A DNA stretch of 62,684 bases, counting the filler, from Aduncisulcus paluster (Eukaryota), in NCBI GenBank assembly GCA_024181965.1. It is 5 parts of 5 records of this genome, joined end to end, with 100 filler letters (N's around TTAATTAATTAA, not from the genome) between each part and the next. Parts side by side here need not be neighbours in the genome. Positions count along the whole stretch, not along the records: positions 1 to 20,727 come from BQXS01010957.1; 4 more parts are not named here. The stretch is one strand, 5' to 3'. The position numbers were made by a program, and so were the translations under genes. Below the pieces are notes generated by a model. It was not told where the DNA came from. It saw only the letters and a list, made by a program, of their open reading frames with translations, and did no database searches. The number at the start of each line of letters is the position of its first letter. Positions within the stretch are counted from its first letter, which is position 1. Below are positions 1-62,684 of this stretch, in pieces.

Positions 1-3000
1 ATACATGGAAGAGTTTTCACAGTTACAAGAATTATCCGAAAAATCAATGCAATTAACATTTGAAGAAACAAATAAATCAGACAAATCATCTTCATTTACC
101 CCAATACAAATATTGTTATGTGTCAAGTATATTTCAACAATATTGGTCAAGTGATAGAGTGGTGAAGGATCTGATAAAAGGCAATAATTACAATAAAATC
201 TCTGGAGAGCTGGCATGTTAAGACCAGTTAACGTATATATATTATTATTCGACAAAGTTAAAGACGTAATTGAAGTTGAAATGAGTAAATTTTCAACATG
301 ATCCGAAGACAGAGACATTTCATCACTATTCTGCTGAATAACGATGACATTTTCGAGACGCAAAACACTCAAACTTGGTAAATCTGTCAATGAACAATTA
401 GCTCCAGCAGCGGAGAATCCCATAATACCAAGGTAATTATAACTGAGATCGATTGAGGCCAGAATGTTGGCAGAAAGAGAACGAACAAGAATACCAATAT
501 CAGTAAATTGTGTATGATCAAGTGCAATCGAAGTTAATTGTTCAAACTCTGTTAAAACATCAAAATGTTCGATATTATCACAAGAGGAAAGATATATTTT
601 TTTGAGTTGACTCTTATAATTCGAGATAAAATCAAGAGAAGAGATGGATGTGCCTGTTAAGTCCAGACATATAATATCGGGGAAAATATCAGGGTTGAAT
701 ATCAGGGAATTTTCGGTGAGATCAGAATTGAAACGAGTCCCAAATTGAGATATTCGAGTGGGGAAAGGAAAAAGTTCGGCCATATCAAAAGTTGCATCAG
801 TCAGATCGCATGTAGAAAATGCTATTATTTCGAGTCCACTTTGATACCCTACACGAAGATTACTTGTTTCATCAGCTTCTATATTAATTTTCCTAGAGAG
901 AAGTTGGATAACTCTAACATTACCAACCCTGTCACTATCTCCTGTTCGAATGCTATGGTTTACGTTGAATGTGAGTGCTGATATGTTGGTAGCAAATTCT
1001 AATCCTTCAATGTTCTCTATGAAAGTGTCGAGTATTTTAATATGTCCATACAATAATCTCAAATCGCTGATATTGATCACGTAATCGGCATCAGAATATG
1101 CGGGTATTCCAGAATAATATGAACTTAGAGTGCTAAGAAGATATGTATTAAGAGATTCATCATGAATAACATGGCATTTTCCATCAATATCATCTCCATA
1201 ACCATCAACACCAGTGACATGTGAACACCGTTTTACGCGATAAAATGAATCATATACTTCATTTTTGAGCAGAGACGGACATGAAGATCCTGTACAAGGT
1301 TCACTGTTACTCGATGCAATGTCACATTGTTGAGTTGAGGAATTTTGACGATCAGATATTAATACTGCAGGAAATAGTTGGCCCAATATCCCACTTCCGC
1401 CAAAATAGGCTTGCATCTCGTCAAGGGATTCAGAGAAACAAATTTTGTTATTTTGGATGGAGAATCTTTCAAGCCAAACCATATGAGCGAGAGGAGAAAT
1501 ATCATAGACATTATTTCCTTCAATATTAACACTCGCTAAGTTAACTAATTCGCTTAGAGGAGAGATATCATTTATCCGATTATTTGAGAAAGAAGATGAT
1601 CCCGAATTAGAGCAATCGAAATTCTCAAGATATTCAAATTCTCTAATTATAGATATTTCTGCCAATACATTGTCAGACACATTGATACTGATTAGCTGAC
1701 CACTTAAAGCACTCAGGCCATCCAAGGAAGTGACATGATTCCCACCAAGACTAATAGATGAAATAGAATTGAAAAGACTCAAACCCTCCAAGTTTGATAT
1801 GTGGCTTTCTTCAAGAATTAAGGGATCATCATAATTACTCATAGCTGTCGATGTGGCATCGCAAAAACCTGAAGATCCTTCAAGAACTTCACAGATTTTA
1901 ATCCTTAACCACGGATCTGGAATGTTGGTTTGATACTCACAATTGGGGCCATAATGATCATCACATTGGCAAGTGGGATATGAATTATCACCTAGAGTAC
2001 ATGACTGAGACGTAGAACAGAGTTCACAGGCTCTATGATACACGCAAACACTAGAATTATCAGAATAATATCCAAACACGCACAATTGTAATAATGACTG
2101 CACGACCCAATAACTATTGTCGTTCAAATTGGAGTCAATGTCCTCGGAAACGGTAATAGATGCGTCGGGAAACCACTCACGAAGCGTTTCAGCAATAGAT
2201 GTATTCATACAAACCGAAGTATTCGAAATATCCAGAGATGAAACATTTGGAAGATGTTGAATTGGATATATATCAACAATATCAGAATTATCACTCAAAT
2301 TAATGTTTGATAGATTCATTAAAAATCTTAAAGGTTTGATATTTTTGATTGAATTGTTGGAAAACACAAGGTTTTCAAGGGAAGTCAAATATTGGATACC
2401 TTTCAGAGAGCTTATGCCAAGACCATCACAATTTAAAGTTGTAAGACTTGAAGATCTCAGTGTAGCTGGTGTAATTTCACTTATTGTACCTTGGTCTTTC
2501 ACGGCATCTTTAAGTTCAGTATCGGGAATTATTTCACAGGTTCCAGCAGTATCCAAAGCAATCGAGATACATTCTATGGCACCAACATTTCCCGAACTAT
2601 CAACTAAATATGGATTGTACAACTCATTTGAGGACAAGGATGGATAACTCGAGGTTGTAAGGTCACAATCGAGGGAATAACTTGAATATCCAGTGCTATC
2701 ACTAAGATCAAAGAAAATATCATCAATATATTCTTCAAAATCTTCGAGAGAATCAGAGAAACACAACTTAATTCCATCGAATTCAAAGACAACAAATGAT
2801 AAATGGAAAAGGGGAGATATATCAAATATCGGATTGTGGCTGATATTTAGATTGCTTAATCCATAAATCACTCCGAGTTGATAAATGTGATGGATGTAAT
2901 TATAACTCAGATCGAGAACAGACAAACTCTCTAATGAGGAGAGAGGTGAAATATCAGAGATAAGATTTGAGGAAAGATTTAACTCCTCTAAGATCGATAA

Positions 3001-6000
3001 TTCCACCAAAGGGGATAAATCTGTAATTTTATGACCAGATAATATTAATACCGTAATGTTTGTTAAATATTGGATACCTTCAAGATCATATAAGGTTTCG
3101 GAGCTGGAATCTATCGCAAAGGTGGTGGAAGATGTGAAATTCATCATTTCAGTTTGAGAAATATCACACAAACTACCAGGAAATTCTTCACCTCTGACAA
3201 AACTGCATATTTCACGGCGCATAACAGGATCTGGAATGGACAATTGGTAGCTTTCAATAGATTGAGGGGAAATATTGAGGGAATCTGAATCTAATAATTG
3301 GAACCGATTTCTAAGAGATTCAAAAAGTCCGAATGGCAAAGCACCAAAGATAATATTTTCACTTATATCAAGAAAAGCGAGCGCAGAATAGATGGGATTG
3401 TTTTCATCCAAGAAATTGAATAGATTATGCACCGTGCGTAAACTATTTCTAGCAAGAGAAAGGCTAACAAGTCTTGAGTGGCTAGTGTAATCGAATAGAT
3501 TGGAAATGGAGGAAATATTACAATTGGCTAGCGACAAAGATAATCCACTGATCTGTGAAGTATTATACACATAACTTCTTGATAGAATCCGAATTACAAG
3601 ATAGTCATGCTCAGATGTAACACTTTCATTAAAATTATACCCATCTAATATCAATCCTGACAAGGCAGTTGCGAGTTCAAGTCCATGCAAGGTTGATATT
3701 TCACTTGAATAAGGTGATAGATCAAGATTTCCCTGCACTAATCTAATTTCAGGAACTTCCATAAAACAATCCTCAATGGAATTATCGTCATAATAAAGCC
3801 GACATAATTCCCGTCTGACAATATAATCATGGATTGCATTGCATCTGTATCCATGTTTCACAGAGAACCATGCACATTTAGCCTCCAAAGATATGGGGTC
3901 GAGGACTTCATTCTGAGTCATTCTAATGGAAACATCAGAGGGACAGATACCAGATGTGTCGACTGATCCCAGCATAGATGTCAATTCAGATGAAGACGTT
4001 GTCAAATTAGGGAATATGCCCATCAAGAAGGAAATAATTTCAGTATTTGACTCCGAATAACAGATCGGATTACCGAATAAGGAAGTCACTCCTCCTGAAA
4101 AGAATAACTCCTCAAGTTCAATATTCTTATATAGAGGGGAGAGATCAAACACATAATTTGTCGAAATATCGATGCTTATCAAGTGATAATAGTTGGAAAG
4201 GGGAGACAAATCAGATATTCCATTATTTGAGAGAATCAAATAAGAAATACCCTCCAAATACTGCATTGGTTTGATATCTGTTATGGAGTTGAGCGAAAGA
4301 TCAATGGAATTTAGAGATGTTAGGTGTTCTATTCCATCCAAAAGGGTGATATGACTATTGGCGGCACTTAATGAGTCATTAGAAACGGATTGAAGCTCAT
4401 TCAATGAGATATTACAGAGACCAGCTCTTGAATATCTATGATAACATAATGCAATTCTCATCCAATCGTCTGGGATATCCACTTCATATTGGCATTGGTT
4501 TCCAAACTTACCATTTCTGCACATACAGTAAGGATATACATCTGAAAAATTATATTTTACACATTTTTTTAGAGGACCACAGTTCGAGCATATGTTATAT
4601 TCATCAAGAAGACATTCACCAACCCCAAGTGTTGCTGATATTTCTTCCATTCCATTTTGATAGTAACCATGCTGGCATTCAATGATACTGCTCGGATTCA
4701 CGTCAGAGGGTTGTCCAACGCAGACCTTGTATTCACCAATCTTATCATCAATGCCGTCACATATAGCTGGAATCTTTTGTTCAAGAGGGATTGAGAGTCC
4801 AGAAAACTCAACATCTGGAAATAGATCTGTGAAGAGAGCCAGCATCTCTTCAGAAAAAAGATCAAGATTGTTGTAAGCAGGTTCCAGATATACTAATGGG
4901 AGCGAAGTGAGTGGAGACATATCGGTAATACTATTATTAGAACATTTAATCGATGTAAGAGTGGGAATAAGGGCAAGGGGTTCAACATTAGAGATGGATT
5001 GATTCGAGATATCGATCTCTTCAAGATTTTGAAAGAATTCAATTCCTTCAAGGGAGGTGACTAAATTATCAGGAATATGAAAGTAGCCATCGGCTGCAGA
5101 ACCACCTGATCCCCCAAATGTAATTGAAGTGAGTTCTCTAAGGTCCTTCAATTGCGAGAGAGTAATTGAAGAAATGTCACCAAAAATATAATCGGATAAA
5201 TTTTCATCGTGGAGAATTCGACATAGACCACTATCAGTTTGTTTAGTTCCAAATGCACACTCAACTCCTCCAATGGAATTTTCTCCCCATAAATAAGGAT
5301 TATATACCATATTATTGATCAGAGTTGTTGGGCAATTTGAATTCCCATCATTTGCACAGCTTGCAGGATCCATAGGACACTGTGGTTCAATGCAGAAATT
5401 GTTCGTAAGATCCCAAAAATTATCGGTCCAGTCTGAAAAAGCAAAGGAATTAGAGTCATGACAAATATTTAAACCATCCATCTTAAGAGTGTTAAAGGAA
5501 CGAGAACGAAAAAGAGGGAAAGGATCATATACTTCGAGTTCTAATGCCGAGAGAGAAAGCGTATCGAAATTAATACCACCAATAGGAGATAAGTCAATAA
5601 TATAATTATTCGGATTGGCTAAATTTTCATCAATTGTCAAATTCACCAAAGAGAAATCTTGTCCACACATACCCTTCAGAGGAGAAATGTTGGAAATCCG
5701 ATTTCCAGATAGGGGTAACGATGTCATGTTCGACAAATGCTGGATTCCTTCAATTGAGAATAAACCTTGTTCAAAAAATGGAGAACTAGACAAATCTGAA
5801 TTAGGAATAGACTTGATATCATCAACACTGAGATCACACAGAAATGGTGTTGAGTTGGCATAAATATAACATAGAATAGCTCTCATGTGGATATCTGGAA
5901 TGTAGGTCTCGTAGTCATTTCCATGGTAATAGATACATAGTTTCTTCTCAGGACTAAAAATAGATAATGAATCGCATTCACATTGCCATGTATTTGTATT

Positions 6001-7407
6001 ACAGGTTCCTCCTGGTCCACACTCTCTTCCTTGATCATCTGATGGACAACGGGAAGTCACACAATTGGTTGAAGGATCCCATCCAGCTCTACATTCAAAT
6101 TCAATTGTTCCATCTGTCTGAAGAACACACATTTTGTTCTCAAGAGCTTTCCCGTAACATACAGAAGTTGTGTCCTTTTTACATGAGGACGTTGAAGAGT
6201 CGTAAACATATCCCAGACGACACTCAAGAGCACCAAAATTATTGCAGACGAAACCAGTTTCAATCAGAGGATCGGATACACACTCGGAAGTTATTATTGA
6301 AGATAAGGATAAGGTAGTAGGAGTATGAGACCAAATATTATAATATTCAGTTGAAAATGAATTGTCCAAATAAGCTAAGTTATCGGTAATCTGAAGAGAA
6401 GAAATGGATGGAAGGAAGAGAAGAGGAGTATAATCGGAAATATATGGCGTAATAAGCGAAATTGAATCTAGATTTGTTGCATATTCAATTCCTTTGAGAG
6501 AATATATTAGAGAAGATTCAGAAATCGTTGTGATCATGCGTAAATCTGGCAAGCTAAGGAAACATCCATCGCTACCACATAAACTATTCCGAAGACTTTC
6601 ATCTTGGATGATTTGACATCTCCCTTGATTGTCTCTCGAAGAGAACCACATACATTCAAGAGAATCCGTCCTATCGTCAAATACTTCATTATTCAAGAGA
6701 CTGGAACATTCAGGGTCAACGCATGAACACTGACTGTTGGGAATCAATTGCCAGGAAGATATATTCGTCGAGCTGTAGATGGAGGAGAAATAACTCTCGA
6801 CCTCTGATGGGGTTTCTGAGAGGATCAAATCAATATGGAGATCGACGCCATTAGATAGACAAAGCATTGAGAGATTAGATAAGCTGAAGAGAGGGGATAT
6901 ATCAGAAAAAGGATTTCCATATAGTGTTAAGATAGAGAGAGAAAAAAGAGAAAAAAGAGGAATAATGGATGTAATCAAATTATTCGATAAGTCAAGAGTA
7001 ATAAGATTGGTTAAGGTTCCAATTGGAGATATATCCTCAATAGAATTGCTGCTAAGGTCCAGAGATGTTATCGATTGTAAATATTCAATTCCAGTCAAAT
7101 CATTAATAGAAAAACCAGATAAATTGAGGGATCCACTTGTAGATGCCATGGTACTCTGAAATAAATCACAAAGCGAGTTTGTAGACAAAATCTCATTACA
7201 GAGCGCGAGGTGAAGATTTTCATCTGGAAAATACACAATTTCATCATTAAATGTAGATATTAAGGGGGAAAATGTGTTTAAAGGTCCTGTATAATCATTA
7301 GATATAACAATAGCATTCGAAAACTGTACAACGATAAAATATAATAAAACAATAAAATAAACATGATAATTAGAATATAAATGATTGCAATAATGCAAAA
7401 TGCTCAT
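1..7407 (-). CDS. Giant internalin-like leucine-rich-repeat / Cys-rich surface protein, >=2469 aa, 3' end runs off the window
   Basis: Hand translation from ATG at 7407 gives MSILHYCNHLYSNYHVYFIVLLYFIVVQFSNA (hydrophobic signal-like), then VYFPDENLHLALC...LTGIEYL. The same frame at the window edge reads DPSPLYHLTNIVEIYLTHNNIC. The ORF track shows no stop-terminated piece in this frame, consistent with one open frame. Same motifs as the 20828-30387 protein. Confidence 0.85.
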   Translation of the reverse strand, partial: MSILHYCNHLYSNYHVYFIVLLYFIVVQFSNAIVISNDYTGPLNTFSPLISTFNDEIVYFPDENLHLALCNEILSTNSLCDLFQSTMASTSGSLNLSGFSINDLTGIEYLQSITSLDLSSNSIEDISPIGTLTNLITLDLSNNLITSIIPLFSLFSLSILTLYGNPFSDISPLFSLSNLSMLCLSNGVDLHIDLILSETPSEVESYFSSIYSSTNISSWQLIPNSQCSCVDPECSSLLNNEVFDDRTDSLECMWFSSRDNQGRCQIIQDESLRNSLCGSDGCFLSLPDLRMITTISESSLIYSLKGIEYATNLDSISLITPYISDYTPLLFLPSISSLQITDNLAYLDNSFSTEYYNIWSHTPTTLSLSSIITSECVSDPLIETGFVCNNFGALECRLGYVYDSSTSSCKKDTTSVCYGKALENKMCVLQTDGTIEFECRAGWDPSTNCVTSRCPSDDQGRECGPGGTCNTNTWQCECDSLSIFSPEKKLCIYYHGNDYETYIPDIHMRAILCYIYANSTPFLCDLSVDDIKSIPNSDLSSSPFFEQGLFSIEGIQHLSNMTSLPLSGNRISNISPLKGMCGQDFSLVNLTIDENLANPNNYIIDLSPIGGINFDTLSLSALELEVYDPFPLFRSRSFNTLKMDGLNICHDSNSFAFSDWTDNFWDLTNNFCIEPQCPMDPASCANDGNSNCPTTLINNMVYNPYLWGENSIGGVECAFGTKQTDSGLCRILHDENLSDYIFGDISSITLSQLKDLRELTSITFGGSGGSAADGYFHIPDNLVTSLEGIEFFQNLEEIDISNQSISNVEPLALIPTLTSIKCSNNSITDMSPLTSLPLVYLEPAYNNLDLFSEEMLALFTDLFPDVEFSGLSIPLEQKIPAICDGIDDKIGEYKVCVGQPSDVNPSSIIECQHGYYQNGMEEISATLGVGECLLDEYNICSNCGPLKKCVKYNFSDVYPYCMCRNGKFGNQCQYEVDIPDDWMRIALCYHRYSRAGLCNISLNELQSVSNDSLSAANSHITLLDGIEHLTSLNSIDLSLNSITDIKPMQYLEGISYLILSNNGISDLSPLSNYYHLISIDISTNYVFDLSPLYKNIELEELFFSGGVTSLFGNPICYSESNTEIISFLMGIFPNLTTSSSELTSMLGSVDTSGICPSDVSIRMTQNEVLDPISLEAKCAWFSVKHGYRCNAIHDYIVRRELCRLYYDDNSIEDCFMEVPEIRLVQGNLDLSPYSSEISTLHGLELATALSGLILDGYNFNESVTSEHDYLVIRILSRSYVYNTSQISGLSLSLANCNISSISNLFDYTSHSRLVSLSLARNSLRTVHNLFNFLDENNPIYSALAFLDISENIIFGALPFGLFESLRNRFQLLDSDSLNISPQSIESYQLSIPDPVMRREICSFVRGEEFPGSLCDISQTEMMNFTSSTTFAIDSSSETLYDLEGIQYLTNITVLILSGHKITDLSPLVELSILEELNLSSNLISDISPLSSLESLSVLDLSYNYIHHIYQLGVIYGLSNLNISHNPIFDISPLFHLSFVVFEFDGIKLCFSDSLEDFEEYIDDIFFDLSDSTGYSSYSLDCDLTTSSYPSLSSNELYNPYLVDSSGNVGAIECISIALDTAGTCEIIPDTELKDAVKDQGTISEITPATLRSSSLTTLNCDGLGISSLKGIQYLTSLENLVFSNNSIKNIKPLRFLMNLSNINLSDNSDIVDIYPIQHLPNVSSLDISNTSVCMNTSIAETLREWFPDASITVSEDIDSNLNDNSYWVVQSLLQLCVFGYYSDNSSVCVYHRACELCSTSQSCTLGDNSYPTCQCDDHYGPNCEYQTNIPDPWLRIKICEVLEGSSGFCDATSTAMSNYDDPLILEESHISNLEGLSLFNSISSISLGGNHVTSLDGLSALSGQLISINVSDNVLAEISIIREFEYLENFDCSNSGSSSFSNNRINDISPLSELVNLASVNIEGNNVYDISPLAHMVWLERFSIQNNKICFSESLDEMQAYFGGSGILGQLFPAVLISDRQNSSTQQCDIASSNSEPCTGSSCPSLLKNEVYDSFYRVKRCSHVTGVDGYGDDIDGKCHVIHDESLNTYLLSTLSSYYSGIPAYSDADYVINISDLRLLYGHIKILDTFIENIEGLEFATNISALTFNVNHSIRTGDSDRVGNVRVIQLLSRKINIEADETSNLRVGYQSGLEIIAFSTCDLTDATFDMAELFPFPTRISQFGTRFNSDLTENSLIFNPDIFPDIICLDLTGTSISSLDFISNYKSQLKKIYLSSCDNIEHFDVLTEFEQLTSIALDHTQFTDIGILVRSLSANILASIDLSYNYLGIMGFSAAGANCSLTDLPSLSVLRLENVIVIQQNSDEMSLSSDHVENLLISTSITSLTLSNNNIYTLTGLNMPALQRFYCNYCLLSDPSPLYHLTNIVEIYLTHNNICIGVNEDDLSDLFVSSNVNCIDFSDNSCNCENSSMY

Positions 7408-7811
7408 TTTGCAAAAAGAATTAATCGCCGATTTCTCTAATATGACAAAAATCAGCGTAATTATCCAAAAGCGCATCCTCATCACTCTCAATGACAAATT
7501 TTCTGTCATAAAAATTGAATTTTGTTGCTTTTTGAGCATGGAATTATAAGAATATTACCGTGATATTGTTTTAGCATTTCCAAATTTTCATAATCCATTT
7601 TGATTGAACTATTAGGTGTCCTCTGTCTATAGAAACATTATTTTTGTTTCTGCACTTATTGTATTCTGTTTAATATCTCTTTTAGGGAAAGTATCATTCT
7701 CATAATCTATCAAGTTGCTATCTTCGGAATAGCGTTTTTTTTTATCACTTTTCTTCCTTATACATTCATATATACCATTATCAATTCCATTTTTGTGATT
7801 TTATATCATAA

Positions 7812-9494
7812 ATGGATAGATTCCGATCATTTTTCGAATTAGACAGTGTTGAACCCAGTCAACAACATATATTGCAACCGCTTCATTGTGGTATATGTTT
7901 TTCTATTGTTTTTCCTGATCCAGTACGCTTGAAATGCGGTCATGTTTTCCATCAAGCTTGTATTGAACCTTGGATTGCAACTCACCGAACTTGTCCCACA
8001 TGTAAGAGTCCTATACAACCTGGAGAATATTATATTGATCGTCTTGCTCTATATTTACTATCTCATGCCCGTTTTCGATGTCGTGTTCCCCTTTGTTCAT
8101 TCATGGGTACAATTGATGAGTCCTTCATTCATATCCAAACTCAGCATTTATGGGATGAGATCCGCCCTTTTATTGATTTTGAAAGTGAATCAATGGCTTG
8201 TAATATTCTTGAGGAATCCTCCCATCCCACATCTCCGTCCCGATCTGACAGACCTCTCACCCCGATTGATGACGGTGAATCGTCAAAGAGTAGTGAAAAT
8301 GATGATCGTAGGTCCGTTTCAGGCATGTCTTTTGAGCATTCACATTCTTGCGCCTCATGTCCAGAACTATTTGCTCGAGGAGAAGATCCTGGGCCTCCTC
8401 CAAAAGAGTCTTCAAGTGTAAATCCTTCGGCTTCAACAATATTAGGTCCTTTTGTGCAAAATAATCCCCAGTTTAGCTCTCCTATCTCGTCAATTCAACC
8501 GTCACCCATCCAATACTTACTGGCTGAAAAAAGCACGGATGATGAGCTCCACTGCTCTGAATTTATTATATCTGATGAAACCACTTGGATGGACGGCGAT
8601 GGAGGGCCTGTTTTGACTTCAATTTCACCCCATCTTGGAGAAATTATTACTTTTCCGGCAAACCCAAGCTCCAACCCTTTCTCAAACCCTGACTTCCCCT
8701 CCTCTGTTAACGATGGTCAGGATGGTATTTCTACAAATGGGGATGATATTCATTCCTATTTTGGTGAGTTTCCCTCTTTTGCAGCCGCTGGAAGACGTTT
8801 TTGTGAGGAGCATGGAATTGAGGAATCCTCGATGTGGCGCATTGATTCTGGTGTCAACAAAGCCAGTGAAGAGATTTGTGACTTTTCTCGGCATGATTTT
8901 GACCCAATACAGACAAATCTATCTGCTTCCGAGGAGCAATCTCAGATTTCTGAGCGAGATCTCTTTTCTTCCGACTATGACGTGTGTATTCTTCCATTCT
9001 CTGCCCTTCGTAGGAGTAGCAAAGGTGGTCTCTCTACTTCCACTCAGGATGAGGTTGACCATGGATCTGGAGGGATTGATTCCTCAACTGTTCCATTCCA
9101 CTGTGTGTCGTCAGACTCCCGAGAGATGTCTCCGCCACTTAAACGTAATCCACATTGTATATCCCAGCCCCCTAACGACCATGGGAGCATGAATGAGAGT
9201 TTTGTGTCCCTGTCTGCGAGCCATAACTCTGACAGTTATGAATATGATGCTCATCCGAGGGTCGATGTTGCAGGATCTATTCAGCTCTCAAAGGATTTCC
9301 CTATCATATGCAGTGAATACGAATCCCACTCGGAGCGATCCTCATCCCATTCACACACAATGGGGTCACACTCTCCTTGCAATCCTCCCAGCCATCCCGG
9401 TGGTTCTGTGTCTACATCAAGTCGATCGATTGATGACCACTCGGGCAGTGTCAATAATCCTAAAGGTCAATCCGGAAATCCAGAAGATAAATAG
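7812..9494 (+). CDS. RING-H2 zinc-finger protein (putative E3 ligase) with adjacent C2H2-like finger and long Ser/Pro/Asp-rich disordered tail
   Basis: CGIC...CGHVFHQAC...CPTC matches C3H2C3 spacing, followed by CRVPLC...HIQTQH. 560-aa ORF. Confidence 0.85.
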   Translation: MDRFRSFFELDSVEPSQQHILQPLHCGICFSIVFPDPVRLKCGHVFHQACIEPWIATHRTCPTCKSPIQPGEYYIDRLALYLLSHARFRCRVPLCSFMGTIDESFIHIQTQHLWDEIRPFIDFESESMACNILEESSHPTSPSRSDRPLTPIDDGESSKSSENDDRRSVSGMSFEHSHSCASCPELFARGEDPGPPPKESSSVNPSASTILGPFVQNNPQFSSPISSIQPSPIQYLLAEKSTDDELHCSEFIISDETTWMDGDGGPVLTSISPHLGEIITFPANPSSNPFSNPDFPSSVNDGQDGISTNGDDIHSYFGEFPSFAAAGRRFCEEHGIEESSMWRIDSGVNKASEEICDFSRHDFDPIQTNLSASEEQSQISERDLFSSDYDVCILPFSALRRSSKGGLSTSTQDEVDHGSGGIDSSTVPFHCVSSDSREMSPPLKRNPHCISQPPNDHGSMNESFVSLSASHNSDSYEYDAHPRVDVAGSIQLSKDFPIICSEYESHSERSSSHSHTMGSHSPCNPPSHPGGSVSTSSRSIDDHSGSVNNPKGQSGNPEDK

Positions 9495-9778
9495 TCTCTA
9501 TTTAAAATCTAAATATTAATCATATATTAACATAATTTAATCTCATTGATTAAATTTTTTATATATTTTTACAAGTTAATTTTTTTTTTTTTTATCATTT
9601 ACTATTATTCTTTGTTCATATGCTCGCTTTTTCTATGCTTATTATTGAGTACAGTATCTTATGGTTAATTTAAATACTATACCATACTATTTATACAGTA
9701 CAAGACAACTTTTTTTCTTTGTGTTCCTATTTCCACTCTATGTTTTTTCCACTGTCAATCGGACAATTATCTATGATG

Positions 9779-9812
9779 CAGTATATAGTATATAGTACAG
9801 TATATAGTATAC
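9779..9812. repeat. Short (AGTATAT/AGTAC) microsatellite
   Basis: CAGTATATAGTATATAGTACAGTATATAGTATAC read directly. Confidence 0.7.
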
Positions 9813-10630
9813 ATCATTGAGATGGAAATATTCTCGGGACTCTCTTTCCAGCATTAATAATATGTTTTTTTTTTTTTCTTTTCTAATTCCTTTTTATTAC
9901 TAATCGTTCTCATCTTTTTTGTTTTGTTTTTTTGTTTTGCCAGATTTTCTTCTTATTATTTTCTCTATTTCCATACTAACCTATTGTGGCTAATTTTATG
10001 TAATTTATATGGTTTCATATAACATTACTCTTCTGTCTGATTTAGCATATTGTGATTCTTTCCCTTTCAAATGTTTCCTTGCTGTTTCTTACCTCCAAAG
10101 GGCGAATACTATATCTGAACATTTTATATTATATTATTTTATTATTACAAGACTTCATGTGTTTATTTCACTTGCAATGTGACTAAAAAAAAAATTTACT
10201 TTATTTTGGTTTCATATCATGGCCTCGGGCTCGTAAATTATGATAGATATTCATATATCTGTCTAGATATTGCATGTAATTGATTCGGGATGGATAATTT
10301 TGTCAGTTTTTTCTTCTGTTGTGACAACAGTGTTGTTGAAGCTGGAATAAAACAAGTGTCAAATAATAGTCCTTATAATCATCGATATTCTTCATCAATA
10401 CGGTTAAATTGTGCGTTTCGATTTGAAAATTTGTGTTGAACTGCCCTTCTTGAAGAAGAGCAAAAAATTCCATGCTCGATCTTAAGGAATATGGAAATAA
10501 AATTATGATTATAATTATAATATTTCCATTATATGGGTTATAATGAAAATATTAATTATGAAAATCTTAGTTACTATGTTAAATCTTGGTGAGGAGCATT
10601 TGTTCAAGTTTTTGGCCACAAAAACTGAAA

Positions 10631-13402
10631 ATGGTTCAATGGTTCACCATTCCAGGTGGCTGTAATTGGAAAAGTTATAAAAATGAGTTAAAAATAATTC
10701 AACACTCATGTATTAATGGTATCGCAACCGTCGAGGCTGTTGTCGATTGTTTTTTGAAATTACAGGAAATTAAGAGATGTGGAGACTTTCAAAAACGTTC
10801 TTTGACATTTATTTTCTCTGGAGCTTGCGATTTAGTTTCAAAACATAATGATCTATCATCTTCTCAAGTTCTTAATGATTCTATCGGAATGATGATTAAC
10901 TGTTGTCTTTTACTTGATCATAGGGATGGAATGGCTGATAAATTTGCAAAAATTTCTTCAAATAATCCTGTTTTTATTATTTCCCGTTTAATGTGTCTCT
11001 CGCTAAATGCTCTTGCCTTTTTAAATCTTTTTGATAATTATTCATATAATATGACCTTTCTAAAGTTTCCAGTGTCTCATTCTGGCAAGTATATTCCTGA
11101 AGATGGGATCCTCTTTCAGGTTGAGAAATGTGCTTGTATGCTCCAATACTTTATCGAGGCCAAATTTTCCTTTTCTGAGCTTGAAAAGAATTGTATTGTT
11201 CTTGTTCATCGTTCAATTTCAAAGAAATTTGTTCATGATGTTCTAAATCCCGAACCAATAATGAAATCTTCCAAAGGAAAGAAAAAGGGAAAGAAAAATA
11301 GATCAGTATATAGTAGTGATGAAATGGGAGTGTTTCTCGATGATTTCCATTATAAATCATTATATCCAACGTCGTGGGATATCTCTTCTGATCACTATGA
11401 AGCTATCATGGAGCAAAAACGGAAAGCAAGAAACCGACTCAAATTCAATTTTATTCCACAGTCCGTCCATAGTCATGGGGATACCGAGGTATGTCATGGC
11501 ACAAAACCCTCAATTACAATCTTATCGACGAAATCCTCTCTCCTCTCTCAGGAATTTATCTGTTCACGGACTGTTGGGGACTTTGCAAACAAGCACATCG
11601 GAGGTGGTGTGTTCGGTCGAGGAAGTGTCCAGGAAGAGATAATGTTTCTCACATGTCCGGACTTGTGTGTGAGTAAGTATTTATGTGAAGTTCTTGATGA
11701 TGAAAGTGCCGTGTGGATCTTCGGAGCACCATTAATCTCGAAATATGAAGGGTATAGTAGGAATTTTCGTTATGCCGGAAGAGTGAAGCTTCCAATTGAA
11801 TCGTATGGAAAAAAAAGTTCAGATAAAACTGATTCAATTCATCCGTTGTGCTTGTGTTCTGTTTCAGTGCAAGATATTCCCAAGGTTAAAATGGGTCAAA
11901 AAATATCTAAAACCCCAATTTCTCGTCAGATTAACATTTTGCCTTTTTGCATAACCGTGATGGATGCACTTCATTTTGAAGATAGCGGTTCTGATCTGTT
12001 ACAGCTTTGTCCTGGTAATTTTCTAAGAGAAGTTACAAAAGCCGTTGCAGCTTTTTCTCCTCCATCACTCCAACATATTCAAATTCGGGCCAGTGAGATG
12101 GGATCGGGATCATTGAGAACAGCGAGACCGTATTCTTATTCCGAGCTGATGAACAGCATTCTTGTTCTTTCACATGATGTTTGTTCCAACAATAATCCCT
12201 TGATCATTCGGACTCAGAACGTCAAAGATCTGTATGTTGGCGACCTCGTGAAGTGTAACTTCTATGACTCCGATTTGATCAATGAATGCATTGATTCGGA
12301 TGCTGGAGGGATAATGAAATTATTCTATCGACCGATTGTGAGTGGTCGGTGGGGATGTGGGGCCTTCAATGGTGATGGTCCCGTGAAAGGATTGGTGCAA
12401 ATGTTTGCACTATCAATTGCTAACTATCTGAACAGGGAGAAAATGGAGCAACAACTCAAGCAATCAGAGTATTCTCCTTCAGAATTTTTAATACATTTAG
12501 AACTGTGCCCATACAAAAACAAATCCGATAGTAAGTCATGGAAATCAATTGTAAAACGTATTTATTGTCGTGATATGTGTAGTTGTTTTCAAATATTATC
12601 CAATTTGGATAATTTCAGACAAGATGTGAAACAAAATGCAACATTGGCTGAATATATCAAATTTTGGGATCAATTTAATGAAGAAGAAGAAGAATCCCAA
12701 CCTGATGATCCTATTTTAGAGGCTGCTATAGTTCCTACAAAAGAGATTCAATCATCTGAACTGACTCAATCTTCCTTTGCAGAATCCATTCTATTGTCGA
12801 ATTCTGGTGGTGTATCATGTGACGTGTTATCATCTGTAATACCGTGTGATTCATCCTCCATTGTTCCCAGATCTGATCCAATACACGCCTCTTTAATACC
12901 AGAATATATCGATATATTCTCTGAAACTGTTTCTCAGAATGATGTTATTCCTCTAAATGCACCGATTGAGGTCAAAGATATGGAGGAGAGAAAAGAAGAA
13001 GAAGAGGAGGAGGGAAAAGAAGAAGAAAGAGAAGAAAAAGAGGAAGAAGAGGAGGAGGAAAAAGAAGAAGAAAGAGAAGAAAAAGAGGAAGAAGAGGAGG
13101 AGGAAAAAGAAGAAGAGGAAGAAGAGGAAGAAGGAGAAGAGGATGAAAAGAATGAAGAATCTTCGTCTGAATCTATTCAAACCCACATTTCCTCATTATC
13201 TATTACAATGGAAAGACAAATTGATTGCAAAGTTCCGAATCAACGTAAAATCTTTAGATTCTTTCGGAGAGTATCGTCTTCATTAATTTTATATAAAAAT
13301 CCTTTGCGTGAATATTATAAAAAACTTGAATTTCATTCTCTTTTTGACAAAACTCCCCAATATTCAAATCCATTGCAGAAAATTAGACAAAAGGCAAAAT
13401 AG
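10631..13402 (+). CDS. PARG: Poly(ADP-ribose) glycohydrolase with acidic C-terminal tail
   Basis: DFANKHIGGGVFGRGSVQEEIMF (GGG-x6-QEE catalytic signature), YEGYSRNF, MDALHF, SGRWGCGAFNGD. First ATG is at 10631 (the track starts at a TTG, 10586). Confidence 0.92.
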   Translation: MVQWFTIPGGCNWKSYKNELKIIQHSCINGIATVEAVVDCFLKLQEIKRCGDFQKRSLTFIFSGACDLVSKHNDLSSSQVLNDSIGMMINCCLLLDHRDGMADKFAKISSNNPVFIISRLMCLSLNALAFLNLFDNYSYNMTFLKFPVSHSGKYIPEDGILFQVEKCACMLQYFIEAKFSFSELEKNCIVLVHRSISKKFVHDVLNPEPIMKSSKGKKKGKKNRSVYSSDEMGVFLDDFHYKSLYPTSWDISSDHYEAIMEQKRKARNRLKFNFIPQSVHSHGDTEVCHGTKPSITILSTKSSLLSQEFICSRTVGDFANKHIGGGVFGRGSVQEEIMFLTCPDLCVSKYLCEVLDDESAVWIFGAPLISKYEGYSRNFRYAGRVKLPIESYGKKSSDKTDSIHPLCLCSVSVQDIPKVKMGQKISKTPISRQINILPFCITVMDALHFEDSGSDLLQLCPGNFLREVTKAVAAFSPPSLQHIQIRASEMGSGSLRTARPYSYSELMNSILVLSHDVCSNNNPLIIRTQNVKDLYVGDLVKCNFYDSDLINECIDSDAGGIMKLFYRPIVSGRWGCGAFNGDGPVKGLVQMFALSIANYLNREKMEQQLKQSEYSPSEFLIHLELCPYKNKSDSKSWKSIVKRIYCRDMCSCFQILSNLDNFRQDVKQNATLAEYIKFWDQFNEEEEESQPDDPILEAAIVPTKEIQSSELTQSSFAESILLSNSGGVSCDVLSSVIPCDSSSIVPRSDPIHASLIPEYIDIFSETVSQNDVIPLNAPIEVKDMEERKEEEEEEGKEEEREEKEEEEEEEKEEEREEKEEEEEEEKEEEEEEEEGEEDEKNEESSSESIQTHISSLSITMERQIDCKVPNQRKIFRFFRRVSSSLILYKNPLREYYKKLEFHSLFDKTPQYSNPLQKIRQKAK

Positions 13403-13717
13403 TGTATTTTCGGACTCGTTTATCATGAAATCATTATTGAATTTATTGTTTATTAGTTTTAAAAAACTGTTTTTTTCTTTCTTTTCGAGAATATGGAACC
13501 TTATATACTATACTATAATTTCACCGGAATAACAACCTATCACCGATAGGTCCAGTAGTAGAGTATAGTGGTCCTATCGGTTGAATAAGCAGGATCACAC
13601 AGAAGACACATGCATTGCATTGTAAATCTTGGCCCAATTATTCACAATAATAGATATTGTGACAATAATGTTTATTTGGCGATGATTCTATAGTTCCTGA
13701 GAACTTCTCATTGAAGG

Positions 13718-13760
13718 TGTTACTGTACTGTACTATACGGTAATATACTGTACTGTAACA
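13718..13760. repeat. (TACTG)n microsatellite bounded by TGTTAC/GTAACA inverted ends
   Basis: TGTTACTGTACTGTACTATACGGTAATATACTGTACTGTAACA read directly. Confidence 0.65.
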
Positions 13761-13802
13761 TAAAATTTGATCAGCAGGAATAAATAAATAAATTTCCAAG
13801 AT

Positions 13803-14852
13803 TTAACCTGAAGTATCTCCCTCACCCCAATAAGCATGACGATTTGGTGGACCCATACCTCTGCTGTCATTCGTCTCAGCTAAAATACGTTGAGTCCTTC
13901 GCACACGAACCAAATCATCAACAAGTGAATCATCTTGCTCCGAACTTCTTCTATCAGCACCACCAACACTGGCTTCAGTTCGAGTTTGAGATCTCCTTAC
14001 GGTCCGATCTCTTCCCCTACCTCCCCTTCGTCTCCGCCTTTGGGCCACAGCCTCGTCTTCCCGAACCTCATCAATCCATGAATCCAAGTTCGATGTCCAC
14101 AAATCAGTTTCTGAAAAACACCTCTTCCAAGCCTTTCTGCTGAGATATGTATACTTTTTGACATTTCCATACTTAACTCTTACACGGCTTATTAAAGACA
14201 AAATCAAGCGATCGTGTTCAAGAGAACTAAGTCGAATAAATCGTTGCCGCAGAGGATGAGACAATTCAAAAGAATCAATGGCTTTCAACAAAAAGTATTT
14301 AACTTCCCTTGCTTCAGTTGATGAAGGATTCAAAAAATCTTGAAGGAGGAAAAGTACGGCTCGATCAATAAGGTGATCAAATGATTTATCATATGAAGAT
14401 ATTATGTGTCTAAGAGTATCAGCTCTCTCAGGAGTAAGCTTCTCTGGGTCATATTGTTCGGCAATATGACGTTCAATGTCAGATTGTCTTCTATGTAAGT
14501 CATTCAAGGTATCAAAAACCTCTTTCATTTTGGTTCCGAGATCTAAAAAAGATTTTCGAAACTCCTTTTGAATAGAGCGAACACTACAAAGAGTGGCTCG
14601 TTGTCCCGCCGAAATAAACTCAATATAATCAAATAGTTCGCGCTTGTTGGATGGTAATAAAGCTTCGCCGATTTCCAAAGTAAAAGGGAATGTTGGCCGC
14701 CTTTGACCATCCGATATATCACTTCTTCCTAAAGGTTGTGATGAAATATCAATAGTAGGTATAAAAGGAGCGATTGGAGGTTGTATCTGGTCTTCAGTCA
14801 ACGAAAGACTTTCACTTCTGTTATCTCCCTGTGAAACTGATGGAGATGACAT
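13803..14852 (-). CDS. Hypothetical protein (coiled-coil/helical, basic RRRRRGGRGR patch)
   Basis: 349-aa ATG-initiated ORF with protein-like composition; no family recognised. Confidence 0.7.
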   Translation of the reverse strand: MSSPSVSQGDNRSESLSLTEDQIQPPIAPFIPTIDISSQPLGRSDISDGQRRPTFPFTLEIGEALLPSNKRELFDYIEFISAGQRATLCSVRSIQKEFRKSFLDLGTKMKEVFDTLNDLHRRQSDIERHIAEQYDPEKLTPERADTLRHIISSYDKSFDHLIDRAVLFLLQDFLNPSSTEAREVKYFLLKAIDSFELSHPLRQRFIRLSSLEHDRLILSLISRVRVKYGNVKKYTYLSRKAWKRCFSETDLWTSNLDSWIDEVREDEAVAQRRRRRGGRGRDRTVRRSQTRTEASVGGADRRSSEQDDSLVDDLVRVRRTQRILAETNDSRGMGPPNRHAYWGEGDTSG

Positions 14853-15111
14853 AATTTAGAACTCCTAATATTCTATTATTAAAAAAAAATTCAAAAGGCC
14901 TGTCCAAATACATATCATGTAGAATACGAGTTTCAAATGTCGGGGCGTCTAAATGTGGATCTTGCAGCGTAAACATTATTCAAATATTTATGGAAAATTT
15001 TTTGGGCGAAGGAAACCCGACAAAGTTAGATATGCGACCAAGATTTGAGATGACTCGCATAGTTTTCATTTCTAATTGAAAAAAACATGTCATTTGTCTC
15101 ATGTAATCAGA

Positions 15112-15942
15112 ATGGAAGATCACATTAAACATATTTTAGATGGACAACAACAGTTTTTTGAAAAAATACAGACATCAATCCACCGTTATGAGGCCAGACA
15201 GCGTGAATTAGAAGATCTAGTTGGTTCTTTGTTATCTGAATTGGAATTGACAAAAAAAGAATTGTCTGAGTTATCAACAAGAGTTGATTCTCAACAACAA
15301 AGTTTATCAAGTTCTTTTTCTCACTCTCCAATCCTTGATATCGAGGAAGTGAATCCCACTGAAAATCACGATTCCACAAAAAAAGTTATTGAATTTGAAA
15401 AGATTCAATTTGATGAGCAACAATCTCCGAAATTAAAACATATGAAAACGCCTCCCATTCCTTCACCTATCGAAATCGGGGAACTCATCTATCAATCTGT
15501 ATTTCAAAAATCTCAAGAAAAATCATTTTTACCGGAAACAACAAGGAAAGAATCAATCCCAATACTATCTCTTAGCCATCATTCTGAACATGAAAAGCAT
15601 CCTGATTCCCATTATCCTCCATCCTTTGAGGATTCTTTCATTCATCTTTCATCGATATCTCCCTTGGAAATTGGTCCTTATTCTTTCTTTTCACCACTTT
15701 CTCTTCAATCACCAAAATCTGAGGGGGAGTCTGAATGGGATGAAGGACTCGAACTTCGGGTGGGAACAAGAGTGGCCGAAATGATACGAAATATTAATCA
15801 AAGATCGCTATACAAAGTGGATTTGTCGTATTTTAAGAAGGATGATGTTGTTTTTGCCGTATTTTCTCGCTTTCTCGCCAATTTGGATCGGTATTTATCT
15901 CAATTTGATTCACGCTCCATGCCCAGCGATTCAGATAAGTAA
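15112..15942 (+). CDS. Hypothetical protein with N-terminal coiled coil
   Basis: Long ORF, first ATG at 15112 (MEDHIKH...); divergent from the 13803-14852 gene. Confidence 0.65.
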   Translation: MEDHIKHILDGQQQFFEKIQTSIHRYEARQRELEDLVGSLLSELELTKKELSELSTRVDSQQQSLSSSFSHSPILDIEEVNPTENHDSTKKVIEFEKIQFDEQQSPKLKHMKTPPIPSPIEIGELIYQSVFQKSQEKSFLPETTRKESIPILSLSHHSEHEKHPDSHYPPSFEDSFIHLSSISPLEIGPYSFFSPLSLQSPKSEGESEWDEGLELRVGTRVAEMIRNINQRSLYKVDLSYFKKDDVVFAVFSRFLANLDRYLSQFDSRSMPSDSDK

Positions 15943-16247
15943 GGATGAGGATTTTTTCTTGAATTTATAAGATTGTTTTTAAAAAAGGCCTTTTATGAGA
16001 GGAGATACATTTTGGTTCAACTTCGAACATTGATATCTTATTAATTTTATTAAAAATCTACAATTATCATCAAAACAATCGAAGGTGAATCACAAATAGG
16101 ATGTATATTCGGACAAAATGACAATAATAACCCTCGAGAAAACAATAATGTAAATTAAGTATGGAAAGATGAATTGGAGTATTCAGTATTTGTCATCATA
16201 GATCTATTTGGACATGAATTTATAAAAATTTTTTAGAACAAAATATC

Positions 16248-16653
16248 TCACTGAGCATCTTGTAAAGCTTGTTCTTGAGTCTTACCCCTAGCATATGGAT
16301 TGTACTGTAAAAGCTGATCAACAAGATCAACATGAGTCAAAATCATTCTTCTGCAGCAATATCTTGTTAATCCTAAGGCCTCTAGAGCTTCTCTATCAGA
16401 GGAGTATCAAAAAAAGAGCAAAAATGTAAGGAAAGAAATAATTGGGGGGGGAATAAGGGAAAAATGACAATAAACATACTTTTGAGATTTTCCATCGGCT
16501 AATAATTTTGTATATGTTTCATATAAGTTCCCTACAACGTAAAATAGAAAAAAAATAACAAGTTAGTGAAATATCATGAAAAAATCCAGAAAGAAAGAAA
16601 TAATGGGTAATACATATTTTTCCACAGGTAAAACAGCGAACTGGGATAATCAT
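16248..16653 (-). CDS. RPB10: RNA polymerase I/II/III shared subunit RPB10 (RPABC5), 79 aa, 3 exons: 16653-16618, 16538-16480, 16392-16248
   Basis: Spliced translation [79 protein letters not shown] contains the hallmark [12 protein letters not shown] and RYCCRRM zinc motifs. Not in the ORF track. Confidence 0.95.
16393..16479 (-). other. RPB10 intron 2, 87 nt, GT-AG, phase 2
   Basis: GTATGT...pyrimidine-rich...GATAG; removal restores the frame into EALEALGL. Confidence 0.9.
16539..16617 (-). other. RPB10 intron 1, 79 nt, probable AT-AC intron, phase 0
   Basis: ATATGT...CACTAAC...TTTTTCTATTTTAC; removal gives GK-VVGN, matching the RPB10 consensus GK[IV][VI]G[ND]. Confidence 0.75.
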
Positions 16654-16981
16654 TGCTGATCTAGTTAGACAAATCAGATGAATTTGATATCTTCATGAAA
16701 CCTAATGAATTCGATATAAATGGATCATTCCTGCGATGATAACACCTCGTTAAAGCAATTTACTATATTTTTTTCCTTTCTATATCAGAGAATAAGAGGG
16801 GAATGGCAAAATATGCTGATTAATGAAGTATCTCTGTATAATAAAGATTGAGAACGGTTATAGGAGGTAACAACAAATTGATAAATCGTATTTTTGTTTC
16901 TTGGAACAAATAAGATACAGATATAAATCATCTAAAAATAGGTGATGATACAATATTGTTCAATCCACCATTTGGCACGCT

Positions 16982-18814
16982 ATGAGTAAGACATCACGTA
17001 CAGCTATCGTTAATCCTGATCGCTGCAAGCCTGAGATATGTAGTCAGGAATGTCGTAGGGTGTGTCCAGTTGTTAAGATGGGGAAAAGATGTATCGTCGT
17101 CACAAAGAAGATTGCCATGCTTTCTGAAACTCTTTGTATTGGTTGTGGTATATGTCCAGGTAAATGTCCTTTTAAAGCAATCACAATTATCAATCTTCCA
17201 AGTGATTTGGATGAAAAACTCATTTACAGATATGGAAGAAATGCTTTTAAACTTCATCGGTTACCTACCCCTAGACCCGGTCAAATTCTTGGTTTGCTTG
17301 GTCAGAATGGTATTGGTAAAAGTACTGCTCTGAGAATTATGGCAGGAAAATTGGTTCCTAATTTTGGTAATTTCAAGGAAGAATCTGATTGGGAAGATGT
17401 CTGTGAATATTTCCGTGGTTCAGAATTGCAAGCATACTTTAAGAAAGTGGTGGAACAATCAATTGTTGTTCGTACAAAGCCTCAATACGTTGATGTTATT
17501 CCTAAGAAGATTCCTGGAAGTGTCGGAAACGTTTTAATGAAACTCCACTCAAAACCCCTTCCTATTGTCAAAGATATTATAGCGAAATTGGATCTTGTTC
17601 ATCTTCTCAAGCGTAAAATCAAACTTTTGTCCGGTGGTGAGCTTCAGAGATTCGCCTGTGCTTTGAGCATGGTTCAAACGGGAACAATGTACATGTTTGA
17701 TGAGCCTTCTTCATATTTAGATGTTAAACAGAGATTGACCGTTGCTAGAATGATTCGTGACATGATTGTCGGTGATCACGAGGTTTATTCCATCGTTGTT
17801 GAACATGATCTTGCTATTCTTGATTATTTGAGTGATTTTGTATGTGTTTTGTATGGTACCCCCGGTGTATATGGTGTGATCACCTTCCCATTCAACGTTA
17901 GAGATGGAATCAATGTATTTTTGGCTGGTTTTATCCAAACTGAGAATATGAGGTTCAGGGATTATGCTATTTCATTCAAAATGACAACAGATACCGATGA
18001 AGAAGAGGGTGAAGCCAGTGATGTCATCCGAGAGCAAGAATACCCCGATATGCGTATTGATAGAGACGAATTCCACCTCACTGTCGAGGCTGGAAAGTTC
18101 AGAGACTCTGAAATTGTTGTTCTTATCGGAGAAAACGGTATGGGTAAGACCACTCTGATCCGTGCTTTGGCTGGTATGAAGGGACTCGATCCCAAAGAGC
18201 TTGACAGTGATGATTTGGTCGATATGCCTTCCCTGTCTGTCTCCATGAAGCCTCAGAAACTCTCTCCTTCCTTTGAGGGTACAGTTGAGCAACTTCTCAA
18301 GAAGAGAATTAGGCCAGCTCTTTCCCATGCTCAATTCCAGACAGATGTGTTCAAACCTATGAACATGGATGTCCTCATGGACAGAACTGTCACTGAGCTG
18401 AGTGGAGGTGAGCTCCAACGTGTCGCTATCGTTATGGCTCTTGGAAAGCCTGCTGATGTCTATCTTCTCGATGAGCCCAGTGCTTACCTTGATGCCGAAC
18501 AGCGTATGATCACCGCAAAGGTTATCAAGAGGTTTATTTTACATTCCAAGAAGACTGCGTTCGTTGTTGAGCATGATTTCTTGATGTCCACCTACCTTGC
18601 TGACCGTGTGATCATCTACTCCGGTGAACCTGGTGTGAAATGTACTGCTCACGCTCCCCAGGGTCTTGTTGCTGGAATGAACACTTTCTTGAAGAGTCTT
18701 GATGTCACTTTCAGGCGTGATCCAACCAACTTTAGACCTAGGATTAACAAATTCCTCTCTCAAAAGGATAAGGAACAGAAGGCCACCGGTGATTTCTTCT
18801 TCGAGGAGAAGTAA
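16982..18814 (+). CDS. ABCE1: ABCE1/RLI1 Fe-S ribosome-recycling ATPase
   Basis: N-terminal Fe-S cysteines (CKPEICSQECRRVCP; CIGCGICPGKCPF), two ABC domains (GQNGIGKS, LSGGELQR, DEPSSYLD; GENGMGKT, LSGGELQR, DEPSAYLD), C-terminal TFRRDPTNFRPRINK. Confidence 0.98.
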   Translation: MSKTSRTAIVNPDRCKPEICSQECRRVCPVVKMGKRCIVVTKKIAMLSETLCIGCGICPGKCPFKAITIINLPSDLDEKLIYRYGRNAFKLHRLPTPRPGQILGLLGQNGIGKSTALRIMAGKLVPNFGNFKEESDWEDVCEYFRGSELQAYFKKVVEQSIVVRTKPQYVDVIPKKIPGSVGNVLMKLHSKPLPIVKDIIAKLDLVHLLKRKIKLLSGGELQRFACALSMVQTGTMYMFDEPSSYLDVKQRLTVARMIRDMIVGDHEVYSIVVEHDLAILDYLSDFVCVLYGTPGVYGVITFPFNVRDGINVFLAGFIQTENMRFRDYAISFKMTTDTDEEEGEASDVIREQEYPDMRIDRDEFHLTVEAGKFRDSEIVVLIGENGMGKTTLIRALAGMKGLDPKELDSDDLVDMPSLSVSMKPQKLSPSFEGTVEQLLKKRIRPALSHAQFQTDVFKPMNMDVLMDRTVTELSGGELQRVAIVMALGKPADVYLLDEPSAYLDAEQRMITAKVIKRFILHSKKTAFVVEHDFLMSTYLADRVIIYSGEPGVKCTAHAPQGLVAGMNTFLKSLDVTFRRDPTNFRPRINKFLSQKDKEQKATGDFFFEEK

Positions 18815-19060
18815 GGAAAATATATCAATCATTTTTGTTATCTGAGAATCATTAACATTTATTTGGATGGTGTTTTACGCTCCGTCTTTTCCGATAAATA
18901 AAGAAATATCTCCATTTGATTGCCTTTTTTAATAATTTTATTTGCAATTATCATGATAATACAATCAATTAGCATGACATCAACATCATGATCCTTGTTG
19001 CTCAGAACGATGACTGAGTCAGTTCATCATTTTCGTCCTCTTTCTTCGATAACAACTATA

Positions 19061-20727
19061 ATGGATTTTATTCCTTCATGTATGTTGTGTTTACTTATCT
19101 GTTTATTCTTTTCTCCTTGTATAAATATGTTTTAAAACGAATCTAATTTGTCATGAATATTGTTGTCGCTATTCACTCTGTTTTAACATAGTTTCAAAAG
19201 ATATTCATCCAGAATTTGCTTGCAGATGGAATTTAACTCCCCATGAAATCGAAGCCTTGACTGAATATTGTATTGATGTCGATAAGCGTCTTGTTGATAC
19301 AATCGTCAGAATTCCTGACTGCCACCGCACATACGAAAATACAGTTCAACCTCTGGTTCAAGATGTTTTGTATGAATCAATTGAATCTAGTTTCACCATC
19401 GTTTCTTACGTATCCAAGTTCAAATCTGTAAGAGAAGCATCTTACAAAGCCAGAGATAAACTTAGTCAGTATGGAGTTGGTCGATACATGCGTAAAGATC
19501 TTTATTTGGCCCTCAAGGCTGTTCATATTAATGAAGTCGAGAAAGCCAAAATCCATCCTGAAGAGGTGAGAATTCTCGATAAAATGGTAAGAAACAGGGA
19601 ACAACGGGGTCTTATGCTACCTATTGATGAGCGTGAGAAATTGACCAAACTCAAGCAAAAGATGGCCTCTCTCAAAACTGAGTTTAATCAAGCTGTGCAA
19701 TCAGATGATACCCAATTCCTTTTCACCTCTGATGACCTCAAAGGATTGCCCGAGTCCTTCTTTAAAGGTCTTGAGAAGAAGAAAGATGATGATGGTATTG
19801 AGAAATTCGTTGTGACCCTGAAATATCCTCACCTTGTCCCAATATTACAGAAATGTTCTGTCAGAAAAACAAGACAACTCATGGAAAAGGCAAAGAACAA
19901 TATTGGAAATCCCAAGAATTTGGACCGTCTGTTGGAGATTGTGAAGCTTCGTCATGAAGTTGCCCAATTATTGGGTTACAAGAGTCATGCTCATCTCGTT
20001 CAGATTGAGAATATGGCTAAGAATCCTGAGAAGGTTCAAGATTTCTTGAATGATATCTTCTCTAAATTCAAGAAACAGGCTGACCTTGAGAGAGAACGTG
20101 CCTTCTCCATCGGAAGGGAAGAATGTGGGGAGTCTGTTGCCGTCGATGAGGGTGAACAAGAGATGTTCAACGCCTGTGATATCTCATATTTGCTCCAAAA
20201 GATCGAAGAGAAGGAGTACCAATTCGATAAGGAACTTGTACGTCCCTATTTTGAGCTCTCTTCCACTTTTAAGAGTATCTTTGCTATTTTTGAAGAAGTG
20301 CTCGGTGTTGAGATCATTGAAGTCGAAAAGGAAGTAGATGAACCAGAATTGAAGGAAGAAAAAGAGGAAGGAGCAAAGGAAGAGGAAGGAGCAAAGGAAG
20401 AGGAAGGAGCGAAAGAGGAGGAAGGAGAAGAGAAAAAGGAAGAGAAGAGTCCCGTTGATAAAGATGCTTTGATTGCTGAAGGATGTTTGATTGCTCAACG
20501 GATCCGTAAGACATCCATGCTCACTTCCGATGGGAAAGTTCGTGTTTGGCATGCCGATGTTCGTCCATTTGCTGTATATACTGCTGAGGACCCTGAAAAC
20601 CCTCTCCCTAAAGAGCACCGTTTCCTCGGTTACCTTGTGTGTGACCTTCATCCAAGGACTGGAAAGTATTCCCACGCCTGTATGCTTCCAATCGTTCAAC
20701 CCTGTCGTAGACGATTCTGGGACTCCT
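19061..20727 (+). CDS. Peptidase M3A (thimet oligopeptidase/neurolysin-like), one 112-nt intron at 19080-19191, truncated at contig end
   Basis: Exon 1 MDFIPS, intron GTATGT...CATAG, then RWNLTPHEIEAL; VTLKYPH, AQLLGYKSHA, MAKNPEKV, RPYFEL, VWHADVR, DLHPRTGKYSHA are M3A motifs. HEXXH lies beyond the break. An upstream in-frame ATG exists at 19010. Confidence 0.88.
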
Positions 20728-20827
20728 NNNNNNNNNNNNNNNNNNNNNNNNNNNNNNNNNNNNNNNNNNNNTTAATTAATTAANNNNNNNNNNNNNNNNN
20801 NNNNNNNNNNNNNNNNNNNNNNNNNNN
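20728..20827. other. Artificial contig linker
   Basis: N run, TTAATTAATTAA (stops in all six frames), N run; 100 nt. Confidence 0.97.
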
Positions 20828-23800
20828 TATAAAGGAGAGATGTCAACAAGGGAATTGTGTGCAACATTCAACTCATCGAGAGCAAGATGCACAATGGATA
20901 AGAGATCGGAATCTACAAGACCCAGGGAGGCAAGGCCTAAGGAGGAAATGGAAGAGAAACTCACAAGAATGGATGGGTCAAACAATGAAGTCGTTTCTAC
21001 AATATCATCATACAACGACGCACCATTCATTATCAGCTCCGTCAACGAAACATTGGTAGAGTCGGCAGCAACAAGAAGAGGACTAACATCGATAATGGAT
21101 GTTTCGGCGAGATTGAGAGAGCTCAAGGAGGTGTACGTATCAGCACACTCGGAAGTGTCGGGAAGAGCAGACACAGAAGTGACAGAAGAGAGGGTCAGAG
21201 TGGAGAGTGAGTGAAGGGAGCAGATGAACGATAGATCAGAAAAGCCTTCAATGGCATTCCCATCAGCATCCACAGGAGCACCATACATGTTATGGGCAAG
21301 GGAAAGGGACTCAAGACCATGCAGAGAGCCCAATGGATCAGCACTCACAAAGTTGTGATATGGCAACGAAATGGATGTAAGAGAGCGGATATGTTCAATT
21401 CCATCAAGCAGGGAGAATCTATCAGAGTTGGAGAGAGCAAAACCATCGTTGGACAAAGTGGAGGAGGAAATGGTTCTCAATGAAGCCACGCTGAAAAGGG
21501 AAGGCGTGGAATCTGTTCTGTGCGTGTAATCAGGATTGTCTTCAGAATCCACAAACATATCAGCAACATATGCATGTAAGTTCTCATCAACAATCACAGG
21601 ATAACATGAAGAGGTGGATTGAGTTAATTCATCATCATATCTACATTCATATCCATACTCACAACCACCAGGACATCCATATGTTTCACCATCTGTGTTG
21701 AGTGGAGCTAGACACTCGAAGATATCGATAGATGTGTATGATGCGATACTATGGCTGGAACACACATAATGCCATGAACCAGATCCAGGTACAGTCTCAC
21801 TGCACACGACATTGTCAGTGATCGGGGTATCGGTGTATCCAATTGCAGTGCTATCAGAGGAACATTCGCAGGTCTGTGTCGTAGAAACCGGCGATCTTGT
21901 GATATTTGAGAACTTTGAAGCAAGGTCGCTTGTCGATTCGGATCCAAAACATATCTTATTATTATCAATTGAAAATCTAGAGGAAAAAGAAATGTTATAT
22001 AGCGGAGAGAGATCAGATATTGAACAACCGACAATTGAAAAAGATCGAAAGTAAGTTATCCCAGCTTTTGCCAGAGGAACTAAAGACGTGATATCTAAAT
22101 TATAAGCCAGAGAGACGGTTAAAAGTGTTGATGCGCTATTAGAAAGATCAGGGATATTCAATAGATTACAATTTATGAGGATAAGCGATATTAAACTTGT
22201 CATGCTCGAGATGACATCATTGAAGTTGTCATAAATCGGATAATTAGAAAAATAGAAATATGCGATGGTAGATCGCTGATTTTCTGACAATGAATCAATA
22301 GATGTTATTGTAGAATCTTCGCCTCCGAAATATAAATGTTCAAGGGAAGGTAACCGATCATTCCCAACATTTGTATTAAAACCGGCTTGAGAAATTGGTG
22401 TCCCCTGAATATATAAGTTTTTGATATTGGACGGTAGAACATTCTGATCTGAAGGAAGAGATATAAGCGAATATGAGAAAGATAATGTCTCAAGAGCAAC
22501 CAAAGCCGTGAAATCGGGCAAATCAAACGCAATAATTCCTGAAAGATTGGGTAAAGAAATGGAATTAAGATTGGAAAGAGTTGACAGGGGTATGAGATCA
22601 CTGGTTTTAGAGAAATCAGAATAACCTAAATAGATTGATTGCAAATTTTCAATATGTTCAAGCCCGGATAGATTACTGACAATATAATTACTTGAATAAC
22701 TCATTGTAATAGCTTCAAACGTCTTCAAGGAAGCCACGCTGAAAAGTGATGGAGTAGAATTTGTTCGATGAGTATAATCAGCATTTTCATCAGAATCTAC
22801 AAACATATTGGCAACATAATCATGCAAGTTATCATCGACGATCACTTGTTGACACTTTCCAGTAGAATATGTAACATCACTAATCACTTCATCGCCAAGA
22901 TATCTACACTCATATCCATACTCACACCCGCCAGAACAGTTCGTGGTGGATGAATCTGGTTGGATACATGTAAAGTCCTCAGCAGATGTGTATGACGTGT
23001 ATGAATCACTGGCACACACAACATACCATGCACCAGACCCAGGAAGAGTCTCAGCACACACCTTGTTATCAGACAGACTAGGAATGGGATCCGAGTCTGA
23101 ACATCCGCAGGTTTGATTGGAAACATCTATGAACAGGTCAGGAGAAGAACTAAATATATCCTCAAAAATAGTCTGGACATCATCTCCACAGATATAATTA
23201 TTGGTCAAGTAAATATAACTCCAAGTGTTACTGGACAAAGCAAACAATGGGGAAGGATCAGAAATGGCACATTCCCTCGCATAAAAATAGGTTAAATTTG
23301 TAAGACCAGAAGAGACAATAGGAGTAAGGGATGCAAGAAGAGGATTTAAGTTGATATTGAGAATGGTCAAAGTTTTTGCTTGAATTGAGAGGTCTGGAAT
23401 TGTTTGTAAATTACAATCGGCCAATGAGAGGGCTTCTAGATTTGACATTTCAGCAAGAATGTCAGGAAAATTCTCAAATGTATCGATTGGAGAACTTCTC
23501 CAGATAAAAGTTTTCATATTTTGCTTTTGACTTGCTGTCAATGAATCAATTGATGTGAGTAAATTGTTGTCTCCTCCAATAGCAAGTTGTTCAATATCAG
23601 GAAGATATCCATTACCGACATTCATGGCAAACCCCTCGTTATTCACATTTGAAAAGGAACAATAAAAGCCTTTGAGTGATGTGGGGAGGATATATTCCTC
23701 AGAAGGAAGAATTATTGAGGTTTTCTGAATTGCCAAAACATCCAAAGATGTTAATGAAGTGAGGGTGGGCAAATAAGAAAGACTTGAATTCCTACCTAAA

Positions 23801-26800
23801 TATAACTCCACTAAATTCGTGAGAGTTGATAATAAATCAAGATGAATATCATCCGAATCAGCAGAAAAAACACCGAAGAAAGCAATCGATTTAATCCCAC
23901 CAAGGTGCTCAATACCTGATAAATCATCGATAGGAAGAGATGGATCATTATATTGAATTTGAGGATAATATTCATAACCCATGGGCACAGAAACCAGAGT
24001 TTTTAGAGAAGCAACACTGAAAAGGGAAGGAGTGTCGGATGTTCGATGGATATAGTTTGCAGTTCCATCATAATCAGTAAATAAATCAGCTACATAATCA
24101 TGCAAGTTCTCATCAACAATCACTTGCTGACACTCCCCGGTTGAATAACTTATGGAAACATCTCTAACAAGACCAAGATATCTACACTCGTATCCATACC
24201 CACACCCTCCAGAACAGTTCGTGGTACTCGAAGAGGTTGGTTGAGTGCATGTAAAGTCCTCAGCAGATGTGTATGTAGTGTATGAATCACTGGCACACAC
24301 AGCATACCATGTGTTAGATACCCCAGGATTGGTCTCAGCACAGACCTTGTTATCAGACAGACTAGGAAGAGAATCACAATAACAGACTTGAAGATCAACA
24401 CGTATTACAATATACGGGGAAACAGGCAGAAATATACTTTCAAGAACAAGCAGAACCTCAGAATCACCACCACAGATGTAGTTACTGGACAAATCAAGGC
24501 TGTTCCAAGAAGTATTGCTGGCTAAAGCATACAATGGGGAAGGATCAGAGATATTATTGTTGTTCAGAGATAGTTCAGTCAGATTGGGCATGCTAGCAAC
24601 AAGATGGAACAACAGAGAAATCGAAGTGTTGTTTGCACTGAAAGAGGTGAGAGAAGAAGGGAAAAGACCAGATTCAGTGATATCATATTCTGTGTTATCA
24701 TTAAGAGAGAGCGTTGAAAGATTCAAAAATAATGTGAAATCGGCATTGGCAGCAATATCACATTCGTCAGCATATATTTCAACTATAGTCTCTGGAATAG
24801 AAGAAAGATCAAAGCTCGTGCATCCACTGATATCAATAACATTCAACGAGGAAGGGAATGAACTTGAATCGGGACTAGATGCTGTATTTCTCTTCATAGA
24901 TAAAAAACCCAGATCCTCAAGCGCAGAGAAATCAGGGGATTCAATCAAGTCAACATTATCAAGTGTGAGGGATGTAATATAGGATGGAAGACAATCCAAT
25001 CCGTGGGAATTATCCACAGACATATTTGATCCACTGATATCAAGCGATGACAATGATGTCAAATCACTGAGTTCAGATAAATCCCAGATAAGATTGTCAG
25101 TATAGTCAGAACGTGAGAGATCCAGTCTAGTCAATCCTGTTGCGTATGCCAATCCTCTAATGTCAGTGATATCGGTTTCATCGGCGAGATTAAGAACAGA
25201 TATCGTTGACAGTTCTGACATAGTGATATGCCCATCAGAACTACATGTCACACCACTAAGCCCACAGATATGTGACTCAAGATCAGAATCATTGAATGTG
25301 ACATATTGGCAAGCAGATCCCATATAATCAGTCGATTCACACCCACATGAATGACTACCAATATCACATGATCCATGTGACCCACATTCCAAGGAGTCAT
25401 AATATGGGCACTCATAATCACATTCATCTCCATACCATCCTTCAATACACAATGTTTCAGTTCCATCAATGCTACAACACTCAACATTCGCATTATCCAT
25501 GGATGATTCAACACACGTGGGGAATGTGTCAGGAGAAGTGTAGTTATCCGATTCATCAAGATATGACACACATGAACTTGAGCCATCTCCATTGTCTACT
25601 TTGTAACTATACAGATTACACTCCACACTCCATTGTTCGTGGGAAGTAGTGGTTGTTGTGATCAATCCAGTCCCATTATCTTCCTCCACAGTTTCCGTCC
25701 AGTCCCACACTTTACGACAGATCGTGTTGGAGGAAAGAGACGCGGCAGAAGAAGTATCTGAACAATGAATAACGGGATCACCAGCAGTCTCAGAGGATGA
25801 ACAGAAACCACAGGAAGAAGTGTCCTGTGCGGAAGATGTGATGGAAGGAGGATAAGTTGTTGCATTCATTAAGGGAAAGAAAGAATACAAAGCTGCCAGT
25901 CCCTCATCATCAAGGTCACAAATGGCATTATTACTGATATCAAGGGTGGACAATGTTGTATTGAGTTGATACAATGATGATATGTCTGTAATTAAGTTAT
26001 TTGTCATGGATAAGGTTGATAAAGAGGACTGTAGCGGAATAATATATTCCAAATAACTATCAGAAATGCTCATATTGTTCATGCTTAGCCATTCAAGATT
26101 GGTAAAGAATTGTAAATCACTCAATACACAGGAATCCATCCCATCTATATACAAATGTGTAAGAGTCGAGTTGTAAGATCCCTGCGCAGATGTCCATTCA
26201 AGCACTAGTGGGTCGAGAGACGTTATTCCTGAATTGATTATCGATAAAGACGTTAATAATGTCCCGGGAGATATACATGTTAAACTGGTTAATGAGGGAA
26301 TATTATCTAAAATAAGGGTACTAATATTATTAATCGTGACACCATCAGCTTGTATATTATAATTACAGAAAAACTCACAGAAATCAATAGCGGTACATCC
26401 AGATACATCAAGGGAAATCAAAGATAAAGGATATGTGCCACATGTAGTAAGTGAATAGGATGAATTATCATGCAAAGTGAGAGAAACAAGGGATGAGAAA
26501 TCAGCGAATGAGGCATTTGATTCCACATTCATATCATTGAGAATGAGTTCTGTGAGAGAGGCGTGTGGAATGTTGGCGATCTCGGTATCTCCAATTGTCG
26601 TTAAAGCAGAGTTCCTTCCAGTTGCACTGAAATATGTAAGATTGGTAGCAACTGACAGACCTTTGAAAGAATCAACATTTGTAACCGTTAGAGATGTTAG
26701 AGTGAGCATTTCGGATAATAGAATGTCATTGCAATCGCTCGGATGGGAAAGAACTGAGCAGATGGCAGAACGGAGGTTGTTATCAGGAATATACACATAA

Positions 26801-29800
26801 TTACAGTACTCGCCAATGAATAGGGAATCAAGACAGGCACATATAACTGCAGTGGAACCCTCTTCAAGCAGAGCGATTTGCATATTCTCTTTCCGTTCAC
26901 ACACACGGCACCGAAGTGAATTATTTGAGGTATATGACGAACTATCGATGCACTTATCTGTATCGGCATCATACACATAATTGGCCTCACATGCCTTAAT
27001 GCATGAATCTGAGCTACGATCGAAGTAATACCCATTCCAACACTCGGTTTGATAATTTCCATCGACCTTCAATCTACAAGTTTCATATGACAAGAATGAA
27101 ACACCTTCTGAACAAGGACAATCATTTTGTTCAGAAATATCAAAATTTGTCGTGGGAAAAGTATTTAGTAATACCGAGGAAATATTTTCTGCAACATCAC
27201 AAATAAAATTGTTGGATAGATCAAGGGAATCAATGGAACCGTTGGAAAACAATTCATTTGTCACTAAAATTGACACATCAGTAATATAATTATACGAGAG
27301 GTCAAGAACATAAAAATTGAAGGAAGTGACTGATGAATCGTCCCCCACAACAGGTGCAAGCTCAAACACATCCTCAATTTTATAAATTCCACACCATTGC
27401 ATCGTTAAAGAAGATAGACCAGCCGTTATTACGGAGTTATTAATCCGTTTCGTGAGAATTTTCAAGACGGTTTTATCATACTCAGGTTTTGTTGATAAAT
27501 TGTAATTATACAAGTTTAAAGTGGATAAATTACTGAAATATTCAAGACCTTGGAGAGAAGATACTTCTTCGGAATCAATTGTCATTGTACACCCTGTGGT
27601 ACAAGTGATGTTCCTCACATCTGCAACACTTATCACATTGGATGACTGAAGGTCGAATTCTTCACTCATGAGATTTCTTATTATGGGATCGTGGAAAGTA
27701 TAGCATACCAATTGACCCGATACATCCTCAGCAAGGGCAATTGATGAACACGTAATGGCATTCGTATTAGCATCATAGATTTCATTATTTACAATACTTG
27801 GACAATTACTAAAGGCTAAACAAGTTGGTGTTTGAGACAAAGGGCATTCAGTATATAACAAATAGTCATCAGATAAATAGTTGCCCGATATATTAGGGAA
27901 GATACTCTCTATATAGGTTCCAAAGACAGAATCTTCTTCAGAACGACACAAAGGTATGGAATTAAGAGAAAGATTGATTATTTCAATATTTCGATAGAGA
28001 ATGGAAATGTCATTAATTGGACTATCAATGAGGGCAGCAGAAGTCAAACGAGATGCTGAATATAATGACGATATATCAGAGAAAGGGACGGAGCCTATAT
28101 CAATTAAATATATCTGTGGAAGTGATTCAAGGGCATAAATCCCAGATAGCATGGAAGTATCGGAAATGTAGACTTTTCCAACGTCAAGAACATTCTCAAC
28201 ACCCTCAAGTGTAGTCAGTTCACTTCCGTAGATTTGAATATAGTCACCAATATCTGCTATGTCAAATTCAGAGAGATCACAGCCAGCTACAAAGTTACAA
28301 GAAGTACACAAGATATCCCTCATATGTTCATCTGGAATATACACTTGATACAATTGATCACAATCATCTCCATACCAGGCTGCACGACAACCACATGTGA
28401 TAGATGAAGCTTCTTCCTCAAGAACAGGCATCATAGTGGAATGGCCTTCACAGACTTGGACACGAATAGCATCATCAACAGAGGTACTACTCACAGATAC
28501 ACATGAATACGGGGTTGTGGACATATCAAGTTCAGACCCACTCGCACATACCTCAAGACACTCTCCACTGGCTTTGTCAAGATAGTACCCATTCCAGCAC
28601 TCGACAGCCCAACGATCGGGATACACTTCTCGACATACTTGGTGGTCAGAAGAAGACACGGATGCAGAACAATGGCATGTTTGGTCAGAATATGTCAAGG
28701 TTGATAGGGTTGGGAATTCGGTTTGCAATTGACTCACCATTCCTTCAATGTCACAGATATTATTATCACTGATGTTAAGAGTTGTGAGAACAGCATCAGT
28801 ATCATCAGGGAACATGGACGATGTAATGAGAACGGAAACATCAGAGATGGAGTTGTTTGAGAGATTAAGTGAAGTGAGTTTGAAGGGCTGTGTGGTCAAG
28901 TCACCAGCAGCAATTGGAGTCAGATCCAAAATATCACTGAGAGCATTCAATCCGCACCCACTCGCAGATAAAGATGTTAGACCAGAATCAATGGGTGTTC
29001 TATCTACACTCGCATATGTCACAGCTTTTGCCAAAGTCTTTATGACCAACTTATCAGTCACTGCAGAACCATAACCATCATCACCACTCAGATCGTACCC
29101 ATCGATACTCAAAGAGGACAAGAAAGTGGCATACTCAAGTCCTTTCAAAGAAGTGATATCATTCACTGAACTTAAAGACAAAGATGAAACAATTACAGAG
29201 AGATTAAGTGAGGAACAAGTGAAATTGGAACTTCTCAATGTGGCCACACTGATCACTCCGTTATCTTGAATGTTACTCACACATCCTCCCAGACTAGCAA
29301 GTGATAAGTAAGCACGAATGTAATCATCATGGATGGTATAACACTGACCATCGGAACCTTCCTTCGCAATGAACGCACACTGCTTGGCATTTACACCGTT
29401 GACACTGTTGAACACTTCATTCTGAATGATTGAGGGGCACTCATCAATATTTGAGGAACAATAATACTCTCCAGGGCTATTTAAAGGACAATTATTGGCA
29501 TAATAAATTGGATTCTCTGCGAACCGTGGGTGTATAGGGAAGACGGCCTGAATAAAAGCCTCAAATGAATCGTAATCCTCACTTCGACAGAGAGAAAGAT
29601 AAGATTCGGACGAAGGATCGCTGGATATGAATTCAAAGGTTCCAACGTTTTGATAAAGCGAAGAGATATCATAGATATTGTCGTTGCCATACAATGTGAT
29701 TGTGGAGAATCGTGATAGATAGGATAGATCGTCAATATTTGCAAGAGAATCCAGAGTGTCGGTGAGTGATATCGAATTCAGCTGGGTGAGGGAAGAAATT

Positions 29801-30387
29801 GGAGAAAATGATGCCAAGGTACTATTTGTAAATATTAGTTTATCGACATTGTACAAATATTGAATTCCTTCAAGGTCAGAAAACCCATTTAATTCATCAG
29901 AAAAGGTTCCAGTAATACTGGCAAGCTCAAATTCAGAGACATCGCAGAGAGTGGAATCATAGCCAGTTGAATTGCAAAGAGACAGTCGTAATTCGTCATC
30001 TGGAATGTAAACTTGATAAGTTGATGAGGTTTTGACCCCGGGGAAAACCTCAAAGTCAGAATAAGGTGAGTTCACGGAGGCTCCATAGACAGCTAAGGGT
30101 CGGAGCATTATAACAAATAAAAGTCCAAAATGGATAGTTTGCATCCGAAATTGCAAAAGTAGAGAGAGAAAAAACAGAAGGATTAAAGCTAATACAGGAA
30201 ATGGAACAATATTGAAGAGGATGGGAAGAATAGGGAAACGGATACAAAGAACAAAGCATAAAATCCCGAGAATGTCCTTCAAAATTATTGAATTATTTGT
30301 AATACTGTTTAAAAATTCATTTTTAATACAGTGATGGATTGAAGAAGTAGAGATACCAGTATTTGTTTGGTAAGCCGAAGATTTCAT
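20828..30387 (-). CDS. Giant internalin-like LRR / EGF-like Cys-rich surface protein, >3180 aa, truncated at contig end
   Basis: N-terminal hydrophobic segments; repeated blocks of [VI]YIPD-x-L cap, LxxLxLxxNxIxDxSPL repeats, NNxIC C-cap, and EGF-like modules (CGSHGSCDIGSHSCGC...GSAC; GWYGDEC). Confidence 0.9.
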
Positions 30388-30584
30388 TTTTCAATCGCTT
30401 AATTTGCCAAATAAAAGATTATTGACACTCACAAAACTTCAATTACAGGAGAAAGACGACTCCTTTGAAATCTAGCTGATTATTGTTAATTGTTGAGCAA
30501 AACTCGATATTCTTTTGATTATATTGAGTATAAAATGGTTAATTTATTTTAAGAAAATAATAACTTCAGAAGGCTAATTACGAG

Positions 30585-30657
30585 ACTCCAATGGAGTGAC
30601 TCCAATGGCATTGGAAGACAGTGTCTTCATACCAATACTATTGGTCTGTAGTACAGA
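30585..30657. repeat. Chain of five abutting palindromes with 6-7 bp arms and 1-nt centres
   Basis: ACTCCA-A-TGGAGT, TCCAATG-G-CATTGGA, GAAGACA-G-TGTCTTC, ACCAATA-C-TATTGGT, TCTGTA-G-TACAGA. Confidence 0.9.
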
Positions 30658-30893
30658 TAATTACTAGAAGCTATTCGGTTGGTTCTATCCGAAAATCGGC
30701 TGATCGGGAAAAAGTGGCCGAATTGGATGAAAAATAGAATTGTTATCATTTTTAGACCCATTATCATCGAATAAGATATAAGTATCCACAAGACTGCCCA
30801 GATCATCTATACTATCATCAGGATAATCCCCTATTATTATTAATGAGACAATGTAACTTGTATTAAGCTCTGTATTTCTCGATTTACAAGTGA

Positions 30894-33578
30894 CTACTGT
30901 GTAATATTAAAGGCAAAGTAGGCCTTATCAGCGATTTGAAAGGAAAAAATAACAAAAGTTTTGTTTGGTAACGCCGATAAAAACTTACCCATTCGTTTTA
31001 GACCGGTTTTTAAACTCTTTTTGACCCTTTTTGAGAATTTTTCATATATTTTTGATTTTTCTTCTTCTTTTCTGACGCGTTGGAGAAGCTGTTTCTCGAA
31101 ATCACTTACTTTTGGCAGAGAATGGTGATAATGGCACATAAATTTGGACTCAAGAGGCGATTTCTTGGAAGAATATCCCAACCAAGATGAAATCTTTGGA
31201 GGTTTTGAAACAGTTACTTTTTTGGATTTAGCTTTTTCCGGCATTCTATCTTTTTCCGGCATTCTATCTTTTTCCGGCATTCTATCTTTTTCCGGCATTC
31301 TATCTTTTTCCGGCATTCTATCTTTTTCCGGCATTCTATGATCGGTTGTTTCAATGTTATCGGAGGGAGTTGGCCAAACAATATGCTTATCTTTCCCACT
31401 CCGACATGGAGAATAGAGAGTATTCGAAGAATTATCCATTAAAAGAATTCTTTCGTTTTTCCATTTTGAATTTGTTCCCTTTTGAGTAGGTGAATCTTTG
31501 GATTCTTTCTTTGTATCTTTCTCCGAATGGATATGTTTTCCACCAATCTGACCATATTGCCACCCTTTGATTAAGGGATCATCAAATAGATTAGACTCGT
31601 TCGATTCAAAATAAATCCGGATTGTGGACTTGGGATGTTGTTTATGCTTTCCAAGATATGACGTGAGATGTTCGCCGCAAATATCAGAGATTTGATCCAA
31701 CGAGGCTATTTTTAAACCCTGAGAAAGAGTTTGGGAGTAGGATAAGGATGGAAAGGCTCTTCCTTGTTCAATTTTCATCCGAATAAGGAAGAGAGCAGCT
31801 TGTGCGTCCTCACATGGATCGTGAGAACCTATTAATAATTTTGAGAAAGTTGATTTTTTCTTCATAATTTTTAACGCTGTTGATAAATCTTTTGACATTG
31901 GTGGAAGAGGTTTTCTTGATATATCTTCCTTCTCATCTTCCTCCTTGTTACCTTTCTTCACCTTTTTGTGATGATCCTTTCTCTTTCTTTCTTCATCTCC
32001 GCTCTGTCCAAGGCTTATATCAGAAAGCTGAATATCTTGGTGAAGCCAGAGCTTGGAAAGGTAGTTGAGTTTCTTGGCTCCAAATATTGCCGAAGAATCA
32101 GCAACACATGGGAAAGGGATGGAAAGGCTGAAAAGGTCAGACTGGATACGATGACCGGCTAAAACCGGACAATGGGGACACAACCGTCTATCTCCTCGCT
32201 TCTGCCGTTTTGTATTGGTTTTGATGAGCTCGAGCAAGCTGTTGGAAATAGGCGAATTCTCGGTTCCTATCTTTGGAAGGAGAGAAGGGAACTCACTAGC
32301 GCCGGATGTCCACGTAGATGGAATCTTGGCATTCCTGATGCATAAAGTATGGTATTTCGATATTATAGAGGGCATCGTGTCATGGAAAACACATGATAAT
32401 ATCCTACAACGGACTTGATCGATCGGTATAAACTCATAGCCAAGTTGTTCTTGGATTTTACGGCGTTTCTGTTCTATTTTGGGAGTTTTGTTCTCAAGAT
32501 CAAGGATTTGGGCAGGAAATCCACAATATATAACCTTATCGATGACATCTGACTGGTAACATATGAAACATTTCAATATTGGATCGCCACGGTAGTTAAC
32601 TAAGCAGACGATGGAAGGCAAATAAGAGAAATCTTGGAGACACAGCATCTCACAATCAAGAGAGAAGAGAGGAGGAGAGGGAGAGAAGGGAGAGGGAGAG
32701 AAGAACGAACCAGGGGAAAGAGATATCCCGGAAGAAGACTCGAATTTGGCAAGAGAAAACGACTTGACAAACTCAAATACGGACTTTTCACAAGACTCAC
32801 ATAATGAAGCCTCACTCTCCACTCTAGTTATTATTTTGCCCTTTACCGTTGATAAATCCATAGTTTTTGGTTTAATTGATCGATTATAATTACAATCACA
32901 GGCACTGCAGTAACCTTTTGTACACTCATATTTCATTTTACATCCAAGCATTGACGGTGGAGGGAGAATCATCTTTTGATCTTTGAGAACAGTTGGGGTG
33001 AGAACTATGTCATTTAGGGCTTGCGGAAGGGATGAATATAAATTGGTTTTGGAGGAAGATGTAGAAGGGAGTGAGGACGGGGGGAGGATGGTATTTGGAA
33101 GAGAAGACTGAAATCCAGCAATTGATCTCCTTTTAATACCGGTTTTAATCTCGCTGGATGAAGAAAGAATTTCTCCTTTTTCTCTTTTATCTTTTCCAGG
33201 GGAAAACAGTCTCCAAAACGAAATTGGGAAATAAAAAGGTAACCTACGGTATTCTGGTCCAATATAATACATTTTTGCTTCTCTTTTAATCCATTTTGGT
33301 GCAGAGTCGGTGAAGGTATCATGATTGAAGACAGAGTACTTCTTCAATTGAGAGAGAAGATCGAAAAAATTTTTTTGATCTGTTATTCCATCAATGGTTA
33401 AGAGACATATCCCAGGACTTGAATCAATATTATGCGCATCAACAACAGAAGAAAGGAGTTTCTGTTTTCTACATATTCCAGTTAACAAATATGCTATTAA
33501 ATCTCCAAATTGGAAACTATTAAGGCAAACCCCTGATTTTACCTTAAGGGATGGAAACTGAGATATGCTATCGTCCAT
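30894..33578 (-). CDS. REX1/REXO-like DEDDh 3'-5' RNA exonuclease with long insertions
   Basis: ExoI FSLDCEM, ExoII LAGHRIQSDLFSL, VADSSAIF...KLNYLSKLWLHQDIQ, ExoIII HDPCEDAQAAL. First ATG at 33578. Confidence 0.85.
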   Translation of the reverse strand: MDDSISQFPSLKVKSGVCLNSFQFGDLIAYLLTGICRKQKLLSSVVDAHNIDSSPGICLLTIDGITDQKNFFDLLSQLKKYSVFNHDTFTDSAPKWIKREAKMYYIGPEYRRLPFYFPISFWRLFSPGKDKREKGEILSSSSEIKTGIKRRSIAGFQSSLPNTILPPSSLPSTSSSKTNLYSSLPQALNDIVLTPTVLKDQKMILPPPSMLGCKMKYECTKGYCSACDCNYNRSIKPKTMDLSTVKGKIITRVESEASLCESCEKSVFEFVKSFSLAKFESSSGISLSPGSFFSPSPFSPSPPLFSLDCEMLCLQDFSYLPSIVCLVNYRGDPILKCFICYQSDVIDKVIYCGFPAQILDLENKTPKIEQKRRKIQEQLGYEFIPIDQVRCRILSCVFHDTMPSIISKYHTLCIRNAKIPSTWTSGASEFPSLLPKIGTENSPISNSLLELIKTNTKRQKRGDRRLCPHCPVLAGHRIQSDLFSLSIPFPCVADSSAIFGAKKLNYLSKLWLHQDIQLSDISLGQSGDEERKRKDHHKKVKKGNKEEDEKEDISRKPLPPMSKDLSTALKIMKKKSTFSKLLIGSHDPCEDAQAALFLIRMKIEQGRAFPSLSYSQTLSQGLKIASLDQISDICGEHLTSYLGKHKQHPKSTIRIYFESNESNLFDDPLIKGWQYGQIGGKHIHSEKDTKKESKDSPTQKGTNSKWKNERILLMDNSSNTLYSPCRSGKDKHIVWPTPSDNIETTDHRMPEKDRMPEKDRMPEKDRMPEKDRMPEKDRMPEKAKSKKVTVSKPPKISSWLGYSSKKSPLESKFMCHYHHSLPKVSDFEKQLLQRVRKEEEKSKIYEKFSKRVKKSLKTGLKRMGKFLSALPNKTFVIFSFQIADKAYFAFNITQ
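31232..31339. repeat. 18-nt coding minisatellite x6 (DRMPEK)
   Basis: CTTTTTCCGGCATTCTAT in six perfect copies. Confidence 0.95.
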
Positions 33579-33881
33579 CAAGATGGCATTCGAGACGTGA
33601 TTGAGACCTAGTAAAGGTATAGATTTTTAACCTCAATATTAGCAACTTACAATGCATTAAATACATAATTATTTTTGAGAAAACGAACTGGCAAGACATA
33701 TTATTAGTCTTAGACAAAATTTTGAAATAGACGACTGAAATACTTTTTAAAAAAAAATTTCTTGGTGAAATTAATTCTTTTAGACAGTGATTTTTCCAGA
33801 TATTACTTCAGATAAAGAAAAGTAGAATAAAATGCTTATACAGAAATATAAAAGTCGAGATTCCAGTTTTGTCACTAAAAT

Positions 33882-35792
33882 ATGGAGTTAAGTTTGGAAA
33901 TTTTATTTAAAAAACTTCAAAGTTTTAATGATATGTTAGAAGTCTGTTTGCATTCGCAAACTCTTGGAAGAAAAGGAATGCAAGACTTTTTTAGTCATCC
34001 TGTTACCCACCATGAAGAAGCTAAAAGAATTCAACAATATATTACTGCGTTAGAAACCCAATTGGCGGCTACTACTGCTAAAATTGGTGAAACTTTTGAA
34101 GAGCTTGCAAAAGCCAAGCTTGTCCCTTCATTTAAACAGGCTAAAGAATCAGTTTTGAAACAAAAAGCAAAAGAAAGCAAAATGACCACCCCACATATGA
34201 TGACAAGCATCTCAAAACCTTCTTTGGCTTCTCCTCATACACCCAAAACTGCCTCTCTCTCTTCATCTCAGTCAAGGCCTATGGGACATTCTGGGCGGAG
34301 TGGGAGCACCGTTTTCTCTCCTTTATCTCACATTCCAGTTCCAACCAGTGCTTTATATCCTCTATCTGAAGATAAGACCCAGAGTCTTGAAGGAATGCCT
34401 AATATTGATTCTATTCTTGAGTCTTACAGACCTATTTTAATGAGCATTTTTGAATACTACTGTCTTGTCACTGCTGCCCATACAAGAGAGGTTACATTGG
34501 GACTTCCTCATTCTGCCTTTCTTCTACTTCTTAGGGATGCCAGAGTGACGTCAATACTGCCAAGAAGTGTTATTGATGCTATTTTTGCTGCGCATTCAAC
34601 TTGTGAACCACTCCACGATCGGACAGCAGCTCAAATGAAGGTCGCTCATAGTCATCAACCAATCTCTTCTCCAGCTGAAAGATTACGCTCAATTGCCCAG
34701 TCTCAACAGGCTTTAAGTTCATCCTCCGTGAAATTGAAGAAGTCTCACGATCTTTCTCGTATCCGTGTCTTCAAAAAGGGTCATCAGCCCACGGGTGACC
34801 ATATTATGTCTTTCCTTCAGTTTATTGAGGCTCTGAAGCATGTTGCAATCGAGCGTTTGAAGATCCTTAACAAAAAGAGTCTTCCTGAAGGTATGTCCGC
34901 CGCCAGTGTGGAAGCTCACCTCGATGACTCTCTTGTTGAACCTAAGACTCCATTATCGGCTAGTGGCAGCAAAGATGGTCTCTCTGCTGTATCGGTTGGA
35001 GCTCAAGATGTTTCATCCCTTTCTGTCAGTCAATTGGCCTCATCTCAGACTCCTACAGCCTCTCCTTCCAGCTTCAAGCGTTCTTCTTCCTCGACAAGAG
35101 CTGCTCAGTGGCTTGGAGAGCTTCCCTCTTCTCCTTTCAAGGGGCTTGATTGGGAAGCTGGTACTGTTCATACTTCACATTCCCTTCTGTGTCCTGACAA
35201 CAACACTGCCCATGCCACGTCTCGACTCCGTGAAGCTCTGCGGAGTGCGTTTGATGAATATGAAGTTTCAAAGGCGGATTCGAAGCAAGAAGCCTCTGTT
35301 TTGTCCTCTCTCTTCATCCATCACATCCTTCCATACTGCCATCGTGCTGATGATGAACTCGGTGTCGTTCGCCGTGATATTCCTAAAGAATTGCCATCCC
35401 CCGTCAGTGTGTGTGTTAAGAGAGCCAAGCACATTCTCTTGAACTCATTCACTGCCTTCTCTTCTCCGGTGCATCCTGACCAAAAACAGCCCGTCATGAC
35501 TAGTCAACAGCTCCTCGAGTTCTTGGTGTATTATCGACTTGCCTCTATGCTACCTAGACTCACTGTGATTGTTTTGTTCAAGGCTATTGCCACAGTGACT
35601 GATAGATACGGAAGAACAGCGCTTTCTTTTGATGAATTTGTCATGTTTTTATACGTCTTTAGTAACTTGAGCCTTGCTCCTGTCAAGGATCAACTTAGGA
35701 CTGCTGAGGCTAGATTCACAAGGATTTTACTCCTTTTGTCGTCAAGACAGCCTCCAAACCCAATGAGAAAGCAAAAGCCTTTAATCATGTAA
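33882..35792 (+). CDS. Coiled-coil protein with two p25alpha(TPPP)/EF-hand-like helical domains
   Basis: IFEYYC...AFLLLLRDARV...RSVIDAIF...MSFLQFIEALKHVA, and a second copy FTAFS...MTSQQLLEFL...VIVLFKAI...LSFDEFV, resemble the p25alpha pattern (judged by eye). Confidence 0.55.
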   Translation: MELSLEILFKKLQSFNDMLEVCLHSQTLGRKGMQDFFSHPVTHHEEAKRIQQYITALETQLAATTAKIGETFEELAKAKLVPSFKQAKESVLKQKAKESKMTTPHMMTSISKPSLASPHTPKTASLSSSQSRPMGHSGRSGSTVFSPLSHIPVPTSALYPLSEDKTQSLEGMPNIDSILESYRPILMSIFEYYCLVTAAHTREVTLGLPHSAFLLLLRDARVTSILPRSVIDAIFAAHSTCEPLHDRTAAQMKVAHSHQPISSPAERLRSIAQSQQALSSSSVKLKKSHDLSRIRVFKKGHQPTGDHIMSFLQFIEALKHVAIERLKILNKKSLPEGMSAASVEAHLDDSLVEPKTPLSASGSKDGLSAVSVGAQDVSSLSVSQLASSQTPTASPSSFKRSSSSTRAAQWLGELPSSPFKGLDWEAGTVHTSHSLLCPDNNTAHATSRLREALRSAFDEYEVSKADSKQEASVLSSLFIHHILPYCHRADDELGVVRRDIPKELPSPVSVCVKRAKHILLNSFTAFSSPVHPDQKQPVMTSQQLLEFLVYYRLASMLPRLTVIVLFKAIATVTDRYGRTALSFDEFVMFLYVFSNLSLAPVKDQLRTAEARFTRILLLLSSRQPPNPMRKQKPLIM

Positions 35793-36084
35793 TCGCATTA
35801 TTGTGTATTTGTTTTCTTGTGTTAATTTGGGTTGTTTTGAAGTGAAGGTTTATTTCGATCTGAAATATTTTCCATCTTTTGTAGGGTCTTGTCTCGAATA
35901 AGAAGTTATAATTGCTTTTCTTGGGTGGCAGATCGTTGTTTTTAGGGAATAAAAATAATATCTTTTATTTGAATGATACATTTGGTAATATACCAAAGGT
36001 TGGGATCAACGACCGGAAAAAAAGACTTTCCAAAAAAGTTTTGAAAATAAAATAATAAATAGATGATATTACAGATTTTTTTAA

Positions 36085-36168
36085 GCACGGATGGCCGAGT
36101 GGTCTAAGGCGCAAGACTAAGGATCTTGTGTGGATTACCACGCGTGGGTTCGAATCCCACTTCGTGCA
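36085..36168 (+). tRNA. tRNA-Leu (anticodon AAG)
   Basis: Acceptor GCACGGA/TTCGTGC+A, D arm TGGCCGAGTGGTCTAAGGC, anticodon arm CAAGA-CTAAGGA-TCTTG, long variable arm, T arm GTGGG-TTCGAAT-CCCAC, followed by a TTTT Pol III terminator. Confidence 0.97.
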
Positions 36169-36244
36169 TTTTATAAATTACAACCCGACTGGCGAATGAT
36201 TATATTAGCCTGTGATTCAGCCAACCTCCGAAGAGTCTTCTGTG

Positions 36245-36341
36245 GGCTCGCAAGCTCCAAGAGCTAGCATTCGCCACATAGCCTTGAATGCAACTTCTGG
36301 AAGGCTTGCAAGCTCCAAGAGCTAGCATTCACCACAAATAG
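36245..36341. repeat. Two-copy direct repeat, 58-nt period
   Basis: GCAAGCTCCAAGAGCTAGCATTC identical at 36250 and 36308, with similar flanks. Confidence 0.85.
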
Positions 36342-37589
36342 TGAGCCAATTTATCGATTCATATTTCATCATTGTGTCCGTTGTCATGCAGGCAGCAGGC
36401 TGCAGGGAATATATGCAGGGTAATGCATCTGAACCGTTTAGAAATAATAAATTTTGCTCACCCACAACTGTGAAGTTAGCCCAGGCCGAACTACACCGTC
36501 ATCCATTGCTTATGCCACCAATGGAATTGTGGCGATCTAGAATGTCGGATTACTTTGAACCTCTTATGATCAAACCGTTTTATTTTGTGTATTTTAATTA
36601 TTGTTATCGACAGCCTGGTTCTTCAAAAGCCGAGATCTCACGACTTCTGATGTCGAAAGAGAATTTAAATAATCAAATGCAGAAAGCATAAAACACTCTT
36701 ATTGACATTATTAGTTGATATAAATCAAAAGTCGACATCAGAAAGAACCGAACGAAGCGAATGTGAAGAATGTACCTTCCTTCAACTTCATCTTTGGAAG
36801 GAATCTAGGTAATTGTCGGAGGATGGGAACCAAATCCCCCATAAATTTGGGCAAAAAACAACTTAAACAACAAAATATGAAACACCATTTCTATTTTTAG
36901 AATTTCTATTTTTAGAACACAACTTAGGAATATTTGGAAATAATGTCATATCACACCTTCTTTTGGTTGAAAAGATACGAAAATCATTGTTACGATCGTT
37001 CAGATGATCATCCCCTTTTGTTTGTGGTGATCTATCATTCGTTCTCTATCTTTATCATCACTGGTTACTCCACGAGAGGAATAAAATATAAATATAAATA
37101 AATACATGGAGTTCTGAACTTTAAAATGGTATCTTATGAGAGATATAACCTTTTTGTTCCAACTGTTTAAAATTAGCAACACCACTGTTAAAGAATTCAA
37201 ACCATAGCTTCTCACAGTCCTCTAACAACTAAGAGGTGATTACTTGTGAAGGGACAAAAGTATGCAGATCATTTTTGTTTTTGTGTTGTGATCTTTTGGA
37301 ATATTTGCACACTCTCCTGAGATTATTGACCGTTCAGGAGCAAATGATAGACAGATTGATTTGCAACAAGAAAGAACGAAGGAGTATGAGTAAGTGCAAT
37401 CTCTATCCGCAAGATAACTTCAAAATCTTCACTTGAATCGCAAATATTTCTTACTCTTGAACAACTTGTCTTCACAGAATACGTTTCACAGTTGTCTGAT
37501 GAGAATAAAAAGAAGCGACCTAATTGCACCATTATTGGACTTGATTTGTGGATAGAAACAATTGGTGGACGGATGGACGGTAAGGAGAG

Positions 37590-38230
37590 AACAAAAGAAC
37601 CCATACGTTCCAGCACGAACTGGAATACAATTCAAGAATAGTAATAAGTTGTTACTGCTTTGATATGGACTGCAAAACGAAGCTCCGTTTGAACAAAGTC
37701 AAATTATAGAAACGAATATACGATTCGAACGGTAGTCACTGAAGTTCAAGACTACTTTGTCATGGAGAGCTGGAGATTCCTGGATTAATGGAATCATCCT
37801 CCAATCACTTTTGATATTAATCATGAATTGGATGTGGGCCAACTCAACAAGACATCTTTCAAAGCTTCATTTGTTGGTCGATTGAATCGATTAGATGATT
37901 AGAAACGGTATCTGTGAATTCCACGACACCAAAAAAAAAATAAAAAAAAAAGGAAGATCTCACATTTGAAATAGACCTGTGCTCCGAGGGATGGTCTTTA
38001 GAAAAGAAGCTCAAGGCGTTTGACACGAAACATCCATTCATTCAATTAAGAAGCCTTCTTGCAAATCTCTGTGCAGTACAAGGAATAAAATGATCTCGCA
38101 GCGGATAGAAAGTGTATTTTTATCCCATTCAATCACAAGGGATATGGCAGTGGGCGCTCCAAATGGCGACTTTGCGATGAGTTGAGAAAACCCTGTGACA
38201 ATTCCACCAACATGCAGGTTTTTTATATCA
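37590..38230 (-). pseudogene. Possible decayed CRE-like (RLE-type) non-LTR retrotransposon fragment
   Basis: Broken frame reads LHVGGIVTGFSQLIAKSPF ... *MDVSCQTP*ASFLKTIPRSTGLF, and near 37600 a frameshifted FVLE-TYG. These recall the post-RT GGLG, WL-x-A-x-P and C-terminal PF-x2-ETxG motifs. Resemblance by eye only. Confidence 0.35.
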
Positions 38231-38465
38231 CATGGCTCTATATATTGCCATGCCGCATGAGTTCAAGAAAGTCGAAAGCACATCTCGTGACAGGATCTCC
38301 AACAACATAACAAACAAAAATCCAGGCCATATTTTGCTTGCAGTTGTAATAATATTTGGATTGGGTGCTGCATTTTCAAGTATGTCATTCCATTTCTGGA
38401 AATAATTTGTCATCCATTTTGTTCGGAGATGTATTTTACATTGCTTATTGCTTTCGTTGCTGTTT

Positions 38466-38565
38466 NNNNNNNNNNNNNNNNNNNNNNNNNNNNNNNNNNN
38501 NNNNNNNNNTTAATTAATTAANNNNNNNNNNNNNNNNNNNNNNNNNNNNNNNNNNNNNNNNNNNN
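38466..38565. other. Artificial contig linker
   Basis: Same N/TTAATTAATTAA linker. Confidence 0.97.
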
Positions 38566-39088
38566 AAACAAATAATAAACAAATAATAAACTGAATTAGT
38601 TTTTATCAATCGAGCAGAGAGCAGAGAAGAGTGAGAACGATTCGAGAAGCAAAGAAAACCAGAAGAATAGCTTCTCTGCCAAGAAGTCGATGATATTCAC
38701 AATATTCATAGATTTCAACCGCAACTTATCAGCATATTTTGTCACCTTATAATCCACTATGTAAACAAATGTCGAAGTTATGAAACGATTTCGTGTCAGG
38801 AGTGGACTCATAAGGATGGCATGCAATATATGATAGAAAGAAAAATGATCATATAAATTTATTTATATATTGTATGATATTGCTTCCTGAGGTTGTCATT
38901 AGCGACTTTGTGTTTTCGTCTTCTGCTTTTCCTTCGTTGCAAGCAATACAAGATTTATCGTATGTCATATATTTCATTAAATGCGCATCAAGACATATTT
39001 TATGCAATGTCATGCAATTATATTCACTGTATTGTAATTATTTTTCTTTTTTTATTTTTTCTTAGATCCCGACTCTTTTCCATTGTCA

Positions 39089-40183
39089 ATGAGTTCTTCG
39101 ACCGATATACAAATTGTAGAACCTGAGTTTATTCATGAAGGGGATGAAGGTTGTTGTCCAATTCCTCGAGATGCCCCGAATATTAAGAGTTCAGAGATCC
39201 CAAGTATCACACCTATAGATGAAACGCAGGAAGAAGATGACGAAGAGTATGATCAAAGTGTTAATGCACAAAAGATGATGAAAGGAGAGTATAATGATGG
39301 ATTTTTTACCCATATCTCCATTCCTTTCTCCTCATGTTCCCCAATGAAAGGGGCATATATCTGTCTGAATGGTGATTGGGATCCTCCAGAATATCTTATA
39401 TTCACTCTTACGTATTCAAAGGGTGAGAAAACATCCAAGAAATACGAATTTCCTGAATTTGAAGGTTGGTATTGGTATTTCCTTCCTGTTGATCTCCCTG
39501 ATGTTGTTTTGTGTGAGATTACAGGAAAAGGAAGAGTGAAAGAGTATTTTTACATCCCCTCCCTTGTTTTCATTTGTAGAGAAGAAACTCATGAAGAAAT
39601 CAAAGCTCGTGAAGCCAGAGAGAAACTATGGTCTGAAGCTCCAGTTGTGAAAGCAGAGTTTGTTAAGGAAGGAGATGAAGAATCTGGTGGTAGAGATTCT
39701 ATTCCCATTCTCCGTGATGATCCCAAGCTTGTAGATCCTTTATTCTCAATGGTTAAGTGCAAGGACGATTCGGTGAGTAAGGAATCCGAGGAGTATGATA
39801 AGAGTTCAGAAGCACAAAGAATGTTAAAAGGGAAATGTGATGTTATCTTATCCCATCTTTCCATCCCTTTGCCATTACCTAGTCCAATGAAAGGTGCTTA
39901 TATATGTGTGGATGAGTTTTGGAGTTCACCCTCTCTTCTCTTCACTTTCACTGATTGTGATGGTAAGAAGACATCCAAGAAGTATGAATTCACAAAACCT
40001 AAGCATGAATTTGAATGGCACTTCCTTCCTATTGATTTTGATAATGTCGTGTTGTGTGAGATTGAAGGGAAAGGAACTTGGAGAGCGAAGCACAGTCGAT
40101 ATTTCAATATCTACTCCCTTGTATTTACAATCCCCGAAGAAAGTGAAATAATTGAACGATTATCGCTCCTTCCATGGGAATAA
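39089..40183 (+). CDS. Hypothetical protein with two tandem copies of a ~160-aa beta-rich domain
   Basis: EFIHEGDE..PIPRDAP..AQKMMKG..THISIPF..SPMKGAYIC..KTSKKYEF..WYFLPVDL.DVVLCEITGKG recurs as EFVKEGDE..PILRDDP..AQRMLKG..SHLSIPL..SPMKGAYIC..KTSKKYEF..WHFLPIDF.NVVLCEIEGKG. First ATG at 39089. Confidence 0.85.
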   Translation: MSSSTDIQIVEPEFIHEGDEGCCPIPRDAPNIKSSEIPSITPIDETQEEDDEEYDQSVNAQKMMKGEYNDGFFTHISIPFSSCSPMKGAYICLNGDWDPPEYLIFTLTYSKGEKTSKKYEFPEFEGWYWYFLPVDLPDVVLCEITGKGRVKEYFYIPSLVFICREETHEEIKAREAREKLWSEAPVVKAEFVKEGDEESGGRDSIPILRDDPKLVDPLFSMVKCKDDSVSKESEEYDKSSEAQRMLKGKCDVILSHLSIPLPLPSPMKGAYICVDEFWSSPSLLFTFTDCDGKKTSKKYEFTKPKHEFEWHFLPIDFDNVVLCEIEGKGTWRAKHSRYFNIYSLVFTIPEESEIIERLSLLPWE

Positions 40184-40867
40184 TCCAAGGATGTTGTGGC
40201 TTTTCTCCCTTGTTTTTTCTCTGCCAATAGAAATTATTGGCTGCTGAACGAATCTCTCTTCTGCCATTGAAACATTCTGATGATGATCACTGCCTTCACG
40301 ACTTTTCGAATGAGTATCTCTTTTTTTTGACCATTCTTTGGTCCTATTCACAACAATAAAAGCATCTTAATTCATGTTCAACATGATGTTGAATCACTGA
40401 TTGAAGGGATCTTTCTGAAGCTGAGGAGACTACTTTAGAACCAGAATACCTCTCCACTGGAGAGTCTTCAGAAATGAGGATAGTTTGGGATTCTCTCCTT
40501 GATTGTTGGATTTATTGAGAAGAATGGTCAATTATTTCGATCTTTTCCTTCAGAACATCTATTTTATACAAGAGATGTTCTATTCTAATAAAGGGACAAT
40601 ACCATAACATTACAGCAGTTTAGACACCAATTTACCCGTTATAGAAGGATTTTTGAAAATACAATTCTATTTTTAGAATTTCTATTTTTAGAAATGAATG
40701 AAACGAAAGTGAAATATTCTTCGATTTTAGCATTATTTTTACGAATATAAATGACCATTTCAGATGAAAACAAAATATTTCGAGGCGAATAGTTAAAATT
40801 CATCGAAATAACCCATATCATTGTCGAAATGAGACGAAAGCACAAAGATAATAGAGATGTAGAATGC

Positions 40868-41110
40868 TTATTTTCGACTATAATCCCACCCTTTCTTTAG
40901 TTCAACCCCGATCAGATCATCTTCAACCGTTCCAACACAATCTCCATACAGTCTTCGTTGATGTTCAATAATATCCTTGATTCTTGGACATTCCCATCCT
41001 TCTCCAATCTTTTTAAGTAGATGTTTGATGGATTGTACCCTCTCTCGAGCATCATGAACACTCATCCTTTTGTCGACATCAAGAAGGGTTAAATTGAGAA
41101 AAACCTCCTC
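40868..41110 (-). pseudogene. Isolated C-terminal gene fragment, possibly a protein-kinase C-lobe end
   Basis: EEVFLNLTLLDVDKRMSVHDARERVQSIK resembles kinase subdomain XI (L..D...R.s..ea). An in-frame stop lies just upstream, and an upstream GTATGT donor does not splice in frame to the first CAG. Confidence 0.35.
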
Positions 41111-41906
41111 TGAACAAAAAAATCAAAGTTGATGATTAAAGGAGAAAAAAATCATAAATCGGATAAAAACCAGGTAAAATAATATAATTAATTCTACAAT
41201 GACATATAAAAAATTCATAAATATTCAAATCAAACACATACTTCCCGCTTTTTTGTAGATGTCATTGGTACAACTTATTATTGAGGTGATATAGAATTCA
41301 ACTATCAAATACTAAAAAAGTATGATTTTATAAAGACAATGATGCAATTATAGAGCAATTTATCTTTCTAAATGTTGAAAAAAAAAGTCAGACACATTAT
41401 TCATAGTTAACGATACTAATAAATCTAATAATGGGAAAAACACACACATTACCAATATTTAAGAAGATATTATATACATACAATGGAATCAAAATCTTGT
41501 ATCCAAGGAAAACTGTGAAGTCAAGATCTCTCGGATTCTGTCTTGATCAATCTCGTGATTGTAGATTAAAAAGTTACAAAATAGTGGAAAAATCAATTCA
41601 CACAAGAGAATATATATACATTAATAATGGTAAATTAAATTTTACCCATGATATTGTCGTGGTGAAAAATTTTCAGTGAAAATCAATAGGAAATAGAAAG
41701 ATAAGAGCTTGAACTTTACAATTTTGATATCTAAAATATCATTTTACTTGGTATTTTGTAAATCCTACAGAAAGTAAGCGGTTTCCTTTGGTGTAACTGC
41801 CAAACATAGAATATAATCTTCCAAATCATAACACATGTATCAAGAAAATCAAAAGAAAAAGCAAGGCAGAATGTGAGAAAAATAGCGAAAGCGAACGTGA
41901 TTTCTA

Positions 41907-43320
41907 TTATTCCTCTTCCCCTTCCCCTTGTGAAACATTGTCATAATCCGAGACAATCGATTGAAGAAGACATGAATCGATCAAGAAATCTTTCGAGAAC
42001 ATACATTTTTGGACAGATTCACTTACTGAATCCACCAATGAGAAGACAGAAGGAGAACAAAGAACAGAATATTCTCCAGAAATTTGTGAATCTTCTTCCT
42101 CCTTCGCTAAACCCTTGAAAATAACATCAGCCTCAGCACCAACAAACACTTTGGAAGCACCAGCAGCAAGAGCTAAAGTCTCAAAGGTCTTCTGAGCACC
42201 TTCAGATCCCATAGACGAAGTAATAATAAAAGTGTGGTCCTTGAATACGGGCTTAGTCCTTGCCTTTTCAACGAGTGAATGAAGAGAGAATTCTTTTGGG
42301 TTGATTCCATTCTTCTCAAGAATAGAAAGAACACTATCTGAGCATGAATCTGAGGACAAAAGATGGTCCTCGATCGGAGGAGGAATAGTGGATTCATGAA
42401 GAACATCAGCCCATGAACGCTCAACGATATTGGCACCTCTGCAGACACAAACAAGGAATTTAAGAGTTTTAGAAATGCCACTGGCAATGAGAACAGTTTC
42501 ACTGTCAACAATATCAACGGAAGAAGCATCGAACTCTTCAGGATAATATCCACGGACTTGGAGGGACTCAGTGATGGTAGTATCATCTTCTTCCTCAAAT
42601 CCAGTGAGAAGAATAAGGGTATTTTCACTAATAGCATTAGTTTCACCCTGGGTCTGGGTCTGAGTTCCTAATTCTGGCATGGATCCCTCTTCTTCTTCCT
42701 CAAACTCGGCTTCCTTAACATCTTGTTGTTTAGCAGGTTTCTTAGCGGTTGAACGCTTCTTTGAATCGGATTTCTCCAATTTGTTTCCAGATGATCTTCT
42801 TTTTGAAGGAGTTTTTGGAAGAGTTTTTGATGAAGTTGTTTTCTTTTTCTCATTCTTGAAGAAAGAAGAAATACCATCGGCTAGAAGAAGAAGAAGCCAT
42901 TTTGTCGAGTGAAAAGAGCATATGATTGTTACCACTGGATACCAGCATTGGGAATGAGGAAATCTCGACTTCAATATCCTTATCATTCAACTGGAGATTT
43001 GAATCCTTATAGCGAATGGAAACAGGTTTGTCAGGGGAAAAAGGTTCAGTAGCTTTAACAATTAAGCCCTTTCCAGAATCAGAAAAACGAACAGTGGCAG
43101 CACATTTAGGAGCATTATCATATTTGAGGATGGACATTCGACAACCTTCAGGAACCTCCTCATCTTCAGGAAGTTTGTCTCCAAGGATGACATTTACACC
43201 TTTTCTCTTCGGGAAACAGATTTTTTGAAAAGCTCTTTTCCCTTTTAACTCGGTGGAAAGGTTTGTCGTTTCCTTGAGGAAATAGGATACAAATACATTT
43301 ACGTTTGTTTCAGTGACCAT
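41907..43320 (-). CDS. FHA-like + tandem BRCT protein (MDC1/PTIP-like), 453 aa, exons 43320-42933 and 42880-41907
   Basis: Two track ORFs are joined in frame by a 52-nt intron 42932-42881 (GTAACA...(TTC)n...CTAG). The C-terminus has ILLTGF...LIASGISKTLKFLVCVCRGANIVERSW and PVFKDHTFII...LALAAGA, typical of BRCT pairs. The N-terminal beta-rich domain is FHA-like only by pattern. Confidence 0.7.
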
Positions 43321-43846
43321 TAATTTTCTTTCTTGCAACAAAAAACAAAGAAAAAAAAGTAAACACATGCATTTCGAGCGATCTCGAATAAGAAGCTGAA
43401 TTACAAAGAATAAGATAAATAATAGTATTCAATGCATTAAATAGAAAGATATAATCCAGATATCACGATAATTATGAAAATAAATCAATTATTTTCCACC
43501 AAACGACAAAATCGACTCATCGTCATTTTAGAGATCGATTCCACTTTTAGAATTATCACAAAAATGTCATTCAACAAATGAAATAATAATGTTAATGCAT
43601 AAAATAACCATTTTAATAAATTTAACAGATATTTTATTTTTTGGATTTTTTCCCCTAAATGGTGATATAGGTGATGTATTATACAAAACAACACAAAAAA
43701 TCTCATAAAACCCCTATAAATTCCCGAGGATATACTTTCCCAAAATCGATTTCGAAGTAAATTCATTTCGGGATCTGAATTTCAGGAGGAACTGAAAGGC
43801 TACACAATCTTTTTTTGTTCGTTATTTTCCTATCTAATATCTAAGC

Positions 43847-45199
43847 TTAATCGACTTCATCGATAATTAACTCAAGCTGTTCAACTTCATTTTCGTCGTA
43901 AAAATCATTTGTTTCAAGAATAAGACTATTTATAAACTTCTCTAAATCAACATCATTTCCACCGGATTCCATATCATCTTCATCGTAGGAATCAAGTTCA
44001 CTCAACAACAAATAATCAATATATTTATCCAAAAATGAATAAAAATCAACACCTTCCATATATTCGGCTAACTCATCATAAATATCTTCAAGGTCCATAA
44101 TAAAAATATCATAGACATCTTCGGCATAAGTATACTCAAGCTGTTCTTGGTAAATAATTCTAAAAAGAATATCAACCAATTCCTGCAAACTTCCATTGAA
44201 TTCATTGATCTCTTCGAGAGTCAAATCATTCCAATCATGCTCAGAATTAGAAATATTATCATAAAATAAAGCCATGTGTTGTTTAAGGGAGTCAATATCA
44301 TCGTTCACAAGAGCTTGAAGCAACGAATCGGATAACTCATGTAATTTTTCCAAAGAAGTATCTTTCCAGAAATCACTCGACTCGTGAAAATGTGAATAAA
44401 ACGGTCCCATAAGAGAAAAATGATCATAAACAACATCCTCCGACAGTTGTTGAATCCGGTTATCGATTCCAGATTCAAACATTTCATTCACCAGGGATTT
44501 TAGGAACATTAAAGTCGGTAATCCCCCTGGAACTTCATTAGAAGTGGTTGACTCAAGAATACATTCAAAAACAGGGGCGAAAAGATCGAATAATTCTAGG
44601 AGAGATTCTAAGATGGAATCGAAAGAATCAACCAGGTCTTTAAAACATTCTTCAAGTTGAATCTTAACAGTTTCTTCTGAGATCTCAAATATATTTGAAA
44701 GAATTGATTCGATTGAACCAACTTCCTCGAAGAAGCGGCCAAGAATATATTGGAATCGAATCCCTGAAAAGATATCATCAGAATAACCAGATTCATACCA
44801 TAAAATGTATGATATATCATTAGGATATTCAAAATATGAATCAATAATTGAATCAAAATCGGTAGAACAAGATTCAAAAATGGTACGAAGGCGAGATACT
44901 TCTTGGGTTATGTTTGCGGAAATAGTTTCACGATCAATGGTTACATCACTCATAAAGGAATCTAACCATGAAATTATTGGCCTAATAATATCAATATCTG
45001 ATTTGAAAAACCAATTCACGAGCTCATACATATGGGGACTGTGTTCAGCTGCACAAGTTGTTAAAACTTCAATATCATCCCATTCTAAAGAAATAAATTC
45101 AGAAAAATCACTTATTTGTTTCGGTATTTGGAGAAGAGGGAAACAAAAAAGGCATGGGAGAACAACAGCAAGGAGAGATAAAATTAACAATGATCTCAT
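43847..45199 (-). CDS. Secreted, very acidic helical hypothetical protein
   Basis: 450-aa ORF with signal-peptide-like MRSLLILSLLAVVLPCLFC and a D/E/L/F-rich body. Confidence 0.8.
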   Translation of the reverse strand: MRSLLILSLLAVVLPCLFCFPLLQIPKQISDFSEFISLEWDDIEVLTTCAAEHSPHMYELVNWFFKSDIDIIRPIISWLDSFMSDVTIDRETISANITQEVSRLRTIFESCSTDFDSIIDSYFEYPNDISYILWYESGYSDDIFSGIRFQYILGRFFEEVGSIESILSNIFEISEETVKIQLEECFKDLVDSFDSILESLLELFDLFAPVFECILESTTSNEVPGGLPTLMFLKSLVNEMFESGIDNRIQQLSEDVVYDHFSLMGPFYSHFHESSDFWKDTSLEKLHELSDSLLQALVNDDIDSLKQHMALFYDNISNSEHDWNDLTLEEINEFNGSLQELVDILFRIIYQEQLEYTYAEDVYDIFIMDLEDIYDELAEYMEGVDFYSFLDKYIDYLLLSELDSYDEDDMESGGNDVDLEKFINSLILETNDFYDENEVEQLELIIDEVD

Positions 45200-45785
45200 T
45201 AAAAATATACTTCAAAAAATTGACTGTGACAAAAAGATAAAAGTCGGGAACAAAAATCAAGATCCCACCTGATGTCAGGAGACAAACTGAAGTCAGCCTG
45301 ACGGTCCATGACAATATCAGCAAAATAAGGCCTACAAAATTTAATCAACGACTAAACACAATAATAATTCATGATTTTCAAGAATAATATGGAAAAATAT
45401 TTTCTATTGTACGAAAGAATAAACGTCAAAAACCGATCTTAGGGGGTACTACATTGAGAAGGTCTCAGGTGGATACAACAAGATAAACAATCTCTTTTCA
45501 TTCAAAAAATTAATTTTGATTGTTGTTGACAATAACCATTGAGGGCTAATTTTTTATGTCTTCAAATAATAATAAAATACCTTATTAAAACGGATAAAAT
45601 ATAAATTGTAGAAAATCGATGGAACTATCAATGTAAGATATTCATTGTATATCAAGGTACCATCCTCTATGCAAATTGTGTGTCTTGACTACAAATTCCG
45701 CAATTTATCAACTTTTTAAGGATTATTATTTATTTTATTTATCAATATTTTTTGATTTAAACAGTTATAATAGGTATATTTTATC

Positions 45786-48700
45786 ATGAAAGAAATCAAA
45801 ACACAAAATTCACGTTCCCTGGATCAGGGTCCAAATCCACTAGATCTAGAATTATGTAAGGCCTGTTATTTAGGTGACTTTTCCAAAACAACCGAATTAT
45901 TGAGAGAAGGAGCGTCAATTCAATATGTCGATGATAATTCTCTTGTAAAATGTCCAGATCTTGATAATACAGAATCTAAAGGATTTGATGCGTTATTATT
46001 TGCTGCATATTCGCCCTATCCAGGTGCCACTGATTGTATTTCTATTTTAATTGGAAGTGGAGCTAATGTATCCCGTTCTGTTGGATCTCTTGGATATTCT
46101 GCAATTCACTATGCTGTAAAACGTCAAAATTTTGCAACTACAAGGCTTCTTTTCCATGCTGGCTGTTCTCCTATTATAGCATCCCCTATAACTGGTGAAA
46201 CACCCCTCCATATTGCCTGTTCTTATGGATATAATGAGATTTTGGCTCTTTTACTTGCTCACTCACAGTATTTAAATATATTTAGTAAGCGAGATCATCA
46301 AACCCCTCTCCATCGTGCATGTGCTGGTGGCCACCTCGCCTGCGTAAAGTTGCTCCTTCAAAGTGGGGCCAGTGTGAATGTCGCAGATTCAAATGATAAC
46401 ACCCCCCTTCATACGGCTGCCTGGTTCAATCATCGTGACATTGTTGAATATCTTATCACCGAATGTAAAATTCCCGCAGATTACCGTGTTAATCCGTCAA
46501 ATTCTACTCCCCTTGCATTAGCTTGCTTGAATCATTCTGCTGAGTGTGTTTCCTGTCTCTTAGCCCACGGAGCCAGAGTATTGAGTCCCTCTTGGAGTTC
46601 AGATGGTATGGGAAGTCTGCACACATGTGCTCAGAGCGTTGGTTTCTTCAGGCGGATGATTCAACGGAGGAAATCAAAAATCGGTGCGAAAGAGGAAGAA
46701 GAAGATAGAGAAGAAAGAAGTACCAGTATCATGAAAATGCTTAGATTGGCAACCGTCATCCAAATGGGACTTCTCGAAGCACTAATAATAGAACAACTTC
46801 GTGAAGGAGTCATTGGGTGTGTTAATGAGGTCTATAAATATCGTATGTCTTTGGAGGCAGAAGATTATCGGTGTAGAATTTTAGAGGAAAGAAAACTTCG
46901 GAAAAAGATGGAATTAATTGAAAAGAAGGACAAAGAAGACGGACAGTCCACCGAAGCGAGTGGTCGTAATTTTAAAAAGGGATTTAAACTCATGTTTTCA
47001 CCGACTACCAAGCCACGAATTCATACATCAGTTTCGTCAATTGATCGTCGCACCTCATCTTCAGTTTCTTCTGATAGCACCCCTATTTCTAATCTATCCG
47101 ATGTTGAATTATTCTTTTCCAAATGTCCACCGTCAATTCTAACAATCTCTTTCCCGTCATTATCCAATCCTTCCCCTTTCTTCGAGTGGACTCCCCATAT
47201 CCACCTTCCCTCGCCTCCCACTCCACTCTCACTCATATTTACAGGCATACTATGCGGATCTTTATCCATACCTGCGCTATATTTGGATACAATGAGAAAT
47301 TCATCATCTATAAATAGTCATGTATCAAGAGAAGGAGAAACAACGAAAGAATCTCATCAAGGTGATGATATTCCATCTGCTCTCTCCTCTCCTCTTCACG
47401 AAGCATGTTTTTGTCAACCATCGCACTATTCTTCCTCTGTAATCCATTCCCCTCTCTCTCCTTTCGCTTCCCAAACACACTTGATAATGTCAGGGAGGAT
47501 TGTTGAACCTGAAATTGTCAAGCCAATGGAAAAATCATTAAAGGAGAAAAGAGAATTATCAAGTTCCTCGGAATCTTCTTCTTTCACCGTGCCAATGTCT
47601 CATGTTCTTTTAAAATCTGATGTGTTGAATGAGAAACTGGTTCTAAAAATAGTAACAGAGCGTCTTAAATCAGAATGGAGTTCATTGATGTCCGGTCAAC
47701 TGTCTTTTTCACCTGTCGCTGAACGTGGTGAAGAAAGTACCATTGAAGGCAGCAATCGAGATGAGCAACCAGATATCATTGGTCCTCCCTCTCCCTCTTT
47801 GATGAGTGATGTTTCTCAATGGTATACTTGGATTGCACAGCAACATTTCTCATTCTCCTCTTCTATCTCTTGTCTCTCTCCACTCTCCTCTACATTACCC
47901 TCAACCCTCTCCCTCTTTTCTCTCTTGCTTTATATTACAAATCCCATTGAGGTCATCCGACTTGTCCACAACTGCCTCCATGGTGCACCCCATACATCCA
48001 TGGCTTCTGTTTCTTCTCCACCTAGAACACCTTTAGAAAGTGGAGAAGACAAAAGATATTCAACAATGCATGCACAGCCCAAAAGACATCTGCAAGACGC
48101 TACGCCTAGTCCTGCTCCATGTGGAAAAGGGACAGAACAAGAAGATAATAATGAGGAGGGACATATTCCTCAGGGTAGAGATCTTGACGCGGGTGATATT
48201 GAATTTCTTCAGAAAATATCTCATGAAAAATGGTTCCAACAGTGGGTTTTTGATGGGCATTTATCATCTTATCAGGATTCAGAAAGATCAGAGAGTTCAA
48301 GAATGCCGGAAACACATCGTTACGGAAGAGCAGAAGCTGAAGAAACAGATATGTCATTTATTCGGAAGATACAAACCCCTTTAATGACATTTAGGTTACC
48401 AATCACACCACCTGTTCCTATCTTGCCCTTATCATATATTATTTCCCATATTCCTATGCTCTTATCTGCTTATCTCCCCCCCTTTTCACTCCCTCCTCTC
48501 GCGTCTCCATTCATATCTCGTGTTGATGGCTGTTCTCCTGCTCATGCGTGTGCTTTTAGTGACAACGAACGTGAGCTGCGTGTGTGTGTGCACGAAGGAG
48601 GGTGGAAATGTATCATTGGTGGGTGGGAGAAAGAGAAAGAAGAGAGAGAGAGGTTATCATGTTGTCATGCGTCTACTTCAGATAAATCTCCAAAAATCAA

Positions 48701-51375
48701 GAGTAAGATTGGATTTGCTCTTGAATGCGTCACAAAACCTCAATCTTTGTCATATTCTCCTTCCTTGATTCCATCTATTCAAGCTTACTATTCCTCTCTT
48801 GTCTCGAATGCCGGAAAACAATTAATTTCCTCATGCAAACATCTTGAGAAACTTGGGGATATATTTATTCCACCAAACTTATTACACCCATCATTCCAGC
48901 ATCCCCCTTCTTCCTCACATCCACATTTTATATCGTCCCATGTTGATGCCAGGGGAGACACTCCTCTTTCTGTTGCTGTTCGGTGCGGTTCTCTTCACTC
49001 TCTATTCCTTTTCTTAGTCGAGGGAGGTTGCATATGTTCGTGCGGAAAAGAGAGAGACAGTGTGTTTTCACATTATTGGGAAGAGAAGCAAGAAGAGAGA
49101 GAGCGAATGATGGACGTTAGAGAAGAAGAGGAGGAGAGGGAGGAGCTTCGTATTCTTCGAGAAAGAGGAGAGAGAGAGAGCAGGAAGGAAAGAGAGAGGA
49201 GAGATGACAAACACCATGAAAGGAACTTAAGGGAAAGGAAGAGGAAGAGAAGAAGAAGAGAGAGAGAAAGAGAGAGAGAAGAGGCCGAAATAGCTTATCT
49301 GAAATCCTGCCAAGGCGTATGTTGGGATCTCGATGTATTTCTCAGATCTATTTATAGAACTCAAAGACAAGAAGAAAGAGAGAGGAGGCACAAATGGACG
49401 CAATGGGAACGTCGTCAAGAGAAAGAAGAGAAAGAACTTTGTGGAGATACATCTTCTATGGGTTATGAAGGCAATCTCAGTGATATACTAACTGGAGAGT
49501 CTTCTATCATTGCTTCTGAAGACTATCAATATGGTTCAGACACTGACGATATCTACCGTTTAACTGAACTTATTGAGGATATTGAATTTGAAGAAGAGTC
49601 AAATTCAATATCATACGATGCTGAAGATGAAAATAAGGCTGAGTTGTTTGGGTCGGATTCGACTGGATTTCTTGATGTTCTTCCTTCATTTGAGGCTCTA
49701 CACCAAGATTCTGGGAAAAGACGTTGTATTTGTACGCTATCTTCCAAGAATTATGACGGAGAAACTCTACAAGCGATCATTGAATCCCAAGGTGGCGATA
49801 TGATGCAAAAAATACAAATGATGATAAAAGAAAGAAGACAAATCACCAAGGAAATGCATCGGAGGAGAGCAGAAGGGTTGAGAACAAGAAAAAAAATACT
49901 TGAAGAGAGGAGAAATCAACTTTTGCAAGAAAAGAAACAGAAGCAAGAAATTGAAGAAGAGAGGGAGAGGGAGAAAGAGAGGGAACAAAAAGAGGAGCTT
50001 ATACAAGAACAAGTCGTCAAAGATAGTCAACAATCTATGCTTCATTCGGGCGAACTTTCTCAAGATTCTGAGAAACATATTATAACATCATCCACAGCTA
50101 TTTCCAGAGACATTGTTGTTAAACCTGATAAAGACCCTGTTAAAGAATCTGTTAATGGTGGAATTAATCAGAGTTCTGATGAGTATGGAGAATTAGAGGA
50201 AGTATCGGAACCCTCTCAGTCTTCTGATCAAAAGGAAGAGGAAGAGGAAGAGAAAGAGGAAGAGAAAGAGGAAGAGAAAGAGGAAGAACGAAAAGGGAAA
50301 GAGAAAGAGGAAGAGGAAGAGGAAGAGGAAGATAAGAGAATTATTTTGAGTGACAATCTCACTGAAGATAAAATAGATGAAAATAGAGATAAAGAGAGTT
50401 CAATAATTGAACTTGAATCTGATAAGAAAGAAGCAAAAAATCTAAATTTAGACCATAAGGAATCTTCTGCCATTGTCCAAACACATGATAATGACACTCT
50501 TCAAGAACACCCAAAAGCACCCTCTACAAATATATCTGTGTCCAAAGATCTCTCTTCTCAAACAGCACCAGGACTTGTTCATCCCACTGCTGGCAAGGAT
50601 GATATAGCTGTACTAGACTCACATCTAACAGACTCACATCTAATAATAGAAGAAGAACAGCCTTGTGGTAGAGATCTTGATGTTCCTGCCATTGTTGCCG
50701 AACAACTCTCAGATCCGTCTGCTACGGTTCCTTCGCCTCTTCCGTCACTTTTATCGACTCTTGCCGATGCAGAGAAAAGTGACGAAGAGAGCGAGATTAA
50801 TAGAGCTCAGAAAAGAGAAGAAACCATCCAGAAAAAACGTATGATCGAGGAAGAAGTGTTGAAAGGGGAAGAAGCCAGGATACAAGGTTTGTATGGAACA
50901 GAGACAGACAAAGCATCAGCTAACAACCAACAGGATGAAGCCACTCTCCAGAATGGAGAAGAAGAAGAAGAAGAAGAGGAGGAGGAGGAGGAGGACGGAG
51001 GTGAGGAACTCTTCTTACCTACCGTGACCCATACACAATATGTTACTTCACTTCTGAGCGATAATCGTCTGAGATCTCATAGCTGGAAAGTGGGTGTTCC
51101 ATGCGGATGTTTCTGTGTATCCGACTTTGGTACTGAGATATTTGCTGTTACTTCACCTCGAATGGATCATTCTTACCCTTCCTCTGGCTCTAAATCCTTT
51201 ACGTCACTCCATCCTCTTCCTGGATGGAAGAAATCGTGTGCTGTATTGTCGCTTCCTGTTCCAACGTATCCCATCCCTCTCGAGCCTGAACCACCCAGTG
51301 CATCCTTCAACAACCCTTTATATCACCTTGGACTGAAGATATCGCACCCTGTCTCCATGGCGTATGATGGGTATG
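45786..51375 (+). CDS. Large ankyrin-repeat protein, truncated at contig end
   Basis: GYSAIHYAV, GETPLHIAC, QTPLHRAC, DNTPLHTAA, NSTPLALAC repeats; later DGCSPAHACA and RGDTPLSVAV; long E/R/K and S/P low-complexity tracts. Confidence 0.88.
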
Positions 51376-51475
51376 NNNNNNNNNNNNNNNNNNNNNNNNN
51401 NNNNNNNNNNNNNNNNNNNTTAATTAATTAANNNNNNNNNNNNNNNNNNNNNNNNNNNNNNNNNNNNNNNNNNNN
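51376..51475. other. Artificial contig linker
   Basis: Same N/TTAATTAATTAA linker. Confidence 0.97.
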
Positions 51476-51825
51476 CACGGTTGGCCCTCATCATTATCAC
51501 AACACGGTTGGCACTATCTTCACACATTATCGCTACAACGATATACCCTATCACAACACAGCGGGTAAGATGTGCACACGCAATCGCTTCAACGATACTC
51601 TATTTCACGGTCGCTGTCACACTGTCAGCCACACACACGCTGACCACGGTTTCAAGATCGACTTTCACTCGACACACATTTTAACATTGTTACATACCCT
51701 AATTATATGGTATAATGGGGTCCACCTTTGGGTGTTTCTCATATTCTATTTATAGATCATCGATCCGAACCTTTATTTCAATAAATTCGTAGCATTCAAT
51801 ACATTATTGATCAATAATTCAGTGG

Positions 51826-54800
51826 ATGTTAAGTGAACAATTCGTTAAACCACCTATGTTGTTTAAATTTGGAGCGTTTTACTTCCAAAAGTTCAGAGAA
51901 CGCTTCGACAGTTATCGAGCTCTTGGGGGAACCGCCCCACTTGTCGTCCTCATCCAACCAGACATAAGGACTATTTATGAGAATGTGTGCGACTGCCTAC
52001 TCCCTGAATCTGAAGTTTCCGATGGTGCCGGATGTGAAGAAGAGGAACGGAGTTTCTTGAAGTCTGTCTCCGATTATTTCGGGAAAAAGTCCGCCCTGGA
52101 CACTTTATACCGTCTGGACACCGTTAAACTTTTTACTATCTCGACCGAGCAAGTGACCAATTACTGCAAGCGTTATCGTGAGGCTCTGCGCCTGATGGAC
52201 CCAGATGATGAGATCTCTGGTGACGTCCTCTATTCACACTTCATGCGGGGTATCAAGCACCCCAAATTCCGTATTCGCATGGAAGCAGCATTACAGGGAG
52301 AGGAAAAGACGATATCCACGTTTATTAAGGTGATCTACCGCCAACTGGCGATCGTCCTCGAGACGAGAGAGGATGCACGGGGATATGAAGAGCATGAGAA
52401 GAAGTATCCTAACAAGAAAGGGGCTGGCGGTGAACGCACCAAAGAAATCAAGGATGACCAGGCGAGAAGGAAGAATGTACGAGATCAGCTTAGTAGGAGG
52501 AGAACCTTCTCCGATAAACGGAGTCGTGGCTGCTATATCTGTGGTGAAGTAGGCCATATCGCACGGAACTGTCCAAATTCAACACCTGATTCCTCAAAAA
52601 GAAGGTATTCTTTGAAGGCAGCAACATCCAAGAAGGAGTCTGACGAAAAGCGCGTCAGTAAACCCGATTCTCCCTATTTGCATACTTTGGTATGGTTCGA
52701 ATCCATAAAGGAAGCGTCGACGTTAGTAACTTTATTGGATACGGGTGCTCAAGTCAATATTATCTCGGAGGATGTACTTTGTCGATTATCTGGATTTTCT
52801 GAAGAATATCTGGAAGAAACAAATGAATGTTTGGAATTGGCGGACGGAACTGAACTCAGGGTCCGACACAAATGTAAACTGAACTTACAGATGCCGGAAA
52901 ACAAACATGGAAGGAAATTACACTTTTCTTTCGAAGCTTGGGTCATGAGGACTAATCCTCGAGTACCCCATGGATTAATATTAGGATACCCCCTAATTTC
53001 GGAGATCGATCTATTCGACTATCTCAGACGACCGATTCCAGCGACCTATATGACGTTTTATGACGTTGGTCTGGAGGAATTATTACTCTCCAACAGAAGG
53101 GATGTGGGAGAAACGAAATTGGATATTTATCATGGGTTTAGGGTGAATAGTGAATTTCTGGATGAGGTAACACCTATATTGAAGGATTTTCTCCAACACT
53201 TTGAAGAAGGGGAGAAGAAATTGTTACCGGAACTGAAGATTAAACTGAAGGAGGGCTGCGACTTCAAGACTAAGCAGTTACGTCGGACGCCTTTCAAGTA
53301 CAGAAGCTTTATTAGGGAGGAGATTAAAGAATTGGTTGCATCCGGGGTCATAGATGAAAGTGATAATCCTTTTTTCAGCCCCTTGGTGATCGTCCCTAAG
53401 AAGGAAGGAAAGCTTAGAATGTGTGTAGATTATAGGGAGTTGAATTCCATCACCATCCCTTACCGTCACCCACTCCCACGCATTGATGATTGTATCGAGG
53501 CTTTAGATGGGCAAAAGCTATTCGCTTGTTTAGATCTGTCAAAGGGTTTTCATCATGTACCCATCGCCAGGGATAGTACTGCATTAACTGCTTTCTGTAC
53601 TCCTTTCGGCCAGTATGAATACTTGTTTATGCCTTTTGGCCTCGTAAATGCCCCGTCCCACTTTCAATTTTGTATGAATAGGGTTTTTGAGGGCCTGATA
53701 GGACGGTGTTGTGTGGTATACATTGATGACGTCCTTATTTTTGGAAAGGATATTGGATCTTTATTGGAGAATCTCAAAAAAGTACTCGACAGAATTCGGG
53801 AATGGAACCTGCACATAAATATTCCGAAGTGTATAATCGGAGCTGAATCAATTGAGTTTCTTGGTTTCTCAATTTCCCGCCTCGGTCGGAGGGTGCTGGA
53901 TCGAAGGATTAAAGGCATTGTGTCTCTTAAGGCCCCGACGAACAAATCGGAAATGCGGAGTTTCCTGGGTCTCGTAAATTTCGTCAGAGATTTCGTTCCG
54001 AGATGTGCCACGTTATGTGCTCCTCTTTACGAACTTACGGAAAAGGAAAGAGATTTTGAGTGGGATAAAAACGCTCAAGAAGTTTTTGATCTGGTAAAAG
54101 ATGCCCTCAAAGATTCGGTAACTCTAGATTTTATTTCCGAAGATGCAGAACTGAGCGTCTTTACTGACGCCTCCGATTTCGGCATAGGGGCAGTATTAAT
54201 CCAGAAAAGACAAGGAAGATGTACCCCAGTGGCCTTCATCTCTAAGGCATTAAATGTAACTCAGCGTCGCTGGAGTGTTTATGAGAAAGAAGCATGGTCC
54301 ATTGTATATGCTATCAAGAAATGGGATTGCTTTTTGAGAGGCCGGGAGTTCACCATTTTCACAGACCATAAGAATCTAACATATATTGAGAAGTCGGAAA
54401 ATGCCAAGGTGATCCGTTGGTTTTTGCTCCTCCAAGGTTATCGGTATAAAATCGTTCACGTCTCCGGAAAGAAAAACGGGGCCGCTGATGCTTTATCTCG
54501 ACTAATTTCCGCGTTCAGTGCTTCCGCTGCTTCACTTAGGAGAAAATTTGATCAAGAGAACGAAGTCATAAAGAAAGTTAGAGAAGTTCAGGCCGAGAAG
54601 ATAACCGATGAGCTTAAGAAAGAACTGAAGCTAGATAAAAATGGCATCTGGGAAAGAGATGACGAAACAGTATGGATTCCGGAAGACGAAGATCTCCATA
54701 ATACCCTGATCGAACAAGCCCACTCCAGTTTCATTGGGGGCCATAAAGGGATTAACGCGACATTGAAAAGACTCAAGAAGTGGAGAATAGGATGGAAGGG

Positions 54801-54927
54801 GATGAGGAGAGATATCAGTGCGTTTATTAAGGCTTGTCTAATCTGTCAGCGCGAACGGCTGACGTTCAAGGCTTTATCAAGTGAAGGTTCCACTTTTGTC
54901 GACCAACCCTTCTACGTCATGAATTGA
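51826..54927 (+). CDS. Gag-Pol polyprotein (single frame), ends just after the integrase zinc-binding domain
   Basis: CYICGEVGHIARNC knuckle, LLDTGAQVN protease, RMCVDYRELN / MPFGLVNAP / YIDDVLIF RT, TDASDFGIGAVL RNase H, AH...GHKG...CLIC integrase HHCC. Confidence 0.93.
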   Translation: MLSEQFVKPPMLFKFGAFYFQKFRERFDSYRALGGTAPLVVLIQPDIRTIYENVCDCLLPESEVSDGAGCEEEERSFLKSVSDYFGKKSALDTLYRLDTVKLFTISTEQVTNYCKRYREALRLMDPDDEISGDVLYSHFMRGIKHPKFRIRMEAALQGEEKTISTFIKVIYRQLAIVLETREDARGYEEHEKKYPNKKGAGGERTKEIKDDQARRKNVRDQLSRRRTFSDKRSRGCYICGEVGHIARNCPNSTPDSSKRRYSLKAATSKKESDEKRVSKPDSPYLHTLVWFESIKEASTLVTLLDTGAQVNIISEDVLCRLSGFSEEYLEETNECLELADGTELRVRHKCKLNLQMPENKHGRKLHFSFEAWVMRTNPRVPHGLILGYPLISEIDLFDYLRRPIPATYMTFYDVGLEELLLSNRRDVGETKLDIYHGFRVNSEFLDEVTPILKDFLQHFEEGEKKLLPELKIKLKEGCDFKTKQLRRTPFKYRSFIREEIKELVASGVIDESDNPFFSPLVIVPKKEGKLRMCVDYRELNSITIPYRHPLPRIDDCIEALDGQKLFACLDLSKGFHHVPIARDSTALTAFCTPFGQYEYLFMPFGLVNAPSHFQFCMNRVFEGLIGRCCVVYIDDVLIFGKDIGSLLENLKKVLDRIREWNLHINIPKCIIGAESIEFLGFSISRLGRRVLDRRIKGIVSLKAPTNKSEMRSFLGLVNFVRDFVPRCATLCAPLYELTEKERDFEWDKNAQEVFDLVKDALKDSVTLDFISEDAELSVFTDASDFGIGAVLIQKRQGRCTPVAFISKALNVTQRRWSVYEKEAWSIVYAIKKWDCFLRGREFTIFTDHKNLTYIEKSENAKVIRWFLLLQGYRYKIVHVSGKKNGAADALSRLISAFSASAASLRRKFDQENEVIKKVREVQAEKITDELKKELKLDKNGIWERDDETVWIPEDEDLHNTLIEQAHSSFIGGHKGINATLKRLKKWRIGWKGMRRDISAFIKACLICQRERLTFKALSSEGSTFVDQPFYVMN

Positions 54928-55145
54928 AGAAACTTGCTGCTTCTGCGGAAGGAGAATTCGTTATCGAAGCGATAGTCGACCACAAGGGTGACACTCGTGA
55001 AAACCTACAATTTCAGGTCCAATGGTTTGGTTATGACCCGAGTGAAAATACGTGGGAATATCTGTGGAACGTTAGGGATTCTATTGCTTTGGAGAAATAT
55101 CTTGAAGACCATCAAGAGGTCGGTGAGATGCTGGAGGATAAGTAA
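54924..55145 (+). pseudogene. Out-of-frame chromodomain from the integrase C-terminus
   Basis: EFVIEAIVDHKG...LQFQVQWFGYDPSENTWEYLWNV is a canonical chromodomain pattern. Confidence 0.9.
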
Positions 55146-56485
55146 GATTAGAGAAAATGATGTTTTTTCTAATAAAGATTATTAATAGTTGACGTTTTAA
55201 GTTAGAATGTTTTATTGCTGAAATCAATTTATCTCAGGAATGGAGTTTTCAGCCGCAAACTGGGGACAATATTTTAAAAATTTTTAATTTTAGGTGAGAT
55301 CGCTCGAAGAGACGATCGAACTAGGAAAATTTTATATTACCAGGACATATGAAGTCCATTTTAGACCATTTTAACGGAAAATTAAAACAAAAACAGCTGA
55401 TAACGAAATAACGATTAAACTCAAGAAGTAAGAGTCGTTTAGTCTTAATGTGATGAATTAAGAAAATTTTGGAGTATTGGCATCCTCGAAACGTCAGTAG
55501 GAAGGCATAAAAGAGCGATTTCAGCCGAATAGAAATAAGCAAAATCAGAAAAAAAGAAATAGGAAAATAATATTAATATAATGAGGATAAGTAGAAAGAA
55601 CAAGAAAAATTATGGAACTTACGACGATTTTTATCGATTTTTACGCTATATACGGAAGAAAATCAAGCAAAACTTGGAAAAAATTAGGTTTCGAGAATAT
55701 TATCAATTTATTAAGGTTTTCTTGAACAAATCTTTTATAAAAATGATTTAAAAGAATATATCTCCTTTTATTTCATTCCTCAATACGGGAACTGTCTAAT
55801 AACAAGAAATTTTTTTCATATCGAGAGAAATACTCGACAGATTTCGCTATAAAAACAATATTATTTATGATATTACAAGAAAATATTATTGCATAAAAGA
55901 AACGTTCAAAAATTTTATTAATCCATGGTGAGGCAGGAAAAATGAGATCTCGAAAGATCAAGAAGGGGTTGAGACCGAAAATCGTAGTTTTATTGTATAA
56001 AAATGTATTAAATCAACAATCTTATTGTATTCAGAATTATATTTTTGAATTTTGCGAAAAATGATGAACCCCGAGTCAAAAGTGAAAAAATACCTAAAAA
56101 TAGAAATTTACAAAATTTTATATGAAATAATTCTATTAATTAATTTCAACAAAATCTTGAATAATAGCGCTGTGGTGACCCCACCTGAAACTTTTATCGC
56201 ATATATATTTCTATAACAATAATTCTTTCTATTATTATTTATTTGGATTATGTTTATTTATGATATTTATTTTATATTTTATTTAACATGATTCGACATG
56301 TAATTGATTCTCACGGAATCAATCCGATCTTCTTCAAACTAATAAACTTGCTTCCTTCTGTGGTGAATAACAATAAAAATACTTTCGGCTGTAGCAAATT
56401 TACTTTAATAGACTTCAATGGTCATAATGCTTGTCATGTCATCCCTCATGACAAGCTACAGTACCTTACAGTACGTTAATAAAAT

Positions 56486-56558
56486 ACATCTCCTGGGACT
56501 TGAACCCAGGACTAGCAGTACAGCAGACAGCTGCCATACCAACTAAACCATATATGAC
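56486..56558 (-). pseudogene. tRNA-like sequence (tRNA pseudogene or tRNA-derived SINE head)
   Basis: A box TGGTTTAGTTGG and perfect T arm CCTGGG-TTCAAGT-CCCAGG at tRNA spacing; weak GCAG-CTGTCTG-CTGT arm (GTC?); acceptor stem poorly paired. Confidence 0.6.
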
Positions 56559-56714
56559 ATTTTAATATTTTCATGATTGGATATCTAAAGGTGATCACCA
56601 CACCCGGCCTTCTTTAATAAGAAAGCAATAACTAAACAGGTGAGCACTTAATTAAACAAAACAAATTAGTAACCATCATATCCGATAATAAAACGTCATA
56701 ATACTCCTTAACCT

Positions 56715-56814
56715 NNNNNNNNNNNNNNNNNNNNNNNNNNNNNNNNNNNNNNNNNNNNTTAATTAATTAANNNNNNNNNNNNNNNNNNNNNNNNNNNNNN
56801 NNNNNNNNNNNNNN
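56715..56814. other. Artificial contig linker
   Basis: Same N/TTAATTAATTAA linker. Confidence 0.97.
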
Positions 56815-57903
56815 TATTGGATTATTATCTTTTTGTAAAGGGGTGTAACATTGACATTTCCTACAAAATAATGAAGATATATTAAAATTATTATTATTTG
56901 TTCCATGTTTGCATTCTTTTCTCTCAAGAAATGGCTCAAAAAAGATATCTGAAATTAGTTTTGAATCCATTCCAAAAAAGTATAATAGCCGAATAATATC
57001 CCAATTCTTACATAGCTTAAATATACACATGTACATGCAACACGAAACAGCCAGACACATTCTTCGTGATGAACAAAAGATGATAGAAGAAGAGAAAGAA
57101 GAGGAAGAAGAGGAAGAAGAGGGAGAAGAGAAAGAAGAGAAAGAAGAGGAAGAGGAGGAAGAAGTGGAAGAGGAGGAGGAAGAGGAAGAGGAAGGAATGA
57201 GGATTGGAAGAAGGCAAAGTAAGACAAAAGGAGCAAAGAGAGGGGAAGAGAATAGGAAAGAACGGAGGAAAAGTACAAGTTCTTCGAAAGAAGGAGATGA
57301 GAGAGGGAAAACAGGACGAGAAAAGGGGGAGATCATTTCAGAGGGTAATATTCCTTGCTTTATGTTACTATTCGTATGAGCATTAGCTTTAATCGATTGT
57401 GGAGCTTTTTTCGATTGCATTTCTTCTTCTTCTTCATCTTCTTTTTTCTTTCCAAATCCAATTTTGGAGTTCAATTTGTTGTTAGATTCGTCATGAACTT
57501 TCTCATGTTTATAAATAGATTTGTCCAAAGTCGAACGTTTTGATTGCCCAAAGGTCTTTAAATAAAGACTATTAAGTTGTGAACTAAGATCATCACATGC
57601 AACAGATATTGAATATGCTAAATGTTCTATTAATAGAGGTGAGAAAGAAAGAGAAGGAGAAGTAATAGAAGAAGGAGATGGCGGTTTAATGAGGTAAAAC
57701 CCTGTTTCCATCAATGAATCTATATTTAGACTTGAAGATGAGAAAATATCTTTCCTTTCAGAAGAAAATCGAGGAGAACTGGAAGAAAAATGTTGAGAAG
57801 TGTATAATTCTGTGAGGAAACTCTTCATATAAGCATCCCAAGGCTTACTTAACGCACAAGGAACACACACTGAATACTTTGATAACATTCGAGTGGAAGA
57901 AGA

Positions 57904-57948
<45 letters not shown>

Positions 57949-58748
57949 GGAAGAGGAAGAGGAAGAGGAAGATTCTTTCGAGGGGAATAAGGAAACCCTT
58001 GAAAGTCGAAGACTATGTTTCTGCATAGAGTTTAAGGGGGAATTGCTTGGCTTGGAATTATTTAAATTGTTACAATAATAACTATCACATTGACTTGTAT
58101 TAAGATACACAGTACAGGGGGTTATCACTGAAGACAAAGTCATTATTGAAGATATATATTCAAATATAGAGGGAATACTTTCACTCTTTCTCATTTGTTC
58201 TAAAAATAGACCTCCTTTGCTTTCCACCTCATTTTCCATTCTTCTTCTATGATATCTATTTTTAGATTTGTATTGAGAAGAAATATATAATTCTTGAGCA
58301 TTTTTAGCTAAGAAATTTGAGAGATCACCATTTTGTCCGAGCATTTCTATGTTTTGAGCGTGTATCTTAGATAATAACATTAATCTGGGCGAATAAGGAT
58401 TGAATAAAAATGGTATTGTTTGTTTTTCTTTTTCTTCCATTCCTCTTTCCTCTCTTCTATTCTTTCTATTCTTTCTTCTGTCAATAGCAGGAAGAATGAA
58501 ATGTTTATAAATTACAGTATAGAACAAAGGATTATAAATATTAAAAGTTGCCATCATCCACTTTCTTTTCTCTTCTTCTCCTTTCTCTTCTTCTTCCTTC
58601 TTTTCTTTATCTTTTTGGAAATGTTTTCCCATCAATTTCTTATGAATCCAATCAACTAAAACAGAGTTCATAATAGATTCCTGTTTCTTCTGTACTCTCA
58701 AAATTGTTCCAATTATCGAATTTAAAGCTAAAGTAGAGGAATTTGAGA

Positions 58749-58791
<43 letters not shown>

Positions 58792-59042
58792 GGAAGAAGA
58801 AGAAGAGGAGCCTTGTAACATACTACTAAGTTCGTCAATAACAACACAAAGGGATGTTATATTCTTTGAGAATCTATTTTTAGCTCCAAGATGAGAAGAT
58901 GCGCAAGATTGATATCGTTTTAAAATGAAAGGTAGGGCTATATCAACGGTGCAAACAAATATTCTTCCTTTTCTCTCCTTCTTCATGGTCTTTTTTTGCT
59001 CTATGGTTGGATTTGTAGATGGATTAAGTAATAAATTTAGAA

Positions 59043-59074
<32 letters not shown>

Positions 59075-60837
59075 AGAGAAATAATTCTCACAATAATTAT
59101 ACAAAAGTTCATGAATACTTTCTCCTCTCTCTTCTTCTCCTCTCTCTTCTTCTCCTCTCTCTTCTTCTCCTCTCTCTTCTTCCTCCTCTCCTCGATGCCA
59201 CAAAGAACAATCATTAATTTTAATAATATCTGAATTACAGAGTCCAATAACATTGATTTTAGATATGTCACAACTCTGAGATCTCTGAGAGAGAGAGAAG
59301 ATTCATACATGTGTCCAAGTCTCTTAAGAGCTCTTTGAAGGAAAGTTACACGATCGTAGAGAAGTGGATATGATGTCACAATCAATAAAACATCATATGA
59401 GTTGCAGAGCAAAGGTAAAATGGATGATAAGAGGGGAGAAGAAGAGAGAGGAGAAGAAGAGGGATGAAACTTAAATTGATTTGATGACACAGAATGGTTG
59501 TTATTGTTCGTCCCACCATTGAGATTAAAAATACGATCATAATTCCACTCTGTGGTGTCAAATGATATTATATTTTTATAGAATAAAGATGAATTAAATA
59601 TATTTCTGAGATATTCCCCAATGTCAAGTGGAATAGTAGATTTTGTTGATGTTTTTAAAAGTGAGAATAAATGAGGATAAAAATAGATATCCGATGTTTT
59701 GATGAAAGATAAAGAAGAAGAAAGTATATTATATTTTCTATGGTGATTATAACGATCCCTGAGATATTGAGAGAAGCATGAAGAAACACATTCTCCCTTT
59801 TCCTCCTCTCTCTCTTCTTCTCTCTCTTCTTTTGTCTCTTCTTTTGTCTCTTCTTTTGTCTCGTTTGCAATGAAAGCTTGATATTCTTTGTGATCTTGAT
59901 ATTCTTTGTGATCTTGATTGCTTTCCCATTGAAACAGACACATTTTCGAAGTCAATTGTTGGGAGAAACAACAACATTCGGAATCACTCTGTTGTTCGCT
60001 TTTGGGCCTATCTTTGACGTCCAGATGCTGTGCTGTTGGGCTAATTGAATCTACCAGAAGAATAATATCACAGGGATAACAATAACCATATTCTTCTTGT
60101 CGAAAAGATGGATCACCATTGATAATCTCGCTTAAAAATGATGGAATCGAATCAAATTGAATTGGATCCGGCTCGAAAGTTTGTTGACGAGAAAGGAGAG
60201 CAGAGGAAGAAGGAACTTTAGGAGGAGCTTCCTGAAGTTGCTTTGAGCCATTGAAAGAGGACAACTGTTCTTGCGTTTGAGAGAATCTATCCAATGAATC
60301 AAAGTATGAATTAAAGTTGACATTTTCATTCTCTTTTTCGACCAAACCATCCCTTTTATCCAAAATTTCAGAGGCAGAAAACTCATCGGAAGACAAATCA
60401 TGGAAAATCGTACTGGAAGAGAAAAAATTCATTTGAGGTCCGATATCATCCATTCTAGCCTCTATATCAGCACCTATATGAATTGATTCTTGAATAACTG
60501 CAGATTTTATGAGTCTAGATCGGTGCAATATTGCAGTTTCATCTTCCAAATGCATACATTCTTCAATAAAGGAATTAAATGGATGTGGCAAAGTTCCATC
60601 GAGAAATTGAGTTGCATAATAACAAACAGGCGCTGTAGCTGGCGGCTTTTCAAGCTTAGAGGTTTCGGGAAGAATATTTATAAAATCAAAGTGTGGATTA
60701 TGGGGAAGAGGAATTTCTTTAGGCTGTAATTTTATATATAATTGATCAATTGATCGTGTTTTTGCCTCTATCTTCAAGGGTTTCGGCTGAAATTGCATAA
60801 TCTTATGCCGTTTTGACTTGGAGCGTTCAGAATCCAT
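56815..60837 (-). CDS. Large hypothetical low-complexity protein (poly-Ser, KKREE, QDHKEY repeats), truncated at contig end
   Basis: About 4 kb of open frame from ATG 60837 (MDSERSK...); no family recognised. Confidence 0.7.
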
Positions 60838-61122
60838 ATAAATAATCACTAATTATCTTATTCTAAATTATTGGATACTTAAAAATAAAAACAACATGCA
60901 ATAAGGAAATCAAATCTCTCGAGAAGCCAAGAAAAAGATGAATTCATTGGCTGGAATAATTGCTTCAATACGAAATGTATTTTTTCTTCTATTTTCAAGT
61001 TTAATGTCACAAATAAAATTCAAATTACAGTTCTATTGTTTTCATATTGGCGTGTTTCTCTAATAATCATAGTTTTGTGCACGAGTCAGTGGTATCTTTC
61101 TTAAATCTGTTATGATTTATTT

Positions 61123-62361
61123 ATGTTAAGTGATTCAAGCTTCACTTTTCTCGAGGCTGTTCTGAAATATTATGGTATTTATTATGTTACAGCTTCTGAT
61201 TTGAAATCATTCCCAACCAAACGAGGAAACTCCTTTTTAATGTTATCCCTTATTCATGATATCTTGGTATTGTATCTATGTTGTCATTTTAATCCTGAGC
61301 AATGCAAGAAGCTTCTTCTACAAACTCGAGTTCATTATCTCACGGAAATAGATAAAGAATCGGACGATGGAGTTGATCATGTCTATTCATCCGAAGTCTT
61401 ATCGTCCAGAGATCTTGGCATTCGTTTTGCTTCCCATCCATGTGTCTCTTCTGTTGTTTTCCCAAGTTTGCTCCGTCTATACCGTTCGACTCGGAAAGAA
61501 TCCATTCCACATGATTATGTTATCATATTTAGTGAGTTAGAGCTCCATGAGAAAAGATATGTCAATGGTCTTCGTAATCCACAGTTTACTCCTTTGAAAG
61601 TCTTTTCTCCTGCGTTTTTCTATTCCATATTATTGTATACGATTAGAAAAAGTCGTATTATCTCGACATATCTCAATTCTACTATTACTGCGATCGACAT
61701 TGAGCGCTTGTACATTGATTATTCTCTTGGATGTCGAACACTACCCCACAATCATCAATCATCCGACTCTTGCTCTGCTTCTTCCTCATCGAAAACAAGA
61801 ATGCCGGAAACAACTCTTGGCTCAGCTCTCTTCCACTTGCACTCGCTTCTCTCGTCGTTGTCATCTGATGTCGCCGAAATAGATTCCCTTTTCCCGTTAC
61901 ATCTCTCCTCTCTCTGTTCTGTTTCTCAGAAAACAGGAGGAATGACTCCGAGGGAATTTCTCCTTACAGAGAAAGAGCTGAGGGTGTTGATCGGCCATTC
62001 TAAGCTCATAAGCAAGGATATTCTTGGCCATCCATCAATTATTGCAACTATCCAGGCAAGGACTCTTATTCGTGAGCTTGGAGGAGAATTTATTGAGACC
62101 CCCCCCACGGCCGACGGCATTTCCAAATCAGATTCTTCTCCTTCTTCTCCTGCATATAAAATTCCACACATATGTACAGTTTCTCCAATTCGAATAATCA
62201 AAACAAAGCCATCAGTCGAAAACAAGAATGCCGGAAATGAGATATATCATAAATCTATAATAGAACAACAAATTGTGGAAAAGAAATTTAAAGAATGGCG
62301 TAAAGACTTGGGGAAAACTGAAGAAGCAATTGAAAGATTATTTTTCGTAAAATTGCAATAA
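61123..62361 (+). CDS. Hypothetical protein; 5' end uncertain (possible upstream exons from ATG 60938)
   Basis: 412-aa ORF; GTATTT and GTATCT donor-like sites upstream. Confidence 0.65.
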   Translation: MLSDSSFTFLEAVLKYYGIYYVTASDLKSFPTKRGNSFLMLSLIHDILVLYLCCHFNPEQCKKLLLQTRVHYLTEIDKESDDGVDHVYSSEVLSSRDLGIRFASHPCVSSVVFPSLLRLYRSTRKESIPHDYVIIFSELELHEKRYVNGLRNPQFTPLKVFSPAFFYSILLYTIRKSRIISTYLNSTITAIDIERLYIDYSLGCRTLPHNHQSSDSCSASSSSKTRMPETTLGSALFHLHSLLSSLSSDVAEIDSLFPLHLSSLCSVSQKTGGMTPREFLLTEKELRVLIGHSKLISKDILGHPSIIATIQARTLIRELGGEFIETPPTADGISKSDSSPSSPAYKIPHICTVSPIRIIKTKPSVENKNAGNEIYHKSIIEQQIVEKKFKEWRKDLGKTEEAIERLFFVKLQ

Positions 62362-62684
62362 AAAACTCAAGGCGAAGATCAGCAGAGCTAATCGAAGAAA
62401 TTCAAAGGAAATATAAGGAATAAATAGTTTTTCGGTAATTGTGATTCAGGATGAGGTCAAACAACAGCATAAACAACCAAAACAACACCAGAAAAACAAC
62501 CTGGGACAAGGCAATGGATATTCGTCAGGGAGTGGATGATATTCACGGATTATAACAACAGCTTGGAGTCATGAGGGAAGAACTTTATAATTCAAATAGG
62601 GATGACAAATGTCGGGAGTCAGGAAGACGATGGATAACACTTATCCGATAACTTATCCAACATTTGAAACATAAAGGACTAATA

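Follow-up and report, generated by a model that had tools for sequence, protein, structure and literature searches.

The U2-type AT-AC introns are very rare, the survey of Sheth et al. (2006; PMC1557818) reporting 24 of them among 608,562 U2-type introns from five species, and the compatibility between first and last intron nucleotides on which such introns depend is documented in the sources drawn upon here by the rescue of an A at position +1 by a terminal C in yeast and by the animal introns of SCN4A and SCN5A (PMC1557818, PMC5029451). The engineered /AT-AC/ actin intron of yeast (Parker and Siliciano, 1993, as related in PMC5029451 and PMC1557818) carries a GUAUGU-type donor in which the G1 was changed to A, that change being rescued by a replacement of the last G with C; and, according to the same two accounts, its branch is of the UACUAAC type and no spliceosome other than the major one takes part in its removal (PMC5029451, PMC1557818). 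Among the Fornicata, an AT-AC intron whose motifs are nearest to the U2 type is reported for Giardia lamblia (Roy et al., 2012, Mol Biol Evol; via PMC3510501), the snRNAs of which organism are described as hybrids of the major and minor kinds (PMC3510501, PMC6679479). For the Excavata that were analysed, one survey gives no strong evidence for minor introns and no minor-spliceosome snRNAs (PMC11347168), and for the metamonad Monocercomonoides exilis the published account reports that neither AT-AC borders nor U12 components were found (PMC6759080), while the genome papers on Kipferlia and Carpediemonas contain no mention of AT-AC or U12.

Free-living and Carpediemonas-like, Aduncisulcus paluster is a fornicate, related to Giardia, whose draft genome of 29.4 Mb comprises 15,316 predicted proteins as well as 11,743 introns (PMC9933649). 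The literature searched gave no description of splicing in this organism; one could exist beyond that literature. We analysed a 62.7-kb stretch of the genome, referred to in its entirety as the window, and found that the first intron of its RPB10 gene is quite probably an AT-AC intron that is constitutively spliced and bears signals of the major type. As in the animal type II AT-AC introns of SCN4A and SCN5A (PMC1557818), as these are described there, the 5' site is U2-like except at position +1 and a U12 branch motif is lacking; but whereas the animal consensus is given as /ATAAGT (PMC5029451), the A. paluster site is /ATATGT, following the local GTATGT, and this intron—classed from sequence alone—differs from the animal ones also in its yeast-like CACTAAC branch and its metamonad host. 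The yeast actin case, for its part, is an artificial double mutant, whereas RPB10 intron 1 is natural and is located in an essential gene. With the Giardia intron it shares the membership of its host in the Fornicata, the AT-AC termini, and motifs nearest to the U2 type (via PMC3510501), so that the reference to Giardia made in the original prediction was apt; yet in the introns of Giardia, as that source relates, the branch motif is fused with the 3' site, the distance being short and invariant—diplomonad and parabasalid introns likewise having such a fusion—whereas in RPB10 intron 1 the branch motif is separate, 24 nt and a T-tract lying between it and the end of the intron.

From its matches we identify the locus as the RPB10 (RPABC5 / RNA polymerase subunit N) gene of A. 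paluster, which runs on the minus strand from the ATG at 16653 to the stop at 16248–16250 and consists of three exons and two short T-rich introns (Table 1). The open reading frame of exon 3 matched the Pfam family RNA_pol_N (PF01194) with an E of 4.8e-13 and 49.5 bits over profile positions 29–58 of 58, the curated Pfam cut-off for this family being 26.9 bits, and the read-through ORF of exon 1 aligned to profile positions 1–17 with an E of 1.8e-4 and 22 bits, a score under that cut-off. A search of 5.8 billion proteins with exon 3 as the query returned 39 matches, the top one being GKT35283.1 (P0001), a 79-aa protein of A. paluster entitled "DNA-directed RNA polymerase, subunit N/Rpb10 like protein," to which PF01194 is assigned in the precomputed domain table; the identity was 96% over the entire query, and the two mismatches were intron-derived residues at the query start. 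In an alignment of RPB10 homologues the zinc ligands C7, C10, C44, and C45 were invariant; and the product of the locus carries the CxxC...CC zinc ligands together with the GKxxG loop, this loop being present in 138 of 142 homologues and the ligand spacing of 34 being shared with 126 of those 142. Divergently oriented from RPB10, at a distance of about 300 bp, is an ABCE1/RLI1 gene devoid of introns (Fer4_RLI together with two ABC_tran domains; 16949–18811, plus strand), and a 939-codon ORF at 10583–13399 (plus strand) contains PARG_cat_C, a poly(ADP-ribose) glycohydrolase domain (E 1.4e-36).

Table 1. Coordinates of the RPB10 gene and its splicing signals, of the introns used for comparison, and of other features, as positions along the 62.7-kb window
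Feature	Position	Strand	Details
RPB10 exon 1	16618..16653	-	from sequence; phase 0 end, last codons GGA AAA; residues 1-12 of GKT35283.1
RPB10 intron 1	16539..16617	-	79 nt, AT-AC termini, GC 0.22; removal gives GKT35283.1
Intron 1 5' splice site ATATGT	16612..16617	-	as the local GTATGT donor, A replacing G1
Branch-site motif CACTAAC	16562..16568	-	presumed branch A 16563, 24 nt upstream of last intron base
Pyrimidine-rich tract and 3' splice site TTGTTATTTTTTTTCTATTTTAC	16539..16561	-	ends TTTTAC; pyrimidine fraction 0.86 from branch to acceptor
Competing in-frame GT-AG pair	16532..16613	-	GTATTA..TTGTAG, 82 nt; nested, its borders 4 nt and 7 nt off those of the AT-AC pair
RPB10 exon 2	16480..16538	-	from sequence; opens GTT GTA GGG AAC TTA TAT; ends with 2 bases of K32
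RPB10 intron 2	16393..16479	-	87 nt, GTATGT...CTGATAG, canonical GT-AG, GC 0.33
RPB10 exon 3	16248..16392	-	Pfam RNA_pol_N; stop TGA 16248-16250
M3 peptidase gene intron 1 (comparator)	19080..19191	+	112 nt, GTATGT...CATAG, GC 0.27; Peptidase_M3 E 6.9e-30
Probable 5'-UTR intron	38960-39065	+	GTATGT...long T tract...CTTAG, 106 nt; before ATG 39089 of 381-codon ORF
Small gene with two GTATGT introns	40870-41700	-	introns from 41481 and from 41241; last acceptor may be second AG of CAGAG
Candidate GTATGT donor	38380		intron cut off by contig end
tRNA matches (two)	36085-36168; 56485-56557	+; -	Rfam
Artificial linkers	20728-20827, 38466-38565, 51376-51475, 56715-56814

On the minus strand intron 1 reads ATATGTATTACC...TTTCACTAACTTGTTATTTTTTTTCTATTTTAC, with the AT at 16617–16616 and the AC at 16540–16539. 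At RPB10 all the coordinates and letters of the original prediction proved to be correct on that strand: exon 1 ends with GGA AAA at 16618 and is followed by ATATGT at 16617–16612; CACTAAC (16568–16562), a pyrimidine tract, and a TTTTAC whose AC ends at 16539 precede GTT GTA GGG AAC; and the GTATGT donor is indeed that of both intron 2, at 16479, and the M3 peptidase intron, at 19080. Since the bases flanking the two borders differ—on the minus strand, 16618 is A versus C at 16539, and 16617 is A versus G at 16538—no shifted pair of borders yields the same mRNA, and the AT-AC junction is therefore unambiguous, the intron starting with AT and ending with AC at borders that are unique for the product. 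Between the branch motif and the acceptor AC there is no other AC. The GC content of intron 1, at 0.22, may be set beside the 0.33 of intron 2, the 0.27 of the M3 peptidase intron, and the 0.36 of the coding sequence.

The motif at 16562–16568 is the sole CACTAAC of the window on either strand, and we infer that it acts as the branch site of intron 1. By itself CACTAAC is not enriched in the window, 3.4 occurrences being expected versus the one observed, so that the weight rests on the combination of the signals and on how exactly that combination fits the borders of the exons in a conserved gene. The composite pattern ATATGT-N30-60-ACTAAC-N10-40-YAC had a single match on both strands of the window, located exactly at 16539–16617, where 0.03 were expected, and at least one match occurred in 3 of 100 shuffled controls. 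A strict scan of the window—ATATGT, CTAAC, first AC, and a pyrimidine fraction of at least 0.7—gave two matches, intron 1 included; the other, at 26844–26687, is most likely due to chance and lies inside a 3,187-codon ORF. A scan for GT-AG and AT-AC introns through ORF continuity produced 3,117 candidates that were mostly spurious, and it was dropped.

Apart from its +1 base, the 5' site of intron 1 coincides with the donor consensus of A. paluster as used here (ATATGT versus GTATGT), which consensus derives from six candidate introns of the 62.7-kb window, is exactly GTATGT by construction in the six sites that were judged to be donors, and has homology support in only two of them, namely RPB10 intron 2 and the M3 peptidase intron, the other four being without such support. 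Those six were selected from the 24 GTATGT sites on both strands of the window, most of which are inside long ORFs. For the 381-codon ORF that starts at ATG 39089, downstream of the probable 5'-UTR intron, no Pfam match was obtained. Two giant ORFs on the minus strand, at 1–7554 and 20830–30390 (2,518 and 3,187 codons), are open at contig ends and contain many leucine-rich repeats (LRR_4, E 5e-43 and 3e-25, respectively); these two account for most of the GTATGT and ATATGT sites that occur by chance in the window. The window itself consists of five contigs joined by identical linkers, each of 44 N + TTAATTAATTAA + 44 N, across which adjacency is meaningless. Elsewhere in it, a Ty3/gypsy-type retrotransposon pol ORF (51811–54924, plus strand; 1,038 codons with zf-CCHC, RVT_1, RNase H, and an integrase zinc domain) is followed in a different frame by a chromodomain ORF (54885–55142, plus strand), and two minus-strand ORFs, 41910–42986 and 42853–43428, overlap by 134 nt in different frames, which overlap could stem from an intron that escaped recognition or from a frameshift, or could represent two genes; a 62-nt candidate intron, GTATCC...TCTAG, within the overlap does not supply the frame change needed.

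The AT-AC splice joins GGAAAA to GTTGTAGGG, thus encoding CGKVVGN, and the resulting product is identical to GKT35283.1 in all 79 residues. The original prediction had anticipated from this splice the residues GKVVGNLY, the length of RPB10, and its conserved Gly, along with an in-frame GT-AG alternative that would give GKIWNLY, one residue short and devoid of the Gly; both expectations were borne out, the latter by joining the exons. The GT-AG product, reading ...CGKIWNLYETY, has IW instead of VVG, is one residue shorter, and is without Gly15. Against a profile constructed from 150 homologues, from which GKT35283.1 had been left out, the AT-AC product scored 144.3 bits and the GT-AG product 130.7 bits, or 13.6 bits lower. 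The larger set of homologues had been found with the AT-AC product, GKT35283.1, as the query and thus leans toward the AT-AC form, for which reason the residue counts were repeated in a set found with exon 3 only and therefore unbiased for the N-terminus: this set has 38 proteins, of which 30 retain the CxxC...CCRR frame and eight have foreign or missing N-termini. Among those 30, position 15 is Gly in 29 and Ala in one, with a gap in none, while between C10 and the CC pair the spacing amounts to 34 in 21 proteins, 35 in six, 33 in two, and 44 in one; the AT-AC product has a spacing of 34, as against 33 in the GT-AG product. The RPB10 of Carpediemonas membranifera, the nearest named relative, aligned without gaps to the AT-AC product (the aligned pair including CGKVIANLWEPY). 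As judged from these homologues, the conserved CGKVVGN segment of the zinc loop, with its Gly and the common Cys spacing, is regained with no splice but the AT-AC one. The two mixed combinations were rejected, the AT-AG (16617–16532) shifting the frame and the GT-AC (16613–16539) running into a stop.

A scan of metagenome contigs with GKT35283.1 retrieved 80 loci, all of them contiguous—that is, intronless—and at most 72% identical, which loci are uninformative on the position or the ancestry of the introns. Three metagenome-derived RPB10 ORFs (P0010, P0013, and P0016) have unrelated residues directly before a 14-residue RPB10 segment, and their starts thus look as if an intron were located near the intron-2 site in other uncultured eukaryotes.

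The deposited annotation of A. paluster was generated by Braker2 with TopHat RNA-seq alignments as hints (PMC9933649), and GKT35283.1, as issued from that pipeline, already is the exact AT-AC product. The junction is therefore implicit in the public annotation, and the contention of the original prediction that standard annotation would miss or mis-splice the intron fails. AUGUSTUS admits AT-AC borders solely where they are "hinted" splice sites, the option for this being named in a preprint on Physarum (bioRxiv 10.1101/2020.10.12.336362). Reads from a GT-AG mRNA could not be aligned to the AT-AC junction without mismatches. Provided that the hinted AT-AC option is on by default in Braker2 2.1.6, the presence of an AT-AC intron in the model deposited implies that there were spliced reads. 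The RNA-seq-hinted annotation and this software default, taken together, make it likely that the AT-AC junction is used in RNA. Words sampled from positions 16150–18900 were looked up in sequencing runs, none of which is recorded as RNA: all 277 of 277 were present in run X1, possibly a DNA run, and a share of 0.61 in run X2, guessed to be RNA.

That the GT-AG pair GTATTA..TTGTAG might be the real and sole intron, with the zinc loop having undergone a one-residue deletion and the deposited model being wrong, is highly improbable: canonical termini, the preservation of the frame, and a TAG acceptor that is a good one and follows the pyrimidine tract of the AT-AC intron speak in its favour, and so do the 130.7 bits that its product still scores and the occurrence of a spacing of 33 in two of the 30 homologues; but its product forfeits the Gly15 that 29 of those proteins possess (the remaining one having Ala) along with the 13.6 bits, the RNA-seq-hinted model uses the AT-AC borders, and the decoy donor is weak, GTATTA deviating from GTATGT at both +5 and +6. 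Somewhat less remote, though still unlikely, is the use of both pairs, with the AT-AC splice furnishing the main functional mRNA and the 16613–16532 splice a minor isoform containing GKIWNLY. The two pairs, after all, are both in frame and have one branch site and one pyrimidine tract in common, and for the yeast RPL30 it has been documented that unconventional nested sites are used at a low level (PMC5029451); against such an isoform stand the same two departures of its donor from GTATGT and the fact that the deposited model carries the AT-AC form only. With respect to an assembly error that would have concealed a true GT and a true AG at the same borders, spliced reads are blind to the ends of an intron, so that the annotation would be compatible with such an error; we nevertheless hold it to be extremely improbable, in that it requires two independent errors placed at exactly the first and the last intron base, in a genome of 29.4 Mb for which 69.9 Gbp of Illumina reads were produced (PMC9933649). 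The full complement of sampled words in run X1 likewise argues against an error, with the reservation that X1 may be the source data of the assembly and that the words may miss either base.

The AT-AC reading being thus preferred, the question remains of the machinery that would remove the intron, and here the minor (U12-type) spliceosome, or a hybrid with U12-like features as has been proposed for Giardia, must be considered. U12-type introns are characterized by the donor ATATCCTT and by the branch TCCTTAAC situated about 10–15 nt from the 3' end of the intron. The AT-AC termini of RPB10 intron 1 are typical of U12-type introns, and TCACTAAC matches six of the eight letters of the TCCTTAAC consensus; but the intron, while it has the same terminal dinucleotides as the U12-type AT-AC introns, has neither the donor ATATCCTT, its 5' site being ATATGTAT, nor the branch TCCTTAAC near the 3' end, since TCACTAAC places the branch A 24 nt from that end instead of at the usual 10–15 nt. 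Neither ATATCC nor CCTTAAC was found within intron 1 by sequence scan, just as had been predicted, which absence is the basis for the U2-type label; and the published rule for the U12 5' site is RTATCCTT (PMC2846911). In the rest of the 62.7-kb window there were no credible U12-type introns, the combinations of donor and branch being far apart or inside long ORFs, and no snRNAs were detected by Rfam at the gathering threshold, the window being a small share of the genome. The two tRNA matches were the only Rfam ones; one is a tRNA-Leu(AAG) found by both Rfam and ARAGORN, and the second, at 31.9 bits, is just above the cut-off and was not found by ARAGORN. The snRNAs of Giardia that combine major and minor features (PMC3510501, PMC6679479) lend a hybrid some plausibility, whereas the accounts cited above for the analysed Excavata (PMC11347168) and for M. 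exilis (PMC6759080) report no minor snRNAs; on balance, we consider the participation of a minor or a hybrid machinery very unlikely. The evidence—a U2-like branch site and pyrimidine tract, no U12 motifs, and signals that, the two terminal bases apart, agree with what is seen in the local GT-AG introns—supports the assignment of the intron to the U2-type ("type II") AT-AC introns rather than to the U12-type, as the original prediction maintained, its use in RNA being likely; but since the snRNAs of Giardia are described as hybrids, "U2-type" denotes here a classification by signals only.

We propose that intron 1 would be removed by the major-type spliceosome in the following manner. The /AUAUGU site, in keeping positions +2 to +6 of the GUAUGU donor of the species, would be recognised like an ordinary donor, and CACUAAC, at 24 nt from the 3' end, would provide the branch. 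Given an A at +1, the second catalytic step would pair this A with a terminal C and not with a G; because a first base A needs a last base C, the first AC past the branch would be used and the AG located 7 nt further downstream would be skipped. As to history, the simplest account would start from a GT-AG ancestor, in which A took the place of G1 and C that of the last G, and the AT-AC termini presumably arose by those two changes. The in-frame GT-AG decoy is probably an accident, because a GT at +5/+6 is inherent in every GTATGT-type donor and the AG comes from the codons GTA GGG; a minor use of that pair would be possible.

By its sequence, RPB10 intron 1 thus belongs to a rare intron kind that is already known and whose engineered equivalent is the classic yeast experiment, the rescue of A1 by a terminal C. 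What the locus adds is its host, an essential gene, highly conserved, in a relative of Giardia that is free-living, with a yeast-like donor and branch; and the GT-AG decoy, being in frame and only 4 and 7 nt off, makes of it a clean natural substrate for the matching of splice partners through the pairing of first and last nucleotides, a process of interest in a lineage with a reduced spliceosome, one that has been called a hybrid of major and minor. For gene models in such protists, RNA-hinted callers that allow AT-AC are needed, the deposited A. paluster annotation being right in this instance. The interest would rise if a genome-wide count revealed a class of such introns in fornicates. It is doubtful, though conceivable, that GTATGT-like AT-AC introns form a recurrent class in A. 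paluster and that the single spliceosome of fornicates ancestrally tolerates termini with A first and C last; if this were true, the AT-AC intron of Giardia and RPB10 intron 1 would be remnants of a lineage-wide relaxation in the choice of terminal nucleotides.

Follow-up and report, generated by a model that had tools for sequence, protein, structure and literature searches.

Folded cysteine-rich joints alternate with divergent LRR solenoids in a giant Aduncisulcus paluster gene and may bound sequence exchange within its family

We analyzed a 62,684-nucleotide stretch of Aduncisulcus paluster DNA (the window), which consists of five contigs joined end to end. One of them carries a giant LRR gene, in which a single minus-strand ORF (20828/20831-30387) houses three Cys-rich cassettes and the LRR blocks between them (Table 1). 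The apparent stop of this ORF, at 20776, sits within the artificial contig linker, indicating that the gene is truncated at its 3' end. When the whole giant protein was searched against Pfam with hmmscan (E<=0.01), the matches were LRR_4 (89.2 bits; cutoff 27), LRR_EndoS (28.4 bits; cutoff 27.9) and LRR_8, with no others. Hydrophobic leader segments lie at the N terminus (aa 33-83), and no further hydrophobic stretch follows them in the readable protein. We infer that the giant is a secreted LRR protein, for which a surface location and a function are predicted. A sequencing run (X2, an RNA run by guess) covers the giant gene and has a contig end at 30475, both of which amount to a weak hint at most.

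Table 1. Features of the giant LRR gene and its surroundings, in window coordinates
Feature	Position	Strand	Remarks
Giant LRR gene	20828..30387	-	readable protein 3185 aa; 3' end cut by contig end
Artificial contig linker N44-TTAATTAATTAA-N44	20728..20827	.	non-biological
LRR block 1, type F	24424..25290	-	85-97% identity with P0042/P0046, as far as about aa 1975
Cassette c1	23971..24423	-	aa 1989-2139, 9 Cys
Low-synonymous-divergence tract, c1 side	24163..24402 (approximate)	-	common to c2 at about 22897-23136
LRR block 2, type C	23149..23970	-	87-93% identical to P0002, P0004, P0019, P0020 blocks
Cassette c2	22693..23148	-	aa 2414-2565, 9 Cys
c2 Cys core	about 22852-23115	-	part of cassette c2
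c2 internalin-like N-cap	about 22720-22851	-	part of cassette c2
LRR block 3, unique	21904..22692	-	best paralog identity 44-71%
Cassette c3	21445..21903	-	aa 2829-2981, 9 Cys
LRR block 4, type A, terminal	20831..21444	-	at least 9 paralogs have it at 92-99% identity

The initial annotation had placed three copies of a Cys-rich motif in this gene, similar to one another in DNA and separated by strongly differing LRRs. Its three ranges sit inside the bounds of c1, c2, and c3, which measure ~150 aa each and recur once per ~420 aa of the giant. The similarity in DNA was borne out by a repeat search, which recovered three-copy families spaced 1248-1284 nt apart with 68-72% identity over 174 nt, and c1 and c2 are 92-94% identical across 53-74 nt. 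A 23-mer that the annotation had cited has exactly two minus-strand occurrences (22967-22989 and 24248-24270), a count that was reached in 0 of 100 shuffled controls. Tandem Repeats Finder gave nothing, its maximum period being 500 compared with a unit of ~1270 nt here. Chunked BLAST within the giant gave protein identities of 68-69% for c1 and c2, 52-55% for c2 and c3, and 47-52% for c1 and c3, whereas the inter-cassette LRR blocks share only 37-41%, in agreement with the strong LRR difference first noted. The same disparity appears in nucleotides: for units 1 and 2, identity is 0.77 in the cassette and falls to 0.51 in the LRR downstream, and for units 2 and 3 the corresponding values are 0.68 and 0.38.

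Each module of ~420 aa comprises an internalin-like LRR solenoid of ~270 aa and a cassette of ~150 aa, the latter built from a short variable linker, an ~85-aa beta-hairpin core with nine cysteines, and a helical N-cap belonging to the next solenoid. Five AF2 models were made of c2 flanked by 60 aa at each end; the best reached a pLDDT of 83.7 and a pTM of 0.82, and it was the only confident one (pLDDT 50.8-65.5 for the remaining four). In this model, a helical N-terminal cap packs on the first repeats as it does in internalins, and the segment that follows the LRRs forms the Cys-rich beta-hairpin core, of which a model made of the core alone had low confidence. As modeled, the cassette is a folded inter-domain joint, with a disulfide-rich core and an internalin-like N-cap, rather than the spacer proposed initially. 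In the N-cap, where amino acid identity is 67-79%, pN is only 0.09-0.16 at a saturated pS of 0.58-0.70. This low pN at saturated pS shows that purifying selection acts on the cassettes as a folded capping or joint domain.

The Cys core matched nothing in Pfam or the PDB, a Foldseek search of the cassette model against the PDB returned nothing at E<=0.001, and the ESM Atlas gave no usable match. The TNFR1 cysteine-rich domain was considered for the cassette and rejected as not credible (Foldseek probability <=0.33, rmsd 4-14). Likeness to the Listeria internalins InlC2, InlK, InlC, InlH, and InlB is at the level of the fold only, with a sequence identity of 15-24%; those proteins carry a single LRR domain and an Ig-like inter-repeat domain, and they have neither a Cys-rich core nor tandem solenoids. 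Slit-type ectodomains contain tandem LRR domains, each with Cys-rich N- and C-caps, and the giant resembles them in alternating LRR solenoids with disulfide-rich capping segments. Unlike them, it belongs to a one-protist family, its Cys core has no structural match, and hmmscan at E<=0.01 found no LRRNT or LRRCT cap profile in it, so that we did not assign it to the capped class of the Slit, VLR, and TLR type.

Of 80 family proteins, 79 were matched by a cassette HMM, for a total of 136 cassettes in 79 gene fragments. The spacing between cassettes is 400-443 aa in 35 of 57 cases, and the consensus of the 95 near-complete cassettes fits the motif that had been read from the giant alone. Paralog matches were labeled A. 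paluster in 14 of 16 cases in one search and in 47 of 47 in another. A phmmer search of c2 against 1.84 billion representatives returned 44 proteins, 27 of them already named A. paluster; 10 of the other 17 were looked up, and all 10 proved to be A. paluster. Judged by sequence similarity, the family was found only in A. paluster within the searches made. Literature searches on Aduncisulcus and its genome brought up no description of this LRR-cassette family, nor does the genome announcement mention it.

Among the LRR blocks of the giant, the unique block 3 lies within a single unitig of single-copy depth (21849-22856), and many contigs, that of the giant included, terminate within the type A block. 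Within block types, variation was compared between x-positions and all other columns in an LRR register set by eye. Type C is variable at 30/50 x-positions versus 23/236 other columns (p=1e-13), and type B at 37/50 versus 80/236 (p=2e-7). Variation in types B and C is thus clustered on positions predicted from the repeat register to line the concave face.

The divergence of the cassettes is uneven, even at synonymous sites. In sliding windows, pS in the Cys core of c1 and c2 is 0.20-0.35, compared with 0.58-0.70 in the N-cap and about 0.66-0.72 in the LRRs, which runs against the uniform divergence that the initial annotation had named as its refutation. Codon use points the same way: c1 and c2 use the same codon at 45/55 of the conserved residues of the core. 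The fraction is lower in the N-cap part (26/44, p=0.015) and elsewhere (72/144, p=4.5e-5), and saturation would give 0.44. Neither c2/c3 (p=0.37) nor c1/c3 (p=0.09) shows a significant same-codon excess in the core.

Comparison with paralogs revealed block mosaics, as had been anticipated, in the draft assembly. Identity between the giant and P0002 is about 30% over aa 1700-2000 and then about 93% over aa 2030-2500; it returns to about 30% over aa 2540-2830 and reaches 83-97% over aa 2930-3139. All three switches fall inside c1, c2, and c3, and identity to P0046/P0042 switches at about aa 1975. Across the family, a sliding-window scan for drops in identity from >=85% to <=55% mapped 587 transitions, of which 427 fall at cassette coordinates 0-149, a span of about one third of the module. 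The resulting module strings are F-C-.-A for the giant,.-.-C-D-A for P0002, E-C for P0020, and F-L for P0046. Blocks P0004_L2 and P0020_L1 are 99.3% identical, and their upstream blocks are unrelated. An adjacent block was also >=70% identical in just 4 of 45 comparisons, which are non-independent, the conserved terminal block A taking part in roughly two thirds of them. Block mosaics, switches in short conserved tracts, and a preserved domain order, as in var-like families, are therefore all present at the level of a short-read assembly. From these alignments, the joints look as if they were exchange points, with related genes holding the same blocks in other combinations.

Conservation of the cassettes could also have arisen with no exchange at all, from an ancient tandem triplication after which they stayed alike since a disulfide-rich cap tolerates few changes, the LRR blocks diverging by drift or adaptation. 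The cassettes are folded and under purifying selection, so structure alone accounts for much of their conservation; the modeled fold, the conserved N-cap with its saturated pS, and the core codon use of c2/c3 and c1/c3, which does not differ significantly from that of the N-cap, all fit this account. It does not explain why synonymous differences in the c1/c2 core are far fewer than in equally conserved flanks. Nor can divergence alone give abrupt switches from 93% to 30% between paralogs, or near-identical blocks such as P0004_L2 and P0020_L1 with unrelated upstream neighbors, and we consider this explanation unlikely.

Misassembly bears on the mosaics and on the synonymous pattern alike. The paralogs and the window contig come from a MaSuRCA draft of Illumina 150-bp paired-end reads with ~500-bp inserts, an N50 of 4.6 kb, and 25,863 contigs. 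A short-read draft of this kind may contain chimeric joins, some of them at the cassettes. If the true genes were collinear and the assembler had misjoined unique LRR blocks via near-identical cores and blended cassettes, both apparent mosaics and apparent homogenization, with lowered synonymous divergence, would be mimicked. Family proteins are nearly all "partial"; Logan contigs fragment exactly at the cassettes and do not bridge the linkage of neighboring blocks; the c2 core has a summed depth about 140-fold above that of single-copy unitigs (up to about 140-170x overall); and the transitions coincide with the most conserved motifs, the very places at which an assembler would be expected to switch. 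Against this, the heavy fragmentation suggests that the assembler mostly broke at repeats and did not bridge them, and the high-copy part of c2 (22857-23109) is at most about 250 nt, below the ~500-bp inserts. Unitigs of single-copy depth cover LRR block 3 and, in a stretch (24167-24551) that takes in the c1 switch point, part of c1, and a hybrid cassette with a c2-like core and a c1-like N-cap is an unbranched unitig in both runs. Shared block types are moreover diverged copies (87-96%), not duplicated contigs, and we regard artefact as a rather unlikely source of the whole pattern. Programmed or somatic assembly, after the models of lamprey VLRs and of mitotic recombination in var genes, would have cells rebuild expressed LRR genes from donor modules with cassettes as joining signals. 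The many partial module-bearing fragments, the combinatorial block orders, and the homology tracts at block borders are compatible with it. Yet the germline contig itself holds an in-frame multi-module ORF, the locus gives no evidence of read-level heterogeneity beyond some single-base variants and small-side joints, both few in number (Logan contigs cannot show rare variants), the fragments are partial by contig ends and not demonstrably donor cassettes, and no dedicated machinery was identified. Such assembly is highly improbable, and we found no indication that the diversification system which the initial annotation had suggested is a dedicated or programmed one.

The pattern is probably best explained by a modular LRR family whose cassettes are kept by selection together with cassette-bounded exchange. 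The three cassettes would join the domains of an extracellular LRR protein of modular build and be held alike by two forces, purifying selection and sequence exchange. The latter could be gene conversion or non-allelic homologous recombination, acting between modules and between paralogs as an ordinary evolutionary process with no dedicated machine, and it would start and end in the cassettes, as the synonymous-site and mosaic patterns suggest. Whole LRR solenoids would thereby be swapped between genes with domain boundaries intact, and among blocks of one type substitutions would also gather on the predicted ligand-binding face. The earlier idea of conserved anchors that shuffle LRR blocks thus survives in part. 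The low pS of the c1/c2 core, the switches inside cassettes, and the rarely kept neighbors favor it; the exact runs common to the giant's own cassettes are a mere 17-28 nt, and chimeric joins could feign some of the shuffling. That cassette-anchored exchange of solenoids is ongoing and mitotic, so that a clonal culture would continuously yield new combinations of hypervariable blocks in a var-like, architecture-preserving manner, seems to us quite improbable; were it true, a bacterivore that lives freely and faces no host immunity would be diversifying a recognition repertoire.

Our verdict is that the giant's family is probably a recombining modular surface-protein family, a kind already known, and its combination of swaps with concave-face variation would have precedents in plant resistance genes, lamprey VLRs, and parasite antigen families. 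Plant NLR/RLP LRR resistance genes have hypervariable solvent-exposed xxLxLxx residues and undergo unequal crossing-over. The family shares with them the variation at concave-face x-positions and the apparent exchange of blocks among paralogs, but it has no NB-ARC or kinase partner and its exchange borders are dedicated Cys-rich joints. In metamonads, the BspA-like proteins of Trichomonas are an expanded LRR-based surface family; the giant was not placed in the BspA-like class (Trichomonas, Entamoeba), as Pfam LRR_5 is absent from its matches. The Giardia VSP/CRMP proteins are likewise an expanded metamonad surface family, in their case Cys-rich. By the criteria in PMC11437800 (>10% Cys, >5 CXC/CXXC motifs, and a short-tailed TM), the giant falls outside that class, with 3.7% Cys, 3 CxxC, and 8 CxC motifs in a protein whose C terminus is missing.

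The account of Plasmodium falciparum var/PfEMP1 in PMC4270465 describes a multigene surface family with crossovers in short identity regions, whose recombinants are in frame and keep their domain architecture, domains recombining within the same class. There, recombination was directly observed in clone trees, whereas here it is deduced from a draft assembly. Var domains are DBL/CIDR as opposed to LRR and Cys cassette, and unlike P. falciparum, A. paluster is free-living and under no immune pressure. In lamprey variable lymphocyte receptors (PMC11160967), combinatorial LRR cassettes give recognition diversity, and the LRRs are flanked by Cys-rich caps as in the giant. A VLR gene is incomplete in the germline and is completed somatically with single-repeat cassettes, whereas the units of the A. 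paluster family are whole ~270-aa solenoids in germline ORFs.

In this bacterivorous flagellate, the family would likely serve as a germline repertoire for recognition and adhesion, its proteins being secreted or displayed at the surface. Should the mosaics prove real, a relative of Giardia that lives freely would possess a large germline set of extracellular LRR proteins with two diversifying routes, solenoid swaps at disulfide-rich joints and concave-face substitutions. Recognition of prey or of the environment, and not evasion of immunity, would then be indicated as the driver, and a new Cys-rich inter-LRR domain would be defined. Separately, the LRR-cassette family partly explains the poor assembly of the A. 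paluster genome.

About three units of about 420 residues form the C-terminal third of the giant LRR protein in a chunked self-BLAST, with its LRR blocks (LRR1-LRR4) and Cys-rich cassettes (c1-c3) arranged as LRR1-c1-LRR2-c2-LRR3-c3-LRR4. Cysteine makes up about 6% of each cassette versus 1.1-1.5% of the LRR blocks. At the protein level, the cassettes are 68-69% (c1/c2), 52-55% (c2/c3), and 47-52% (c1/c3) identical, whereas the LRR blocks share 37-41%, which bears out the initial annotation in its view that conserved cassettes alternate with divergent LRRs. The similarity between cassette copies that it had reported for the DNA was also recovered, including its exact 23-mer. In the N-terminal half, other EGF-like Cys-rich linkers share 73-95% identity with paralogs and the adjoining LRRs only 30-45%; conserved joints and variable blocks therefore alternate along the whole gene.

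Coordinates of features in the window (strand in parentheses)
Feature	Window (nt)	Giant (aa)	Remark
Artificial linkers N44-TTAATTAATTAA-N44	20728-20827, 38466-38565, 51376-51475, 56715-56814		contig joins
Giant LRR gene	20828-30387 (-)	1-3185	ATG at 30387
EGF-like linkers	28200-28950; 25470-25950	~481-720; ~1481-1640	Cys-rich
c1	23971-24423 (-)	1989-2139	9 Cys
c2	22693-23148 (-)	2414-2565	9 Cys
c3	21445-21903 (-)	2829-2981	9 Cys
Terminal block A	20831-21444	2982-3185	
Second giant LRR ORF	1-7539 (-)		2513 aa, open at window edge
PARG-like protein	10586-13402		
ABCE1/RLI	16982-18814		
M3 peptidase	19257-20726		truncated by contig end
Large ankyrin-repeat protein	45786-51374		
Retroelement pol ORF	51826-54927 (+)		Ty3/gypsy type

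The giant is a single ORF on the second of the five contigs that make up the window. Because it reaches into the linker, its listed stop at 20776 is artefactual and the gene is 3'-truncated; other ORF ends at linkers (e.g. stops 20783 and 51431) are likewise artefacts. Its Pfam matches are LRR families only, namely LRR_4 (89.2 bits), LRR_EndoS, and LRR_8. We rejected a BspA-like reading, as LRR_5 had no match in the giant, and a VSP/CRMP reading, as only 3.7% of its residues are Cys. Two features fit an extracellular protein that is either secreted or anchored by its N-terminus, as we infer for the giant: strongly hydrophobic segments occur only at residues 33-83, and there are 46 N-x-S/T sequons. 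In X2, one of two coded sequencing runs, the contig stops at 30475, 88 nt upstream of the ATG, where the DNA-run contig goes on, and depth climbs 5' to 3' along the gene (11, 16, and 31.5; region 28835-30475). Such coverage hints only weakly at a transcript, X2 being an RNA run only at a guess.

An AlphaFold2 prediction was run on c2 with about 60 residues on either side (best model pLDDT 83.7, pTM 0.82; remaining four models 50.8-65.5). In the best model, the last part of an LRR solenoid gives way to a loop and then to a Cys-bearing set of beta-hairpins; next come a helix (VIVDxNLHxYVA), SLFSVASL, and the opening repeats of the following solenoid. On this order of parts, the cassette is a predicted folded joint that caps one solenoid and the next. 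The repeats and the N-cap have an internalin-like fold. The architecture also resembles that of Slit, a multi-LRR ectodomain with Cys-rich caps, although the giant lacks LRRNT/LRRCT profile matches.

Relatives were assigned to Aduncisulcus paluster in 14 of 16 matches among long proteins and in all 47 among shorter proteins. A phmmer search with c2 against 1.84 billion representatives returned 44 proteins at E ≤ 0.001, 27 already named A. paluster; all 10 examined of the other 17 also belonged there. The family is undescribed in the A. paluster genome announcement and in the literature searched. A cassette HMM found 136 copies in 79 of 80 family proteins, spaced by 400-443 residues in 35 of 57 intervals. 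Median pairwise identity among 95 near-complete cassettes was 48% (Cys core 53%, N-cap 47%); for LRR blocks (n = 117), only 1986 of 6786 pairs could be aligned at all, with a median of 33%. The second giant LRR ORF, without a cassette HMM match, is a distant relative, 24-27% identical to the giant over an N-terminal-type module with EGF-like Cys linkers.

A sliding best-hit scan against paralogs revealed that the close relatives differ by part of the giant. LRR1 matches P0042/P0046 (85-97%), and the segment between the c1 and c2 cores, both cores and LRR2 included, matches P0002 (88-94%). No close relative exists for LRR3 (44-71%), and c3 to LRR4 matches many paralogs (94-99%). Along one diagonal, identity of P0002 changes from about 30% to about 93%, back to about 30%, and then to 83-97%, with switches near residues 2020, 2500-2540, and 2930, every one within a cassette; that of P0046/P0042 switches near residue 1975. 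Clustering at ≥70% identity gave 15 block types and 66 singletons ("."), in the orders F-C-.-A (giant),.-.-C-D-A (P0002), E-C (P0020), F-L (P0046), E-.-.-B-. (P0005), and -B-A (P0027, P0028, and P0032). Where blocks ≥70% identical had neighbours on the same side, the neighbour was also ≥70% identical in 4 of 45 pairs, comparisons that are non-independent and often include terminal block A. Transitions, defined as drops from ≥85% to ≤55% identity, numbered 587 among those that could be mapped, and 427 of them fell in the part of the module formed by the cassette, about a third of its length (181 of 257 once collapsed by position); another 127 were unmappable. Block L2 of P0004 and block L1 of P0020 are 99.3% identical with no detectable similarity between their upstream blocks, a contrast that points either to an exchange that took place very recently, to mosaicism between alleles, or to an assembly fault.

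Purifying selection and exchange within the giant were separated by codon-level comparison. The N-cap part, which combines low pN (0.09-0.16) with a pS near LRR values (0.58-0.70), is conserved by purifying selection. In the c1/c2 Cys core, synonymous differences are few (sliding-window pS 0.20-0.35), and residues conserved in units 1 and 2 use the same codon at 45 of 55 positions. The proportion is lower in the N-cap part (26 of 44, p = 0.015) and over the remainder (72 of 144, p = 4.5e-5), against a saturation expectation of 0.44. This excess suggests that the two cores share a more recent common sequence than their flanks, as in a conversion-like tract; the effect was not significant for c2/c3 or c1/c3, and exact identity runs inside the giant reach 17-28 nt at most. 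That structure alone accounts for the pattern is unlikely, and we regard real exchange among modules and paralogs as probable. The initial annotation had proposed that the cassettes, as conserved spacers, could anchor recombination that shuffles LRR blocks. As an evolutionary process at the joints, this idea receives partial support from the core codons and the paralog switches; the term spacer does not suit predicted folded joint domains.

The finding of mosaic exchange depends on short-read assembly and needs long-read validation. MaSuRCA built the draft genome from Illumina reads alone (150-bp pairs, ~500-bp inserts, N50 4.6 kb, 25,863 contigs), and chimeric joins within near-identical cassette cores would yield the same mosaics and breakpoint map. 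Logan contigs from both runs break up at cassettes, and summed depth, which is not copy number, is ~186,000 over the c2 core versus ~1,250-1,300 on single-copy unitigs (e.g. 21849-22856); it is also high at the N-terminal-half EGF-like linkers. However, the high-copy part of c2 spans at most about 250 nt, below insert length, and single-copy-depth unitigs cover 24167-24551, including the c1 switch. A hybrid cassette with a c2-like core and c1-like N-cap (24133 joined to 22900, 23 other letters between) is a single unitig in one contig per run (depth 1422 in X1, 533 in X2) and represents a cassette of another paralog. The shared block types are, moreover, diverged copies rather than duplicate contigs. 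We thus hold an assembly artefact to be unlikely. Programmed assembly is highly improbable; nothing in the giant indicates somatic assembly of the lamprey VLR type (PMC11160967). Exchange among paralogs would liken the family in evolutionary behaviour to plant LRR resistance genes. The same holds for var genes, whose crossovers occur in short identity tracts and keep domain architecture (PMC4270465).

Variation was also mapped onto the LxxLxLxxN repeat, with the register set by eye and counts made on protein columns. Type C blocks (five copies, 87-99% identical) vary at 30 of 50 x positions versus 23 of the 236 columns outside them (p = 1e-13), and type B blocks (six copies) at 37 of 50 versus 80 of 236 (p = 2e-7), which would be the classic pattern of ligand-binding LRR faces. 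The terminal type A (nine copies) had no such enrichment (5 of 31 versus 28 of 164). At least nine paralogs carry block A at 92-99% identity, and many contigs, the giant's own included, end inside it. Other contigs of the window carry ordinary eukaryotic genes, and the retroelement ORF encodes zinc knuckle, RT, RNase H, and integrase zinc-binding domains.
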